From the IMG/VR virus record IMGVR_UViG_2718218133_000001: 64,000 bases of DNA, one strand, 5' to 3'. The position numbers and the translations under genes were made by a program. This document shows, piece by piece, positions 1-64,000 of the stretch. Numbering within the stretch: position 1 is the stretch's first letter; the number at the start of each line of letters is the position of its first letter. Source of the stretch: a virus (lineage: Duplodnaviria > Heunggongvirae > Uroviricota > Caudoviricetes). The notes beneath the pieces are model-generated. The model searched no databases and was not told the DNA's origin. It saw nothing but the letters and a program-made list of their open reading frames with translations.

Positions 1-10750: not shown

Positions 10751-11394
10751 GCAAGATTGATTATCAAAAGCTTCGTGAAATCGCTGAAAAAACAAAAATT
10801 GCTGGTGAAGCACCTGTAATGCCTTTCGATCAGCGAATTAATGCGCTTAACGATTTTATGAAGCACTTTTCGCCAGATATCGCGCTGGCATTGTTGGATG
10901 AACGGGAAAGAAACCAGCAATACATCAAACGCCGCGACCAGGAGAACGAGGAAATTGCGCTAACGGTAGGGAAGCTGCGTGTTGAGCTGGAAGGCAAAGA
11001 CAGCAAAATAGCCAATCTTACCGCCGAACGCGATGCTCTTCGTGAAGGTGAGATGGGCGACGCTAGGCATAGCAACACACGGGCCGCAGCTGATATCTAC
11101 TTCCAACTGGTCGAGGAGTGCGAAATTCCTGCTGGCGGATCTCTGGTCGAGTACGTTGACGATATGCGCGAGAAGCTGGAAGCCGCAGAGAAGCGCATTG
11201 CAGAGTTAGAAAGTGGTTCTCAGGCACAAAAGTTAGTTGAAGCAATCATTGTTGCGATAGAAAACGAACAGGAAAGGCTTTTTGATGAAGATTACCTAAT
11301 GGATTCGAAAGAATGCATTGACGTAATTCGTGAAGAAGTAAAGCGATGGAATGATTCCCGTGCCGCTGGCATTCGCATCAACGGAGGTGAGTAG
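10747..11394 (+). CDS. hypothetical coiled-coil protein (Ead/Ea22-like composition)
   Basis: 215 aa; E/K-rich helical sequence. Confidence 0.4.
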   Translation: MSKIDYQKLREIAEKTKIAGEAPVMPFDQRINALNDFMKHFSPDIALALLDERERNQQYIKRRDQENEEIALTVGKLRVELEGKDSKIANLTAERDALREGEMGDARHSNTRAAADIYFQLVEECEIPAGGSLVEYVDDMREKLEAAEKRIAELESGSQAQKLVEAIIVAIENEQERLFDEDYLMDSKECIDVIREEVKRWNDSRAAGIRINGGE

Positions 11395-11756
11395 TGCGTG
11401 TGGCATGTATCGGCTTGTTACCGTACCCGACTCGTTTTTGGGCTTCTGCGCTAATTGCAAAGCCACATGTCCTGATGGCTGACAACATCATCCCGGCACC
11501 AAAGCGCCGCCATACCGGTATTGCAGCGGCACGACGAGCAGCAAAGAGACGCAGGAGAGCAAAGCGATGAAAAACCGTAAAGCAAAGATTCTGTTAGTTC
11601 GTAGAAACGCTCCTGGCGTCTGGCAGTGGGTGAGACTCAGCAACCGACGGATGGGGTTAATGAAACATTACGGGATGATGGATTGTGGTTTTTGCAAAAA
11701 GCCCAGCGCGGCGCAAAACCGCTGGAAAAACCACTTGCGTACTAAAGGAGAGTGAT

Positions 11757-11966
11757 ATGGCTATCGCTGCAAGTTACACCATGCATCTCTATTGTGACTG
11801 CCGTCAGTGCACGGAAGGTGTATATCCAGTGCCAGACTTCGGTGAGTATATAGGTACGTCATGGGCTGGCTGTGCAAAAGAGGCGCGCAAGGATGGCTGG
11901 CGAATAAGCAAAGACAAAACGCGTGCTTTTGCGCCCGGGCATAAAGTTTTGAGGATTAACAAATGA
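11757..11966 (+). CDS. hypothetical Cys-rich small protein
   Basis: ATG with aaggag RBS inside the 93-aa track ORF; CDCRQC motif. Confidence 0.35.
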   Translation: MAIAASYTMHLYCDCRQCTEGVYPVPDFGEYIGTSWAGCAKEARKDGWRISKDKTRAFAPGHKVLRINK

Positions 11967-13240
11967 CCACTATAACCAAAGAGCGACTGCTGACAATCAA
12001 GCAGTGGCGCGAAACATACGGACCGGGTAGCAACGTTGTACTGCCAGCAGAAGAAGCGGAAGAACTGGCACGGATTGCTCTGGCATCGCTGGAAGCAAAA
12101 CCAATAGGTGCATTCCACATTGCAGAACAGCAAGTTGACGGCACAAGTGACTACCTCAAGGATGGAGAATGGCCTATTGATAATGGAATTATTGAGGTCT
12201 ACGCCGCTCCCCCCGTTCCAGTAGTACCGGAAGAAAAACCAATGCCTAACGCTCTAAGCATGCTTGAAAGAGAGATCACACAACTGATTGGTGATGCGCA
12301 GGAAGCCACTGTTACTGGCTATGAGTTAATCGCTGAAGCTTGGCGTTTGATGGATGGACAAGACCCTAAAACCAGCGATTGGCATAGCAAGGCTTCGAAG
12401 TATTTAAATTCCAATATTGTAGAAAAAGTTGATGATGACCGTATTGAGGCTGTTAAGGCTGTTTTGCGTAGACTGGCTGGCAACTCTCCGGTAATTCCAG
12501 GTGAGGTGCTGTCAGCAATTATGAAGGTTGCCAGGGTTCGTGCCGATTTCGATGATTTTGACGGTGACAGGCGAGGTGTCGGTGATTGTCTGGATGAGGC
12601 TGAGCAAGAGCTTATCGTTACCATTAACAAATATGCCAGTCAGTTGGCAGCAGAACCGATAGCGACTAATAACGTTCGAGAGCAGCAGACAGCCGTTCCG
12701 CCAGTTCCGGAAATACAGGATGATGTCGCGCAAGCAATTGAAAATCTCAAGCAGAAGTTAGTGGAATGCAATCGCTATAACTACTGCGCAGATGCAGTTA
12801 AAGGCGTAGAGGATGCCTGCCACGCTGCCATGCTTCAGGGTAGCCAACCTGTAAGCCAAACTTACAAGTTGCCAGTTAATACACCTTGCCAAGATGCGCC
12901 AGCCCATATCTGGCTGCAAACGGCTGGAGTATGGCCAGAAGATGGCGAGTTAAGCGAATTAACGTGGTGCAGCCACAATCAGCACCATGATGACACGCTA
13001 TATGTTCGAGCTGACCTTGTGAATGGCAACTCTCCGGTAACTCCGGATGGTTGGATAAGCTGTAGTGAGCGAATGCCCGCTCAAGATGATTGGATTTTAA
13101 TTTATTCAAAGCACGGTGAGTATATGGCAGGACAGGTGCAAGGGGAATACGTAGAGTTGAGCGACGGCACTTTATCGTGGTTAGGGAACGCCTTGTTCTG
13201 GATGCTGCTACCAGAACCTCCCCAGGAGGCAGGTCAATGA
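11963..13240 (+). CDS. hypothetical protein with DUF551-like C-terminus
   Basis: 425 aa; C-terminal PDGWISCSERMP..WILIYSK segment resembles the phage DUF551 module. Confidence 0.45.
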   Translation: MTTITKERLLTIKQWRETYGPGSNVVLPAEEAEELARIALASLEAKPIGAFHIAEQQVDGTSDYLKDGEWPIDNGIIEVYAAPPVPVVPEEKPMPNALSMLEREITQLIGDAQEATVTGYELIAEAWRLMDGQDPKTSDWHSKASKYLNSNIVEKVDDDRIEAVKAVLRRLAGNSPVIPGEVLSAIMKVARVRADFDDFDGDRRGVGDCLDEAEQELIVTINKYASQLAAEPIATNNVREQQTAVPPVPEIQDDVAQAIENLKQKLVECNRYNYCADAVKGVEDACHAAMLQGSQPVSQTYKLPVNTPCQDAPAHIWLQTAGVWPEDGELSELTWCSHNQHHDDTLYVRADLVNGNSPVTPDGWISCSERMPAQDDWILIYSKHGEYMAGQVQGEYVELSDGTLSWLGNALFWMLLPEPPQEAGQ

Positions 13241-13304
13241 GCTGGCCTGAAGCATTCGCAACGGTAGGAATTGTGATGGCGGCAGCACTGGGTTTGTATT
13301 CAAT

Positions 13305-13556
13305 TTGTCGCTGGTGGTAACGATGGGAAAAATAACTTTTGTAGTCGAATTTGAGGATGGCAAAGAGCCACCTGTTAGCGCCAATCTTGATGTTGCTGGT
13401 GGCAGGCTTGTTTCGGTTCTATTTGGTGACTACCGAGATGACTTCTTCCAACCAGAAGAAGTTGATGTAGTGCGAGAGGCATTAAACGAGTTAAGTGTTG
13501 ATAACGATGATGCTCATGCGGAAATCATCCAAAAAATGGAACTGCTAACTCACTAA
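13305..13556 (+). CDS. hypothetical small acidic protein
   Basis: 83-aa ORF. Confidence 0.3.
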   Translation: MSLVVTMGKITFVVEFEDGKEPPVSANLDVAGGRLVSVLFGDYRDDFFQPEEVDVVREALNELSVDNDDAHAEIIQKMELLTH

Positions 13557-13604
13557 ATTATCAATTATGGTGCTATCACCTACGACACCGAGAGAAAATT
13601 TATA

Positions 13605-13727
13605 ATGTCAAAAGTAAATGTTTTGATTTTTTCAGCAATTGTTGGCTTTGGTTTTACTGCCGGAGTGCAGATTTATATTACGTGGGAAAAAATCATCAAC
13701 TACGCATGGAGTTGTTTTATTAAGTGA
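13605..13727 (+). CDS. possible 40-aa hydrophobic membrane peptide
   Basis: MSKVNVLIFSAIVGFGFTAGVQIYITWEKIINYAWSCFIK; below the track size cutoff; weak RBS. Confidence 0.25.
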   Translation: MSKVNVLIFSAIVGFGFTAGVQIYITWEKIINYAWSCFIK

Positions 13728-13734
13728 GGTAAGT

Positions 13735-14028
13735 ATGTGGAGAGGTAATAGTCATGGCAAAAGCCAGATGATACTTACCGAATATCAGTTTGACCATAAA
13801 ACCAATAAATCACGTTCAGTATATTTGCTTCGGCACAATAGCCGCGTAAGGAATACCGTGCTGGAGCAAAATCTGACTGTTGAAATGGATAATTACGGGG
13901 GCTTCAAGCCAACAATTTCGCTTGATGATTTTCCTCGTGGTTTAAGCGAAAGAGAAGCAATGCTGAAATTAGCAGAATGGCTACAAAGATTAAGCATTGC
14001 TATTGAAGATAACTGGTCTGAACCTTAA
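13735..14028 (+). CDS. hypothetical protein (AT-rich)
   Basis: ATG with GAGGT RBS inside the track ORF 13639..14028. Confidence 0.35.
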   Translation: MWRGNSHGKSQMILTEYQFDHKTNKSRSVYLLRHNSRVRNTVLEQNLTVEMDNYGGFKPTISLDDFPRGLSEREAMLKLAEWLQRLSIAIEDNWSEP

Positions 14029-14034
14029 ATTTAT

Positions 14035-14409
14035 ATGATGACACTAAAACATTTTCTTGACCGCCCATTATGGGCGGCAGCCGCAGGCTATGACTTTAAT
14101 TATATGGATTGCATGTCTTATACCGCCAATGCATACGACCATTCCTTCAGTCTGCTGTTTAATTCTTTAAGAATATTGCCGCAAACAGAAGTTGGAGAGC
14201 TTCATTTATGGCTATTGGGCTTTATCGCGGCTGTCGTTGGTATTGCTATATGGCCTTTTATTTTCTGGCTGGTGGCTGTTGTAGTGTGGGTTAAGTGCAA
14301 GACATACCGGAAAAAGTATTTCTTAGGTGATGGAATGACTGATATTGCCAAAATGAACATTGAAGAATGGACTAAGGAATGTGAAAAGAAATGGCGCAAA
14401 AAGAAATGA
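14035..14409 (+). CDS. hypothetical membrane protein
   Basis: 124 aa; hydrophobic stretch LWLLGFIAAVVGIAIWPFIFWLVAVVVWV; Lys-rich C-terminus. Confidence 0.4.
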   Translation: MMTLKHFLDRPLWAAAAGYDFNYMDCMSYTANAYDHSFSLLFNSLRILPQTEVGELHLWLLGFIAAVVGIAIWPFIFWLVAVVVWVKCKTYRKKYFLGDGMTDIAKMNIEEWTKECEKKWRKKK

Positions 14410-15041
14410 CCAGAATCACTGAAGAGCGCATATCAGAGATTATTTCCCGTATCGAAATGTATGGTCACGGTGCTGGATATACGGCAGATGAAGTATTGGA
14501 AATAGCCCAGCAGATGCTGGCCTTGAGACAAAAAGAGCAACATGAAAGTAATACGTGTAGATTGAATTTTGAGCATTGGCTGGAACAGCAACGCGGGAAA
14601 ATCGATGTGGACTGTGGTTGTGTGTCCACTGAAACATTCATGCACTGGCTGCGGGTAGCTTACGAGGCTGGCAACTATCCGGATATTCCGGATAGTTCGG
14701 TGCCAGCACCAGGAAAGGGCGTCACCGGTGAACGTATCCGAATTAAGCCGCATGTTTATCGCGAACTGGTTAACCGTCTCCACGATACAGCGATCAAGTG
14801 TGCTGGCACCCAGCAATTACGAGAAAGAATTAGCCGTGTTTTGGGCGACGTTATTACACCAGATCATCATAAACAAGCCGAGAAAAGTGGCCTGGAAAGG
14901 TGTCGCCTTGAGGCGGCATTAAACATTAAGCCGGGGCATACGCTTGGCATTATTGATGCACTATTGGTTCATAAGATGGCCAGGGCTTTATTGCCGCTGG
15001 TGGCTGAAAAGCATGAGGTGGACCATGCCAACGAAAGCTGA
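14391..15041 (+). CDS. hypothetical protein
   Basis: 216-aa ORF. Confidence 0.4.
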   Translation: MAQKEMTRITEERISEIISRIEMYGHGAGYTADEVLEIAQQMLALRQKEQHESNTCRLNFEHWLEQQRGKIDVDCGCVSTETFMHWLRVAYEAGNYPDIPDSSVPAPGKGVTGERIRIKPHVYRELVNRLHDTAIKCAGTQQLRERISRVLGDVITPDHHKQAEKSGLERCRLEAALNIKPGHTLGIIDALLVHKMARALLPLVAEKHEVDHANES

Positions 15042-15293
15042 ATTACAGGTGCGCGTAGATGAGCTTGAAAAAGAGAACGCGAGCCTCAAAAAAATGCTGT
15101 CGCGGGCGGAAAGGGAATTATCAGGCAAATTATTGCCAGAAGAACTGCCACCAGCAGATATACCTGATCGAGTGTCCTGGTGGATGAAGTATTTCCGTGC
15201 ACCGTGGGAGGCGTTTTGGTGCTACGACCATCGCAGATGGTGTGATGAACTTGATAGCAATTTTCCCTACTTTGCGGAAGGGAACACCTGCCC

Positions 15294-15644
15294 TCAATGC
15301 AGGGGATAGCATTTGACGAAATCGATCACCCTATCCTGAACTTCAGAAAGAAGGTCTTTTTCACGCGCCAGGACGTCAGGATATTGACGTTCTGGCCTTA
15401 CCAGATGCCGGAGCTTCCCATTAAGCAGAATGGCCTCAGAAAACACTTTTACGCTGTGCTTTATCCCCTCTGTTTCACTTTTCAGCGTCAAAATAAAGCG
15501 CAATTGCTTATTAGCCTGATTCGGATTCAATACACGAATTTGCAGTTCGTCTATGCTGTTCCGCAATGGGATTGATGCCACCACACTGGTGCAGTCTCTG
15601 ATTGTCTGAATTGAACGGCTAACATTGAGAACGTTATTGTGCAT
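15294..15644 (-). CDS. hypothetical protein
   Basis: 116-aa minus-strand ORF between plus-strand blocks. Confidence 0.3.
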   Translation of the reverse strand: MHNNVLNVSRSIQTIRDCTSVVASIPLRNSIDELQIRVLNPNQANKQLRFILTLKSETEGIKHSVKVFSEAILLNGKLRHLVRPERQYPDVLAREKDLLSEVQDRVIDFVKCYPLH

Positions 15645-15676
15645 GTGCCTGATCCACTAACTCCTGGAGGTTTCTT

Positions 15677-15928
15677 GTGTCAGATCGAAATATAGCAGCT
15701 AAAAGCCAGGAAGAGCGAGACAAGGTGAACGTAGACCTTGCCGCCAGCGGCGTTGCTTACAAAGAACGGCTGAATATACCTGTGATTGCAGAGCAGGTGG
15801 CCCGTGAGCAACCGGAAAACCTGCGCGCCTATTTCATGGAACGGCTACGGCACTACCGGCAGTTAAGCCTCCAGTTGCCAAAAGGGAGCGATCCGGTGTA
15901 TCAGAACGAGGATGCACCAAAAAAATAA
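15677..15928 (+). CDS. hypothetical small protein
   Basis: 83-aa ORF. Confidence 0.3.
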
Positions 15929-16013
15929 CGGCAAGATGGGGGAGAAATGTGATTAGCCCCCAGCGTGGCGCGCCTACAAACCCCGCTTTCACAAACTATG
16001 CCTTTTCAATGTA

Positions 16014-16033
16014 TACTGTATGAATAAACAGTA
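16014..16033 (+). promoter_or_regulatory. LexA (SOS) box
   Basis: tactgtatgaataaacagta fits CTGT-N8-ACAG, 19 bp upstream of the humD ATG and overlapping a -10-like tatact. Confidence 0.7.
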
Positions 16034-16051
16034 TCATTGAGGTAAAACGCT

Positions 16052-16441
16052 ATGGGCTTCCCTTCTCCTGCGGCGGATTATGTTGAAAGCCGAATTTCTC
16101 TTGATCAGCAGATAATTAGACATCCTTCAGCGACCTACTTCATGCGGGCAGCTGATAGCCATCACCGTGAGGGAATATTGCAGGGTGCTTTGCTGGTGGT
16201 TGATTCCTCGCTTACTCCGGTTGATGGTTCTCTGCTTGTGTGCGCTATGGAGGGTGAATATCGCATAAAGAGATACAGGAAGTATCCGCGCCAGCACCTG
16301 GAGGACTTAAGCACCGGGAAGAAAGAGGCGTTACCAGTAGATGACGATGGATACACGGGCAGTAATGCTGTTTTTGGTGTGATCACTCATGTCATCAATG
16401 ATGCCCGAAGTGGGGAATTTGATGATTGTCCGGTTATTTAA
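16052..16441 (+). CDS. humD: UmuD-like S24 peptidase (P1 HumD)
   Basis: 129 aa; LexA/UmuD-type C-terminal domain pattern; preceded by the LexA box. Confidence 0.8.
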   Translation: MGFPSPAADYVESRISLDQQIIRHPSATYFMRAADSHHREGILQGALLVVDSSLTPVDGSLLVCAMEGEYRIKRYRKYPRQHLEDLSTGKKEALPVDDDGYTGSNAVFGVITHVINDARSGEFDDCPVI

Positions 16442-16513
16442 GCTGCAAAGTGCTGGTGCTTTATGCCTGTGAAGTTTATAATTGTGTACACATAACGAGT
16501 ACACGAGGTGTTT

Positions 16514-16735
16514 ATGCAATCCATTAACTTCCGTACCGCGCGTGGCAACCTTTCTGAAGTGCTCAACAATGTTGAAGCCGGGGAAGAGGTTGAAATCACC
16601 CGCAGAGGCCGTGAGCCAGCAGTAATTGTCAGCAAGGCTACTTTCGAAGCCTACAAAAAAGCGGCGCTGGATGCTGAATTTGCATCCCTGTTTGACACCC
16701 TGGACTCCACCAACAAGGAACTGGTTAACCGATAA
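16514..16735 (+). CDS. phd: Phd antitoxin
   Basis: 73 aa, [32 protein letters not shown].. recognised as P1 Phd; stop overlaps the doc start (TAATG). Confidence 0.9.
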
Positions 16736-17115
16736 TGAGACATATATCACCGGAAGAACTTGTTGCGCTTCATGATGCGAATATAAGCCGCTACGGCGGC
16801 CTGCCGGGAATGTCTGATCCGGGTAGGGCAGAGGCCATTATCGGGAGAGTTCAGGCCAGAGTTGCCTACGAAGAGATCACCGACCTTTTCGAAGTCTCCG
16901 CCACCTACCTGGTGGCTACAGCGAGAGGGCATATATTCAATGATGCCAATAAGCGTACCGCGCTAAACAGTGCGCTGCTATTTCTACGCCGTAACGGGGT
17001 GCAGGTATTTGATTCACCTGAACTGGCAGACCTTACCGTAGGCGCTGCGACTGGCGAGATATCTGTATCTTCTGTCGCCGACACGTTACGTAGATTGTAT
17101 GGTTCTGCGGAGTAG
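16735..17115 (+). CDS. doc: Doc toxin (Fic-fold kinase)
   Basis: 126 aa, [22 protein letters not shown].. recognised as P1 Doc. Confidence 0.9.
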
Positions 17116-17326
17116 ATTAATGGCACGTAAATACAACAAGTTGTCCCGTGAAGCGTTAAAGATGCTTCTTGATGGCGTGAGCCGCCGCAAGGTAAAGCAA
17201 TACCTGGTTGGTAAGCAAATTGGAGTCAGGACCGCTATTGCTGTGTTATGCCGTCAGGAAATGGTTGTGCTTAAACAGAGAATGCCGGGCAGCAGATAAA
17301 GCCCAATCAGTGATTAAAGGTGTGAT

Positions 17327-18370
17327 GTGAAAGCCATAATTACTCCCTTTGTACAGAAAGAGCTTGGCCTCGCCACGTTCAAAGTGGATCAGGAGGTCAG
17401 AAAGCTGGTGGAGGCTGGCCGTAAATTTATTATGGAGCCGGTGCCGCGTGAGTTAATCGAGCACATGGAAGACGGCCTCGTTGTTACCGAGCAAACCATG
17501 GCAACAAATGAGGCGTTGCAGCCGTTTTTTAACAGCGATGAACTGTTTCGCCGTATTGGTGGAATTGACTCGCTGGTGGCGTGGTTGCGTAGGAAAGAGG
17601 GTCAATGCCAGGCCGCAGATCGTAGTTGGTGTGACAACCATATTGTCCACGCTGAACGAGACAATAGCGCGGTGTTGTTGTGCTGGCATCACGATAACCA
17701 TTACCGGATGCGTGGTTTTAATGAGCTGAAAGAAACGCTGCACAATAATCGCGTTAACTGGATACTGGATGTCGCCCGTCAGGAAATGGGCCTTTCAAAT
17801 AGCCATGATTTAAGTATTCAGGAGCTGTGCTGGTGGGCTTTCATGCGCAACATGATGCACCTGATGCCGGAAGAAGTCTGCCGCATATCAATAAATAAGA
17901 TGAAGGCTACTCCGCAGGATAGCGGACCTCTGAAAGAGGCGGATATTCGCCCGTATGACGATCGCGCTACAGCATATGTTCAGATGATGGAAGAACGCGC
18001 CGCGCCGATGCGTGCAAAAGTATGCCCTGTGGATGTTGACTCCGATCCAGGTATGGCGCATTTCAAAATACCAAAACTTCAATCGCTAAAATTGCCCGAG
18101 TACATGGACTTTGTGGCTTCCCGTCCATGCTGTGGCTGTGGAGCTGCGGGAGCTGGCGCTCACATTACGCCTTATATCGTTCGTCATAGTCGATTATGCG
18201 CGCATGACATTTATGCTATTCCTCTGTGCCAGTCATGCCAGCGTGATATTGAGCGTGACCGCGATAATTGGGAGAAGACGCACGGTAGGCTGGCGATGCA
18301 TCAACGATTGTTCTTTGATTACGCGCTTGGAGTCGGCGCTATCACAAGTCATTCGTCGAGCGTTAGATAA
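17327..18370 (+). CDS. hypothetical protein (post-doc position; pdcB-like by synteny)
   Basis: 347 aa; Cys/His-rich C-terminus ([18 protein letters not shown]). Confidence 0.45.
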
Positions 18371-18371
18371 A

Positions 18372-18388
18372 ATTGCTCTAATGTATTG
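18372..18388 (+). promoter_or_regulatory. C1 operator-like 17-mer upstream of lpa
   Basis: attgctctaatgtattg; P1 lpa is C1-controlled, as remembered. Confidence 0.5.
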
Positions 18389-18458
18389 CTATTTCTTTAA
18401 TCGAGGGTATTATATTCGACGTTGATTAGTTGACATGGGCTAATCAGTAGGTGACAGG

Positions 18459-18911
18459 ATGTTACTTAACTGGCAGGGACGCCACTTCATGGAAATAAAT
18501 CACTCACGAATAACATCGTACGAGATTGCGGATTACATGATCCGCACTAAATCTCTTCTATCAGCGAAAGAACTCGCAGCAATTCTTGAAAAGGAATACC
18601 CGCATCTGGATGTCGATAAGCGCGATGTTTATCTGCGCTTAAAGGCTATCGCTGTGTCTAAGTATTCGTCTGTTTTGATTGATGACAGTACACGCCCACG
18701 TAGATTTCAGATCCACTCTCTGAATCCTGAATTCTTTCGCCGCAGCCGCGCTCCGCGCCGGTTTGATGAAAAACTCCAGAACGAACTCTATATGACGCAG
18801 GACGAAAAGGAACGCCGGGAGCACCAGCCTTGGGTGATGGCGCGTCAACTTTTCAATAAGGTGGTCCGTCAGCACCGTCATTACGGTAATGCCACATCCG
18901 CACGTATCTGA
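18459..18911 (+). CDS. lpa: late promoter activator Lpa-like protein
   Basis: 150-aa ORF immediately upstream of pacA with a C1 operator in front; assignment by position and size. Confidence 0.5.
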   Translation: MLLNWQGRHFMEINHSRITSYEIADYMIRTKSLLSAKELAAILEKEYPHLDVDKRDVYLRLKAIAVSKYSSVLIDDSTRPRRFQIHSLNPEFFRRSRAPRRFDEKLQNELYMTQDEKERREHQPWVMARQLFNKVVRQHRHYGNATSARI

Positions 18912-18997
18912 TTGATTGCTTGCCCGTTCCGGGCCTTTTGACATGTGACTTTCGTTACCCTCGCGTCAAAAAGAGTTTTATACGAAAGGAAGCATAA

Positions 18998-20191
18998 GTG
19001 ACCTGGGACGATCACAAGAAGAATTTTGCTCGCCTGGCGCGAGATGGTGGTTACACCATCGCACAGTATGCCGCCGAGTTTAATCTTAACCCTAATACCG
19101 CACGTCGTTATCTCCGTGCCTTCAAAGAAGACACCAGGACAGCGGACAGCCGCAAGCCAAATAAGCCAGTCAGGAAGCCTCTAAAAAGCATGATCATTGA
19201 TCACGCTAATGATCAACGTGCAGGTGATCACATTGTGGCTGAAATGGCTGAAAAACAAAGAGTTAATGCTGTTGTCAGTGCCGCAGTCGAGAACGCTAAG
19301 CGCCAAAATAAGCGCATAAATGATCGTTCTGATGATCATGACGTGATCACCCGCGCCCACCGTACCTTACGTGATCGCCTGGAACGCGACACCCTGGATG
19401 ATGATGGTGAACGCTTTGAATTCGAAGCTGGCGATTACCTGATAGATAACGTTGAAGCGCGGAAGGCCGCGCGCGCTATGTTGCGTCGGTCCGGGGCCGA
19501 TGTTCTGGAAACCACTCTTCTGGAAAAGTCTCTTTCTCATCTCCTTATGCTGGAGAACGCCAGGGATACGTGTATTCGCCTGGTGCAGGAAATGCGCGAT
19601 CAGCAAAAAGACGATGATGAAGGTACTCCGCCTGAATACCGTATCGCGAGCATGCTAAACAGCTGTTCCGCGCAGATAAGCAGCCTGATCAATACCATTT
19701 ACAGCATCCGGAATAACTATCGAAAAGAAAGCCGGGAGGCGGAAAAGCACGCTTTATCTATGGGGCAAGCTGGCATTGTTAAGCTGGCATACGAACGAAA
19801 GCGTGAAAATAACTGGTCAGTGCTGGAAGCGGCTGAATTCATCGAGGCGCATGGAGGAAAAGTGCCTCCCCTGATGCTGGAGCAAATCAAAGCCGATCTG
19901 CGTGCTCCTAAGACCAATACCGATGATGAGGAAAACCAAACAGCATCTGGCGCTCCATCACTTGAAGATCTGGATAAAATCGCGCGAGAACGGGCCGCCA
20001 GCCGCCGCGCTGATGCCGCATTGTGGATTGAGCATCGTAGAGAAGAAATTGCCGATATCGTCGATACAGGTGGTTATGGTGATGTCGATGCGGAAGGCAT
20101 ATCAAACGAAGCATGGCTTGAACAGGATCTGGACGAAGACGAGGAGGAAGACGAAGAAGTTACCCGCAAACTGTACGGGGATGATGATTAA
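18998..20191 (+). CDS. pacA: terminase small subunit PacA
   Basis: 397 aa; the GATC-hexamer pac cluster lies inside its 5' part; acidic C-terminus; GTG start. Confidence 0.8.
19191..19349 (+). other. pac packaging site (clustered TGATCA/G hexamers)
   Basis: Four hexamers at 19191-19230 and three at 19321-19349, the 4+3 arrangement of the P1 pac site. Confidence 0.8.
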
Positions 20192-21675
20192 TGGCCAGAA
20201 GTTGCGTAACGGACCCACGTTGGCGCGAGCTGGTGGCGCTATATCGTTATGACTGGATTGCGGCCGCTGATGTGTTGTTTGGGAAGACACCAACCTGGCA
20301 GCAGGATGAGATCATTGAGTCCACGCAGCAGGACGGCAGTTGGACAAGTGTGACCTCCGGCCATGGTACTGGTAAATCGGATATGACGAGTATCATTGCA
20401 ATACTCTTCATCATGTTTTTCCCCGGCGCTCGCGTCATTCTGGTCGCTAACAAAAGACAGCAAGTCCTTGATGGTATTTTCAAATACATAAAGAGCAATT
20501 GGGCTACTGCTGTTAGCAGATTCCCGTGGTTGTCGAAGTATTTCATTCTTACAGAAACGTCTTTTTTTGAGGTGACTGGCAAGGGTGTTTGGACAATATT
20601 GATAAAGTCCTGTCGCCCCGGGAATGAGGAGGCGTTGGCTGGTGAACACGCCGATCATCTCTTGTATATCATCGACGAAGCGTCGGGTGTGAGTGATAAA
20701 GCATTCAGTGTGATAACAGGTGCGCTGACCGGTAAGGATAACCGTATTCTGCTTCTTTCCCAGCCTACGCGACCTTCAGGCTATTTCTACGATTCACACC
20801 ACAGACTAGCTATTCGCCCGGGAAATCCTGATGGATTGTTTACTGCGATAATACTGAATAGTGAAGAATCTCCGCTTGTAGATGCAAAATTTATACGAGC
20901 AAAACTTGCGGAGTATGGCGGTCGTGATAACCCCATGTACATGATCAAAGTACGTGGTGAATTTCCCAAATCTCAAGATGGCTTTCTTCTTGGTCGTGAT
21001 GAGGTTGAGCGGGCGACGCGGCGAAAGGTCAAGATTGCCAAAGGATGGGGCTGGGTTGCATGTGTTGACGTTGCTGGTGGCACAGGACGAGATAAGTCCG
21101 TTATTAATATCATGATGGTGTCCGGCCAGCGAAATAAACGCCGTGTAATCAACTATCGTATGCTGGAATACACAGACGTTACAGAAACGCAGTTAGCCGC
21201 CAAGATTTTCGCAGAATGTAACCCAGAACGGTTCCCGAACATAACCATAGCTATTGATGGCGATGGCTTGGGGAAATCGACGGCTGATCTAATGTACGAA
21301 CGCTATGGCATTACCGTCCAGCGTATCCGCTGGGGTAAAAAGATGCACAGCCGTGAAGATAAAAGCCTTTATTTCGATATGCGCGCTTTCGCGAATATTC
21401 AGGCGGCAGAAGCTGTAAAATCAGGGCGTATGAGGCTTGATAAGGGGGCTGCGACTATAGAGGAAGCATCAAAGATACCGGTAGGGATAAATTCCGCAGG
21501 TCAATGGAAGGTGATGTCAAAGGAAGATATGAAGAAAAAACTCAACCTGCACTCACCGGACCATTGGGATACATATTGTTTCGCTATGTTGGCGAACTAT
21601 GTTCCCCAGGATGAAGTGCTTAGCGTCGAAGACGAAGCGCAGGTTGATGAAGCTCTGGCATGGCTTAATGAATAA
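20191..21675 (+). CDS. pacB: terminase large subunit PacB
   Basis: 494 aa; Walker-A-like [12 protein letters not shown] motif; ATG overlaps the pacA stop. Confidence 0.85.
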
Positions 21676-21699
21676 CTCATTAACCATGCCGGATAGAAA

Positions 21700-22551
21700 C
21701 TATTGCGCGCTTTCGGGGTTGTCGTTTACTGGCTGCCCCTTCTTAGTTTTACGGCTGCGCGTAACTGATGCGGCTGATTTGACCTTTTTCTCTTCGCGAG
21801 TGATGGCAATTTGTTTTTTTACATTTTCAATATCTGCCAGGCGATATATTTTTGCCTGCGGCCAGCGGTCGCAGATGATCGGTTCTATAGAGTCATAAAG
21901 GCTAAATTTTGCTTTCTCGAATTCACCGTTGATGATGATTCCATCACGGAGAGTTTCATCGCAGATAAACACACCACACAGCGGCACATGGTAACTAACT
22001 GATTTACCATCATTGTAGTTAGGGCTACTGGAAATGTAATGGACGCGCAGCATTGTTTCGCTAAAGCCGTGTACACGCATACGGAATTTTTCATCCTCCG
22101 GGTACTGCTTCATTAGCTCTTTTGTTGCTTCCAGGTTCTCTATGTATTTCGCACTGTGCTCATTGATCCCCGCGCTTTTCTGGATGCGAATGTCCTTATC
22201 AATCAGATGAATAATGCGGCCAGCGGTCATGTTGACGCTGTTCACAGCTTCTGTCTGATAAGTTGTAACCTTACGCACACCGCGAAGGATGTTAGGCACT
22301 GGATATAAAATAGTCTTTGGGATATTGAGGTCTGGGTACTGTTCCAGTTCTCGCGCCATTAAAGTCCATTTATCAATTTCAGCCTGAATGCTGTCCGTTT
22401 CTTTGAACGGCAGAACGACAACCGGGCGTACAGGACGACCGTCGCTGGCGGCATCAACGTGTTGGGCGCGTGCAACAGCTTTTTTTAGAAAGAGATCCCT
22501 GAAGCTGACGAACTCCTGGTACAGTTGTTCGCCGTAGACATAATTTATCAT
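21700..22551 (-). CDS. c1: C1 repressor of lysis
   Basis: 283 aa starting MINYVYGEQLYQEF, recognised as P1 C1. Confidence 0.9.
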   Translation of the reverse strand: MINYVYGEQLYQEFVSFRDLFLKKAVARAQHVDAASDGRPVRPVVVLPFKETDSIQAEIDKWTLMARELEQYPDLNIPKTILYPVPNILRGVRKVTTYQTEAVNSVNMTAGRIIHLIDKDIRIQKSAGINEHSAKYIENLEATKELMKQYPEDEKFRMRVHGFSETMLRVHYISSSPNYNDGKSVSYHVPLCGVFICDETLRDGIIINGEFEKAKFSLYDSIEPIICDRWPQAKIYRLADIENVKKQIAITREEKKVKSAASVTRSRKTKKGQPVNDNPESAQ

Positions 22552-22646
22552 TGATCCTCCTCCAGAATTGACATGGCCAACAACTCACAGCGGATTACAC
22601 TGGGAGTTGTTGGCCACCATTATAGAAGGATCCAACGAAAATAATA

Positions 22647-22663
22647 GATTTATTAGTGCATTT
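22647..22663 (-). promoter_or_regulatory. C1 operator-like site between coi and c1
   Basis: Reverse complement aatgcactaataaatct (about 14/17). Confidence 0.4.
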
Positions 22664-22871
22664 ATTGTGAGTCTGGCTGGTTAGTGGCCATGAGATATTC
22701 GATTGTGTCAGTGAGATCATCCAGGTCGTCTTGGGTGATGCGGTACTCCTGATTGGATATCTTTGAGTAGTGTTCAGCAATGGCGCGGGCAGCGTCGGTT
22801 TCGGCAGGGTCTACAGATAAAGCGTTAGAGCAATGTCTAACGTCGTCGATGGTTGGTGGAATGAAAGCCAT
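22662..22871 (-). CDS. coi: Coi, C1 inactivator
   Basis: 69-aa ORF directly upstream of c1 on the same strand. Confidence 0.75.
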   Translation of the reverse strand: MAFIPPTIDDVRHCSNALSVDPAETDAARAIAEHYSKISNQEYRITQDDLDDLTDTIEYLMATNQPDSQ

Positions 22872-23109
22872 AATTATGCCTCACTGTATTGACAACACAG
22901 AGCCTGAAGCTCTGACCTACTGTTTCACCCATGATCCATGCTGGGGTAATCTAACAACATTGCGCTGTGTGTAAGATGAGCAATGCATAGCTGTAATGCC
23001 GTTGTATAAGGTTTCCCTGTTTGCTCATTTCCTTCTGAGCCGCTCTACAACGCTGAAGACACATTAAATAGTGAATCCAAAGTCGTATTACGAAACGGCG
23101 GCAAAACTA

Positions 23110-23126
23110 TAATTTATTAGAGCAAT
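23110..23126 (-). promoter_or_regulatory. C1 operator (immC region)
   Basis: Reverse complement attgctctaataaatta. Confidence 0.55.
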
Positions 23127-23192
23127 TGTCAAACAACAATGAAAAACAATCCAGTTTTTGGCTGGTGGAGTGGGATTTTTCTCTCAAAACTT

Positions 23193-23209
23193 ATTGCTCT
23201 AATAATTCT
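23193..23209 (+). promoter_or_regulatory. C1 operator (immC region, next to loxP)
   Basis: attgctctaataattct. Confidence 0.55.
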
Positions 23210-23252
23210 TGATTTTTATGCGCAGCTGGACGTAAACTCCTCTTCGGACCTA

Positions 23253-23286
23253 ATAACTTCGTATAGCATACATTATACGAAGTTAT
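23253..23286. other. loxP site-specific recombination site
   Basis: Perfect ATAACTTCGTATA-GCATACAT-TATACGAAGTTAT. Confidence 0.97.
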
Positions 23287-23358
23287 CTTAAGGGTTATTG
23301 AACATGATCAATTTACCTGTAAATCCATACAGTTCAATACCTTATCAGGTCAAATAGT

Positions 23359-23378
23359 GATCACTTGATCATTTGATC
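23359..23378 (+). promoter_or_regulatory. GATC cluster in the cre leader (Dam-sensitive promoter region)
   Basis: Three GATC within 20 bp and another at 23306; P1 cre promoters are Dam-regulated, as remembered. Confidence 0.4.
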
Positions 23379-23475
23379 AAGGTTGCGCTACGTAAAATCT
23401 GTGAAATGTTGGCAGTGTTAGTGCTCCAGATTTCGCGTAGCGCACTTAGCACCACCAATCAATCAGAGGTGAAAA

Positions 23476-23697
23476 ATGGGATATTCAGCTGCTAAAGTGT
23501 CCACTCATATTGAGCTTGAGAAAAACCGTGGTTACTGGCGGGCAAAAGGGTTTGATCGTGATAGTTGTCAACTGTCATTATCGCGCGGTGAAGAGAAAAT
23601 AGAACGCACGCGCGGTCGCTGGCGTTTCTATGACGAGAACCATAAACAGGTAAAGGCAGAGCCGATCCTGTACACTTTACTTAAAACCATTATCTGA
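23476..23697 (+). CDS. possible small leader ORF between loxP and cre
   Basis: 73-aa ORF with GAGGTG RBS; may be a real small gene or a non-coding leader. Confidence 0.25.
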   Translation: MGYSAAKVSTHIELEKNRGYWRAKGFDRDSCQLSLSRGEEKIERTRGRWRFYDENHKQVKAEPILYTLLKTII

Positions 23698-23704
23698 GTG
23701 TTAA

Positions 23705-24736
23705 ATGTCCAATTTACTGACCGTACACCAAAATTTGCCTGCATTACCGGTCGATGCAACGAGTGATGAGGTTCGCAAGAACCTGATGGACATGTTCAGG
23801 GATCGCCAGGCGTTTTCTGAGCATACCTGGAAAATGCTTCTGTCCGTTTGCCGATCGTGGGCGGCATGGTGCAAGTTGAATAACCGGAAATGGTTTCCCG
23901 CAGAACCTGAAGATGTTCGCGATTATCTTCTATATCTTCAGGCGCGCGGTCTGGCAGTAAAAACTATCCAGCAACATTTGGGCCAGCTAAACATGCTTCA
24001 TCGTCGGTCCGGGCTGCCACGACCAAGTGACAGTAATGCTGTTTCACTGGTCATGCGACGGATCCGAAAAGAAAACGTTGATGCCGGTGAACGTGCAAAA
24101 CAGGCACTGGCGTTCGAACGCACTGATTTCGACCAGGTTCGTTCACTCATGGAAAATAGCGATCGCTGCCAGGATATACGTAATCTGGCATTTCTGGGGA
24201 TTGCTTATAACACCCTATTACGTATAGCCGAAATTGCCAGGATCAGGGTTAAAGATATCTCACGTACTGACGGTGGGAGAATGTTAATCCATATTGGCAG
24301 AACGAAAACGCTGGTTAGCACCGCAGGTGTAGAGAAGGCACTTAGCCTGGGGGTAACTAAACTGGTCGAGCGATGGATTTCTGTCTCTGGTGTGGCTGAT
24401 GATCCGAATAACTACTTGTTTTGCCGTGTCAGAAAAAATGGTGTTGCCGCGCCATCTGCCACCAGCCAGCTATCAACTCGCGCCCTGGAAGGGATTTTTG
24501 AAGCAACTCATCGATTGATTTACGGCGCTAAGGATGACTCTGGTCAGAGATACCTGGCCTGGTCTGGACACAGTGCCCGTGTCGGAGCCGCGCGAGATAT
24601 GGCCCGCGCCGGAGTTTCAATACCGGAGATCATGCAAGCTGGTGGCTGGACCAACGTAAATATTGTCATGAACTATATCCGTAACCTGGATAGTGAAACG
24701 GGGGCAATGGTGCGCCTGCTGGAAGATGGCGATTAG
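23705..24736 (+). CDS. cre: Cre tyrosine recombinase
   Basis: 343 aa, MSNLLTVHQNLPALPVDATSDEVRKNLMDMFRDRQAFSEHTWKMLLSVCRSWAAWC.. recognised as Cre. Confidence 0.97.
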   Translation: MSNLLTVHQNLPALPVDATSDEVRKNLMDMFRDRQAFSEHTWKMLLSVCRSWAAWCKLNNRKWFPAEPEDVRDYLLYLQARGLAVKTIQQHLGQLNMLHRRSGLPRPSDSNAVSLVMRRIRKENVDAGERAKQALAFERTDFDQVRSLMENSDRCQDIRNLAFLGIAYNTLLRIAEIARIRVKDISRTDGGRMLIHIGRTKTLVSTAGVEKALSLGVTKLVERWISVSGVADDPNNYLFCRVRKNGVAAPSATSQLSTRALEGIFEATHRLIYGAKDDSGQRYLAWSGHSARVGAARDMARAGVSIPEIMQAGGWTNVNIVMNYIRNLDSETGAMVRLLEDGD

Positions 24737-24753
24737 CCGTTCATTTGCGTTTG

Positions 24754-24770
24754 ATTGCTCTAATTATTTG
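24754..24770 (+). promoter_or_regulatory. C1 operator-like 17-mer
   Basis: attgctctaattatttg just after the cre stop. Confidence 0.5.
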
Positions 24771-24786
24771 ATATTTATGGTGACGC

Positions 24787-25098
24787 ATGCGGAAGGATTT
24801 CAAAATAGACGGAAAATATGTGGTGCTGTCTGTAAGCTCTCAAATTCAGTCACCATCTGTCATTGTCACCGTAAAGTTGAGCGATAGGATGCCTGATATC
24901 GACTCGATATCTGTTGCGTTCCCCGTTAAAAGCATGCGGAGTGCTGAACATTTTGTGATGAATGCAACGGAGGAGGAAGCGCGGCGCGGGCTTACTAGAG
25001 TGATGGTGGAATTTGGCGAACTCCTGGGTAAGGTAAACAATGCCCTTTCAATCAGTTCAGCAAGATCCAAAGCGTTAACAGCTTCCATGATGAAATAA
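24787..25098 (+). CDS. hypothetical protein (cra/hxr position)
   Basis: 103-aa ORF; no HTH recognised. Confidence 0.35.
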   Translation: MRKDFKIDGKYVVLSVSSQIQSPSVIVTVKLSDRMPDIDSISVAFPVKSMRSAEHFVMNATEEEARRGLTRVMVEFGELLGKVNNALSISSARSKALTASMMK

Positions 25099-25102
25099 AA
25101 AA

Positions 25103-25123
25103 AGCCTGGCAAGGAGCCAGGCT
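25103..25123 (-). terminator. hairpin with A/T runs, oriented as a minus-strand intrinsic terminator
   Basis: agcctggc-aagg-gccaggct flanked by a9 on the left; reads as hairpin plus U-run only on the minus strand. Confidence 0.35.
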
Positions 25124-25229
25124 GCACAAAAGAGCGGTTTTGTATTCCGCATCCAATCAATCAAGAAGGAGTATAGCACACAGGTACTGAAGTGAAAAAA
25201 TGTGATTCGCGATTAACAAAATATCTACC

Positions 25230-25258
25230 ATTGCTCTAATTGATTGCTATAATTAAGC
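25230..25258 (+). promoter_or_regulatory. tandem overlapping C1 operators upstream of ref
   Basis: attgctctaattgattg and attgctataattaagcc; ref is C1-repressed in P1, as remembered. Confidence 0.55.
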
Positions 25259-25313
25259 CGCAGTTTTTGTCAACTACGAAGACGTTGCCATTACTTAACT
25301 CCTTGACATCATT

Positions 25314-25339
25314 GGCGGCCATTAGGCCGCCTTTTTTTT
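25314..25339 (+). terminator. strong intrinsic terminator/attenuator immediately upstream of the ref ATG
   Basis: ggcggcc-atta-ggccgcc followed by T8, ending 5 nt before the ATG. Confidence 0.6.
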
Positions 25340-25344
25340 GCCAT

Positions 25345-25905
25345 ATGAAAACAATCGAACAAAAACTTGAACAGCGCCGCGAGTGGCAGAAGGCAGCCAG
25401 AGAACGAGCGATCGCTCGGCAACGGGAAAAGTTGGCTGACCCCGCCTGGCGAGAATCGCAATATCAGAAAATGCGGGATTCTATCGACCGCCGTATCGCT
25501 AAACAGAAAGAGCGCCCACCAGCCAGCAAAACGCGGAAAAGTGCGGTAAAGATAAAATCTCGTGGCTTGAAGGGGCGAACATCGACAGCGGAGGAACGGA
25601 GCATCGCCAATGCTCTTGGCGCTCTCCCCTGCATTGCCTGCTACATGCATGGAGTAATATCTGAAGAGGTATCTCTGCACCATATCTCCGGTCGTACCGC
25701 GCCGGGTTGTCACAAAAAGCAATTGCCCCTTTGTAGATGGCACCACCAGCATGCAGCACCGGCTGAAGTAAGAGAAAAATACCCCTGGCTGGTCCCTGTT
25801 CATGCCGATGGTGTGGTTGGAGGCAAGAAAGAATTCACCTTGCTGAACAAGTCAGAGATGGAGTTGCTGGCTGACGCCTATGAGATGGCAAACATCATGC
25901 ACTAA
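25345..25905 (+). CDS. ref: Ref recombination enhancement function (HNH endonuclease)
   Basis: 186 aa starting MKTIEQKLEQRREW; basic N-terminus; C-terminal Cys/His HNH-like motif (CIACYMHG..HHISG..CRWHH). Confidence 0.85.
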   Translation: MKTIEQKLEQRREWQKAARERAIARQREKLADPAWRESQYQKMRDSIDRRIAKQKERPPASKTRKSAVKIKSRGLKGRTSTAEERSIANALGALPCIACYMHGVISEEVSLHHISGRTAPGCHKKQLPLCRWHHQHAAPAEVREKYPWLVPVHADGVVGGKKEFTLLNKSEMELLADAYEMANIMH

Positions 25906-26056
25906 TAAATATATTATTTTTAATCTGAAATAATTGACAACTGACAAGTGACTTCAGTCAGAATCATCACATGCCCGGTACGGATGGATCCCTTTTCAAA
26001 TATTCCATGGACGGCACAGTCTGAGTACCGGGCGCTACCTTCAGTTGTATTGCTAA

Positions 26057-26082
26057 GCCGCCGCTGGTGGCTTTTCTTTTTT
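26057..26082 (+). terminator. possible intrinsic terminator after ref
   Basis: Short GC stem (agccgcc / ggtggct) followed by ttttctttttt. Confidence 0.4.
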
Positions 26083-26094
26083 GTAGGGGGCGCT

Positions 26095-26736
26095 ATGGAT
26101 AAGAAAATATGCGTTGTTTCGATGAGCGTCGGCAAACCGGCGTCAATGACTGCTGCATGGATCAACAATGAGCTAATAATGGCTGAGCGGACCAGCTACC
26201 CTGAACGCCGCCGCGATATGGAACTCCAGCTGCTGCGCGAATTGCGAGAAAAAGAGGAAAAGGGTTTTATCGTGCTGGTGGAAGAGGAAAACAGCTTTAT
26301 TACTGGTCGAGTTGGCCAGCGTGTAAGGTTGCGCGATCCCTTCATGAACGGCAGACCGGTACTGATTGAAGCAATGCAGATTTACAAGGAATTGGAACGC
26401 CAGAAAGCGATCAAGTTACCGCGCAAGGAATCCGGCAAATACATCCTTCACCAAAGCATCTTCGATTCCGAACACGATAAAAAAGGCGATGAATTTTTCA
26501 ACATCAACTGGAGCGAAATAACGACAGAACATGTTCTGACGTTACTATGTTGCTTTGCGACGGAATACAACAACGTTGCCAGCGCCGACTACATCAGGGC
26601 AATGGTTGGAGAAGTTGAGGCCCGCCAGGAACCATCGTTACTAAGCCCTCTGATTAACATAATTCGCGGAACCCAAACGCTGGCACAAAAACAGGTGCCT
26701 AAGGGAGTATTAACAGGAAAAGGAAATTATCTATAA
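26095..26736 (+). CDS. hypothetical protein (backbone-like GC; possibly the P1 mat equivalent)
   Basis: First ATG with AGGGGG RBS inside track ORF 25948..26736; composition like the P1 backbone, unlike the AT-rich gene downstream. Confidence 0.4.
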   Translation: MDKKICVVSMSVGKPASMTAAWINNELIMAERTSYPERRRDMELQLLRELREKEEKGFIVLVEEENSFITGRVGQRVRLRDPFMNGRPVLIEAMQIYKELERQKAIKLPRKESGKYILHQSIFDSEHDKKGDEFFNINWSEITTEHVLTLLCCFATEYNNVASADYIRAMVGEVEARQEPSLLSPLINIIRGTQTLAQKQVPKGVLTGKGNYL

Positions 26737-26792
26737 ACGTCAATGCATTAGGGTATACTTCTCCGTAGAACTATAAGTAAATGGAGTAAGTA

Positions 26793-28100
26793 ATGAGCGA
26801 ATATGTTGAGTTAGCATACGCTGCCGCTACAAGCAGGCTTTGTCTATTTACCGGGACTGGCTTTTCAAAGGCAGTCTCGAACGGTGAAGCTCCAACGTGG
26901 AAGGAACTATTAAAAAAAGTTTGCAGCAAAGTTCACAATGCCAAAAAGTTGGAAGACACGTTATTCCCTGATGATAAACCACCAGCACTGAGTCTTGAAG
27001 AAGCCGCACAAATACTATCTTTGAAGCTCAATATTGAGGGTAAGTCGATTTATGATGAAATTGTTGACATCATATCTCCAATTCAACTTGGAGAAGACAT
27101 ATCAAATATAAAAGATTTTTTCCAAAAAAACTCATTCCGTGTCATTACAACAAATTATGACAAGTTGGCTGAATGCTTGGTTGGAGATGAAAGTGTGCAG
27201 TCTATCACGCCCGGCCTGCCAATTCCAAAGTATCCATCCAAGGTGAAAATATATCATGTTCATGGTTCTATTGATTCGCCAAAAAATATGATTGTCACTT
27301 CAGATGATTACTTCAGATTTATAAATTCCGATACTTATTTTTCACGAAAACTTAGTACGATGCTGCATGAAAATACAGTTGCGATATTAGGGTATTCTTT
27401 AAGCGACACAAATCTTAAAGCAATTATAAATGACTATAAAAAATTTTCGAAAAATAATGCCCTGTGCTCTAATATCTTTTTGATATCTCGCAACAAAGTA
27501 AGTCAAGATATGAAGGATTATTACTTCTATTGCTTTGGTATAAGGGTAATTGACAATACAGAAATAGATTGTTTCTTTAGTCGATTAAGTTATAAGATTT
27601 CTCTCATTAAAGACATCATTGAAAGAGCGCGCGAAAATATCAGAAAAGTTGTTTCGGGGGCTTACACTTATAAAAATGAATATCTTAAATTAGAGGATTC
27701 ATTTTATCAAATTATATCATCAATTATATCGGAAGGTTTAGATTGGAATGATGATAAAGTCGTTTCTCTTTTCGAAAGGATAATAGAAAAAAAGAGAAAG
27801 TTAACAAGGAATAACGGAGCGTGGGAGCAATATGAACAGTTGGCAAAATGGCTTATATATTTTGGAAGCATCATAGAGGTTAGCAATACTAAGTATGAAA
27901 AAACATATTTAGACGCAGTTGAATACTCGATGGGTCATATGAGTAAAGAAAGGAATTGGGGAGTTTCTTGGCATGCTTACAGAGCTTGGGAAACACGATG
28001 GCCTGCAATAATTGCCTCAAATAGATTAATGATAAAAAACCACATTGAAACATTAGGCACCTTGAAGGACGCCAACCTTATAGTTAAGAATATAGTGTAA
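26793..28100 (+). CDS. stand-alone SIR2-like (SIR2_2/ThsA-type) putative NAD+-hydrolysing defence protein with uncharacterised C-terminal domain
   Basis: 435 aa; motifs in canonical order: LFTGTGFSKA, ITTNYDKL, YHVHGSIDSP, ILGYSLSDTNL; putative catalytic Asn and His present; GGAG RBS; clearly more AT-rich than the flanking genes. Confidence 0.8.
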   Translation: MSEYVELAYAAATSRLCLFTGTGFSKAVSNGEAPTWKELLKKVCSKVHNAKKLEDTLFPDDKPPALSLEEAAQILSLKLNIEGKSIYDEIVDIISPIQLGEDISNIKDFFQKNSFRVITTNYDKLAECLVGDESVQSITPGLPIPKYPSKVKIYHVHGSIDSPKNMIVTSDDYFRFINSDTYFSRKLSTMLHENTVAILGYSLSDTNLKAIINDYKKFSKNNALCSNIFLISRNKVSQDMKDYYFYCFGIRVIDNTEIDCFFSRLSYKISLIKDIIERARENIRKVVSGAYTYKNEYLKLEDSFYQIISSIISEGLDWNDDKVVSLFERIIEKKRKLTRNNGAWEQYEQLAKWLIYFGSIIEVSNTKYEKTYLDAVEYSMGHMSKERNWGVSWHAYRAWETRWPAIIASNRLMIKNHIETLGTLKDANLIVKNIV

Positions 28101-28116
28101 TTGTGGTCGATAAAAA

Positions 28117-28146
28117 TTTATCGGGCAGATAAAACTGCCCGATAAA
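28117..28146. terminator. bidirectional intrinsic terminator between convergent genes
   Basis: tttatcgggcag-ataaaa-ctgcccgataaa; 11-12 bp stem with A/T runs on both sides. Confidence 0.6.
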
Positions 28147-28395
28147 TTAATCAGCATTCAGGAGCAATGCGTTATCTATGATGATCTGCTCCCATTCTTC
28201 GAATGCCCGGTCACGGACGCCCTGGGGAACGCTGTTAGTTTTGAAATCGACGACCGTACGCCATTTCCCGTCCGGACGGTACATGCGCAGAGCTTTACTT
28301 CCCCCTTCCCTGCGCACCTCAACGTTATGCTTATCAGCAAACTCTTGTAATGCTCGTAGCGTCCCATGCTTTACTGTGTAGTATCGCTTTTTCAA
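28147..28395 (-). CDS. small protein, candidate Lxc/Bof by synteny and size
   Basis: 82-aa ORF (TTG start in track) downstream of the ulx-position gene and darB. Confidence 0.45.
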   Translation of the reverse strand: MKKRYYTVKHGTLRALQEFADKHNVEVRREGGSKALRMYRPDGKWRTVVDFKTNSVPQGVRDRAFEEWEQIIIDNALLLNAD

Positions 28396-28832
28396 GTTTT
28401 CTCTCCAGCCTGTGCTAAGGCTTCAACTTCCAAATCGTAAGACTCAAACTCATAGTCCTGGTCGTCAACCTCTTCAGGCACTGGCAGTAAATGCCAGGCT
28501 GAGTATATCTGACCATTATCAAAACGCTCCTGGCTGTAGAGCGTCGCAGCTATGAGCGTCAGCGCCGGGCGGTCATAACGGTAAATTTTGCGAACGTCAC
28601 GGTCAACGAGACGACCGAAATTACCATAACCGCGCTCCAGTAATAATTTTTTAATTTCCGGCCAGTATGGACCATAGCTGCGGTACAGGCGGGGATTTTT
28701 CAGTAATCGCCCGCGTAGCCCTGACAGGAAGAAATCAACGTATTCGTCTTCTGTCTTTCCTAACAACGCTGTACGGAGTACCGCCTCAAGATATGTTTTA
28801 TTCGGTTTTATTGTATCAGATAGTGTGGCCAT
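28392..28832 (-). CDS. hypothetical protein (ulx position, between darB and lxc)
   Basis: 146-aa ORF immediately downstream of darB on the same strand. Confidence 0.45.
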   Translation of the reverse strand: MATLSDTIKPNKTYLEAVLRTALLGKTEDEYVDFFLSGLRGRLLKNPRLYRSYGPYWPEIKKLLLERGYGNFGRLVDRDVRKIYRYDRPALTLIAATLYSQERFDNGQIYSAWHLLPVPEEVDDQDYEFESYDLEVEALAQAGEKT

Positions 28833-28865
28833 ATTATGCGACGCCCGGCGAACCGGGCGCTCCTG

Positions 28866-31800
28866 TTATGCGTATTGTTGGATGACGGCCAGAACGTCCG
28901 CCAGGTTGTGTTTTGTCTCGATAATCCACCAGTTACCCGGGAAATCGCTGTTCTTCGCCTTCGCTGGCAGCCAGCGAGCGCCGAATTTCGCCTTGATTGC
29001 GTCTTTCGCACGGAAAAGAACGCCTTTCATGCCTGAGGCTTCCTGAAGCCCAAATACCTCGCCAGCGGCGAATTTTGGTGCGTACATCATCTTCAGGTCG
29101 GCGGTGGATACGCGATAATTCAGACCAAGAGACTGAGCTATGCTGGTGGCATCACCCTGTATTGATGATAACTCTTCTTGTTTCTCGTTTCTGGCGGCAA
29201 TTTCTTCCTCCGTGATGTTGCCAAGGGCCAGGTTTATCCGATCAGCGTCGGCCTGTTTCTCTTCATCGGTGCGCCCGGCAAGAACCGTGTTAATTCTCTG
29301 CAATATCTCCACATGATTCTTACGCATGCTGAGCAATTCCGGCGTAACTTCGTTAAGATCCACCAGCCCAAGGATGGCAAGGTCGGAAAACATTGATACC
29401 AGGTTGTAGGTCATGCGATAGCTGAGTTGGCCATAGGCTGATGGCAACTGCACCGCATCCATTTTATAGGCATCCATAAATTTAGAGCCGTCGTTTACGA
29501 CATCCGCAATTGCCGGTGTGATTTTTCCTGTGGTGGCGGCCTCCCTGATTGCTGTTACCCACGATTGAGTCAGCGCGGAAACTGCATGATTCAGATTGGC
29601 TTTGCGTTCTGCTGCAATGCGCGCGCTTGCAGCGTCCATTGACTGTTTGATCTCGTCTTTATTGCTGTAAATGCCAATGGTGCCAAACTGTGCTGTGGTG
29701 ATCTCATAATCTGACGCCCGGAACTCATTGGTACCGAAAATGGCATTGGTGACTTCAAGTTCAGAATCCCCGTTACGAGTAGCCCCCTGGCTTGTTTTTT
29801 CCGGCATTCTGGCGATCGCATCCGCTATTTTCTCCTGAATTGCTTCAGGGGATAGCGTATCTCCGTATGACGCGATTACATCGCCATAATTGGAGCCAAA
29901 CAGTTCAACCAGGAATGTTTCTGCCGAACGGATCTGGCGGTTATTCCCTTCCGACATCATACCAAGCACCCATTTTGCAATTGACGACTTCAGCGCGCCG
30001 TCACGGCGATCCGGGTAAACCGCATGCTTCAGTGGGTCCGTATAGGTACCAACAAAATCAATGCTATAGCCTGACTCTGTAGTCTGAACGCCGTATGAGT
30101 CAGTGATTTTGATCATGCCGCGCTGCTGGAAACGGTAGAAATCGTCACAGGAAATGATGTCGTTAATCCCGGCGATGGAGACGCCGCCACTGATTTTCTG
30201 CATAACAGCATCTTCATCGGGAGTTACATCAACCTGTTTATCCAGCGTCTTCACATCCCAGTTACCCGATTTGGTGCCTTTGAAGGTAAAGATGATCTCC
30301 ACGTCTGCGCGCTGGCTGTCGAAGTCCAGCGACTTAATGCGAACGATATCACCGGCACAATCGTAGTATTGGCCTACACGCCATGAGCGATCGCCGATAA
30401 CAAGGAACTCACTCGCATGGTTAACCAGGTCAGGATCAACATCCAGAATGCCTTTATTTATTGCATCCTCCACCAGCGGGCGCAGGCGTTTGATATCCGT
30501 CGCGGCCTTCTGAGTACGGTTCAATAATTTCTCATAGCGGGAGATGGCTTGAGAGATATTAGCCTTGCGCTGAATGGCGTTTTTCAACGACGCGCGATAC
30601 TGTGCTAACAACATACGGTCTGTGTGATGGACGCTCCCCCAGCGGGCCTTCCAGTCTGCGTTATCAGCTGCTTTGGCCATTACCGCCTGTTTGAATTTAG
30701 CTACCTCGGCGGTGGTCTTTTCAAGTTCCGCTTTGCTTCGCTCTAATTCAGCGGTAAGTACCTCCACATCCTCGCCAGCTGCGTGCTGCGCCTTGATGTA
30801 GTTCTGAAGGTCGATAGTAGCCTGTTCTTTCTGGCGAGCGCGTTGCGCGGCTTTCGCCTTATCCATTTGAACCTGCATCATTGCCAGACGTTCGCCATCA
30901 TCCTTAGCGGTATACATCTGCATTTCGATCATTTCGTTGGCGTCGGCGTTCTCCATTTCAGACTTATCTGAGCGGAGGATATCGGAGATCCAGCCTGCTT
31001 TACGCTTCAGCGTCTTCAGTCGGTATTCATCGAAAGAACCCTTGCCGCAGTAGTAGTGAACGCGAACGCTTGCACGGTTGGAGCCAACTCGTGCACCGCG
31101 ACCGTTACGTTGTGCGATACTGGCTGGTGTCCACGGCAACGTCAGGTGGTGGATATCCGTCGTTCCTCGATGCAGGTTGATACCCACCTCTGCCTTTTTG
31201 TTGCAGATGATGATCGGAGTCCGGCCCTCCTGGAAGTCGGCTGCAATCTTTTCCAGACCGCCCAACGACATTTCATTTTGCTGCGCGATATAGGCGTCAT
31301 ACAGAGCCATTTGCTCGTTGTATTTCGCTATCTGTGCATCTGTTGGTTCATCCGGTAGCTCTTTCGGCGGTTTAACCGCTTTCAGTTTCTTACCGGTTTT
31401 ACCTGCCTCGGCAACCGTCTGAGCATTCAGGATCCCCACCTTTGAAGGTTCAAGGTTAAGAGCATTGCAGATAATGCGCTTGAGCTTCTGGTGTTGCGTT
31501 TTTTCATCGGTGAAGATGATTTGCTTACCTTCCTGGAAAAACTCCTTCAGCGTGGCAATCAGCTTCGCGTATTTGGGCGTAACGGGGTGAGTTACGGTCT
31601 GTTCGTCAATGCCAAACCTGGCCAGGCGCTTATTCACTTCCTGCTCGAACGCTTCCGGAACCTGCAACTGAATAAACTCGCCCTTATCTATCAGGGAGTA
31701 TTGCGATTGCTGCGTGATTGAATCATCACTGTCGTCGTCTTCGCTGGTGGCTTGTTTAGGCAAACTGTCCGCCAGCTGCTGCACCGCATCGGCGTACTCC

Positions 31801-34800
31801 GGCAGGAAACGATAGGTGATCCGGCGATAGTACAGGTCCATGTCAGTACATACGCGGTCCATATCCCTGATTATTGAGAAGATCGGACGGGCTTTCTCGT
31901 GCTCAATCACGCCGTCTTCATTGACCGAGGTCGTTACGCCATTGTTGGCTTTGGCCGCCGCTTCCGCCTGCTGACGTAATTCTTCATACGCCGCCAGTTG
32001 TTCTTCAGTAAGTGGTGCATCCTGCTGGTGCTCGTCCAGTTCCGGGATCTCCACGGTATCCTTAACGTCTTCCGCCGTTTTAAGCGTTGTCCAGCGATGG
32101 AATATGCCGCGCAGCGCATCAAGGTTTTCAAAGCCCACCAGCGCCATTTTTTCTTCAACTTCACCGCTGATTTTCTGTACCGTTTCCAGCCTGGTCTTGC
32201 CGAAGAATTTAACGAAGTCATCAGGACCGTAGATCCCCATCTTCTGCCAGTATTCCTTCGGCAGCACATGAGAAAGCATGTTGTATGCATCGATCGGGGT
32301 GTTAACGACTGGCGTTGCAGTCAGGAGAACCGGTCCGCGCCCACCATTCTTTTTCATCAGGTACGCGTTTTTAATTGCCATATCCCGCGCCGATTGCGCC
32401 ACCGCGCTGGTGGGCAGATAGGCCAGTTGTGACGCTTCGCGACCATTTTTATAGCTATTGCGGTAGTTGTGACCTTCGTCAGCGATCACACTATCGAAGC
32501 CCATATCCTCAAAGTACGGATACTTCTCTGCTTTTTCGGTGCCGGTATCTGAATACTCCGACAATACCCGGCGACGCGCGGCCTCTTTGCGGTGGGAGTC
32601 GGAGTCCATTGCGCTGGCTACGCGCCCGGCGGCAACGAAGTCATAAAGCATATCCTGTGCATGCTCATCTACGGTGTCATCACGTAGCGGAATGCGGGCG
32701 TATTGTTCTTTGGTAAACACGACTGCACGGTAATTTGAGTGCGGGATCGCGTTCATCCGCGCCGTGATAGTGGCTTCATCTGCCAGTTTTAGGGCATCGC
32801 GCATAACTGGAGTGCCATCAGTACCAAGAACAGGTTTACCGTTCTCATCGAGCACCGGCACCTGGCGAATCTGATCGCCATCCATCAGCACATCAAGACC
32901 GACGAACAGGTAGTTACTGAATGCCTCTTCACTCAGGAATTCTTTTGCTTCGTAATACCAGTTTTCCAGCACTGATTTAGGCACTACATACGCAGTACGG
33001 GTGGAGCGACCGTTCTCATAGTTGAACGCTTCAAGCGCCAGCGCGGTCGTAGTTTTACCCAGCCCGGTGCCGAAGCCCAGGATGCCGCGCCCATCTTCGG
33101 ACAGTCGGCGCACTTCGCTATTCTGGTAATCAAATGGCTGGCGCTTACCGCTTAATCCCTTCAACCCAAGCGGATCGCCAGAGTGTTCATACGGGATATT
33201 GCTATTGAACACATCGTTGTATTTGGCAACCAGTTCATCGTAGCGATCGTGCGTCTTGATCCACTTATTGAACTGGTCCTCAAGCAGTGCCATCTGCTCG
33301 CGGTAGCCGTTCGCCGTCGCGCTATCTTTGCCACCGATACGCGCACCATTGAGATACTTTTCCAGCTGTGCCGGGAACCCGGTCGCGTTTTCACCTGATT
33401 TACGGTCCCACTCGTAGCGGATCTCGCCTGTTTCTTTATCCTTGCGCTGGACAACACCGTATCGGTGCCCGACGAACAGACCATCACCACCGTGATAGGT
33501 GTCAGAAACCATTTCGTCGCCTTCCAGCTGCACTGACTGCACATAGCGAAGATCCGGATAGCCGTTTTCCTGCAAAAATTCCAGAATGACGGAACGGTCG
33601 AACCAACGGCTATTGAGCTTAAAGCGGATATTCTCTGCTGGCGTCTTGATGCGCTTCTCTTCGATCGCTGCCAGCTGATTAAGGACGTTGTTCTTTACTG
33701 GACCGTCGGGGAGTGTGGCAAGGAATTCCTGTTTTGGTGCCACTATCTCGTTAATGTCGCCGCTGGTGGCGCGGGCGAACGGAACAATCCCGCCATACGG
33801 TGAAACCGCAATGCCAGGGGTGCTGGCCAATAAATTAAGCAACTCTTCATCACTGGCTGGCAATTCGCCGGTAAACGCAAGGCGGAAATCATCGAGCTGG
33901 ATTGGATCGCGGGTAAGATCGCTATAGAGATAACGCAGGGTGTCCTGATAGCTGGTGGAGTCATAACTGGCGCTGGAATCATGCGTAACCAGCTTTCCTG
34001 TCAGCTCGTCAGAAATAGTGCCATCCAGCTTAATTGCACCACGGAAAGCAAACCAGGCGCGCGCACCGCTTCCCGATAATTTAGCTATCGGACCGCGACC
34101 AGGGTTACCAAAACGGTCAATCTCTGCCTGCAAACGGGATACCAGAGAAAGGCGCTGCTGTTCGATTTGTTCAGCACTATGCCCGGCGGCCTTCATATCC
34201 TGATATTCAATTAACATCCGGCCAATCATCGCCCCACGATACAAGCGTTCACGGTATTTTTCAGGCTGGCTGTTAATCCAGTCCACCAGCTGCACCATAT
34301 CGTCGCTGATTGATGTGGTGTACTTATCGCGGACGTTTGCCATCTGGGTAAATGTCATACCGAGACGGCCTTCTGTTGTAGTCAGGTTACGCTGAAGAGC
34401 CTCCCAGCTATCCGCGCCATAACTGGCAGCATCAATTTTAAGTTCCTTCCCGGCATCAGCTTCAATCCAGCGACCACCAGCATATTTTTGCCATACGCCA
34501 TTAATCAGGCGCATTTCCCCTTCACCAACAACGTCTGCGGTCGGTGACGGTTCAACCATATCGAGCAAAGACCAGTCGATACGGCTTTCGAAACGATGAA
34601 TCAGCTTCGCTTTAAGAGCCTGGTTATCAATCTGACCGTCGGCACGAACCTCAATACGCCCCTGGAAGCCCTTTTCCTGGGTGCCATGAACAAACCGGCG
34701 GCCATCCTTTTCAAACCACTTGCCAGAAATAAACGTTGGCCAAAGCACATTTGCCGATTCAAGAGTGCTTTCATCCACCAGGGGGATTTTCTCAGCCATC

Positions 34801-35633
34801 TCTGCCGGATGTTTGCGCATCAGCACCACATCTACGACCGTACTGGTCCCGTTTGCGTCAAAAGTACCGGTAGGCAAGCGGTGGGCACCAAGAAATTCAG
34901 CTTTCCGTGATAGGCGCAGGCGTAACCGCTTCATGTTTGAACCTGAAACAATGGACGGCGGCACAATCACGCACATGAATCCGCCTGGCTTTATCTTGTC
35001 CAGCATGCGGAGCATGAAGTAAGAACCCATGTCCGTTTCTTCTGCGTAAGGCTTATCGATGTTGCGTGTGTTATCACGACCGCCGAACGGAACGTTACCC
35101 ACAACATGGTCGAATGAATCGTTAGGTGTGCTTATAGCCAGCTGTTCGAACGGGGAAATCTGTACGCTGTCTTCCGGGTGTAACAACTGGTTTATACGAC
35201 CGGAAACACTGCTGATCTCAGTCGCGGTCATCACCGTACCAACCGGTTTTGTCTCATTAAAAACGCCGGTTCCCGCCGATGGTTCCAGAGTGTTACCTAC
35301 GTCCGCGCCGTAGAGCTTCATGATCTCCCAGACACCTTCAGCGATCGGCTTTGGTGTGTAATATTCGGAGACGGACCCGCCAATGCCGCCTTCACCGGTG
35401 TACCCAGCCAGGATCTGGCGCTGTTCATCTGTCAGTGTCGCGCCGTCCACCAGCGAATTAAGCAAATCTATCGCCTTCTGATTCGCCTCCCGGCGCAGTC
35501 GGTCATAGCTTTTGCCTTCCACCTTTTCCACGCCGTATTTAATCGGCGCTCGGTGAGATTTTATTGCCCTAATGTATTTCAATATTTCGCTGACACTTGA
35601 ACAGCGAAACACCCCCATAGATAGCTTGTTCAT
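28866..35633 (-). CDS. darB: DarB antirestriction protein (N6-adenine methyltransferase plus DEAH-like helicase domains)
   Basis: 2255-aa ORF, the length remembered for P1 DarB; MTase-like GNVPFG motif; helicase motifs GTGLGKT and VIADEGHNY. Confidence 0.9.
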   Translation of the reverse strand: MNKLSMGVFRCSSVSEILKYIRAIKSHRAPIKYGVEKVEGKSYDRLRREANQKAIDLLNSLVDGATLTDEQRQILAGYTGEGGIGGSVSEYYTPKPIAEGVWEIMKLYGADVGNTLEPSAGTGVFNETKPVGTVMTATEISSVSGRINQLLHPEDSVQISPFEQLAISTPNDSFDHVVGNVPFGGRDNTRNIDKPYAEETDMGSYFMLRMLDKIKPGGFMCVIVPPSIVSGSNMKRLRLRLSRKAEFLGAHRLPTGTFDANGTSTVVDVVLMRKHPAEMAEKIPLVDESTLESANVLWPTFISGKWFEKDGRRFVHGTQEKGFQGRIEVRADGQIDNQALKAKLIHRFESRIDWSLLDMVEPSPTADVVGEGEMRLINGVWQKYAGGRWIEADAGKELKIDAASYGADSWEALQRNLTTTEGRLGMTFTQMANVRDKYTTSISDDMVQLVDWINSQPEKYRERLYRGAMIGRMLIEYQDMKAAGHSAEQIEQQRLSLVSRLQAEIDRFGNPGRGPIAKLSGSGARAWFAFRGAIKLDGTISDELTGKLVTHDSSASYDSTSYQDTLRYLYSDLTRDPIQLDDFRLAFTGELPASDEELLNLLASTPGIAVSPYGGIVPFARATSGDINEIVAPKQEFLATLPDGPVKNNVLNQLAAIEEKRIKTPAENIRFKLNSRWFDRSVILEFLQENGYPDLRYVQSVQLEGDEMVSDTYHGGDGLFVGHRYGVVQRKDKETGEIRYEWDRKSGENATGFPAQLEKYLNGARIGGKDSATANGYREQMALLEDQFNKWIKTHDRYDELVAKYNDVFNSNIPYEHSGDPLGLKGLSGKRQPFDYQNSEVRRLSEDGRGILGFGTGLGKTTTALALEAFNYENGRSTRTAYVVPKSVLENWYYEAKEFLSEEAFSNYLFVGLDVLMDGDQIRQVPVLDENGKPVLGTDGTPVMRDALKLADEATITARMNAIPHSNYRAVVFTKEQYARIPLRDDTVDEHAQDMLYDFVAAGRVASAMDSDSHRKEAARRRVLSEYSDTGTEKAEKYPYFEDMGFDSVIADEGHNYRNSYKNGREASQLAYLPTSAVAQSARDMAIKNAYLMKKNGGRGPVLLTATPVVNTPIDAYNMLSHVLPKEYWQKMGIYGPDDFVKFFGKTRLETVQKISGEVEEKMALVGFENLDALRGIFHRWTTLKTAEDVKDTVEIPELDEHQQDAPLTEEQLAAYEELRQQAEAAAKANNGVTTSVNEDGVIEHEKARPIFSIIRDMDRVCTDMDLYYRRITYRFLPEYADAVQQLADSLPKQATSEDDDSDDSITQQSQYSLIDKGEFIQLQVPEAFEQEVNKRLARFGIDEQTVTHPVTPKYAKLIATLKEFFQEGKQIIFTDEKTQHQKLKRIICNALNLEPSKVGILNAQTVAEAGKTGKKLKAVKPPKELPDEPTDAQIAKYNEQMALYDAYIAQQNEMSLGGLEKIAADFQEGRTPIIICNKKAEVGINLHRGTTDIHHLTLPWTPASIAQRNGRGARVGSNRASVRVHYYCGKGSFDEYRLKTLKRKAGWISDILRSDKSEMENADANEMIEMQMYTAKDDGERLAMMQVQMDKAKAAQRARQKEQATIDLQNYIKAQHAAGEDVEVLTAELERSKAELEKTTAEVAKFKQAVMAKAADNADWKARWGSVHHTDRMLLAQYRASLKNAIQRKANISQAISRYEKLLNRTQKAATDIKRLRPLVEDAINKGILDVDPDLVNHASEFLVIGDRSWRVGQYYDCAGDIVRIKSLDFDSQRADVEIIFTFKGTKSGNWDVKTLDKQVDVTPDEDAVMQKISGGVSIAGINDIISCDDFYRFQQRGMIKITDSYGVQTTESGYSIDFVGTYTDPLKHAVYPDRRDGALKSSIAKWVLGMMSEGNNRQIRSAETFLVELFGSNYGDVIASYGDTLSPEAIQEKIADAIARMPEKTSQGATRNGDSELEVTNAIFGTNEFRASDYEITTAQFGTIGIYSNKDEIKQSMDAASARIAAERKANLNHAVSALTQSWVTAIREAATTGKITPAIADVVNDGSKFMDAYKMDAVQLPSAYGQLSYRMTYNLVSMFSDLAILGLVDLNEVTPELLSMRKNHVEILQRINTVLAGRTDEEKQADADRINLALGNITEEEIAARNEKQEELSSIQGDATSIAQSLGLNYRVSTADLKMMYAPKFAAGEVFGLQEASGMKGVLFRAKDAIKAKFGARWLPAKAKNSDFPGNWWIIETKHNLADVLAVIQQYA

Positions 35634-35699
35634 TGGTAATCCTTAACAAGTGACTAGTGTTAAATTCCGTTCAAACACGATGCGAATTATTCTAATTAA

Positions 35700-37430
<1,731 letters not shown>

Positions 37431-38705
37431 ACGGCAAACATTCCCAATTCACAGAGTCCGACCTAAACCACATGAAGCGGCTTAGGAATTACAGACTCTC
37501 CAAGGGCTAACACTGCCAGCCCGGCAGCTTTTATATTACGGGCCGCGTTAATATCACGATCATGCTCTGCGCCACATTCCGGGCAGTGCCATTTACGAAT
37601 ATTAAGAGGCATTTTTTGCATGGTGAAGCCGCAACTGCTGCAACGTTTGGAAGAAGGGAAATACTGGTCGATAGCGACAATGCTACGTCCACCCCATTCT
37701 CCTTTGTACTGGAGTTGGCGTACAAGTTCGCTCCAGCCTGCGTCAGCTATTGCTTTAGATAGCTTCGGGTTACGGATCATGTTTTTCACTTTAAGGGATT
37801 CGACGCAAACAACTTGGTTTTCGTTAATCAGTTTGCGGGACAACTTATGCAGGTTATCCATCCGACAATCGACTATTCTCGCGTGGAGGCGGGCAACCTT
37901 TAAACGTGCTTTGGCGCGGTTCTTTGAGCCTTTTTGTTTCTTGCTCAATCTGCGCTGTAACACTGCTAATCGCTTCGCGTATTTAGCGTTGTGTCGAGGA
38001 TTGCCAGTTTTAAAACCGGTATCGGTGACGAACAAATCTTTTAAACCAATATCAATGCCGACCGTGGAAACGGTGATCGGCAGTGATACAGGCTCAAACT
38101 CGCAGAGACAGGATACAAAATATCGTCCGGCAGCATCCCTGGTGATAGTGACAGTGGATGGAGCAGACGGCAACGGACGGCTCCAGCGAACATCTAACGG
38201 CTCTTTGCTCTTTGCCATGTACAGCTTGCCGTCACGGTATTTAAATGCGCTGGCAGTTAGTTCTGCGGCCTGTTTATGCCGCTTGCTCTTAAAAACTGGG
38301 TATGCAGCACGCCCGGCGAAAAAGTTAGCAAAAGCCGTTTGTTGGTGGCGCAGAGACTGCTGGAGGGGGACGCAGGAAACGTCATTCAGCCAAGCGAATT
38401 CTGGTTCTTTTTTCAGTGCCGTTAATTTGGCGCTGGCTTGTGCATAGCCGACCCTCTCATGGCGTGCGTAGTACGCATCGGTGCGCCAGCGAAGGAGGCT
38501 GTTATAGACAAAACGCACACACCCAAAAGTCCGGGCTAATAGCTCGGTTTGTTCGGGAGTTGGATAGAATCGATATTTATAGGCACGCTTCATGTTCTAT
38601 ATAATACATTGAAACTAATGAGTATATAAATGAATACACGGACGAAAATGTTATCAAAGCCAATATACCAACAGACATTAGGTAAGGTAGCTGGAGGGCA
38701 ATATA
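37431..38705 (-). mobile_element. IS200/IS605-family tnpB-only insertion; ends not defined
   Basis: Intact tnpB on the opposite strand fills the gap between two co-directional head genes; no Y1 tnpA present; AT-rich 112-bp left flank. Confidence 0.55.
37463..38593 (-). CDS. tnpB: TnpB (OrfB) RNA-guided endonuclease-like transposon protein
   Basis: 376 aa starting MKRAYKYRFYPT; RuvC-I GIDIGLKD, RuvC-II VCVESL, zinc finger CSSCG..CPECG, RuvC-III HDRDINAARNI. Confidence 0.9.
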   Translation of the reverse strand: MKRAYKYRFYPTPEQTELLARTFGCVRFVYNSLLRWRTDAYYARHERVGYAQASAKLTALKKEPEFAWLNDVSCVPLQQSLRHQQTAFANFFAGRAAYPVFKSKRHKQAAELTASAFKYRDGKLYMAKSKEPLDVRWSRPLPSAPSTVTITRDAAGRYFVSCLCEFEPVSLPITVSTVGIDIGLKDLFVTDTGFKTGNPRHNAKYAKRLAVLQRRLSKKQKGSKNRAKARLKVARLHARIVDCRMDNLHKLSRKLINENQVVCVESLKVKNMIRNPKLSKAIADAGWSELVRQLQYKGEWGGRSIVAIDQYFPSSKRCSSCGFTMQKMPLNIRKWHCPECGAEHDRDINAARNIKAAGLAVLALGESVIPKPLHVV

Positions 38706-39725
38706 ATGACTGATGTTTTGAAAACGGTCACTGACCGCTTTTGTCTCTATAGCAATGCTCGAAAAGGTCGCCAGAACGGGCGACAGTATGTATTAAGCGC
38801 GGTTAAGACCATGCTTGAAAGCAAGGAAACTCAGGAAGGTTTACGCCTTGGAGAGCTTTTCGGCTATTACGGTCACGGTCGCCGACAGCTGACCGGCAAA
38901 CTGGAAGTACCAGAAACCAGCGTAATCATGGTGGAAGGTCGCCCGGTCGTAATCGACAATGTTCCAGCGTGCCGCACAGTGGCTATATCCGTTGACGACA
39001 ACGGCATCGTTACCCATACACAGGAAATTCTTAACACAGAGCCGGGTAAAATTGTCGCCGCGATGATCGAAAGCCGAGCTGGTGGCTGGAGCTGGGCCAC
39101 TGGCGGGCGTGAGTCCGGGAAAATCGCTGTAACCACCAGCTTCCATGGTGTGGATTATGTGACAACGCCGAACTATATCAGTCTGGATCATCCTGCCAGC
39201 GCCGGAATGTTTGAAAGCGCGGATTCTAAATCTTTACTGGCAGAGTCCCTGGCGGCGCATGGGTACTCCGACGAGTCAGTGCAGGCCGTTATATCCCATT
39301 ACGGCAAAATGGCTGAACTGGAAATGATGGTGGAGGCGACAGAGCGTACGGCAGAACTGGAAACTGCACTACTCGAAAGCCAGGGCCGCCACCTCGAAGC
39401 AATGGCTAAGATCGCAGATGCTGAAGCGCGAATCGCTTTGCTGGAGGAAACAGCGGGTATCCGCGACGATGTGCTGGCAGCAATGCAAGACGAACTGGAT
39501 AACCTCCCGATCTTCGTCTCCGCCGCCCAAAAAGACGCATTCCGCCTCAAAGAACCTGGTGATGCAAAAATCGTTGCCACACTTTTCGAATCTCTGATCA
39601 AAGTTGGCGCACGCAACTTGCCTGTCACCAAGAAAATTAAGGAGGTTCCGCAAGCGGCTAACGTCCAGGCACCGCGTGAGACAAGCATCATCACGTTTAA
39701 TAATTCAATCAATCCGTTTAAATAA
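38706..39725 (+). CDS. head-processing protease-position protein (Pro-like)
   Basis: 339-aa ORF with GGAGGG RBS; coiled-coil C-terminus; assignment by synteny only. Confidence 0.45.
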   Translation: MTDVLKTVTDRFCLYSNARKGRQNGRQYVLSAVKTMLESKETQEGLRLGELFGYYGHGRRQLTGKLEVPETSVIMVEGRPVVIDNVPACRTVAISVDDNGIVTHTQEILNTEPGKIVAAMIESRAGGWSWATGGRESGKIAVTTSFHGVDYVTTPNYISLDHPASAGMFESADSKSLLAESLAAHGYSDESVQAVISHYGKMAELEMMVEATERTAELETALLESQGRHLEAMAKIADAEARIALLEETAGIRDDVLAAMQDELDNLPIFVSAAQKDAFRLKEPGDAKIVATLFESLIKVGARNLPVTKKIKEVPQAANVQAPRETSIITFNNSINPFK

Positions 39726-40010
39726 CCACCAAAAATAACCCCGGCAGCTGCCGGGGTTCTCGTTAACTATTATCGCCTTCGTGCCATATATTTGCGCACC
39801 GCGCGGCGTGGACAATCTGAAGCGGTTTCTTTCTGCTGCATCAATCTCGCAGCCATGCTCAAAAATGTCAGGCACAGCCGAAGCCCGGCATACAATAGCG
39901 GTTCCAGTGGCCACGTCTCATTGAGCACATATACCGCCATGAAAATCGAGTCAAAAACTATCGCCGCCAGCGATAACTTCATTGTCGAAAGTCGGCGGAG
40001 CTGCCGGAGT

Positions 40011-40568
40011 TTATTCATTGACCAGTCCCGTCAGGCAAAGCTGGCGTTCTTTTTCACGGCGAATCTTTAAACCTCGCAGGGGCACGCCGTTACTGTTCAC
40101 GAAATCAGGGAGATGGTTACACATATTCACCCATTCCCCTTTCTGCGCCCACTTGTGGATGGACGTTTCTACTCGCATGCCTCGCGCTTTGCTGTAGTAG
40201 GTCCGTAAGCTATTGCATCCCATATTGAATGCCGCGCTTGTCATTGCACTGAAGGCATTATCGGGCATGTCTTTGCCCCGGAAGTGCTGATTAATACAGC
40301 GTTCAGCGATCAGGATATTCTTTTCCCAATCAGCGGCGATTTGCTGGTCTGTTTTTCGCACACCCGGCGTTACCCCGTGTGTATTACCGATCCCGTCAGT
40401 CCATACCCCTGCCGGGCACATGTATGGATCACGTCGGCAACCTTCAGCGTTACCAATCAGCTCAAGCCCCGCCTGGTTGGTTCGCACATTGCCATTACCC
40501 ATCACGATGGTAATCATCACCGCGATAGCGCAAATTGCACCGCCTCCTGCGGCTGTTTTTCCCTTCAT
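40011..40568 (-). CDS. lyz: SAR-type endolysin (lysozyme)
   Basis: Likely start at MKGKTAAGGGAICAIAVMITIVMG (signal-anchor-release segment), giving 185 aa; downstream glycosidase-like region. Confidence 0.8.
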   Translation of the reverse strand: MKGKTAAGGGAICAIAVMITIVMGNGNVRTNQAGLELIGNAEGCRRDPYMCPAGVWTDGIGNTHGVTPGVRKTDQQIAADWEKNILIAERCINQHFRGKDMPDNAFSAMTSAAFNMGCNSLRTYYSKARGMRVETSIHKWAQKGEWVNMCNHLPDFVNSNGVPLRGLKIRREKERQLCLTGLVNE

Positions 40569-40700
40569 AAAGACCTCATAAGCGAATTTTTTACGCTCCA
40601 GGACAAACACCCATTCACAGCCAATACCGACTGACTCGATCCCTTTAGAAGGCACAGGATAATGCAAATCACTTGTTAGCTACGTTTCAAAGATATACAT

Positions 40701-40717
40701 TATTGCTCTAATTATTT
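40701..40717 (+). promoter_or_regulatory. C1 operator-like 17-mer upstream of ssb
   Basis: attgctctaattatttt, 20 bp before the ssb start. Confidence 0.5.
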
Positions 40718-40737
40718 TATTTTATTAGGTAAGAAAA

Positions 40738-41226
40738 GTGGCACAACGCGGTGTAAACAAAGTCATCCTGATTGGTACCCTGGGGCAAGACCCGGAGATC
40801 AGGTATATACCAAATGGCGGCGCGGTCGGAAGACTCAGCATCGCAACGAATGAATCATGGCGCGACAAGCAAACGGGCCAACAGAAAGAGCAAACAGAAT
40901 GGCATAAAGTCGTTTTGTTCGGAAAACTTGCTGAAATTGCGAGTGAGTATTTACGAAAAGGTTCTCAGGTCTACATCGAAGGGAAACTTAAAACCCGTAA
41001 GTGGACAGATGACGCCGGTGTAGAACGTTACACGACGGAAATTATCGTCAGCCAGGGCGGCACCATGCAAATGATCGGCGCTCGCCGTGACGATTCACAG
41101 TCCTCAAATGGCTGGGGGCAATCAAACCAACCTCAAAACCACCAGCAATACAGTGGTGGCGGTAAACCTCAGAGCAACGCCAATAACGAACCTCCAATGG
41201 ACTTTGACGACGATATTCCGTTTTGA
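40738..41226 (+). CDS. ssb: single-stranded DNA-binding protein
   Basis: 162 aa, [23 protein letters not shown]..; Gly/Gln-rich tail ending DFDDDIPF. Confidence 0.9.
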
Positions 41227-41423
41227 ATGTGTAAAAAACGACTGAAAGAAAAGCGGTGGTCCAGACGCCGACAAAAGCACGAACTCGCAAACAAACGCCA
41301 AAGTTGGCAATGGCACGCGCTTTTCACGAAAAGAACACCCCGAGATATTGCGTTCGCTGGTGGGAAAACATTCCTGACCCACCTGAAGGCGCAATACATC
41401 AGGTTTTAAGCAGAGGAAAGACT

Positions 41424-42101
41424 ATGAATAACATGACAACGAAAGAGCTTTTGACGGCACTTCCAAAATACAAAAGCCATAAAACAGTTCGCGCCTCAAA
41501 AATCAAAGATATCGAAATTATCGCCCTAATGGATGTGGTCCTTTTTTGCAACATCGAAGTCGTTGAGCCAGAAGGGGTAAAAGTCCATGTTGATAAAATA
41601 TTTTTGCAAAAACACCGACCAGAAATTGGCGGATATCTGGTCGCTTATGAGGACGGATCTCTGTCCTATTCACCAGAAAAAACATTTGAAGAAGGCTTTA
41701 GTCGGACTAACGACTTCTTCGAAAATGGGGTATCGCTCAGCATTGAAGGTCACAATGGGGTGACATTCATTACAGCCAGGGACGTAACTATTTCTGCTGG
41801 CGGTATCGCTACTCTACAAGAAGAAATCGACCTTGAAGCAGCCGACTTTTCTGACGCGCTGATGTGGCTGAAGGATGGCAAGAAAGTTGCCCGACGCGGG
41901 TGGAACGGCGAAAACCAATTCTGCTGGCTGGTTCCTGAAGGACAGTACCCGGCACGAATGGAAGCCATTAAGGGATATTTCCCCGGCGACCTCGTTCCGT
42001 ATGGTGCTTATTTCGCCTTAAAAAATGCACAAGGTGTAGTTGTTCCGTGGGTTCCTTCTGTAGGCGACTTACTGGCATGTGACTGGTTTGTAGTGGAGTG
42101 A
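41424..42101 (+). CDS. hypothetical protein with DUF2829-like C-terminal domain
   Basis: ATG with GAGGAAAG RBS inside the track ORF; C-terminal ALMWLKDGKKVARRGWNG..FCWLV pattern. Confidence 0.4.
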   Translation: MNNMTTKELLTALPKYKSHKTVRASKIKDIEIIALMDVVLFCNIEVVEPEGVKVHVDKIFLQKHRPEIGGYLVAYEDGSLSYSPEKTFEEGFSRTNDFFENGVSLSIEGHNGVTFITARDVTISAGGIATLQEEIDLEAADFSDALMWLKDGKKVARRGWNGENQFCWLVPEGQYPARMEAIKGYFPGDLVPYGAYFALKNAQGVVVPWVPSVGDLLACDWFVVE

Positions 42102-42107
42102 TTTAAC

Positions 42108-42890
42108 GTGGAAAATACTAAAGCAATTCAATACCGCCTGCGTAATGGTCAGAGTGTCGAAGTGACCATCAATAATGATGGTGTGCCTGGCGAAAAGGTT
42201 TCGATCTCTGATCTGGCTATCGAAAAAACCATCATGTGCCACCTTGGCTTTACTGAAGAAGTGAGCAAAAAGCATGGTGTAGCAATCTGGAGCGCAATGG
42301 ATACTGGTATGCACAGATTCATTACTGCTCGTACCCCAGGGATGACCATGATGGACCTCATGCAGATTGCGCCGCTGTTTGAATGTGAGCCTTTAGATGT
42401 ATTCAGCAATCCAGCTATCTGCCAGCAGCTATATGGTGAGATGAAACTCGCGGTTACCCCCATTGTGCTGCATGAAGGATCGCTTGCTGGCGTGTGGAAA
42501 GTGGAGCGTATTTCAAGCTACATGCCTTTCCATGTCAACGGCGTAATCACTGGTGAAAATCAACCTGTTTCCGTTATAAAGTCAGACCTCAAGCGCGCAA
42601 TTCTTGAAGCAAGTTGTCGAGTTGTCGGCCTGGGCAAACAGTCTTATGTTTCCTTCCCGGCTGGCCCTGAAGGCCCGGCAGAAATTCTGATTATGGATGC
42701 CGATCTGCTCTGGCAAATACAGTTTCTGATTGGCAAAAGCATCATCCGCGCTGAAGAACTCGATCAGTACATTACCTGCACGATGACGGATGAAGTCAAA
42801 AGTGTGGCTATAGCCAATGCCCGGAACCTATGTCGTGCCGCATTAACAGAACTGCAAGAAAACACCACGGAAGAAGTGGAAAGCGATTAA
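42108..42890 (+). CDS. hypothetical protein
   Basis: 260-aa ORF, GTG start; ends at a bidirectional terminator. Confidence 0.4.
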   Translation: MENTKAIQYRLRNGQSVEVTINNDGVPGEKVSISDLAIEKTIMCHLGFTEEVSKKHGVAIWSAMDTGMHRFITARTPGMTMMDLMQIAPLFECEPLDVFSNPAICQQLYGEMKLAVTPIVLHEGSLAGVWKVERISSYMPFHVNGVITGENQPVSVIKSDLKRAILEASCRVVGLGKQSYVSFPAGPEGPAEILIMDADLLWQIQFLIGKSIIRAEELDQYITCTMTDEVKSVAIANARNLCRAALTELQENTTEEVESD

Positions 42891-42920
42891 AAAAAATCCC
42901 GCCGAGTGGCGGGATTTCTT
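42888..42920. terminator. bidirectional intrinsic terminator
   Basis: a8-atcccgcc-gagt-ggcgggat-ttt; perfect 8-10 bp GC stem between convergent stops. Confidence 0.7.
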
Positions 42921-43228
42921 CAATATACGATCTGGTCTACATGATCACCAAAATCATCGTCGTCGTCCTCATCGCCACCATCTACTGCTGGCCAATCAAC
43001 AAACCAGCCAGCGTAAAGATGCAGCGTTCGGAGAACATCACTTGCGGGAGCATCAAGGGTGTTAACGAATCCCATATAGCTATTGGGATTTGCCCCAGCT
43101 ATGGCTTCAGCGATCATGTCCTCGGTAATGTCACCGGAGATAATGCTTAAACGCCCGGAAACTTCTTCATTATCATCAAATTCGATAATGGCATCTCCAC
43201 CTAATGGCGCTGCGATTTTAATCTGCAT
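42920..43228 (-). CDS. hypothetical acidic protein
   Basis: 102-aa ORF downstream of the ddrB-position gene; DDDDD run. Confidence 0.35.
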   Translation of the reverse strand: MQIKIAAPLGGDAIIEFDDNEEVSGRLSIISGDITEDMIAEAIAGANPNSYMGFVNTLDAPASDVLRTLHLYAGWFVDWPAVDGGDEDDDDDFGDHVDQIVY

Positions 43229-46205
43229 TATTTAGCTCCTTTGCCACACCTAATAACAGTTCCAGCAATCCGTCACCATTCATCAGTGATGCGGCAGCGG
43301 CCTCTTTGTCATGATACAACTGAAGAGCCATAGAGAATACTTCCGTTGCTGACGTTTTGGAAATAGTCGGTGATTTCTGCCGAATTTTCCCGGTGTTACT
43401 TACTGAGGCTGGCGGGTATACCTTCGCCATATAAATATTACTCAATCGAGATCTGAAGCACCATTCAGGCTTGCCACGCCCACCGATATTGACGAAAGAT
43501 GGCTTATCCCCTTCAACATTGGCCTTCAGGAATGACCGGGCTTTCTCTAACAAACCAGGGTTACTGTACTCAAGATGATGACCCAGCTCGTGCCACAGTG
43601 CACTTGCATTTTCATCGTTCAAATTGACAGCAACAACACCATTTAGATTTGCATATGCCCTTCCCTGGTGGTGAACCACCTTTGATAAGGTCGATATTTT
43701 CCCGCCGGTCAGGCGATAAATATCAGCAAGTTCCTTGCGCAGGTCTATCCCACCATTCTGTCCAGCGCGGACTTCTTCCACTTCTTCTGTGATAAAAGAG
43801 TCGGCCCACTCAAGAGCTTTTTCTTCAGATACGGATGAGTTTGCGATCGCACTGTTCATGGCAGATAACACTTTCTCGTGGACCGAACCCATACTTCGCT
43901 GATTCATTTGCCAGCGTATCTGCGGGTTATATGAGAATCGCTTAAGTAGTTGGTCAAGCTGCTCAAGTTCTTCTTCACTGACATACTTTTTAGCCTCACC
44001 AATAATGCCAGGGAGAATATTGCCGTTAGGATTAAACGCTCGCGAAAGGAAGAGTTTCAGCGCCCCCATGCCCTCCGATGCTTCAATATCACCAATAACC
44101 CGGTTAACAATGGCCGCACTCTTCGGATTAGCATCCGCCAACGCTCTGGCTACGATTTGCAGGGACGATACGACCTCACGCTGCATATCAGTCCTGATCT
44201 CATCAATAAACTCTGGCGTTATGCCGTGCTCTTTAAGAATATCCCGGCCTTCCGCCGTTACCCCATCGATATCACCGACATGTTTATTAACACGACTTTG
44301 CAATGCCTTAAATGCCTTCAGAATTCCACGGGCATCATCCGCTTTACTAACGGCCTTCCTGAATGCTGGCAAGAAGTCTGAGTTAACCTCATTTTGTTGA
44401 TCGGCCCACTGAATGGAGGCTTCTTTCATCTCGTCCAGAGTCAGATCACCCAACGCGGTATGGTCTGTGAATATGAGCGACAACCTCTGAACCATTTCTG
44501 CCAATGGTGATGCCGAATGCGCCGCGCTAAGGAATGCTTTCACCCTGGTTGGGCGAATGGAAAACCAGTCAATAGCTGGTGGCATATCTCCGTTTTTTAT
44601 CGCCTGCGCTATCTCGTCAAAGCCATCGCGCCCAAGGGAGGATGCGTGATTTAACAAGCCGCGAAGTAACGAATTGCTGATACCGAATAATCGGCACCAT
44701 TTTTTCACGTCGGCAACAGGCATTCGAACAAAATGCGCAAGCACTTGTACAAGCTGTTCATCCTGGGGATCTGTGCGGGAAAGCAGCCTGATCAGATGAA
44801 TAATGTCTTTGATGCCGGATGCCCGATGTAATAGCAAACTGGTATACGGAGCAACACCGTTGTAACTACCGCCGGAAACGGACTCGAAAAGACCGCCGGA
44901 TATCCCTTGCATGCCTTCGTTTTCCAGTTCCTGAGACACCTGGCGAAGGATATCCTGTAACGACACATCGCCGCCGCCAAACATATCCCCCAGCGCCTGG
45001 CCCTGGTGCTGTAACTCATCATTGATACGTTGAGCCATCAACTTAAAGGCGGTGGCCATACGCTTCGCGCTACGGTTATTCGCGACGATGAACAACGCGA
45101 GTGCTTTCACTTCCGGGGCCGTTTCGCTGAACATATCCCCCTGAGCAATAACATCGGTAATATGCTGGCCTGACTCCTTCGATTGCCTTACCAGGTCTAC
45201 CGCATCTTTCAATGCCGCCAGCGCCTTTTTATCGAGGCTATCTGCTGTCTCAATGCCATCAACAATAGTTGTCACAGCCTGCTTGTGCGCTTCTCCTGAT
45301 AAAGCCTGCATCTGGACAAAATCATTGGCTGCCGCATTAAGCGCCGTCAGAACATTACGCATATCCGGATCAGGTTCTTCTGCAACCATCCTTACCAGGC
45401 GCGCATCCTTATATGCCTTGGCAAAGATCGCGTTTTGTATACGGTCTACAAGTTGCCGTGTTGGTCGCCCATCTTCAGTTACAAGGCCAGCCGCCTGTGT
45501 GGCACCAACTTGCGTCATAAATCCGCGAATAAACGCGTCATTACTGCGGCTAAGCAGATCTCCGCTTTCTGACGGGTTAAAAAGCGCCATCATCGCCGGT
45601 GTTATGCTGTCGGCATCAACAAAAGCTTTTTCACTGGCTGCCATTTCCTGAAGATCAGAAATATTTGAGTCCTTGGCAAACTGAACGCGGTCAACCTTAG
45701 TTAACCGGCGGCGCACCAGTACCGGAGCCGTCATTGATTCAACCTTTTCAGGAGGTATGCCGAATTCGGTCGCATGTTCAATCAGGTACTCACGATACCG
45801 ATCCGCATTGCCGTCCTGATAGGCTTTGATGATCCCCATGGTCCGTCCATTACCTGACTCAACGGCATTGTCCTCACCAATTATCGGCGCACCATGGCTG
45901 GATAAACCGGAATCAGTAAGCTGAGCTGGCCGCAAATCTTTGGATATCTGGTTAACCTGAAGAAGGCTGGATGCGCGGGTCCGGTCGCGCGGCTGAAGTT
46001 CCTGGGGATAGTCAGGATTAATTTTCCCATCCAGAGTATTGGATACCAAAAGAGCTGAGGCATCGACGATATCAAACGCTGTTTTTACCTCGTCTCCCTT
46101 CGCTGTCACCACATACGAAACCCGCCCATAATCGGGCAGGTTCTTTAGCAGCTCGATCAGCGTTTCTATGCTGGTGGCCATTACCACCTGATCGCTTAAG
46201 CTCAT
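43218..46205 (-). CDS. large dar-operon protein (DdrB-like by position and size)
   Basis: 995-aa ORF downstream of the darA- and ddrA-position genes. Confidence 0.55.
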   Translation of the reverse strand: MSLSDQVVMATSIETLIELLKNLPDYGRVSYVVTAKGDEVKTAFDIVDASALLVSNTLDGKINPDYPQELQPRDRTRASSLLQVNQISKDLRPAQLTDSGLSSHGAPIIGEDNAVESGNGRTMGIIKAYQDGNADRYREYLIEHATEFGIPPEKVESMTAPVLVRRRLTKVDRVQFAKDSNISDLQEMAASEKAFVDADSITPAMMALFNPSESGDLLSRSNDAFIRGFMTQVGATQAAGLVTEDGRPTRQLVDRIQNAIFAKAYKDARLVRMVAEEPDPDMRNVLTALNAAANDFVQMQALSGEAHKQAVTTIVDGIETADSLDKKALAALKDAVDLVRQSKESGQHITDVIAQGDMFSETAPEVKALALFIVANNRSAKRMATAFKLMAQRINDELQHQGQALGDMFGGGDVSLQDILRQVSQELENEGMQGISGGLFESVSGGSYNGVAPYTSLLLHRASGIKDIIHLIRLLSRTDPQDEQLVQVLAHFVRMPVADVKKWCRLFGISNSLLRGLLNHASSLGRDGFDEIAQAIKNGDMPPAIDWFSIRPTRVKAFLSAAHSASPLAEMVQRLSLIFTDHTALGDLTLDEMKEASIQWADQQNEVNSDFLPAFRKAVSKADDARGILKAFKALQSRVNKHVGDIDGVTAEGRDILKEHGITPEFIDEIRTDMQREVVSSLQIVARALADANPKSAAIVNRVIGDIEASEGMGALKLFLSRAFNPNGNILPGIIGEAKKYVSEEELEQLDQLLKRFSYNPQIRWQMNQRSMGSVHEKVLSAMNSAIANSSVSEEKALEWADSFITEEVEEVRAGQNGGIDLRKELADIYRLTGGKISTLSKVVHHQGRAYANLNGVVAVNLNDENASALWHELGHHLEYSNPGLLEKARSFLKANVEGDKPSFVNIGGRGKPEWCFRSRLSNIYMAKVYPPASVSNTGKIRQKSPTISKTSATEVFSMALQLYHDKEAAAASLMNGDGLLELLLGVAKELNNAD

Positions 46206-46217
46206 CCCTGTTACGCC

Positions 46218-46583
46218 TTATGCTGCCTCTTTAATGTTGGCGGCTATCCATGCCGCCGTGTGCTGTTTAACCTGGTCCAGGTCGATGTATGTGCCAACAT
46301 ATTGACTCAAATCCTGCAAGGTACCGATAAATGCATCGGTGCTCTGATCGACGAATTTATCAGCCAGGAAATCAGCAACCAGTTTTGGCACACCATCATG
46401 TACCGAAGGTTGTTTTTCCTCGCCACTACTGCCGCCGGACACACCGTACCCCATCTGTTGCATGATCTGGTCAATTTCATCGCTGATATCCAGCAACTCC
46501 ATGCCACTCGCGGTAGCCGCTTTGGACATCAGAGCATCCAACTTATCGCTGAGATCCATTAACTCAATAGCTGATAGTGTCAT
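46218..46583 (-). CDS. small dar-operon protein (DdrA-like by position and size)
   Basis: 121-aa ORF between the darA- and ddrB-position genes. Confidence 0.45.
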   Translation of the reverse strand: MTLSAIELMDLSDKLDALMSKAATASGMELLDISDEIDQIMQQMGYGVSGGSSGEEKQPSVHDGVPKLVADFLADKFVDQSTDAFIGTLQDLSQYVGTYIDLDQVKQHTAAWIAANIKEAA

Positions 46584-48499
46584 GCCGCTACCCCCGCTTT
46601 CTGGATTGCTACCAACAGATCAGCCAGGTGGCGAGCTGCGCCGTTAACCAGCTCTTCGTTTTCCTCAAAACGTCCGGCAGCCTGAAGGGCTGCAATCGCT
46701 TCCCGGACATTGCCCCGGGCGTTACGGATCTCCGCCATGTCAGTGCTTTGTATATCCATCACGTTATTGAGATATTCAATGGCTTTATTAGCCTCTGCAT
46801 CTGCTTCGCTAACCGTTTCATCAGGCTGTGCCGTGGCCGGTTCTGGCTGAGTAATCTCACCGACTTCGGCCTGCAATGCATTGATCATGCTCTGCACCAT
46901 TTTCTCGGTGCCAGCGCCCCCCGGAAACGCAATATTGGGGAAAGTTTTTTGAAACTGAGTTTTCAGCATTACGCGGAACTCGTCTGGTGAGCTGGTGGCC
47001 AGCTCCAGAGCTTTTTGTGCATATTTGCCAAACGGACCATTAGTAAGTGTCTTCGCCAGGAAGTCGAAAGAATCCTCGCGAGGCAATAACTTCAGGTCGT
47101 ACTCACTCATTTGCTGATCAGAAAGCGGGGTATCGTAAGTAGCAATGCCGTAGCGTGCATATTCATAATACGGGTCACCTTCATCAGGGCGCGGCAGAAT
47201 TGCTTTGTTACCTTCAGGTATTGCGCCAGGGGCCGCCGGACGCATTTGCAGGGCATATCGATATGCACCTACAGAGACTTCTGGTTCAGGCGAAGAGCTA
47301 CCGGTATCCTCCGCTGGTTCAGGTTCGACGTTTTCCGGTTTATGTTCTTCTGGTTGGACCAGGTATTCCGATACATTACCCGCTTTATAGGCTTTAAACA
47401 GCTTGCCGATCGCATCTGCCATGTCCACACCCTGTATGGATTTAGCCTTGATCATGTATACGCTGCCATCCGGATCGGTTAACTGGATATACCCTTCGCC
47501 GCCCCCAATGAATTGCTTCATTGATGCACCATTACTGAGCGTCACTTCCCCGTCCATATGCATACGATTTTTGATACTGGCAAGGCGATCCGTCAGCGCG
47601 CGAGAGTGCCCACCAGTCATCCCCGCTGGAGCAATGGTATCGCGCCCACCAGTGCGATTGAGCTGATCAATCTCCGTCTGCAAACGCTCATTCTCTTCAT
47701 AAAGAGAATCCGCTTCCGATGCAACAGCGTTAATTTTCTGCTCCAGATCTGCCTTCTGCCCTTCTACCGCTGCCACCTGATCCGCGAGGTCGCTCATGGC
47801 ATCCTCTTTCTGGTCACTGTCAGCCTGTAGTTGGGTTATTTCATCAACAAGGGCTTTTTTCTTCTTCTGCGCACGCTGGAATTTTGCCGAGTTTTTCTCT
47901 GCAAGGTTGGCAAGTTTCATGGTGACCTGCGCCAGCGTCATATCACGTCCACTCATCGGAGCAACGGTGTGAGTAACGTCTTTTTTATTCAGTAAGAACT
48001 GGAAAGCAACCAGCGTATCGCTATTGGTGATCCGGTTTTCCGCTGTCGGGCTATGAAACAGAATGCTGATAGTCTGACCATCACTGAGCGGAATAATGGC
48101 TGGCAAGACCGGCAGCCCGTTAACGTTACGTGCCCGGCCAATTTCAGCGCCGCCGATCGCGCGCGCGCCGCTCTGGGCCACATCCCCCGTTTTATCACTC
48201 CCCGCAGAGATTCCGGTACCATTCAGCTTCTGGTTCAATGCCCGGACAAATGCCTGCATGGTCCGGTGTAACTGCAAACGAGTAGAACTAATCGCCTCCA
48301 GTAAATCCGTAGCACACCAGTGGATCGGCGTGTCATAGAAGAACGTAGCCTCGATTTCCTCCAGGGTGTTGGATTCCGTCATCAGATAGCGGTCCTCACC
48401 GGCCATTAATGCGCGATATTCATCATCAGTCACTGGCGGGGGAAGCACGTCAAGCCCAGGCTTGATCGTCACCCCTTTATTGATATTGAACTGTTCCAT
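46580..48499 (-). CDS. darA: DarA-like antirestriction/capsid protein
   Basis: 639-aa ORF in the expected operon position after the hdf-position gene; central coiled-coil. Confidence 0.6.
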   Translation of the reverse strand: MEQFNINKGVTIKPGLDVLPPPVTDDEYRALMAGEDRYLMTESNTLEEIEATFFYDTPIHWCATDLLEAISSTRLQLHRTMQAFVRALNQKLNGTGISAGSDKTGDVAQSGARAIGGAEIGRARNVNGLPVLPAIIPLSDGQTISILFHSPTAENRITNSDTLVAFQFLLNKKDVTHTVAPMSGRDMTLAQVTMKLANLAEKNSAKFQRAQKKKKALVDEITQLQADSDQKEDAMSDLADQVAAVEGQKADLEQKINAVASEADSLYEENERLQTEIDQLNRTGGRDTIAPAGMTGGHSRALTDRLASIKNRMHMDGEVTLSNGASMKQFIGGGEGYIQLTDPDGSVYMIKAKSIQGVDMADAIGKLFKAYKAGNVSEYLVQPEEHKPENVEPEPAEDTGSSSPEPEVSVGAYRYALQMRPAAPGAIPEGNKAILPRPDEGDPYYEYARYGIATYDTPLSDQQMSEYDLKLLPREDSFDFLAKTLTNGPFGKYAQKALELATSSPDEFRVMLKTQFQKTFPNIAFPGGAGTEKMVQSMINALQAEVGEITQPEPATAQPDETVSEADAEANKAIEYLNNVMDIQSTDMAEIRNARGNVREAIAALQAAGRFEENEELVNGAARHLADLLVAIQKAGVAA

Positions 48500-48500
48500 G

Positions 48501-49112
48501 TTAATTTCCTGCTTTCAGTTGCTTAAGACGGCGTTTGAGTTCGCCATTTCGGGCCTTTTCGTTATTGAGTCGGCCTGTCTCCTTATCCAGCTTCGCCCGC
48601 AAATCAGTGATCTGCTGTTGATTGAAAGACACCGAGTTCTGCGCTGATTTATAAGCGGCAACCACCTGAGCATTCCGCTGTTTTGCCTCTTGCAGGCGCT
48701 GAAAGTTGGATTTTACTGCCGGTTTCTTGTCTACCGGATTGGCAACACGTTTCGCTTTGGCGATCAGTGAGTTCTGGAATTTTGCGGAGTTTTTGCGGGC
48801 CGCTTGCCCCATGACGGTACCAAGCGTCTTGATATCCGGCGATTGAGCGTTAGGAATAGCTTTTCCATTCAGCCTCACAGACGATATATCGCCAGTATCG
48901 TTTACCTGTATGGCAAGAATTTGTCCGTCGTTAAGAACCAGCTTTGCGGTTTTAACTTTAACGCCATCTTTCGTTGTTGCGCGGTTGCTGGAGTCAACCT
49001 CAATTACCGTAACACCGGTTTTATTGATCGCCGCGATAAGGGATTTCAGCCCCTTTTCATTAACCTGGTCAAAATCGACCGTTGCATACTTATTTTTCGT
49101 CATCTGACACAT
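48501..49112 (-). CDS. Hdf-like head morphogenesis protein (first gene of dar operon)
   Basis: 203-aa ORF directly upstream of darA; basic coiled-coil C-terminus. Confidence 0.5.
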   Translation of the reverse strand: MCQMTKNKYATVDFDQVNEKGLKSLIAAINKTGVTVIEVDSSNRATTKDGVKVKTAKLVLNDGQILAIQVNDTGDISSVRLNGKAIPNAQSPDIKTLGTVMGQAARKNSAKFQNSLIAKAKRVANPVDKKPAVKSNFQRLQEAKQRNAQVVAAYKSAQNSVSFNQQQITDLRAKLDKETGRLNNEKARNGELKRRLKQLKAGN

Positions 49113-49533
49113 CCTGTGCGAGATTTATTACGTAACTTCTGCGGATTTGCTGAGTAACAGGGAAAATCCGATACAACGGGTTAATGAACGAGTCGCCATG
49201 CGTAACCATGACGTTGAAATGCCACAGTCGCTCTCCTTTACCCATATATTCAGTGGGTATGTACAACCATTCACTGTTTTCGCCCTGTTCAGCCGACGTC
49301 AAACAACGTTGTTCGCCTTCAATCACTGTCGTCGGCTTCTGAACATCGCGGATCCAATATCTGACCGTTGCGCCGCGCAAAAACGGGAATTTAGACCGGT
49401 ATTTGAACGGCACCCGGATGAAACCCGGTTTAATTTCCACATCACCAAGTTCTAAATGCGTGATGTCCTTGCGTTTTAGCAAATAGCGATCGGCTAAGGC
49501 TAACGCAAGAACGCATACACCCCAGCCAATCAT
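49090..49533 (-). CDS. LydB-like antiholin-position protein
   Basis: 147-aa ORF overlapping the holin stop. Confidence 0.45.
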   Translation of the reverse strand: MIGWGVCVLALALADRYLLKRKDITHLELGDVEIKPGFIRVPFKYRSKFPFLRGATVRYWIRDVQKPTTVIEGEQRCLTSAEQGENSEWLYIPTEYMGKGERLWHFNVMVTHGDSFINPLYRIFPVTQQIRRSYVINLAQDVSDDEK

Positions 49534-49859
49534 TTCCCGCCTCCCTTTTTCACCAAACTTGTAAGAACATTCAGAATGCTATCGATATTCACTCGTTTCA
49601 TCCCTGAAATCACCTCATGACCGTTATTGCTGGCTATCGTTACCATTAAGTACGTAATTGATAACTCCCAGCCCTCGTGTTGCCCCAATAGGTACGCCAC
49701 CGCGCCAGCTGTCACTGCAACAAAGATCTCCGTAACCAATCCCAACAAATTGCCAGACTGGCGACCGTCTCGGACATCCATCAGGAACGTGCCTATCCCA
49801 CCAATTACTGAAAGCAGGAGCGCAATAGCAACTGGAGCTAATTCCTGTGTGTCAAGCAC
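49530..49859 (-). CDS. holin (LydA-like)
   Basis: 109 aa; hydrophobic segments; charged C-terminus. Confidence 0.6.
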   Translation of the reverse strand: MLDTQELAPVAIALLLSVIGGIGTFLMDVRDGRQSGNLLGLVTEIFVAVTAGAVAYLLGQHEGWELSITYLMVTIASNNGHEVISGMKRVNIDSILNVLTSLVKKGGGK

Positions 49860-49933
49860 AAGTTCCCTCCTACGTTGTCAGGAGGTAATGGTATGCAAAG
49901 TAACTTCTCAACCGGTTATGTTGCATAAGAGAC

Positions 49934-50197
49934 TTACCTATTCAACCGACTTTTGGAACCTTCAATAATAAGCCTGCTATTGGCGCTGAAAATAAGAACC
50001 ATGCAGCTCTGAAGGCTTTCATTCATATCCTTATATTCCGCGAGATACATGCCAATAAAGCCAGCAAGTACGGCGGAAATACATTCGGCCAGCAATTTCT
50101 TGCATGAAGACTCGTAACGGTTTTCACATAGCCCACTCAAATACGAATACACCCCACCAAGAAGGGATAACATCACGATATGTACATAAAATGTCAT
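49934..50197 (-). CDS. small membrane protein (possible second holin-like gene)
   Basis: 87 aa with two hydrophobic stretches. Confidence 0.4.
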   Translation of the reverse strand: MTFYVHIVMLSLLGGVYSYLSGLCENRYESSCKKLLAECISAVLAGFIGMYLAEYKDMNESLQSCMVLIFSANSRLIIEGSKSRLNR

Positions 50198-50324
50198 TTT
50201 TTACCTATACAACAGTAAGTTGAACAACATCTGAGAACGGTATGCACTTTGTGATTTCCACACACACTGGTTTTGTTAATTAAAACCTGTAGCTTGCAAT
50301 AAATAACGATAGTGGGCAGAAAAT

Positions 50325-50510
50325 ATGCTAATAGGCTATGTACGCATATAGACAAATGAACAAAACACAGCTATGCAGTGAAAAGCACTTGAAAGCGCAG
50401 GATGTGAGCTAATTTTTGCGAATAAGGCGAGCAGCAAAAAGGCTGGGCACCCTGGGTTAAAAAAGGTTCTGCGTATGCTTTCCAGAGGTGATACCCTAGT
50501 CTCGGGCTAG
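50325..50510 (+). pseudogene. degenerate 5' remnant of a cin/gin-type serine invertase gene
   Basis: Translation MLIGYVRI*TNEQNTAMQ*KALESAGCELIFANKASSKKAGHPGLKKVLRMLSRGDTLV matches the N-terminus of Cin/Gin invertases but has in-frame TAG (codon 9, where the catalytic Ser is expected) and TGA (codon 19), then diverges. Confidence 0.6.
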
Positions 50511-50632
50511 GGACAACATTTCGAGGACAGTTTTCATTAGCGGTCAGCAGGCGCTAGATACATCGAATTGATGTGCCGCGCGATAAATGTACCTATTCTA
50601 TCAAGATAAATTACACCGACGCGGCATTAGAA

Positions 50633-51205
50633 TTACAGCTCAGATTGAGTTTGGCGCTTCTCTACAGGATGATAACGATAAATCGTCGATACACCGATAT
50701 CGTAAATAATTGCCAACTGTTTCCTGCTGTAGCCATTTTCGATCAACCTCGCTATTTGCTCATGTTGTTCTTTTGTCAACTTCGGGCGACGTCCGCCAAT
50801 GCGTCCCTGTTCGCGTGCAGCTGCCAGTCCGGCCAGTGTTCTCTCAACAATTAATTCACGTTCCATTTCTGCTAAAGCCCCCATGACGTGAAAAAAGAAA
50901 CGCCCCATGGGTGTTGATGTGTCAATACTGTCTGTCAGACTACGGAAATTAACACCTTTTTCCCGCAACTCCTCTATAAGCGTGATAAGGTGTTTCATAC
51001 TTCTGCCAAGCCTATCCAGCTTCCAGACAACCAGCGTATCTCCTTCTGATAACGTTCTGAGCAGCTTTTTCAAGCCTGGTCTGGCTGACTTTGTTCCGCT
51101 TATTTTATCTTCAAAAATCAGTTCACATCCTGCGCAGTTCAGTGCATTTCTTTGTAAATCTGTGTTTTGGTCATTTGTTGACACACGAATGTAGCCAATT
51201 TGCAT
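50633..51205 (-). CDS. cin: Cin/Min-family serine DNA invertase
   Basis: From the ATG at 51203-51205: MQIGYIRVSTNDQNTDLQRNAL..; resolvase catalytic domain plus C-terminal HTH; adjacent to the first crossover site. Confidence 0.9.
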   Translation of the reverse strand: MQIGYIRVSTNDQNTDLQRNALNCAGCELIFEDKISGTKSARPGLKKLLRTLSEGDTLVVWKLDRLGRSMKHLITLIEELREKGVNFRSLTDSIDTSTPMGRFFFHVMGALAEMERELIVERTLAGLAAAREQGRIGGRRPKLTKEQHEQIARLIENGYSRKQLAIIYDIGVSTIYRYHPVEKRQTQSEL

Positions 51206-51259
51206 GAAAAACAACCTCTTTGTTTAGTTAAAAATACATCGTTGGTATAGGTAGGGATT

Positions 51260-51285
51260 AAGACTAAAACGTTGGTTTGGGGGAA
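51260..51285 (+). repeat. invertase crossover site 1 (hix/gix-like)
   Basis: ..aaaacg-TT-ggtttgggggaa; resembles the hix core AAAACC-AA-GGTTTTT; conserved half-site GGTTTGGGGGAA. Confidence 0.55.
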
Positions 51286-51752
51286 GGCTCTGCATTGCCT
51301 GTTGGTGTACCTGTTCCATGGCCCTCAGCCACACCACCAACGGGGTGGCTAAAATGTAACGGAGCAGCATTTTCTTCTGAAAAGTACCCAAATCTGGCAA
51401 AGGTTTACCCAACGTTAAAATTACCTGATTTACGCGGTGAGTTTATCCGTGGTTGGGATGATGGGCGCGGGGTGGATGCGGGACGTGCTTTATTGAGCAT
51501 TCAGACAGGAATGCTGGAAAAGCACCGACATATTGTTGTAGCCAATGATGGTTACGACACAAAAGATGAATGGGAGCTGGCGACAATTTTCAAAAAAACA
51601 TACACACAAGGACGGGGCTTGATGCCTCAAATACAGGAGGGAATTTGATTCCATCACCGACACTTCATTCTCGAGGGAGTATTGGTAATACTGGCGGGAG
51701 TGAAACCCGTCCACGAAATATCGCATTTAATTACATCGTAAGGGCGGCATAA
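51277..51752 (+). pseudogene. tail-fibre variable cassette 1 (frameshifted)
   Basis: Conserved N-terminal module GEGSALPVGVPVPWPSATPPTGWLKCNGAAFSSE.. in frame 1 (track ORF 51277..51648); conserved C-terminal ETRPRNIAFNYIVRAA only in another frame (track ORF 51570..51752). Confidence 0.45.
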
Positions 51753-51771
51753 AAACGTTGGTTTGGGGGAA
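51746..51771 (+). repeat. invertase crossover site 2
   Basis: Same core aaaacg-TT-ggtttgggggaa. Confidence 0.55.
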
Positions 51772-52260
51772 GGCTCTGCATTGCCTGTTGGCGTACCTGT
51801 TCCGTGGCCATCAGCCACACCTCCAACGGGGTGGCTGAAATGCAATGGTGCAGCATTTTCTTCTGAAAAGTACCCAAATCTGGCAAAGGCTTATCCCACC
51901 AATAAATTACCGGATTTACGGGGAGAATTTATTCGTGGCTGGGATGATGGGCGTGGCATTGATCCTAGACGTGCCTTGCTAAGTCTTCAGAATGGAGGAG
52001 TGGAATCACACACCCACCAAGGGCAGCTCTTCAGAGTTAGTGATTATCGTACAAATGAAATACCAGCATCAGAAGTTATGGGAAGAAACTATCTTGCAAG
52101 CCTGACGCCGGGTGCTAATAGCCCACTTGATTTTGATGATTATCCTGTAGCTCTTATTCCAAATGGATATTTTGTCGGGAATCAGAGAACAACAGCATAT
52201 GGGATAAATGAAACCCGTCCACGGAATATTGCATTTAATTACATCGTAAGGGCGGCATAA
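51763..52260 (+). CDS. tail-fibre variable cassette 2 (promoterless 3' gene segment)
   Basis: Starts in-frame inside the crossover site with no ATG; conserved N- and C-terminal modules, unique middle. Confidence 0.6.
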   Translation: MGEGSALPVGVPVPWPSATPPTGWLKCNGAAFSSEKYPNLAKAYPTNKLPDLRGEFIRGWDDGRGIDPRRALLSLQNGGVESHTHQGQLFRVSDYRTNEIPASEVMGRNYLASLTPGANSPLDFDDYPVALIPNGYFVGNQRTTAYGINETRPRNIAFNYIVRAA

Positions 52261-52279
52261 AAACGTTGGTTTGGGGGAA
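52254..52279 (+). repeat. invertase crossover site 3
   Basis: Same core. Confidence 0.55.
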
Positions 52280-52699
52280 GGCTCTGCACTGCCTGTTGGT
52301 GTGCCCGTTCCGTGGCCCTTAGAAACACCACCAACGGGCTGGCTAAAATGTAACGGAGCAGCATTTTCTTCTGAAATGTATCCCAAACTGGCAAAAGCCT
52401 ACCCCACCAATAAATTACCGGATTTACGCGGTGAATTTATCCGTGGCTGGGATGATGGGCGCGGGATTGATGCGGGACGTACCCTGCTTTCAGGGCAGGA
52501 TGGTACAAGTTTTTCTCATTACGGAGGTAATTTCGACATTGGGTCTGGTCATTCAATCAATAACTATGACCAAATTGTTTCTAACCAACCAGGATTTTCC
52601 CGTTTTTCATTTGCAGGGCCTTCACGAGGTGATGGGGTTAATTATGTAACCATTCGTCCTCGTAACATTGCGTTTAATTATATCGTAAGGGCGGCATGA
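52271..52699 (+). CDS. tail-fibre variable cassette 3
   Basis: As cassette 2; different central segment. Confidence 0.6.
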   Translation: MGEGSALPVGVPVPWPLETPPTGWLKCNGAAFSSEMYPKLAKAYPTNKLPDLRGEFIRGWDDGRGIDAGRTLLSGQDGTSFSHYGGNFDIGSGHSINNYDQIVSNQPGFSRFSFAGPSRGDGVNYVTIRPRNIAFNYIVRAA

Positions 52700-52718
52700 A
52701 AACGTTGGTTTGGGAGAA
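52693..52718 (+). repeat. invertase crossover site 4 (variant half-site GGTTTGGGAGAA)
   Basis: Same core with one substitution. Confidence 0.5.
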
Positions 52719-53207
52719 GGCTCTGCATTACCTGTTGGTGTCCCTGTTCCGTGGCCTTCAGCCACTCCGCCAACAGGCTGGCTGAAATGCAACGGTGCGG
52801 CTTTTTCTGCTGAAGAATACCCGGAACTGGCAAAGGCTTACCCGACAAATAAATTGCCTGATTTACGTGGTGAGTTCATTCGTGGCTGGGATGACGGGCG
52901 CGGGATTGATCCAGGTCGCTCTATTTTAAGCGAGCAAGGATATGCAACGGAGGATCATGCTCACGGATTACCGTCAAAATCAACCGTAGCAACTGACAGC
53001 TCAATTAATTTCTACTTTGACGAGGCATGGGCTACTAGTGGTAATACGGGAGTTATCAGATGGGGGAACACAAGCGATGCAGGATTGCCAGCCCCTAATT
53101 ATGGAACTTTTAAAACATATAAACAGTCCGTAGCTAATTTAGGTACTGCTGGCTTAGAAACCCGCCCTCGTAATATTGCATTTAATTATATTGTGAGGGC
53201 GGATTAA
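52710..53207 (+). CDS. tail-fibre variable cassette 4
   Basis: As cassette 2; different central segment. Confidence 0.6.
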   Translation: MGEGSALPVGVPVPWPSATPPTGWLKCNGAAFSAEEYPELAKAYPTNKLPDLRGEFIRGWDDGRGIDPGRSILSEQGYATEDHAHGLPSKSTVATDSSINFYFDEAWATSGNTGVIRWGNTSDAGLPAPNYGTFKTYKQSVANLGTAGLETRPRNIAFNYIVRAD

Positions 53208-53212
53208 TTATA

Positions 53213-53824
53213 TCAACTGGCTGTAGAAAGTTGTTTTTCAGGCCAGTTGAGATCTGGTGCCGTGGTTAAATCCATCGCGTTCAGCTCGTCTATATAATCT
53301 AGCACGGAGTTAAGCTGCGTGGTTTCTGCCTGCGTCAACTTCCGTCCAGCCCGTAATTTCAACTGAATCAGACTAATGGAATCCATCGCAGTATCAATCA
53401 ATGACTGACGTTTTGTTTCTGCTGCCTCTACAGCTGCACTATGTTGAGCCTCAGTATCAACCACCCATTTCTCTCCATCCCATTTGTCGTATGGTGTTAG
53501 CGGGGCGATAGTGGTTGTATTTTCCGGATAGTCACCCAACACCGTGATTTCTTCGGGATTCCCTGTGTCAATGCTATAGACAGTTTCGCCACGATGATCT
53601 GGCACATACTCCCATGAACTTAAATCCTCTGAACGGAGAATCGCATAACCTGCTTTATGTGAGCCTGGAGCATCCAAACAAGAATGTGCCGGAATACCAA
53701 CGCCAACAGCAAGATATTCAGTTGATGCAGAAATATATTCCCGATTACCACCATCATAGTTATAAACGATAATGTTTCCTGCCTGTATGGCTATAAGTTC
53801 GCTATTTAATATCGCATTATCCAT
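53213..53824 (-). CDS. U: tail fibre assembly protein (U-like)
   Basis: 203-aa ORF whose ATG overlaps the cassette 5 stop (TAATG coupling); Tfa-like composition. Confidence 0.7.
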   Translation of the reverse strand: MDNAILNSELIAIQAGNIIVYNYDGGNREYISASTEYLAVGVGIPAHSCLDAPGSHKAGYAILRSEDLSSWEYVPDHRGETVYSIDTGNPEEITVLGDYPENTTTIAPLTPYDKWDGEKWVVDTEAQHSAAVEAAETKRQSLIDTAMDSISLIQLKLRAGRKLTQAETTQLNSVLDYIDELNAMDLTTAPDLNWPEKQLSTAS

Positions 53825-54282
53825 TATGCTGCTCTCACAATATAATTGAAGGCAATGTTACGTGGGCGGGTTTCATTCCCCCCAGATAACTCCGTTCTGT
53901 ATTGACTGGTAAATTTACCATTAATCGCTCCTTCTTGGACGGCGTTATCTGTCGACAACAGGCTATCCCCCCCTCTGTCATTTGGCACCAATACCGTGTT
54001 ATCCCACGCGTCCCATGACCGAATATTATGATAATGACTTCCTGTTAACCACCCCTGTATGCTTAAGATGACCCTTCCCGCATCCACACCTCGCCCATCA
54101 TCCCAACCACGGATAAACTCACCGCGTAAATCAGGTAATTTTAACGTTGGGTAAACCTTTGCCAGATTTGGGTACTTTTCAGAAGAAAATGCTGCGCCAT
54201 TGCATTTCAGCCACCCCGTTGGAGGTGTGGCTGATGGCCACGGAACGGGCACGCCAACGGGCAGTGCAGAGCCTTCCCCCAA
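53824..54282 (-). CDS. tail-fibre variable cassette 5 (minus orientation, coupled to U)
   Basis: Same conserved N- and C-terminal modules on the minus strand, starting inside crossover site 5. Confidence 0.6.
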   Translation of the reverse strand: MGEGSALPVGVPVPWPSATPPTGWLKCNGAAFSSEKYPNLAKVYPTLKLPDLRGEFIRGWDDGRGVDAGRVILSIQGWLTGSHYHNIRSWDAWDNTVLVPNDRGGDSLLSTDNAVQEGAINGKFTSQYRTELSGGNETRPRNIAFNYIVRAA

Positions 54283-54299
54283 ACCAACGTTTTATGCCG
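54274..54299 (-). repeat. invertase crossover site 5 (inverted orientation)
   Basis: Reverse complement of the core: ttcccccaaacc-AA-cgtttt. Confidence 0.55.
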
Positions 54300-54717
54300 C
54301 CCTTACGATGTAATTAAATGCAATGTTACGAGGACGATGGTTACATATTACGACCATCAATCGTGAATGTCCAGTATAATGAAAAACTCAATAATTCCGT
54401 CTTAGGCTGTAGATAATACTTGTCATAGTTATGATTGAATGACCAGACTCAATGTCGAAATTACCTCCGTAAAGAAAACAATATGTCTGATCCTGCCATT
54501 CTGAATAGCAGTACGTCCAGATCAATCCCCGCCCATCATCCCAGCCGCGATAAATTCACCCGTAAATCCGGTAATTTATTGTGGGTAGCCTTTGCCAGTT
54601 TGGGATACTTTCAGAAGAAAATGCTGCACCGTTGCATTTCAGCCACCCCGTTGGAGGTGTGGCTGATGGCCACGGAACGGGCACGCCAACAGGCAGTGCA
54701 GAGCCTTCCCCCAAACC
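54300..54717 (-). pseudogene. degenerate variable cassette currently joined to the S constant region
   Basis: Paralogue of cassette 3 with multiple single-base deletions; reading frame from the constant part stops at 54556 after ..AAFSSE-SIPNWQRLPTINYRIYG. Confidence 0.55.
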
Positions 54718-57135
54718 AAGGTAATTAAGAACGCTCTGAATACTGGGCTTACTAAGAATTGCACGTCCAACACTTGTCAGTGCAGTTAACGCGGCACGAT
54801 CAACCCCTGTGAAATAAGGGAGTTTATCTGCTGCGGTAGCTAGTGCCGCTAGAGCAGTGAGCGTAGCGTCTGCCGCTTGCTTTCCATTAGCCAAATCATA
54901 TGCAGCCTTGACAGCTTTCGGTGTAGCGGCCAGCACTTCAGACGTGCTGTTAGTGGCACTACTGAGCTGAGTGATGCCTTTCGCTGTCAATGAAGCTGTT
55001 GGCACACCAGTAATCTGATTCCAGGGATGTGTATGACTGGATGGTGCTTTTTCGGCTGCTAGATCGTATGCAGCTTTAACCGCTTTTGGCGTTGCAGCTA
55101 ATGTTTCAGAAGTGCTGTTGGTGTCGCTACTGAGCTGAACTATCCCTTTTTGTGTCGTGGTTGCATCCTGGGCTGTATACTTCCCGTTAGCCAGGTCATA
55201 TGCAGCCTTGACAGCTTTCGGTGTGGCGGCCAGCACTTCAGACGTGCTGTTAGTGGCACTACTGAGCTGAGTGATGCCTTTCGCTGTCAATGAAGCTGTT
55301 GGCACACCAGTGATCTGATTCCAGGGATGTGTATGACTGGATGGTGCCTTTCCGGCTGCTAGATCGTATGCAGCTTTAACCGCTTTTGGCGTTGCAGCTA
55401 ATGTTTCAGAAGTGCTGTTGGTGTCGCTACTGAGCTGAACTATCCCTTTTTGTGTCGTGGTTGCATCCTGGGCTGTATACTTCCCGTTAGCCAGGTCATA
55501 TGCAGCCTTGACAGCTTTCGGTGTGGCGGCCAGCACTTCAGACGTGCTGTTAGTGGCACTACTGAGCTGAGTGATGCCTTTCGCTGTCAATGAAGCTGTT
55601 GGCACACCAGTGATCTGATTCCAGGGATGTGTATGACTGGATGGTGCCTTTCCGGCTGCTAGATCGTATGCAGCTTTAACTGCTTTTGGCGTTGCAGCTA
55701 ATGTTTCAGAAGTGCTGTTGGTGTCGCTACTGAGCTGAACTATCCCTTTTTGTGTCGTGGTTGCATCCTGGGCTGTATACTTCCCGTTAGCCAGGTCATA
55801 TGCAGCCTTGACAGCTTTCGGTGTGGCGGCCAGCACTTCAGACGTGCTGTTAGTGGCACTACTGAGCTGAGTGATGCCTTTCGCTGTCAATGAAGCTGTT
55901 GGCACACCAGTGATCTGATTCCAGGGATGTGTATGACTGGATGGTGCCTTTCCGGCTGCTAGATCGTATGCAGCTTTAACCGCTTTTGGCGTTGCAGCTA
56001 ATGTTTCAGAAGTGCTGTTGGTGTCGCTACTGAGCTGAACTATCCCTTTTTGTGTCGTGGTTGCATCCTGGGCTGTATACTTCCCGTTAGCCAGGTCATA
56101 TGCAGCCTTGACAGCTTTCGGTGTGGCGGCCAGCACTTCAGACGTGCTGTTAGTGGCACTACTGAGCTGAGTGATGCCTTTCGCTGTCAATGAAGCTGTT
56201 GGCACACCAGTGATCTGATTCCAGGGATGTGTATGACTGGATGGTGCCTTTCCGGCTGCTAGATCGTATGCAGCTTTAACCGCTTTTGGCGTTGCAGCTA
56301 ATGTTTCAGAAGTGCTGTTGGTGTCGCTACTGAGCTGAACTATCCCTTTTTGTGTCGTGGTTGCATCCTGGGCCGTATACTTCCCGTTAGCCAGGTCATA
56401 TGCAGCCTTGACAGCTTTCGGTGTGGCGGCCAGCACTTCGGACGTGCTGTTAGTAGCACTGCTGAGCTGAACTAATCCCTTTTGCGTTGTGCTTGCATCC
56501 TGCGCCGTATACTTGCTTTTCGCCAGATCGTAGGCTTTTTTAACTGCCAGCGAACTTGCAGCGACATCACTTCTGGTACTGGTTACAGAGTCGGAAATTT
56601 CAATGCCTATCGTGAGATCGATGCGGTCGGATACATCTATCATTTCCTGAGTAATAGCAGATACGCCAGCAGGGATATTCACCGTACAAACAAGCAGTTC
56701 CCCATCTCCTAACTGATATGAATCGGTATAGGTTCTGGCAACAAATTCAGCTGCATGAATATGTGACGCGGTATTCACCTGATAGGTATCTTCTCCAAGA
56801 AGGTATCTTCCCTTCAGCACAATTGCATATTTCTTGCCTGCGTTAAGTGCAAGAGAGATATCCTTACGATGCTGAATAGTTACCTGGTAGAATTCACCAA
56901 TATCCACTGACGCCGCGCCAGCGGTTTTATCTCCATCCACTGAGGTGATTAACAGGTTCATCCCACCGCCAGGCTTAGGCAAGAAACCAGCATAAAATCC
57001 CGGGTCAACAATTCCCCTGAATTTTCGGTTTAGAGCGGCTGACAGATATGGTTCGTGGTATTGCACATCAGCCACCAGAGCCAACGACTCGGGTGATGGG
57101 TAAGTAACCGATGTAACAACTGTAACGTCATTCAT
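54556..57135 (-). CDS. S: tail fibre protein S, constant part plus fused degenerate cassette
   Basis: Likely start MNDVTVVTSV (the track ORF extends to 57222); about five 100-aa repeats with HTHPWNQITGVP motifs; ends in the crossover-site-encoded LGEGSALPVG. Confidence 0.8.
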   Translation of the reverse strand: MNDVTVVTSVTYPSPESLALVADVQYHEPYLSAALNRKFRGIVDPGFYAGFLPKPGGGMNLLITSVDGDKTAGAASVDIGEFYQVTIQHRKDISLALNAGKKYAIVLKGRYLLGEDTYQVNTASHIHAAEFVARTYTDSYQLGDGELLVCTVNIPAGVSAITQEMIDVSDRIDLTIGIEISDSVTSTRSDVAASSLAVKKAYDLAKSKYTAQDASTTQKGLVQLSSATNSTSEVLAATPKAVKAAYDLANGKYTAQDATTTQKGIVQLSSDTNSTSETLAATPKAVKAAYDLAAGKAPSSHTHPWNQITGVPTASLTAKGITQLSSATNSTSEVLAATPKAVKAAYDLANGKYTAQDATTTQKGIVQLSSDTNSTSETLAATPKAVKAAYDLAAGKAPSSHTHPWNQITGVPTASLTAKGITQLSSATNSTSEVLAATPKAVKAAYDLANGKYTAQDATTTQKGIVQLSSDTNSTSETLAATPKAVKAAYDLAAGKAPSSHTHPWNQITGVPTASLTAKGITQLSSATNSTSEVLAATPKAVKAAYDLANGKYTAQDATTTQKGIVQLSSDTNSTSETLAATPKAVKAAYDLAAGKAPSSHTHPWNQITGVPTASLTAKGITQLSSATNSTSEVLAATPKAVKAAYDLANGKYTAQDATTTQKGIVQLSSDTNSTSETLAATPKAVKAAYDLAAEKAPSSHTHPWNQITGVPTASLTAKGITQLSSATNSTSEVLAATPKAVKAAYDLANGKQAADATLTALAALATAADKLPYFTGVDRAALTALTSVGRAILSKPSIQSVLNYLGLGEGSALPVGVPVPWPSATPPTGWLKCNGAAFSSESIPNWQRLPTINYRIYG
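54706..54731 (-). repeat. invertase crossover site 6 at the 3' end of the S constant region
   Basis: ttcccccaaacc-AA-ggtaatta; left half-site differs from the cassette sites. Confidence 0.55.
54880..56470. repeat. tandem array of about 5.3 x 300-bp near-identical coding repeats inside S
   Basis: The 60-bp lines at 55201, 55501, 55801 and 56101 are identical or differ by a single base (the 55501 line has an extra T-to-C); the 54901 copy is slightly diverged. Confidence 0.85.
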
Positions 57136-57146
57136 CAAGCATATCC

Positions 57147-57581
57147 TTATGCTGTAGTCGAGTTTATGGCCATAACTGCGGTATATGTTTTGCCCACATA
57201 CAGCGAGTCTTCCTGGACACAAATAATGGCGATTGGCTTATTCTCGTTATCCAGAACAACCAGAGTGTTGAATGGGTAGTTTTTCCCTTCCTGCAACTGA
57301 CTTTGATCAAGGTCCATTCGGACAGTAATTATCCCGCCTGAGTAGGTTGGGACGAGGTTGATGGTGCAAAATTGACTGGTCAGTTCTGCCAGATCGAAAG
57401 CCTTTGGCAGTTCTCCAATCTCATAAGTGCCATCTCCTTTCTTAGTAACCAGTGAACTGGTACCGAAAACGGCCTTGCTGATTAAAAATCGAGAGCCTTT
57501 GTTAATGGACGATTCAGCGCGCCGCTGATAGTAATAGTCCAACAACTGACTCTTATAGAGGTTTGTTGAGACGTCAGACAT
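57147..57581 (-). CDS. tail-fibre-region protein (P1 R position)
   Basis: 144-aa ORF immediately upstream of S. Confidence 0.45.
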   Translation of the reverse strand: MSDVSTNLYKSQLLDYYYQRRAESSINKGSRFLISKAVFGTSSLVTKKGDGTYEIGELPKAFDLAELTSQFCTINLVPTYSGGIITVRMDLDQSQLQEGKNYPFNTLVVLDNENKPIAIICVQEDSLYVGKTYTAVMAINSTTA

Positions 57582-57631
57582 GATTTTCCCTAATCAATGT
57601 TGTGAAGCCTCATTGTAAGATAAGTAACTTG

Positions 57632-57656
57632 TCACCCCGCCCTGCGGACGGGGTGA
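57632..57656 (-). terminator. GC-rich hairpin (weak terminator-like)
   Basis: caccccgcc-ctgcg-gacggggtg; no strong U-run. Confidence 0.3.
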
Positions 57657-57659
57657 TTG

Positions 57660-58379
57660 TCACGCATCGCTATCCAACAGCAAATCATCTGCGCGGGTGC
57701 GATCAAACGTAGGCGTTGCTTTCACAATAGTGCCACCAGGCGTTGCGGTGATCGGGGCGCTAATCGACGTAACTCCAGTAAGCGAAGTTGTATCCGAAGT
57801 TTCAAACCAGCAGAATGCTTTTTCGGTATCAGAAATCTCGTTCAAAGTGATCATGTCGGCCTGTTCATTTACAACAACCGACAAATAGAGCGTAAGCCCA
57901 TCAAACACTATATGCAGTGGCAGTAGAGGCTTTACGAACTGATTAAACTTTCTGAGAATTTCTTCTGTAATTGCGGACTGATCTATCGTTCCAGTAATAC
58001 CCATTGTCCGGGCCAGGTCGTTTATGGGAATACTGATCATTCCTCTGGAAGTCAGAAACATCTCGCCGAATGTGCCGCCGGTGGTTTCCAGTGTGCTTTC
58101 TGGAATCAGGACCGTACCATAGGGATGACGTTCAAAGTCCACCGGAGCATATATGGGATCCCATAAAACCGATATACCGTTAAATTCGCGATAAATTGTC
58201 TGGTTTATAGGGCGTTCAGTGCCCTTAAAATGGATCTCATCAAACCGCTGTTGTAGCAACATCGGAACGGAAGATGAATTCGACGTTCTGATAGTAAAAA
58301 ACTGGCCAAGTTCATTTGTCCTGGTCTCCAGATCCTCCTTGCTCATGGAGAAAATAGACTTCCGGTTGGTAGTCAACAA
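57660..58379 (-). CDS. baseplate-region structural protein (P1 gene 16 position)
   Basis: 239-aa ORF in the tail/baseplate block. Confidence 0.4.
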   Translation of the reverse strand: MLTTNRKSIFSMSKEDLETRTNELGQFFTIRTSNSSSVPMLLQQRFDEIHFKGTERPINQTIYREFNGISVLWDPIYAPVDFERHPYGTVLIPESTLETTGGTFGEMFLTSRGMISIPINDLARTMGITGTIDQSAITEEILRKFNQFVKPLLPLHIVFDGLTLYLSVVVNEQADMITLNEISDTEKAFCWFETSDTTSLTGVTSISAPITATPGGTIVKATPTFDRTRADDLLLDSDA

Positions 58380-58478
58380 AGGTGTCCATCATTGACTGAA
58401 CCAAATCAGCCAATGATTTATAAAGTAATGACTTTTGCTTAGCTGATGTAAGCCGGTTATTAAACCAGGAACGCTGCA

Positions 58479-59912
58479 TCACTCCTCCTCATACGAAATA
58501 TTAAAGGTGGAGTTTTCTGTATCCAGATAAACGAAATCGTAAAAGCCGTTGGACTCATTCCACTCGACAAATTCCAGATAAAAGTCGCGGAAATAGCCCA
58601 GCGTTTCGATAAACGCCCAAACGTCTTTTTTCTTAATCAGGATGTACTTTCCGACGCGGTTCGGATCAAAGAAAGTTGAGTCGCGCCCAAATTTTGTTTC
58701 CAGTGCCGACTTCAGCTCATCGGTCACGTTCTCAATGGTCAGGCTTGCCGATATTCGCCCGGTGATGGTGATCTTAAAGGGTAGTTTTCTGACCTCTTTA
58801 TACGAAAATTTCTTGTTCAACTCATTCGGCACCTTCTTAAAAGCGGCCAGGATCATTTCCTCAAGCTCTGACTGACTTTTATTCGGATGCCATCCTGAAA
58901 TAAATATCTTATTGATATTCCGAACATTATAAGCACCATCTAATTTCTCTTGCTGGCCTTCGCCCCATGCCTTTACCCAGGACAGTCCCGGGATGTTACG
59001 CACCAGAAAATACGTATAGTCCCCGCCCCATACGACCTGATCATCATAGGCAAGGTAATATTGTGCACGATTACGTGTGATCTCCGTTGTTTCGGCATCG
59101 GTACCTGCGGTTATGGGTGTCGTTGTCTTAACTGAAATCAAATTAGCTAAATTAGCCGCAGAATCGACAGGCGTCAGATTTTGGCCAGCAACCAAGGTTA
59201 TATCTCCGTTGGTGCACCATACCTTAAGTGTAATGGTCGAGCCTTCTGGCGGTATTTGCCCAATTAGCCCATCACCGAATCGAACCCCCAACTGCTCGGA
59301 TGGTTTATAAAACTCAACGTAGACCTGGCTTTTACTACCGGCTAACCGGAACATAGTGCTGGAAGACCACTGCGTGGTCTTACCATCGGTCGTCACGAAT
59401 ACTTCCAGCTTATAGCAGACAGCAGTGAGAGCCTTTGATAACACGACTTCCAGAAATTCTTTGGCTGCCGTAACGGTATATGTCACCTCCTGGATTTCCA
59501 ACTGTGCCACTTCTACCGTACCGGTGCCGTCAACCAACCTGCATACATCCATAGTCATGTAAGGGTACTGGTCGTCAGATATTAAAGGCATATTTTTGGG
59601 GATTACCGCTGGGGCATCTTCACTTGTGGCGGTGATCTCAATCATCCCCGATGACGGTGTTGGCTTGGTACCAACGTAACTATTCGTTTCTGCCGCTGCC
59701 AGGATAGAGGAACGCCGCGTCGCGGTCGATATAAAGCCTTCAGCCAGCGCCGCATCGGCATACTGAAAGCACCTGTAGACAATCTGGGTAATAAACAATG
59801 TCAGCATCGAGACAAATTGAGAGCCGACAAACTTCGACCAGAATGAATCTTTCTCGACAAGCTCTTCAAACTCTGCACGAATACTGTCTTTAGTCGGTGT
59901 TGTTTTACTCAT
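58479..59912 (-). CDS. baseplate protein (BplA/gpJ-like)
   Basis: 477-aa ORF upstream of the gp25-like gene. Confidence 0.45.
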   Translation of the reverse strand: MSKTTPTKDSIRAEFEELVEKDSFWSKFVGSQFVSMLTLFITQIVYRCFQYADAALAEGFISTATRRSSILAAAETNSYVGTKPTPSSGMIEITATSEDAPAVIPKNMPLISDDQYPYMTMDVCRLVDGTGTVEVAQLEIQEVTYTVTAAKEFLEVVLSKALTAVCYKLEVFVTTDGKTTQWSSSTMFRLAGSKSQVYVEFYKPSEQLGVRFGDGLIGQIPPEGSTITLKVWCTNGDITLVAGQNLTPVDSAANLANLISVKTTTPITAGTDAETTEITRNRAQYYLAYDDQVVWGGDYTYFLVRNIPGLSWVKAWGEGQQEKLDGAYNVRNINKIFISGWHPNKSQSELEEMILAAFKKVPNELNKKFSYKEVRKLPFKITITGRISASLTIENVTDELKSALETKFGRDSTFFDPNRVGKYILIKKKDVWAFIETLGYFRDFYLEFVEWNESNGFYDFVYLDTENSTFNISYEEE

Positions 59913-60268
59913 AGCACCACGTCCTGTGTGATAGTTATATCCCTGATACGAATGGATATTTTCAACTTATCAAAAGCATCTCCCTCGGCTACTGACAAGC
60001 CAGAAATCGGTATGTCAGGTAAATCTACCGTCAGTTTTTGCAACAGCATTGCCTCAACCGCAATTTGAACATGCGACAAGTTGGTCGGTTCGTGTTTAAA
60101 CTGCGGTAAAACATTGCCCCATGACGGATCTCCGTATACCTCACCCTGATAAGTGTTTAGCCACTCATATAAACGAGCGCCCCAGGCCTCCTCCTGGGAC
60201 TCATACGTTTTTACGCCGGATAACTCCAGCGTCAGCAAAGGATCAATTTCGTTATTGTTGGCCATCAA
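59909..60268 (-). CDS. baseplate wedge protein (GPW/gp25-like)
   Basis: 119-aa ORF overlapping the sit stop. Confidence 0.45.
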   Translation of the reverse strand: MMANNNEIDPLLTLELSGVKTYESQEEAWGARLYEWLNTYQGEVYGDPSWGNVLPQFKHEPTNLSHVQIAVEAMLLQKLTVDLPDIPISGLSVAEGDAFDKLKISIRIRDITITQDVVL

Positions 60269-63200
60269 TCAACTCTCGCGTAGTCATTCATCAACGGATC
60301 ATCAATTGACAGTGGTACCGTGCGCATAACGCCCGGCTGAGGCGTGCTGACCTTTACGACAGTTCCCTGGCCTTTCGCCGAGTCTTTGGTGTGCTCTTCA
60401 ATCCTGGCAAGCAATGAGGTCATCTGCGCAAACAGCCGCTTCGTTTCACCATCAAGTGAAACGGTATTATCAGCCAACTGCATTGTCGGCTTGGCACCGG
60501 AACCGCCAAGGTCACTAATAACCTGCCCGTCTATCTGCATACGACCGGTTGGTTGCTGCAAATCGTTGGCGACAGTCGTCATCTGGGACGTGGAAGCTGG
60601 TTGAGGAGAATTATTTGAGCGCATTCCCCGGGCATTAATGAGTTTGTCATACAGTCCATCAATCCCCATTTGTGCGCCGAGCTGGTCAAAGTAACTTGAG
60701 TTGTTGGCCACCGGACGTGCCTCTTCAACTGGCATAGGTGTATCAACATACACATTGCCAGCTGCCGTTGCGGTTCCCCTTCCTCGTGCACGTTCTTCGA
60801 GGGTTCCCTGGACGACTTCCCGACGCATCCCCCGGCCATTCATGAATTTGTTGACCAGATCGTTAACGCCAACAGCATTGCCGATTTTGTCTACCAGACC
60901 GCCTTTCTCAAACGGGCTATCACCAGGGGTAAACGCCAGACCAGTAGACTGATCGATAACAGCGTTATCAGGCAGTGGTCCCCTCACTCCATATTGCGCC
61001 CCACCCTGTGCTCCTGCCCCAGGTGTATAGATTTCACCACCTAAATAGCGAGCACGATGAGTATTGACCTTGATCGCGTACTCACGGTTTTCTTTCGATA
61101 AGTCACCTGTGCCTTTTTTCCACTTATTGATAGTGCCAAACCCTGCGTTATATGCAGTGATGGCCTCGTTTAAGTCTCCATTGGCTTGCTTCAGATACTT
61201 GCTCATGAGAAGAGCCGCAGCTTCTGCCGATTTCACAGGATCAAATGCATCCTGTTCCGATATCCCTGTCTCTTTACGAGCAATACTCGTGAACTGGAAC
61301 ATCCCGAGTGCGCCACCACTTAACTTTCCATCTGGTGATCTTGTAAGCGGAGACTTTGCGTTAGGATCCCCTCCTGATTCAGTTGCAGCAATCGCGTAAA
61401 GAGTGCCTTCTGGAAGACCATATTTATTCTCTAGTTCAGCAAAATATGGAGCCAACTTATCGAGATTTGCCTTACCTTCAGCGCCAAGACTTCCTACTTT
61501 TACATCCAAGTTGCCATTGTTGTAGGTATCCGCAGCTTTCTGAATATCATTCCTGGTTCCAGTAGTATTACGCGACGATGATGACGAGCTATTTTGACCA
61601 ATAGCTTTATCAATTTTCTGCAACGCGCTATTGCCCGTTTCTACAGCATTTGCATTGATTATCTGATTGGCAGTTTCTTTAACTGTTTTATTGCTATCTT
61701 TCGCCGTATCTAGAGATGCATTTACAACACGAGTGACAATATTAGCCTTTTTAGAGGTATATTCAGTCTTAGGAGCATTGTCCTCCTGACGTTCTTTAGC
61801 AGGTGTTTTTAATTCAGGTGTAACCTCTTTCGCATCCGCTTTATTGACTAGCTTTGATGCAACCCAGGCCACTGGGGTGCTCTGAACAGCGGCATCTGCA
61901 ACCTCACCTGAAAGCTCTTTTGCGGCACTCCATAGATTACTGCCAGCTTCTTTAATGTATTTCCCTGGGTTCTTAATGAAATCAATTGCACTATCAATTG
62001 CATCACTGAAAACCTTTTTCAGGTTATCGACAGTAAAGAAGTCTTTGATGGCGTCTAATTTTTCGTTCAGACTCTTGGTTGTGTCACTGAACCAGGCTGA
62101 AATAGCATCGCCAATCTTGGCTGTGTAATCGTTGAATGTTGTGGATATGGTGTCACCAAGGTTAGAAATATATGTTTCTAAATTGGTAATCCCACTATCA
62201 ATGGCCTGGGCAATACTTTCCGTCGAAAATGATTGCAACATATTGCCGATATCCTCAAATCCAAGTGATTTGAGAACGCCACCAATGGCATTGCTAATAC
62301 CAGATACCAGTCCTCCCATATCGAGAACGTTAGCCAGTGTATAAGCCGCTTTTTGCTGAAAAGATGGATCTTCCCCATCCTTAAGCCCAAAGGTCCGACG
62401 TTGTGCTTCTGTATCATTCCAACCGGTTACCGCATCATAGATACCTCCAGCCACCGTGCCGACTAGCGGAATTGCGCGTAAAGCCCCCTTTGCAAAAGCC
62501 TTAACACCTAGTTTCTCCAATCCCTTAGTTGCAAGTTTTCCGGCACCGCGAGTAGCCAATTCGCCAGCTTCTTTGGCAGCAGCTTTTTTCCCACCAAAGC
62601 CCAATAAGCTTGCAACTTTTTTTATACCTAAAGCGCCTAGTGCCATCGAGCCAACTTTCTTTAGTGCCCCACGGCCAAAAATAAGGGAAGCAATACCACC
62701 GGCCCCCTTCCCTAACAGGCTAAATAATTTGGACAGCAAGCCGCCCTTCTTTTTCCCGGTGTTTTTGGCTATCTGATCAAGGGCGCTGAGAATCTTGTCA
62801 TTGCCCTCTTTAATTTCGCTGGTCTGATCCTGAAGTTCCTGAACCGTCCGTTTTTGGGTGTTAACCTGAACGACATCGGCACTATTTTGCGATTTACGCC
62901 TAAAAAAACCTTTTCTACGGCTGTTATCGTCATTGCCACGAATCACATCGGCAATAGACTTTCTGGCGCCATTAAGCGATCCACCAACTTCTTTTGATAT
63001 CCCGCCAAGCTCCTTCCCTGCTGCCCACAATGGACCAGCAACGGCATAACCTAACGCATCGACGGCACGAGTCTCTGAAGGGTTACCTATGCCTTCAGCT
63101 ACTTTTGACAGTTTTTTTAATAAACCTGATTCAGCATTTAGACGCTCATCATCCTCTTTGCGCCTGGCCTTTTCAGCACGTTCAGCACGGGCATCTTCCG

Positions 63201-63990
63201 CTGCGGCCTTACTCCCTGACTTTCCAATAAAACGACCACGCGCATCGCGTTGGTTTTGGCTTTTTTGCGCACCGCCTTTTTGATCGAACATTTCGCGAGC
63301 GTGTTCGGCTGCTTCGGTCCGTTGTGCCTTTATATCCTCTGATATAGCCTTCCTGCGTCTTTTTTTACCCTTTGGTGTAGTTGATTTGGCCTGCTGTTCC
63401 TGTTGAGCAATGCCCTCCTGAACTACACGAGAAACGTCCCCTAAATTAAGCCGTTTCATTGCGTCAACAATAGGGTCTACTGATGGCGCATTGGCCACAA
63501 AGTCTGGCCGGGAATTTTCGATTGTTCGATTTAATGCCGACACACTGCGAGATACTGGGTCAACCGTTGCAACGCGTTCCCCTTTCAAATCACGAGCGAG
63601 TTTGACCGTTTCTAACCGCTGTGCTTTAACATCCTCTGTTATTGCCTCTCTTCGTCTATTTGGGGGATTGTGCGCTGTTGGTGCAGCCTGCTGTTCACGG
63701 TTAGTGACTTTGTCCTCCCGTATACGAGAAGCGTCCCCTAAATTAAGCCGTTTCATTGCGTCAACAATAGAGTCCACTGATGGCACATTGGTCACAAAGT
63801 CAGGACGTGAATTTTCGATTGTGCGATTTAATGCCGACACACTGCGAGAGACAGGATCAACAGTTGCAACTCGTTCCCCTTTCAAATCTTCAACAGCTTC
63901 CCGAATACCTGCAAGCTCTTCCAGCTCTTTCGCGCTGGCGGTTTCAACTGTCCTTATAACATCGTCAATATTGGCGTTTTTTCTTTCCAT
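60265..63990 (-). CDS. sit: Sit-like tape-measure/injection protein with C-terminal lytic transglycosylase domain
   Basis: 1241 aa; Gly/Ala-rich segments; SLT motifs AIAATESGG..GMFQF..AYNAG; duplicated 55-aa motif near the N-terminus. Confidence 0.8.
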   Translation of the reverse strand: MERKNANIDDVIRTVETASAKELEELAGIREAVEDLKGERVATVDPVSRSVSALNRTIENSRPDFVTNVPSVDSIVDAMKRLNLGDASRIREDKVTNREQQAAPTAHNPPNRRREAITEDVKAQRLETVKLARDLKGERVATVDPVSRSVSALNRTIENSRPDFVANAPSVDPIVDAMKRLNLGDVSRVVQEGIAQQEQQAKSTTPKGKKRRRKAISEDIKAQRTEAAEHAREMFDQKGGAQKSQNQRDARGRFIGKSGSKAAAEDARAERAEKARRKEDDERLNAESGLLKKLSKVAEGIGNPSETRAVDALGYAVAGPLWAAGKELGGISKEVGGSLNGARKSIADVIRGNDDNSRRKGFFRRKSQNSADVVQVNTQKRTVQELQDQTSEIKEGNDKILSALDQIAKNTGKKKGGLLSKLFSLLGKGAGGIASLIFGRGALKKVGSMALGALGIKKVASLLGFGGKKAAAKEAGELATRGAGKLATKGLEKLGVKAFAKGALRAIPLVGTVAGGIYDAVTGWNDTEAQRRTFGLKDGEDPSFQQKAAYTLANVLDMGGLVSGISNAIGGVLKSLGFEDIGNMLQSFSTESIAQAIDSGITNLETYISNLGDTISTTFNDYTAKIGDAISAWFSDTTKSLNEKLDAIKDFFTVDNLKKVFSDAIDSAIDFIKNPGKYIKEAGSNLWSAAKELSGEVADAAVQSTPVAWVASKLVNKADAKEVTPELKTPAKERQEDNAPKTEYTSKKANIVTRVVNASLDTAKDSNKTVKETANQIINANAVETGNSALQKIDKAIGQNSSSSSSRNTTGTRNDIQKAADTYNNGNLDVKVGSLGAEGKANLDKLAPYFAELENKYGLPEGTLYAIAATESGGDPNAKSPLTRSPDGKLSGGALGMFQFTSIARKETGISEQDAFDPVKSAEAAALLMSKYLKQANGDLNEAITAYNAGFGTINKWKKGTGDLSKENREYAIKVNTHRARYLGGEIYTPGAGAQGGAQYGVRGPLPDNAVIDQSTGLAFTPGDSPFEKGGLVDKIGNAVGVNDLVNKFMNGRGMRREVVQGTLEERARGRGTATAAGNVYVDTPMPVEEARPVANNSSYFDQLGAQMGIDGLYDKLINARGMRSNNSPQPASTSQMTTVANDLQQPTGRMQIDGQVISDLGGSGAKPTMQLADNTVSLDGETKRLFAQMTSLLARIEEHTKDSAKGQGTVVKVSTPQPGVMRTVPLSIDDPLMNDYARVD
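63430..63890. repeat. about 155-bp imperfect direct duplication inside sit
   Basis: Copies at about 63436-63590 and 63732-63886 (about 90% identical), encoding DLKGERVATVDPVSRSVSALNRTIENSRPDF. Confidence 0.6.
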
Positions 63991-64000
63991 GATCTTATCG

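Follow-up and report, generated by a model that had tools for sequence, protein, structure and literature searches.

A single missing G interrupts one silent cassette of a Min/Cin-type tail-fibre inversion switch in a P1-like phage-plasmid

The window investigated in this study, a stretch of 64,000 nucleotides from a virus of the Caudoviricetes (IMG/VR record IMGVR_UViG_2718218133_000001), is that of a P1-like phage-plasmid and contains a Min/Cin-type multiple DNA-inversion switch for the tip of the tail fibre. In this switch, the cassette proximal to the invertase gene (cassette 1, 51274-51752, plus strand), which is a silent and promoterless 3' segment for the tail-fibre tip, lacks a single G in a short homopolymer run. 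The loss changes the reading frame inside the variable core of the cassette and separates the two conserved ends of the encoded domain. We regard this lesion, with a modest degree of confidence, as a genuine and very recent mutation that has left the silent cassette as a null allele among the alternative tips.

The interruption is apparent in the two open reading frames that divide the cassette. The first (51277-51648, plus strand, 123 amino acids, coordinates equal to 1 modulo 3) encodes the conserved N-terminal module MGEGSALPVGVPVPWPSATPPTGWLKCNGAAF...RGEFIRGWDDGRG, which is common to all neighbouring segments, and terminates after QGRGLMPQIQEGI (in its longer form TYTQGRGLMPQIQEGI) at a premature TGA codon in the shifted frame, located at 51646-51648 by both the sequence and the list of open reading frames. 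The second (51570-51752, plus strand, 60 amino acids, coordinates equal to 0 modulo 3) ends on GSETRPRNIAFNYIVRAA (in its longer form GNTGGSETRPRNIAFNYIVRAA) and carries the conserved C-terminal module ETRPRNIAFNYIVRAA with its stop codon (51702-51752, plus strand), which in cassette 1 is out of frame with the N-terminal module. Both frames had been recognised with correct coordinates in a preliminary description of the region made from the sequence alone, and the frameshift that it had placed inside the variable core is borne out by the comparisons described below. The 16 residues that end cassette 1 recur unchanged at the end of cassette 2 (open reading frame 51763-52260) and cassette 5 (open reading frame 53824-54282, minus strand), and chance is therefore no concern. 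We have rejected the possibility that the two open reading frames constitute separate genes, since neither has a promoter or ribosome-binding context of its own and the intact allele is a single open reading frame. The apparent TTG start at 51277 is an artefact of the ORF finder: the TT core of the crossover site directly precedes the beginning of the cassette at 51274, and the intact allele comprises 159 codons when counted from the crossover. Residues 10-57 of cassette 1 match the Pfam Collar domain.

Alignment to homologues in related plasmids, a check that the preliminary description had proposed, has located the indel and, together with pairwise comparison, has narrowed it to one missing G, with a run of five in all other copies examined being reduced to four in the window (51614-51617, plus strand). 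A megablast search of PLSDB had retrieved 172 plasmids with related sequence, nearly all being non-mobilisable plasmids from E. coli with a size of 90-100 kb, and the alignment at cassette 1 took in three plasmids, namely LR130557, CP012491 and CP088429. LR130557 and CP012491 read GGACGGGGGCTTG at the place where the window reads GGACGGGGCTTG. The former encodes a single uninterrupted product of 158 amino acids from TTG, which ends on TYTQGRGLDASNTGGNLIPSPTLHSRGSIGNTGGSETRPRNIAFNYIVRAA followed by a stop, and the annotated coding sequence of the latter has a later start and encodes 152 amino acids with the same ending. CP088429 has kept the G5 run but has lost one A from an A7 run located 15 nucleotides upstream of it, which constitutes an independent frameshift; in the window this A7 run (51592-51598, plus strand) is unchanged. 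As a consequence of the missing G, the product of cassette 1 is normal through Leu115 and continues with eight aberrant residues before the stop, with residues 116-158 (43 residues) missing.

Among 5,426 complete E. coli genomes, the window comes closest to a plasmid of 96.5 kb from the strain MMC-J-0066, which encodes the intact 158-residue product of cassette 1. Between 51260 and 51770 the window departs from this plasmid at one point, the G missing at 51614; both sequences are otherwise 100% identical from 46276 to 51780, and the same position accounts for the only gap in a high-scoring segment pair of 9,072 nucleotides (42892-51962, 99.77% identity). When a 100-nucleotide query centred on the lesion was compared to the same collection, it found 77 records, 61 of which match at 99.0% over a 101-nucleotide span and are thus identical except for the presence of G5, and none of the 5,426 genomes contained the G4 allele as a 100/100 match. 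A pattern permitting A6 or A7 in combination with a run of G4 or G5 (54 nucleotides in the form containing A7 and G5) matched three contigs of IMG/VR, one GTDB genome and three metagenome contigs, all of them with A7 and G5. The intact protein of 158 residues, which is annotated as WP_071991362 in a relative (L004/L006), is present on 90 contigs in a collection of 15 billion proteins, from which the truncated open reading frames of the window are absent. In total, G4-bearing sequence was found neither in PLSDB, the INPHARED phages, the complete E. coli genomes and IMG/VR nor in GTDB representatives, JGI metagenomes and exact-protein look-ups, and the allele is private to the window.

The organisation of the switch provides the context in which the lesion has to be read. 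The invertase gene (50633-51205, minus strand) encodes a serine DNA invertase of the Min/Cin type of 190 amino acids, starting at an ATG at 51205, with the ORF finder running on to a TTG at 51214. The protein contains a Resolvase domain (PF00239, E = 2e-51) and a helix-turn-helix domain (HTH_7, PF02796, E = 3.5e-15), it matches the structures of the Mu invertase Gin (3UJ3 and 4M6F) at full length with an E-value of about 1e-91, and it shares 74% identity over 186 residues with Cin of P1 and 189 of 190 residues with the invertase of pJIE250-3. The latter is 98.5% identical to Min of p15B and is inverted in orientation relative to P1 cin (PMC6906374), and the gene in the window is likewise oriented opposite to P1 cin. 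Within its 5' part, 59 nucleotides (51123-51181, minus strand) align by blastn at 83% identity with the annotated enhancer of P1 cin (AF234172), which marks this segment as a candidate recombinational enhancer. The crossover sites are of the 26-bp type, with conserved half-sites flanking a central AA/TT dinucleotide, as exemplified by the site S1 (51260-51285), which on the minus strand reads TTCCCCCAAACC-AA-CGTTTTAGTCTT with its core dinucleotide at 51272-51273. A search for the pattern TTC(C/T)CCCAAACC-AA-(C/G)GT found six copies in the window compared to 0.03 expected by chance, four of them on one strand (at 51269, 51755, 52263 and 52702) and two on the other (at 54274 and 54706). These sites share the architecture of cixL and cixR of P1, where the annotated crossover falls in the same central TT/AA.

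One of the six sites, S0 (54706-54722), is located inside the tail-fibre gene S, whose frame continues through it (...LNYLGLGEGSALPVG...), and the other five reside at the 5' edge of a cassette, each overlapping the stop codon of the preceding one. On the plus strand, cassette 1 is followed by cassette 2 (51760-52260, site S2 at 51755-51771), cassette 3 (52268-52699, site S3 at 52263-52279) and cassette 4 (52707-53207, site S4 at 52702-52718, with one mismatch). On the minus strand, cassette 5 (53824-54285, site S5 at 54274-54290) is accompanied by cassette 6 (54283-54722), which is of the cassette 3 type with many indels and is currently joined at S0 to the constant part of S (54723-57135). 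The start of S at 57135 was placed by alignment to homologues, with the listed open reading frame reaching an upstream TTG at 57222, and its product contains twelve Pfam Phage_fiber_2 matches. Cassettes 2 to 5 are intact and, when read from the crossover, encode ends of 143-166 residues. An excess of promoter-like sites was not detected in the cassettes. The constant part of S contains a tandem repeat (54880-56470) with 5.3 copies of a 300-nucleotide unit at 98% identity, and since the length of S varies among related plasmids, that of the fibre probably varies by gain or loss of such units. A single gene, tfa (53213-53824, minus strand, Pfam Caudo_TAP, E = 3e-30), encodes the tail-fibre assembly chaperone equivalent to U of P1. 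It is the only one for six cassettes, and its start overlaps the stop codon of cassette 5 so that only some isomers have it in the orientation of S; the near-invariance of the C-terminal module RPRNIAFNYIVRA may allow one chaperone to serve every tip.

Reading from the crossover shows 62 of the 71 cassettes in 11 related loci to be intact, with ends of 143-168 residues. The nine broken ones are all found in three assemblies, and eight of the 11 loci are wholly intact. The number of cassettes per relative ranges from 4 to 11, their order varies between plasmids, and the type that is fused to S is c5-like in two loci (L003 and L006), c3-like in two others (L011 and L012) and of a 168-residue type in L002. 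Such a distribution of cassette types in varying order and orientation, with varying fusions to S, looks like the footprint of active multi-site inversion. The N-terminal module of cassette 1 (51274-51480) equals that of cassette 5 (54080-54285) at the protein level, both reading ...KVYPTLKLPDLRGEFIRGWDDGRGVDAGR, and differs from the N-terminal module that is combined with the c1 core in LR130557, CP012491 and CP088429, which suggests that N-terminal modules are swapped between cassettes by homologous recombination. In four of the relatives (L004, L006, L011 and L012), the annotation pipeline PGAP has called the start-less cassettes either as stand-alone 'phage tail protein' coding sequences from an internal TTG or as 'incomplete' pseudogenes, all of which are intact from the crossover. 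Another locus (L005, CP142951, 37078-41257) has several cassettes that are truncated or chimeric, among them a c1/c2-like chimera joined to S, together with a frameshifted tfa, and invertible regions are often messy in these assemblies.

The effect of the frameshift on the protein can be appreciated from the homology of the cassettes to tail-fibre tips of known structure. A Collar domain (PF07484, E of about 5e-15) was detected in every cassette, including the truncated open reading frame of cassette 1. A profile built from twelve cassette types and compared with solved structures aligned over the entire cassette with a short tail fibre of 554 amino acids (9CUY, E = 1e-22), and in two pieces with the tip of gp37 from the phage T4 (2XGF, E = 8e-21), with the N-terminal module falling on the collar and the ending ...RPRNIAFNYIVRA on the final residues of gp37 (...VKNIAFNYIVRL). 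The collar domain D10 of gp37 is composed of residues 811-881 and 1010-1026, and the needle domain D11 is an insertion into D10 (PMC6957217), which together with the profile match provides a structural explanation for the layout of the cassettes: their conserved ends would make up a single domain seating the tip on the shaft, with the variable insert as the receptor-binding part. Cassette 1 also contains the motif HRH after the collar, which corresponds in position to the HxH motifs that bind metal. In the intact allele and in cassettes 2 to 5, the collar-closing ending of the NIAFNYIVR type is part of the same polypeptide, which is not the case in cassette 1 as written, where the frameshift removes the half of the insert that returns towards the collar as well as the strand that closes it. 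Judged from this homology, a fibre containing S fused to the G4 allele of cassette 1 should be unable to fold or to form trimers, and we infer that it would be non-functional.

In the explanation that we favour, the cassettes are 3' gene segments lacking a promoter and a start of their own, which would be expressed only once the serine invertase has recombined the site at their 5' edge with the site closing the constant part of S, thereby generating an in-frame join. The tip resembles those of gp37 and gp12 and opens with a conserved part of the collar, into which a variable receptor-binding core is inserted before a conserved last strand (RPRNIAFNYIVRAA) completes the collar. Slippage in the G5 run at 51614-51617 would have removed one G, with the frame departing after Leu115 towards the stop at 51648, and the 43 lost residues cover one half of the variable core in addition to the collar-closing strand. 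The lesion would be tolerated since cassette 1 is not expressed in the prophage and the tail module has already been damaged by a deletion in another gene. Upon a switch to cassette 1, the resulting fibre would be expected to fail in folding or trimerisation.

This second deletion concerns the homologue of P1 gene 16 (57660-58479, minus strand), which has lost 17 nucleotides at 58372 (CCATGGTTGGAGCGAAT) and is frameshifted after residue 36. The deletion is private to the window: the 17 nucleotides are kept in all E. coli matches listed for the deletion junction, and in relatives the gene encodes 278 amino acids, with a relative's protein being 97.5% identical to gp16 of P1. The numbered genes of P1 owe their definition to conditional-lethal mutants. 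With gene 16 broken, the prophage would therefore be defective and its fibre cassettes at liberty to drift, and the prophage is probably tail-defective. At 98-100% protein identity, relatives have in common with the window the C1 repressor, a Cre-like integrase, phd/doc, the terminase, DarA, holins, baseplate genes and an SLT-domain protein. The order of genes in the window (darA-hdf-lydB-lydA-invertase-cassettes-tfa-S-R-16-bplA) matches the order annotated in the P1 genome (darA-hdf-lydB-lydA-invertase-switch-S-R-16-bplA). Compared to the closest plasmids, the window also carries an insertion of about 1.3 kb (37463-38593, minus strand) encoding a TnpB/InsQ-like protein of 376 amino acids, which is located at the 3' end of a portal-like gene and alters its last residues. 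In several other P1-like plasmids, an InsQ/TnpB gene is annotated within the matched 25-kb region.

The strongest competitor of a genuine mutation is a sequencing or assembly artefact, in which the missing G would result from the under-calling of a homopolymer, perhaps worsened by a mixture of inversion isomers, and the real cassette 1 would be intact. We consider this alternative to be the less probable of the two, although it carries appreciable weight. The G4 allele is a singleton that none of the 68 other copies surveyed shares, it represents the shortening of a G5 run, and the 5.5 kb around it are otherwise identical to the closest relative, leaving little time for a real indel to arise. 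The five near-identical repeats of 300 nucleotides that are spanned by the contig imply that it must come from long reads, and single contractions are also found in c1-type cassettes of two other plasmids, in CP088429 (L002, 4045-4419), where A7 is reduced to A6, and in LR130557 (L001, 6120-6612), where a G run is shortened in the N-terminal module of a c1-type copy fused to S. The two contractions reflect either recurrent miscalls or recurrent slippage. Finally, cassette 6, at a distance of 2.7 kb, shows a pattern of indels that is typical of a badly polished consensus and points to difficulties in assembling the invertible region.

These arguments are countered by the quality of the remaining sequence. 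Among 238 homopolymer runs of at least five nucleotides, 236 agree with the relative, with the lesion and one intergenic run as the only exceptions, and a tblastn comparison with about 70 reference genes of this relative has identified no homopolymer frameshift other than the one in cassette 1, which has led us to reject the view that the assembly is error-prone as a whole. If one leaves aside modules that have been replaced, are missing or run past the end of the window, cassette 1 and the gene 16 homologue are the only interrupted genes, and the 17-nucleotide deletion in the latter cannot be a homopolymer miscall, so that real damage to the tail module does exist. The lesion is moreover located in the unique variable core of cassette 1, to which reads map unambiguously. 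On balance, we thus infer that the missing G is real.

The preliminary description had concluded that two of the six cassette-like segments appear decayed. There are indeed six such segments, two of which fail to read through, and the statement is literally true of the sequence as written, yet it is unsafe as a biological statement. For cassette 1, the term is unfit for what is a private one-nucleotide deletion on 5.5 kb of sequence that otherwise equals that of the intact allele. The second segment, cassette 6, is broken as written, with S ending early at 54556 inside the fused cassette, but its condition resembles a poor consensus rather than decay. Its first 110 or so nucleotides are clean and the remainder resembles cassette 3, from which it differs by about 23 deleted and 12 inserted positions (about 35 indel positions) compared to about 38 substitutions. 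Many of the deletions shorten runs of two to four bases by one or fall on positions that vary between cassettes. A close full-length relative of the segment at 88% identity or above was found neither in the 5,426 E. coli genomes nor in PLSDB, and no match in either collection exceeds about 87%. A ratio of indels to substitutions near 1:1 in a segment that is private to one plasmid does not correspond to the natural decay of a pseudogene, and cassette 6 is probably a consensus artefact originating from mixed inversion isomers or from an unpolished long-read bridge.

A different account would take the irregularities of both cassettes at face value: the short homopolymers of the c1-type cassette (the G run of the N-terminal module and the A7 and G5 runs of the core) would constitute a second, mutational on/off layer on top of the inversion switch, as the contractions in c1-type cassettes of three plasmids could suggest. 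Separately, the indels of cassette 6 would originate from a real but unusual mutational process acting at the expressed slot. We view these proposals as very unlikely. Still less credit can be given to the idea that cassette 1 is an old pseudogene under long-term relaxed selection. Silent cassettes are mostly unexpressed, and the nine of 71 cassettes in related loci that fail to read through could be taken in its favour, but these are confined to the three assemblies mentioned above. The G4 allele is private, and neither a substitution nor a second indel distinguishes the cassette and the 5.5 kb around it from the intact allele. We have thus rejected long-term decay, on the grounds of an indel that is not accompanied by substitutions. 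The least probable proposal is a functional change of frame, either by a programmed -1 slip of the ribosome or polymerase, for example at the A7 run, that would restore the C-terminal module, or by a homopolymer contingency tract that would turn this tip on and off. It was equally rejected: -1 is the direction needed, the A7 run (TTC AAA AAA ACA) 15 nucleotides upstream contains shift-prone lysine codons at which a slip would change only seven residues, and three independent homopolymer contractions occur in c1-type cassettes, but every other copy has an uninterrupted frame for the protein with no frameshift signal being conserved, a canonical X XXY YYZ heptamer is not found in register, G5 and A7 fall short of the tract lengths of classical contingency loci, and tract lengths are fixed throughout the 61 near-identical E. 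coli copies and the seven others.

Whether mutation or miscall, the biological weight of the lesion is small, as it affects a single base in one silent cassette of a classic Min/Cin switch. If it is real, as we favour, one displayable host-range variant has become a dead end, and in conjunction with the 17-nucleotide deletion in the gene 16 homologue this suggests a copy that is drifting from phage towards plasmid. Our analysis also has practical implications. In annotation, the cassettes of such arrays are best read from the crossover site, and apparent frameshifts in the invertible regions of long-read assemblies need to be checked in the reads before they are interpreted.

Collectively, the switch described here belongs to a system that is already known, and its lesion is either an ordinary one-base null mutation or a base-calling error. 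The resemblance of the cassettes to the tip of T4 gp37 (2XGF) and to short tail fibres of the gp12 type (1OCY, 9CUY) extends to the N-terminal collar module, the NIAFNYIVR ending at the end of gp37, the HxH motif after the collar and the insertion of the core into the collar. In the T4 proteins, however, the tip is the fixed end of a gene, whereas the inserts of the cassettes are much shorter and interchangeable, and the chaperone in the window is of the lambda Tfa/P1 U type rather than of the gp38/gp57A type. The shufflon of R64, where Rci rearranges C-terminal segments of pilV, similarly uses multiple invertible segments to provide alternative C-termini to one adhesin-like gene, but it relies on a tyrosine recombinase, on other sites and on the tips of conjugative pili and is thus an analogy and not a homologue. 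The Cin/C-segment of P1 and the Gin/G-segment of Mu are closer, as they share the recombinase family, the architecture of the crossover sites (TTCnCnnAAACC-AA-...), an enhancer-like sequence in the 5' part of the invertase gene and the exchange of a variable tail-fibre C-terminus. Both contain a pair of sites and a pair of alternatives that have separate chaperone genes (U and U'), in contrast to the six sites, six cassettes and single tfa of the window, and the Sv segments of P1 encode roughly 500 amino acids compared to the 143-168 residues of the short collar-domain tips. The Min system is a multi-cassette elaboration of these P1 and Mu segments, and the multiple DNA-inversion system of this name was reportedly described on the plasmid p15B by Sandmeier, Iida and Arber between 1990 and 1992, in work to which PMC6906374 and PMC5903667 refer. 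By description rather than site by site, nothing in the window differs in kind from the p15B system, apart from containing one cassette with a one-nucleotide deletion and one that is garbled. Both share the backbone of a P1-related IncY phage-plasmid, what is essentially the Min invertase (via the pJIE250-3 protein) in an orientation opposite to P1 cin, six crossover sites in both orientations, and promoterless alternative 3' ends of S that are arrayed between the invertase gene and S. We thus take the switch of the window to be the Min system known from p15B.

Follow-up and report, generated by a model that had tools for sequence, protein, structure and literature searches.

A frameshifted tail-fibre cassette in a Min-type multiple DNA inversion region of an Escherichia coli P1-like phage-plasmid is probably an artefact of the assembled record

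The closest described relative of the locus analysed here is the Min system of p15B from E. coli 15T-. Work of Sandmeier, Iida and Arber from 1990-1992 reportedly found six mix sites in 3.5 kb and a repeat-rich constant part in Min. In work of the same period by Sandmeier et al., p15B is also said to carry a Pin-like min gene and a truncated psi-win. According to a 1991 abstract, all six fusions are reported to be open frames of 739-762 aa. Six-site inversion of tail-fibre genes of the Min type was already known in 1990 and is widespread among P1-like plasmids of E. coli; invertase and fibre genes of the Min/p15B type are reported from other P1-like plasmids as well (PMC6906374).

Judged by its sequence, the window (the whole stretch of 64,000 nucleotides that was analysed) is an E. 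coli P1-like phage-plasmid, and its region at 50.3-57.1 kb is a p15B Min-type multiple DNA inversion tail-fibre system. DNA comparison identified hundreds of IncY-type plasmids that are 97-99% identical to positions 57000-62000, and the 98-99% identical relative NZ_CP023961.1 is colinear with most of the window. Like p15B, which is also a P1-related phage-plasmid of the IncY type, the region combines a Pin-like serine invertase with six crossover sites, a repeat-rich constant 5' part of S with alternative short 3' cassettes, and a truncated cin-like pseudo-invertase beside the invertase gene. The original prediction had grasped the structure of this known six-site region but had not named the system. 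The locus is the known Min-type inversion switch regardless of whether the degenerate cassette that concerns us below is real or an artefact.

The truncated cin-like pseudogene (50325-50501, plus strand) adjoins the invertase gene and spans 59 codons with two in-frame stops. In a tblastn comparison of the invertase with the window it showed 63% identity to invertase residues 4-62 (E=1e-19), and we take this remnant to be the analogue of psi-win, which lies beside min in the p15B described by Sandmeier et al. in 1991. The invertase itself (50633-51205, minus strand; 190 aa) is a serine DNA invertase of the Min/Pin type with Pfam domains Resolvase and HTH_7 (E=2e-51). Exactly the same protein is found on at least 1000 contigs, where it is named DNA-invertase or Pin-like. 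Searching for the crossover motif TTCCCCCAAACCAASGTWWTT returned six matches, all copies of the site TTCCCCCAAACCAASGT.., compared with 0 expected. Four of them are on the minus strand, namely site 1 at the 5' end of cassette 1 (51265-51285), site 2 (51751-51771), site 3 (52259-52279) and site 4 (52698-52718), and two are on the plus strand, namely site 5 (54274-54294), which is oriented as the site at the S junction, and site 0 (54706-54726), which marks that junction between the constant part of S and the cassettes. All six sites lie within about 3.5 kb (51265-54726), and each lies in-frame at the LGLGEGS codons with which a cassette starts.

Six cassettes with a Collar domain are thus delimited, every one of which opens with a conserved block of 210 nt that encodes this phage tail domain. 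Four of them are intact: cassette 2 (51763-52260, plus strand; 165 aa, Collar domain), cassette 3 (52271-52699, plus strand; 142 aa) and cassette 5 (53824-54282, minus strand; 152 aa) were delineated from the list of open reading frames together with Pfam, and cassette 4 (52710-53207, plus strand; 165 aa) from the list of open reading frames. The exact product of cassette 3 was retrieved from about 997 contigs by protein look-up. Cassette 1 (51277-51752, plus strand) is frameshifted and split into separate open reading frames, and the sixth copy is a degenerate, cassette-3-like segment (54296-54717, minus strand) delineated by alignments and statistics, so that as assembled two of the six fusions do not have an open frame. 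A conserved motif, RPRNIAFNYIVRA, ends cassettes 2-5 and, in its shifted frame, cassette 1 as well. The region has a single gene for a tail-fibre assembly protein, U (53213-53824, minus strand; Pfam Caudo_TAP), which serves as the one U for six cassettes and is linked to cassette 5. An organization as in the two-site C-segment of P1, where cix sites flank Sv-U and Sv'-U', was considered and dismissed in view of the six sites and the single U. The constant part of S (54718-57135, minus strand), assigned from the list of open reading frames and the sequence, contains 12 Phage_fiber_2 repeats according to Pfam. Within it, TRF detected 5.3 copies of a 300-bp tandem repeat (54880-56470; 98% matches, 0% indels), an array whose copy number varies among related plasmids.

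In such a region a Hin-family serine invertase would recombine six sites of the 26-bp class inside the tail-fibre reading frame. Because the sites lie within this frame, the constant 5' part of S would be joined, one at a time, to the six short C-terminal cassettes with a Collar domain, and host range would be set in this way. Any culture would then contain the inversion region as a mixture of isomers. The slot beside the constant part of S would be the most heterogeneous one since inversion is possible between its site and any of the four sites in opposite orientation.

It is in this slot that the degenerate segment is found. As had been proposed, the S frame crosses the site TTCCCCCAAACCAAGGTAATT (54706-54726) and continues in a segment that, among its paralogues, is closest to cassette 3 (52271-52699). 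The junction reads ...GWLKCNGAAFSSE followed by SIPNWQRLPTINYRIYG, and translation ends 17 codons past AAFSSE at a stop codon at 54556-54558. With the true ATG at 57135, the S open reading frame as assembled (54556-57135, minus strand) encodes a truncated product of 859 aa. The loss of the C-terminal module noted in the original prediction was borne out by Pfam, which places the end of the S Collar domain at profile position 27 of 57. An intact cassette 5 (53824-54282) together with U (53213-53824) indeed lies on the same strand behind a site of the same orientation (54274-54294), and therefore its expression with S would take two inversions in succession. For this arrangement two alternatives had been put forward, a consensus across a mixed population and an isomer that makes a truncated fibre. 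We favour the former over the latter on the grounds of an indel-dominated spectrum that consists of deletions, the confinement of these deletions, the uniqueness of the segment in databases and a documented artefact in the assembly AR_0372. Our preferred reading, to which we assign a probability of roughly two in three, is that the degenerate cassette is an assembly or consensus artefact of mixed inversion isomers and does not represent a real truncated fibre.

Damage to the segment is more extensive than originally thought. Single-base deletions relative to cassette 3 are present as predicted, but the estimate of about seven was too low: the segment differs from cassette 3 by 23 indel events and 41 mismatches, it has at least 13 frameshifts as assembled, and the alignment of the flanked span comprises 396 matches, 47 mismatches and 33 gap columns. 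The conserved block (54513-54714) has eight one-base deletions and no insertion, with all deletions located past column 105, and contains a single base that is absent from all of cassettes 1-5. Reading off the alignments, we counted five further one-base deletions where the variable and 3' regions align well, and all 13 of the 13 unambiguously aligned indels are one-base deletions. The ratio of substitutions to indels is about 1.8:1 overall and 1:8 for the unique changes in the conserved block. Transitions and transversions occur at 17:24 over the whole segment, and mismatches in its variable part show no codon-position bias. This part differs from cassette 3 by 20%, with strongly divergent patches at about 54514-54473 and 54422-54350 and an almost identical stretch (54472-54423) between them. 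The damaged remainder of the conserved block contrasts with the 105 columns nearest to the site, which are clean. They represent a haplotype of their own, which no fixed weighting of cassettes 1-5 yields, and they differ from cassette 5 at only three polymorphic columns.

These features bear on the possibility that the segment is a real, old and dead silent cassette, i.e., a decayed paralogue of cassette 3 that hitch-hikes in the inversion region. A phage in the isomer shown would then make a truncated S protein without a receptor-binding tip. We regard this reading as unlikely, yet it has to be taken seriously. Selection on silent cassettes is only intermittent, and the clean, distinct first 105 columns as well as the patchy divergence with converted ends fit gene conversion. 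Neutral decay in E. coli yields about 10 substitutions per indel, as judged from mutation-accumulation studies, and eight deletions would thus be expected to be accompanied by dozens of substitutions. Eight deletions next to one unique substitution, with 13 of 13 unambiguous indels being deletions, do not fit such decay. For a pseudogene one would expect substitutions to outnumber indels several-fold and the cassette to be common to related elements, and neither was observed.

Two further explanations that assume a real segment are that it serves as a maintained null position by which the tail fibre is brought into a programmed OFF state, or that it was targeted by hypermutation of the diversity-generating retroelement (DGR) type. 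Nothing specific speaks for them apart from the fact that only one slot is non-coding. Mutagenesis of the DGR type was rejected because mismatches relative to cassette 3 are not adenine-specific, and we know of no DGR reverse transcriptase in P1-like genomes. The null position is contradicted by the fact that the cassette is conserved in no relative searched. The probability of these two explanations taken together is in our view close to negligible. We consider it very improbable that a genuine degenerate cassette is maintained as a null position of the shufflon; if this were so, a fraction of lysogens would yield particles with truncated fibres or no fibres, which would amount to a programmed OFF state of host recognition.

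The deletions are sharply confined. In comparison with NZ_CP023961.1, 29 gap positions are packed into about 320 bp (54293-54608), whereas the rest of the 64 kb is almost free of indels and includes stretches of 9.5 and 9.3 kb with 0 gaps. The neighbouring 300-bp repeats, of which there are 5.3 near-identical copies, show 0% indels among copies. The few other unpaired indels relative to NZ_CP023961.1 are intergenic, with the exception of a 17-bp deletion at 58371. Within an otherwise colinear 11-kb alignment to the same plasmid, positions 19944-20904 contain paired, compensating one-base indels; this cluster looks like a locally divergent gene segment and not like a series of errors.

Placement of the deletions was examined with respect to the differences among cassettes. 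With favourable tie-breaking, each of the eight deletions of the conserved block can be assigned to a column at which the cassettes differ, a result that was equalled by one of 1500 random deletion sets under the same tie-breaking (P=0.0007-0.005 across nulls; P=0.002-0.005 with stricter nulls confined to homopolymer positions and/or to columns 100-205). Seven of the eight can also be shifted off polymorphic columns, which makes the corresponding minimum-placement test uninformative. In the variable part there are 28 mismatching bases, 13 of which are found in another cassette at the aligned column compared with 9.3 expected (P=0.10), and the idea that these mismatches were borrowed from other cassettes was rejected for lack of significance. 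The segment also shares a co-linear 10-mer with cassette 2 and an 11-mer with cassette 1, which may reflect mere family homology. Mosaicism of the conserved block was likewise discarded as a sign of read mixing. Intact cassettes of relatives are just as mosaic in this block, with 2-12 switches and 0-9 unique bases, and since mosaicism is normal there it is not evidence of an artefact.

The degenerate segment appears to be unique to this record. When the DNA collections PLSDB and INPHARED and 5,426 complete E. coli genomes were searched, its best match was the intact cassette-3 type (85-88% overall, 78.5% in the variable part), which is itself near-identical in more than 80 plasmids. Four segment-specific 24-37-mers had 0 matches in IMG/VR, GTDB genomes and JGI metagenomes, whereas the homologous 24-mer of cassette 3, used as positive control, matched 17 viral contigs; GGATTTACGGGTGAATTTATCGCGG is an example of a k-mer that spans a deletion of the degenerate cassette. 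No open reading frame of the degenerate region was found among 15 billion proteins, a search that covered the frames of this region apart from truncated S itself. A real, novel allele of the cassette-3 type hidden beneath the deletions was considered too and rejected, as the frame-repaired protein matched only products of the cassette-3 type with 62-64% identity; no protein with the divergent patches was found by this search. Heavy decay implies age, and an old cassette should be common to relatives, where it was not found. The lack of anything alike in plasmid, phage, E. coli, viral, metagenome and protein collections therefore argues against a decayed silent cassette.

Related elements show what the region looks like when it is intact. 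In NZ_CP023961.1 cassettes 1-5 all recur, their conserved blocks being 100% identical, alongside three additional ones, and it is an intact cassette 3 that is joined to S there; other relatives hold the same cassettes in other orders and orientations. Among 88 conserved blocks from 20 related loci, indels are restricted to pNORD58_2 and three distant copies of 74% identity. The region of pNORD58_2 (NZ_CP139843.1, 1210-4217) contains about 13 cassettes, several of them unannotated; in the one that starts at 2606, the site and conserved block are affected by two deletions of 7 bp and 3 bp. Such cassettes may have died naturally or may point to additional problems of assembly. Common ancestry with the window segment was ruled out since a different cassette with different lesions is affected. 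The existence of a cassette with different and larger deletions in a relative nevertheless counts against an artefact in the window, and its 7-bp deletion is in line with a dead cassette.

The layout of pB20105_2 is informative for the slot as such. There, the constant part of S is followed by a cassette X, cassette 5 and U, and then by four inverted cassettes, which shows that a sixth slot is natural. This real six-slot layout is compatible with a dead cassette at the corresponding position of the window. By the same token it speaks against a variant of the artefact reading in which the whole slot is spurious, so that there would really be five sites and the constant part of S would be fused to cassette 5 and U. 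In that variant, reads from an isomer with S joined to cassette 3 would have been connected to the major isomer via the conserved blocks, leaving behind a ghost of cassette 3 that could not be polished. The resulting order of S, cassette 5 and U would equal the canonical layout of P1, and cassette 3 is otherwise present twice. The small number of differences between the first 105 columns and cassette 5 (three polymorphic columns) fits polishing with the major isomer, and inverted ghost duplicates of S and cassette 3 exist in AR_0372. Six-site layouts, however, are reportedly the norm in p15B, and it is hard to reconcile with a mere ghost that the variable part diverges from cassette 3 by 20% and has patches attributable to none of the cassettes. 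We therefore hold a wholly spurious slot to be rather improbable.

An independent precedent for corruption of such a cassette is provided by the public assembly of E. coli strain AR_0372 (GCF_002968735.1; NZ_CP027133.1 and NZ_CP027129.1). Its main plasmid record holds an inverted, frameshifted duplicate of S and cassette 3. Moreover, a c1-type cassette that is degenerate in the main plasmid record is intact on a 5.2-kb satellite contig. Over 490 nt the degenerate version differs from the intact one by 40 deleted bases, 0 inserted bases and 4 mismatches, and its conserved block has 10 deletions, 0 insertions and 1 mismatch. The intact copy in the same assembly proves that the degenerate cassette of AR_0372 is an artefact. 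The window segment resembles it in belonging to the same cassette family and in the deletion-only corruption of the conserved block, and four of the eight window deletions coincide with AR_0372 deletions within one column (P ~0.05). That the same signature is demonstrably artefactual in AR_0372 weakens the case for real decay in the window. The two differ in that the AR_0372 cassette has an intact twin and few mismatches, whereas the window segment has many mismatches and no intact twin.

AR_0372 does not stand alone. Four E. coli assemblies labelled 'complete' include satellite contigs of 2-5 kb that consist of cassettes, U and invertase only. Artefacts of the inversion region were noted in NZ_CP027133.1 (1-2950), NZ_CP027129.1, NZ_JBQJRT010000008.1 and NZ_CP142924.1, with NZ_JBQJRS010000014.1 also belonging to these records; one is an inverted, frameshifted ghost of S and cassettes at the end of a plasmid record, and the others are satellite 'plasmids'. 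It has been described that PacBio HGAP misassembles shufflons through isomer heterogeneity and that polishing fails there (PMC5430464).

Taking into account the architecture, error spectrum, confinement and uniqueness of the segment as well as the independent precedent, we infer a cause at the level of reads. The sequence at 54296-54717 is most likely faithful to no molecule. On a base of the cassette-3 type, long reads that were mixed or gave poor support may have been merged into a consensus, or two isomers may have been joined into a chimera. Reads with different cassettes would have been piled onto one backbone, which would result in deletions at polymorphic columns; the consensus caller would have dropped single bases preferentially where cassettes differ and would have left noisy patches in the variable part. 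The truncated S protein would then be an artefact of the record and not a product of the phage.

Several observations do not sit easily with this artefact. The clean first 105 columns with their own haplotype are not obtained from a simple mixture of cassettes 1-5, and simple mixing fails to explain the mismatches of the variable part (P=0.10). The AR_0372 artefact is almost free of mismatches, whereas the window segment is rich in them. Furthermore, the other five slots are clean though they are heterogeneous too.

Two lesions elsewhere in the virion genes likewise have to be weighed. Near 58371, 17 bp of NZ_CP023961.1 (ATTCGCTCCAACCATGG) are absent from the window, and over the stretch concerned (58326-58416) the best 15 plasmid matches are also 17 bp longer. 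The loss splits a 278-aa gene upstream of R into open reading frames 57660-58379 and 58312-58482 (minus strand). We presume this gene to be a counterpart of gene 16 of P1, with a role in the baseplate or tail. With a real deletion at this place, the prophage might be incapable of forming particles. The second lesion is the frameshift in cassette 1, where one G is lost near 51617, leaving a run of four G compared with five in the intact homologue of FDAARGOS_448 (NZ_CP023961.1). The product of the cassette 1 open reading frame in its window version was not found among 15 billion proteins. Contraction of this G run may be genuine or may stem from a homopolymer error, and the frameshifts in cassette 1 and in the cassette joined to S may both be errors of the record. 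The private 17-bp deletion and the one-base frameshift make real decay of the module conceivable, and as inactivating lesions in virion genes they speak for a dead cassette; on the other hand, they are the only two in the rest of about 30 kb of virion genes.

If the degenerate cassette were real, it would merely be another dead silent cassette in a known system, and as such it is of little consequence for biology. Its significance lies in the caution that it calls for, namely that public long-read assemblies contain invertible multi-cassette regions that were wrongly polished or wrongly joined. Mis-assembly of this kind generates fake frameshifted tail-fibre genes and satellite mini-contigs, and calls of host range or of defective prophages that are based on such records can be wrong.

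Among known systems, the Cin/C-segment of P1, the Gin/G-segment of Mu and Pin of e14 share with the window the family of their invertases and the principle that the C-terminus of the fibre, and with it host range, changes when DNA is inverted at sites that lie within the S frame. They have two sites and two Sv/U pairs, whereas the window has six sites, six cassettes and one U. With the shufflon of R64 and other IncI plasmids the window has in common that multi-site inversion of C-terminal cassettes leads to a mixed population within a clone, and PacBio-only assemblies of these shufflons have misassembled or replaced segments owing to this heterogeneity (PMC5430464). The shufflon differs in that it depends on the tyrosine recombinase Rci and acts on the pilus adhesin PilV instead of a phage fibre. 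Compared with Min of p15B, in which all six fusions are reportedly open, the window has two of six cassettes frameshifted as assembled, and its constant part of S is longer, with 5.3 copies of the 300-bp repeat.

Follow-up and report, generated by a model that had tools for sequence, protein, structure and literature searches.

The window, by which we mean the whole 64,000-nucleotide stretch of DNA analysed here (IMG/VR record IMGVR_UViG_2718218133_000001, Caudoviricetes), carries a tandem array of 300-nt units in the constant part (Sc) of the tail-fibre gene S of a P1/p15B-like phage-plasmid. The features of this locus are summarized in Table 1. Positions 56389-57700 showed 94.7% DNA identity to P1 R/S, and the S protein opens with MNDVTVV... 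like that of P1 (shared start, MNDVTVVTSVTYP). The order LPs, R, S, chaperone, invertible segment and invertase is present as in the P1-type operon, and Baseplate_J, SLT/Sit-like and DarB-sized ORFs lie close to the S region. In the S product, Pfam recognized 12 Phage_fiber_2 (PF03406) stretches (726.9 bits against a gathering cut-off of 22, E = 7.1e-225). A preliminary description, made from the letters of the DNA without database searches, had placed the repeats inside tail-fibre gene S, and the P1 match, the shared start, R and LPs upstream and the 12 fibre matches bear this out. Many records are related to the window in mosaic fashion, and no plasmid or E. coli record matched it at 99% or above across the length of the region.

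Table 1. Features of the S locus, from the late promoter to the invertase (positions in the window)
Feature	Position	Strand	Basis or remark
Late-promoter stretch	57603-57638	-	36 of 36 bases equal to the P1 stretch containing LPs
Gene R homologue, directly upstream of S	57147-57581	-	ORF, P1 match
S N-terminal part, P1-like	56515-57135	-	ATG at 57135; mosaic patch at gene nt 428-578
A0, older single 132-nt fibre-repeat element	56383-56514	-	Occupies position of P1 'repeated element a1'
Tandem array (TRF call)	54880-56470	-	TRF, repeat search, direct count
Five units in coding register	54883-56382	-	U1 56382-56083, U2 56082-55783, U3 55782-55483, U4 55482-55183, U5 55182-54883
Connector, array to variable tip (KQAADATLTALA...SVLNYLGLGEG)	54720-54882	-	Translation
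Crossover-type site, Sc/first cassette junction (TTGGTTTGGGGGAAGGCTC)	54701-54719	-	Site search; one of six
Cassette now fused to Sc	54288-54700	-	At least 10 single-base indels against intact relatives
Intact promoterless tip cassette (Collar and short-tail-fibre receptor-binding domain)	53824-54287	-	Crossover-type site 54269-54287
Tail-fibre assembly chaperone (Caudo_TAP)	53213-53824	-	Pfam
Four inverted tip cassettes, each opening with crossover-type site and Collar	51272-53207	+	51272-51648, 51758-52260, 52266-52699, 52705-53207
Serine DNA invertase (Resolvase and HTH_7)	50633-51214	-	74% identical to P1 Cin

TRF called a single array (period 300, 5.3 copies, 98% matches, 0% indels, score 3091), and a repeat search of the window placed the starts of the 300-nt copies, in register, at 54880, 55180, 55480, 55780 and 56080. 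By direct count, plus-strand copies 2-5 differ pairwise by 0-2 bases, copies 2 and 4 being exactly equal, while plus-strand copy 1, the edge copy, is 8-9 bases off the other four; the trailing 91 nt of the array have 3 mismatches against the unit start. Overall, the units are 97-100% identical across 300 nt, and because exact duplicates of this length are beyond chance, the array is real. The array is coding on the minus strand, in frame, and each unit is translated into a 100-aa block that includes KAPSSHTHPWNQITGVPTASL and two fibre repeats; for the plus strand, the ORF list of the window contained no ORF of 60 aa or more within the array. These results agree with the preliminary description, which had reported about five near-identical 300-bp repeats at the same coordinates, the closeness of copies 2-5 and a 100-aa block with fibre repeats and the same motif in each unit.

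Each unit consists of an element A (44 aa, one fibre repeat) and an element B (56 aa, an SHTHPW linker and one fibre repeat), the cores of which are 75% identical. The HxH motif in the linker occurs once per unit, at 100-aa spacing. The additional 0.3 copy in the TRF count is due to A0. When only the first six relatives were considered, all with 1, 3 or 5 units, a true period of 600 nt, with copy numbers always odd, was hinted at; this was ruled out by relatives with four units (L009 and L012) and with two units (L014 and L016).

The tip of the fibre is encoded by a separate, exchangeable part of the locus. Six crossover-type sites were found (four on the plus and two on the minus strand), together with six Collar-domain tip cassettes, one of them degraded. 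The presence of more than two sites, in both orientations and at the 5' ends of cassettes, with a serine invertase, places the locus among multiple-inversion (Min/shufflon-like) systems, and the invertase is predicted to be able to exchange the receptor tip among six alternatives. In related strains and their derivatives, different cassettes are fused to Sc. The S gene of the window is of the p15B/Min-like multi-cassette type. The Min multiple-inversion tail-fibre system of plasmid p15B was reportedly described by Sandmeier, Iida and Arber in the early 1990s; the likeness to Min lies in the six crossover-type sites, the short promoterless 3' cassettes in both orientations, the one chaperone gene and the Cin-related invertase adjoining S. 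P1-like plasmids with Min-like invertases have also been reported (PMC6906374).

In P1, Sc is annotated with tandem 'repeated elements' a0, a1, b1 and b2 (GenBank M81956, NC_005856). The two S genes have in-frame tandem duplications of shaft modules at the same place, directly behind the N-terminal domain, and the P1 element a1 (132 nt, 44 aa, KYTAQDASTTQKG) corresponds to A0 and A of the window. However, P1 S combines a single 'a' element with two 'b' units of 222 nt that lack an HxH motif, whereas the window S has the 300-nt AB unit five times. Megablast gave no match between the array and reference P1, in which the 300-nt unit is absent. The repeat content of reference-P1 Sc (a0, a1, b1, b2) is not that of the window, where AB units replace the b elements, and since only the a-type element is common to both, the window S represents a variant allele class rather than the reference-P1 type.

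Copy number was compared among relatives. In complete plasmids with the same flanks (n = 16), 1, 2, 3, 4 or 5 units were found, and the five-unit layout of the window recurred in L001, L004, L005, L006, L011 and L099-L102. Database proteins had the form A0(AB)n with n = 3-6 regular units, 90%-identity protein clusters being unreliable for such a census as variants differing only by copy number may be merged in them. Irregular forms (AABB..., AABBBBBBAB, AABAABAABA) were also present in the database, and one protein had 10 HxH motifs. The variation in copy number between isolates that had been anticipated from the sequence is thus found among natural alleles. The representative proteins containing relatives of the unit numbered 2763, a single protein having as many as 16 matched stretches, and periodic HxH motifs occur in distant relatives as well. 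In the fibre of Yersinia phage vB_YpM_39, a single A+B pair adjoins a P1 b-type element, which makes AB a portable shaft module. Literature searches retrieved no description of copy-number polymorphism of the S array.

The order of unit haplotypes was h36 h02 h37 h02 h04 in the window and h02 h02 h03 h02 h04 in L001. The array of L006 (h13 h14 h13 h14 h15) is a 600-nt higher-order duplication, and that of L016 (h02 h11) equals both ends of the L004 array, which fits a deletion of three units. Some arrays carry SNPs in every unit (270A in L012; 93T/228T/243C/270A in L013; 171T in L011), and the last unit invariably has 288T/289T/297T/300A. The mean difference between internal units was 1.70 nt inside an array and 3.43 nt from one array to another, the sampled arrays being mutually related and not independent. 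Eighteen of the 25 variable sites in the units are synonymous. Hybrid B elements with an A-type tail exist, which shows exchange between the A and B cores.

Because SNPs are common to all units of one array and the edge unit is divergent, these patterns support concerted evolution through unequal recombination. The array has in-frame units, a copy number that is polymorphic among homologous alleles, within-array homogenisation and a divergent edge unit, the properties of a coding VNTR maintained by such recombination. The preliminary description had read the near-identity of the copies as recent expansion or ongoing concerted evolution; of these, the latter is upheld, while a recent expansion in the window isolate need not be assumed, as the five-copy allele is common to other plasmids (e.g. 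L001, with the same five-unit order and an equal last unit) and stable on re-sequencing. An identical array (u02 u02 u06 u02 u07) was present in the clinical strains 2020N21-110 and 2022N21-074 and in three isolates apparently derived from them, as judged by isolate names. The same array was found in a Hungarian cattle plasmid, being identical between plasmids from Taiwan and Hungary. Since arrays did not differ between parent strains and their apparent derivatives, nor from one continent to another, change in the array is not fast.

The preliminary description had also warned that such arrays tend to be collapsed or expanded by assemblers, and indirect support for this came from IMG/VR draft contigs, which end at the A0/A junction (L029, L033, L035, L036) or inside the array (L023, L025), while most of the remaining contigs of the same type show one unit only. 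Together with a local cluster of indels that the window shows directly downstream of the array, these breaks could mean that the count of five is itself an assembly artefact, by expansion or collapse, and that the source array had another size. We consider this unlikely: the five-unit layout recurs in many independent complete plasmids, U1, U3 and U5 carry distinguishing SNPs, all of which recur in the units of further plasmids, and there were zero indels against L009 over 3021 nt covering the array, the N-terminus and R. Moreover, both assemblies of strain 405 appear to have five units, as judged by BLAST match spans. It is somewhat less improbable, though still doubtful, that the element is defective, with S a pseudogene and the array a decaying relic without present function. 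Because of the indels in the fused cassette, the assembled S stops at 54556 (859 aa), and 17 bp are deleted from the gene 16 homologue at 58372, so that the element may be defective and the array perhaps not under selection now. On the other hand, the 812 codons of Sc, the five units among them, form an open frame free of indels, unit variation is mostly synonymous, and inversion could join any of five other apparently intact cassettes to Sc. Cassette-level frameshifts were also seen in L004, L006, L100 and L102, which fits consensus errors where inversion states are mixed in the population.

Perfect 300-nt repeats and many natural alleles might also be expected of a fast, programmed phase-variation (contingency) locus, with copy number switching at high frequency within a culture like the invertase. 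The frequent switching of such a locus was not seen among the strains compared, and this reading is very unlikely: the two related clinical strains and their three apparent derivatives share one array though the cassette fused to Sc differs, and the unrelated cattle plasmid has it too. Chi-driven recombination was considered and rejected, as all 45 Chi sites in the window lie at or before position 47000 and none is in or near the array, which likewise argues against programmed switching. The units could further be ligand-binding modules that raise avidity for a surface carbohydrate, and not spacers, since some fibres bind ligands through repeated domains of knob or lectin-like type (PMC6116203). 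This is highly improbable here, because units of one array or of different arrays hardly vary and change mostly at synonymous sites, unlike diversifying receptor-binding regions; Mu S and many further fibres have this fibre repeat in their shafts, and it is visibly the exchangeable Collar/tip cassettes that confer specificity.

We regard it as very probable that a 100-residue shaft module in Sc of a P1/p15B-like phage-plasmid S gene has truly been amplified in tandem, and in frame, to give the array. In the S protein, the P1-type N-terminal domain is followed by A0, the five AB units, the connector and a tip cassette exchangeable by the invertase. As the units are 97-100% identical, out-of-register homologous recombination or replication slippage could add or remove whole units, always in frame, and out-of-register exchange would also keep the units alike. 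Unequal exchange could in this way generate the natural allele series from 1 to 6 or more units.

Each unit plausibly lengthens the shaft of the homotrimeric fibre, by which the tip is joined to the baseplate anchor; a rough figure scaled from T4 fibres would be about 5 nm of shaft per unit. The AlphaFold2 monomer model of A0 and two units was unusable (pLDDT 39.5, pTM 0.24), and a sequence search of solved structures with the unit matched nothing but the one fibre repeat in Mu S, none of the structures covering the HxH linker of B. Phage Mu S (PDB 5YVQ, 9KI1, 8JU3) has one Phage_fiber_2 repeat in common with the unit (E = 6e-7 to 7e-8), and its fibre tip is likewise switched by an invertase; it differs in that its repeat stands alone, without HxH linker or array, and in its N-terminus. 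In solved trimers of fibres and spikes, three HxH motifs coordinate one buried iron (His6-iron site; PMC6116203). By analogy, each HxH motif of the array may form a buried His6 metal (iron) site, the likeness of SHTHPW to the His6-iron sites of T4 gp37, R1/R2 pyocin fibres and P2 gpV being at the motif level only.

Among known repeat variations in fibres, the myovirus EfV12-phi1 also has in-frame tandem duplications of variable copy number in a tail-fibre gene; they lie upstream of its binding domain and were resolved only by long reads. Its units measure 1.8 kb, appeared de novo in a matter of days during coevolution and are heterogeneous within a population, whereas the window array has 300-nt units, with standing variation among plasmids and stability in re-sequenced strains. 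The S array is a real but fairly ordinary fibre-shaft length polymorphism and no new kind of system.

As a tentative and rather improbable extension, the AB array could be a selectable dial of reach that acts jointly with the invertase switch of six cassettes. The displayed tip would then be the choice of the invertase, the number of units (1 to 6 or more) would set its distance from the baseplate, and P1-like phage-plasmids could adapt to differing depths of O-antigen or capsule. Periodic HxH-metal sites would hold the three chains, with their near-identical repeats, in register during folding.

In practice, P1-like phage-plasmids are tracked because they carry resistance genes, and their assembly from short reads is easily caught out by the array, where contigs break or collapse; the automatic annotation "tail fiber protein" conceals its copy-number polymorphism. 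Knowledge of the array could be of use in engineering P1-based delivery vectors. The natural S alleles form a ladder with the same type of N-terminal domain and the same connector, in whole steps of 100-residue units, which could be used to examine fibre length against adsorption on rough, smooth or capsulated hosts and the need for HxH sites in assembly.

Tandem Repeats Finder reported a single array at 54880-56470 (period 300, 5.3 copies, 98% matches, no indels), and a repeat search located five in-register copy starts at 54880, 55180, 55480, 55780 and 56080. In a base-by-base comparison, plus-strand copies 2-5 differed pairwise at 0-2 positions, copy 2 being exactly identical to copy 4, and copy 1 differed from the remaining copies at 8-9 positions. 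An ORF search found no ORF of at least 60 aa on the plus strand within the array; the array is held by a minus-strand ORF, which starts with the ATG at 57135, begins with MNDVTVVTSV... and is open across every repeat. This ORF contains 12 Phage_fiber_2 repeats (Pfam, E = 7e-225) and the start of a Collar domain, and has a P1-like R/S flank. The finding of the preliminary description, nearly identical tandem repeats of about 300 bp inside the tail-fibre gene S with copies 2-5 identical or almost so, is therefore real, and its interpretation is supported. In the array, a shaft module, the AB unit (300 nt, 100 aa), has been amplified in frame; it follows an older single A-type element (A0). At the DNA level the A core is about 75% identical to B's repeat core, and the AB unit is therefore an old duplication in its own right.

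Layout of gene S, its upstream neighbour and the tip region in the window
Feature	Position	Strand	Remarks
R	57147-57581	-	upstream neighbour of S
S N-terminal region	57135-56515	-	P1-like
A0	56514-56383	-	44 aa, one fibre repeat
Five AB units	56382-54883	-	each A (44 aa, KYTAQDATTTQKGIVQLSSDTNSTSETLAATPKAVKAAYDLAAG) and B (56 aa, KAPSSHTHPWNQITGVPTASLTAKG then second fibre repeat)
Connector	54882-54720	-	ends ...YLGLGEG
Receptor tip cassette of S	below 54720	-	variable
Crossover-type sites of two cassettes	54269-54287 and 54701-54719	-	54701-54719 is the junction with the constant part of S (Sc)
Caudo_TAP chaperone gene	53213-53824	-	only chaperone gene of the module
Four cassettes	start 51272, 51758, 52266, 52705	+	each opens with a crossover-type site
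Serine invertase	50633-51214	-	74% identical to P1 Cin

The sample for copy number was 16 complete plasmids or phage records with the same flanks as the window array. As had been predicted, copy number varies between isolates: one AB unit is present in the relatives' loci L003 and L015, two in L014 and L016, three in L002 and L013, four in L009 and L012, and five in L001, L004, L005, L006, L011 and the window, and the differences are in frame in every case. The 120 best database proteins include regular A0(AB)n forms with n up to 6; irregular arrangements (AABBABAB..., AABBBBBBAB, AABAABAABA), one protein with 10 HxH motifs and hybrid B elements with an A-type tail are also found in this set. 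Relatives of the AB unit were detected in 2763 representative proteins (E <= 1e-3; up to 16 matched stretches each), and in some of them HxH motifs recur periodically with another spacing. In Yersinia phage vB_YpM_39, the fibre contains a single A+B pair beside a P1 b-type element and after a different N-terminus, so that AB is a portable shaft module which P1/p15B-like lineages have amplified.

Unequal homologous exchange has left its marks on the copy-number polymorphism. In coding order, the 300-nt unit haplotypes are h36 h02 h37 h02 h04 in the window, h02 h02 h03 h02 h04 in L001, and h02 h02 h10 h02 h11 in L004 and L005; the two units of L016 (h02 h11) are those at either end of the array in L004, as a loss of three units would produce, and the array of L006 (h13 h14 h13 h14 h15) is a 600-nt duplication. 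Internal units differ on average by 1.70 nt within arrays versus 3.43 nt between arrays, and 18 of the 25 variable sites of the unit are synonymous. Some SNPs are common to all units of one array (L012, L013, L011), and one set of four substitutions recurs at the 3' end of every last unit; these are classic signs of homogenisation sparing the edge repeat. Both singleton variants of the window, at unit positions 9 and 102, recur in units of other plasmids, and are therefore not random errors. The window and L001 have the same unit order, last unit and connector but differ in a patch of S, so that the five-unit allele is one in circulation which has moved between backgrounds. Thus, of the earlier proposal of recent expansion or concerted evolution, the homogenisation signs favour the latter, and a fresh expansion in the window's isolate is not needed. 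The array is identical in two Taiwanese clinical strains, three isolates apparently derived from them (by names) and a Hungarian cattle plasmid, and the cassette fused to Sc differs among these assemblies; the array thus changes much more slowly than cassettes are switched.

Within its 150 nt, the patch (nt 428-578 of S; window 56558-56708) differs from L001 by 19 SNPs, R-S being otherwise identical, and matches L003 and L012, which are themselves different elsewhere. The N-terminal part of S is a recombination mosaic on a fine scale.

Downstream (50633-54719), a crossover-type site (…AAACGTTGGTTTGGGGGAAGGCTC…) occurs six times, in each case at the 5' end of one short cassette. Five cassettes have an intact Collar domain, with ends ...RPRNIAFNYIVRAA or a close variant, and the single cassette tested was related to the T4 gp12 and gp37 tips; the sixth, fused to Sc, is degraded. 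This layout is Min/shufflon-like, whereas the P1 C segment is two-state; we take it to resemble the Min system of plasmid p15B (six sites).

The expectation that assemblers collapse such arrays was supported by IMG/VR contigs of the array type: six stop either at the A0/A junction (L029, L033, L035, L036) or within the repeats (L023, L025), and most others show one unit only, as would be expected if short-read assemblies break or collapse here. Two points argue that the five units of the window are correct: the SNPs that set its units apart, and the many independent assemblies with five units. Assemblies also break systematically at a second place, the invertible segment; draft viral contigs very often end at the Sc/cassette crossover site (…VLDYLG or …YLGLRELGTSG…; L020, L021, L030 and many P1-type loci among L042-L097).

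The fused cassette (54288-54700) has at least 10 single-base indels relative to L001, by which S stops at 54556, and no indels were found over the 3021 nt of the array, N-terminus and R compared with L009. We suspect consensus errors from a mixture of inversion states; similar breaks occur at the same place in public assemblies L004, L006, L100 and L102. Real decay is possible, as a 17-bp deletion (58372, relative to L005) is also present in the P1 gene 16 homologue (a tail tube or baseplate gene), leaving a 239-aa ORF versus 278 aa in relatives. Given this deletion, the phage-plasmid element may be defective.

Megablast identified the window as a P1-like phage-plasmid: over 56389-57700 (R and the N-terminal part of S) it is about 95% identical to P1 and P7, and the array has no match in either. 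Bases 57603-57638 are identical to a 36-nt segment of P1 that includes the late promoter LPs. The P1 annotation places "repeated element a1" at the position that A0 has in the window, along with a0 and a pair of 222-nt b elements, so gene S was already known to have tandem repeats in Sc. However, P1 S has no HxH-bearing B element, which the window has in every AB unit. The array is of a known kind, being both a set of tandem shaft repeats in gene S and a polymorphic coding repeat; no description of the AB copy-number series in P1-like S was found in the searchable literature, and the series would be unsurprising to a specialist. Related sequence occurs in 544 plasmid records and, among 5426 complete E. 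coli genomes, in 934.

Since tail fibres are homotrimers, each AB unit should lengthen the shaft. T4 half-fibres measure about 70 nm for about 1290 residues, and scaling from them suggests a gain of about 5 nm per unit. By analogy with T4 gp37 and R-pyocin fibres, where HxH motifs form His6-iron sites (PMC6116203), the HxH motif of B probably forms such a site on the trimer axis, giving one metal site per AB unit; a sequence search of solved structures found none covering the B linker. Adaptive copy-number change in a tail-fibre gene has an experimental precedent in Enterococcus phage EfV12-phi1 (PMC6365445).

Near S there are also homologues of the gp6/Baseplate_J protein and of the Sit-like transglycosylase (tape-measure ORF at 60265-63990, 1241 aa versus 1140 aa in reference P1). 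A 2255-aa ORF with N6 methyltransferase and SNF2/helicase domains (28866-35633) is presumably the size of the P1 antirestriction protein DarB. The last 17 kb of the window has no Chi site (GCTGGTGG), and 45 lie at 1835-46998 versus about 2 expected from shuffles; high Chi density is a known property of P1.
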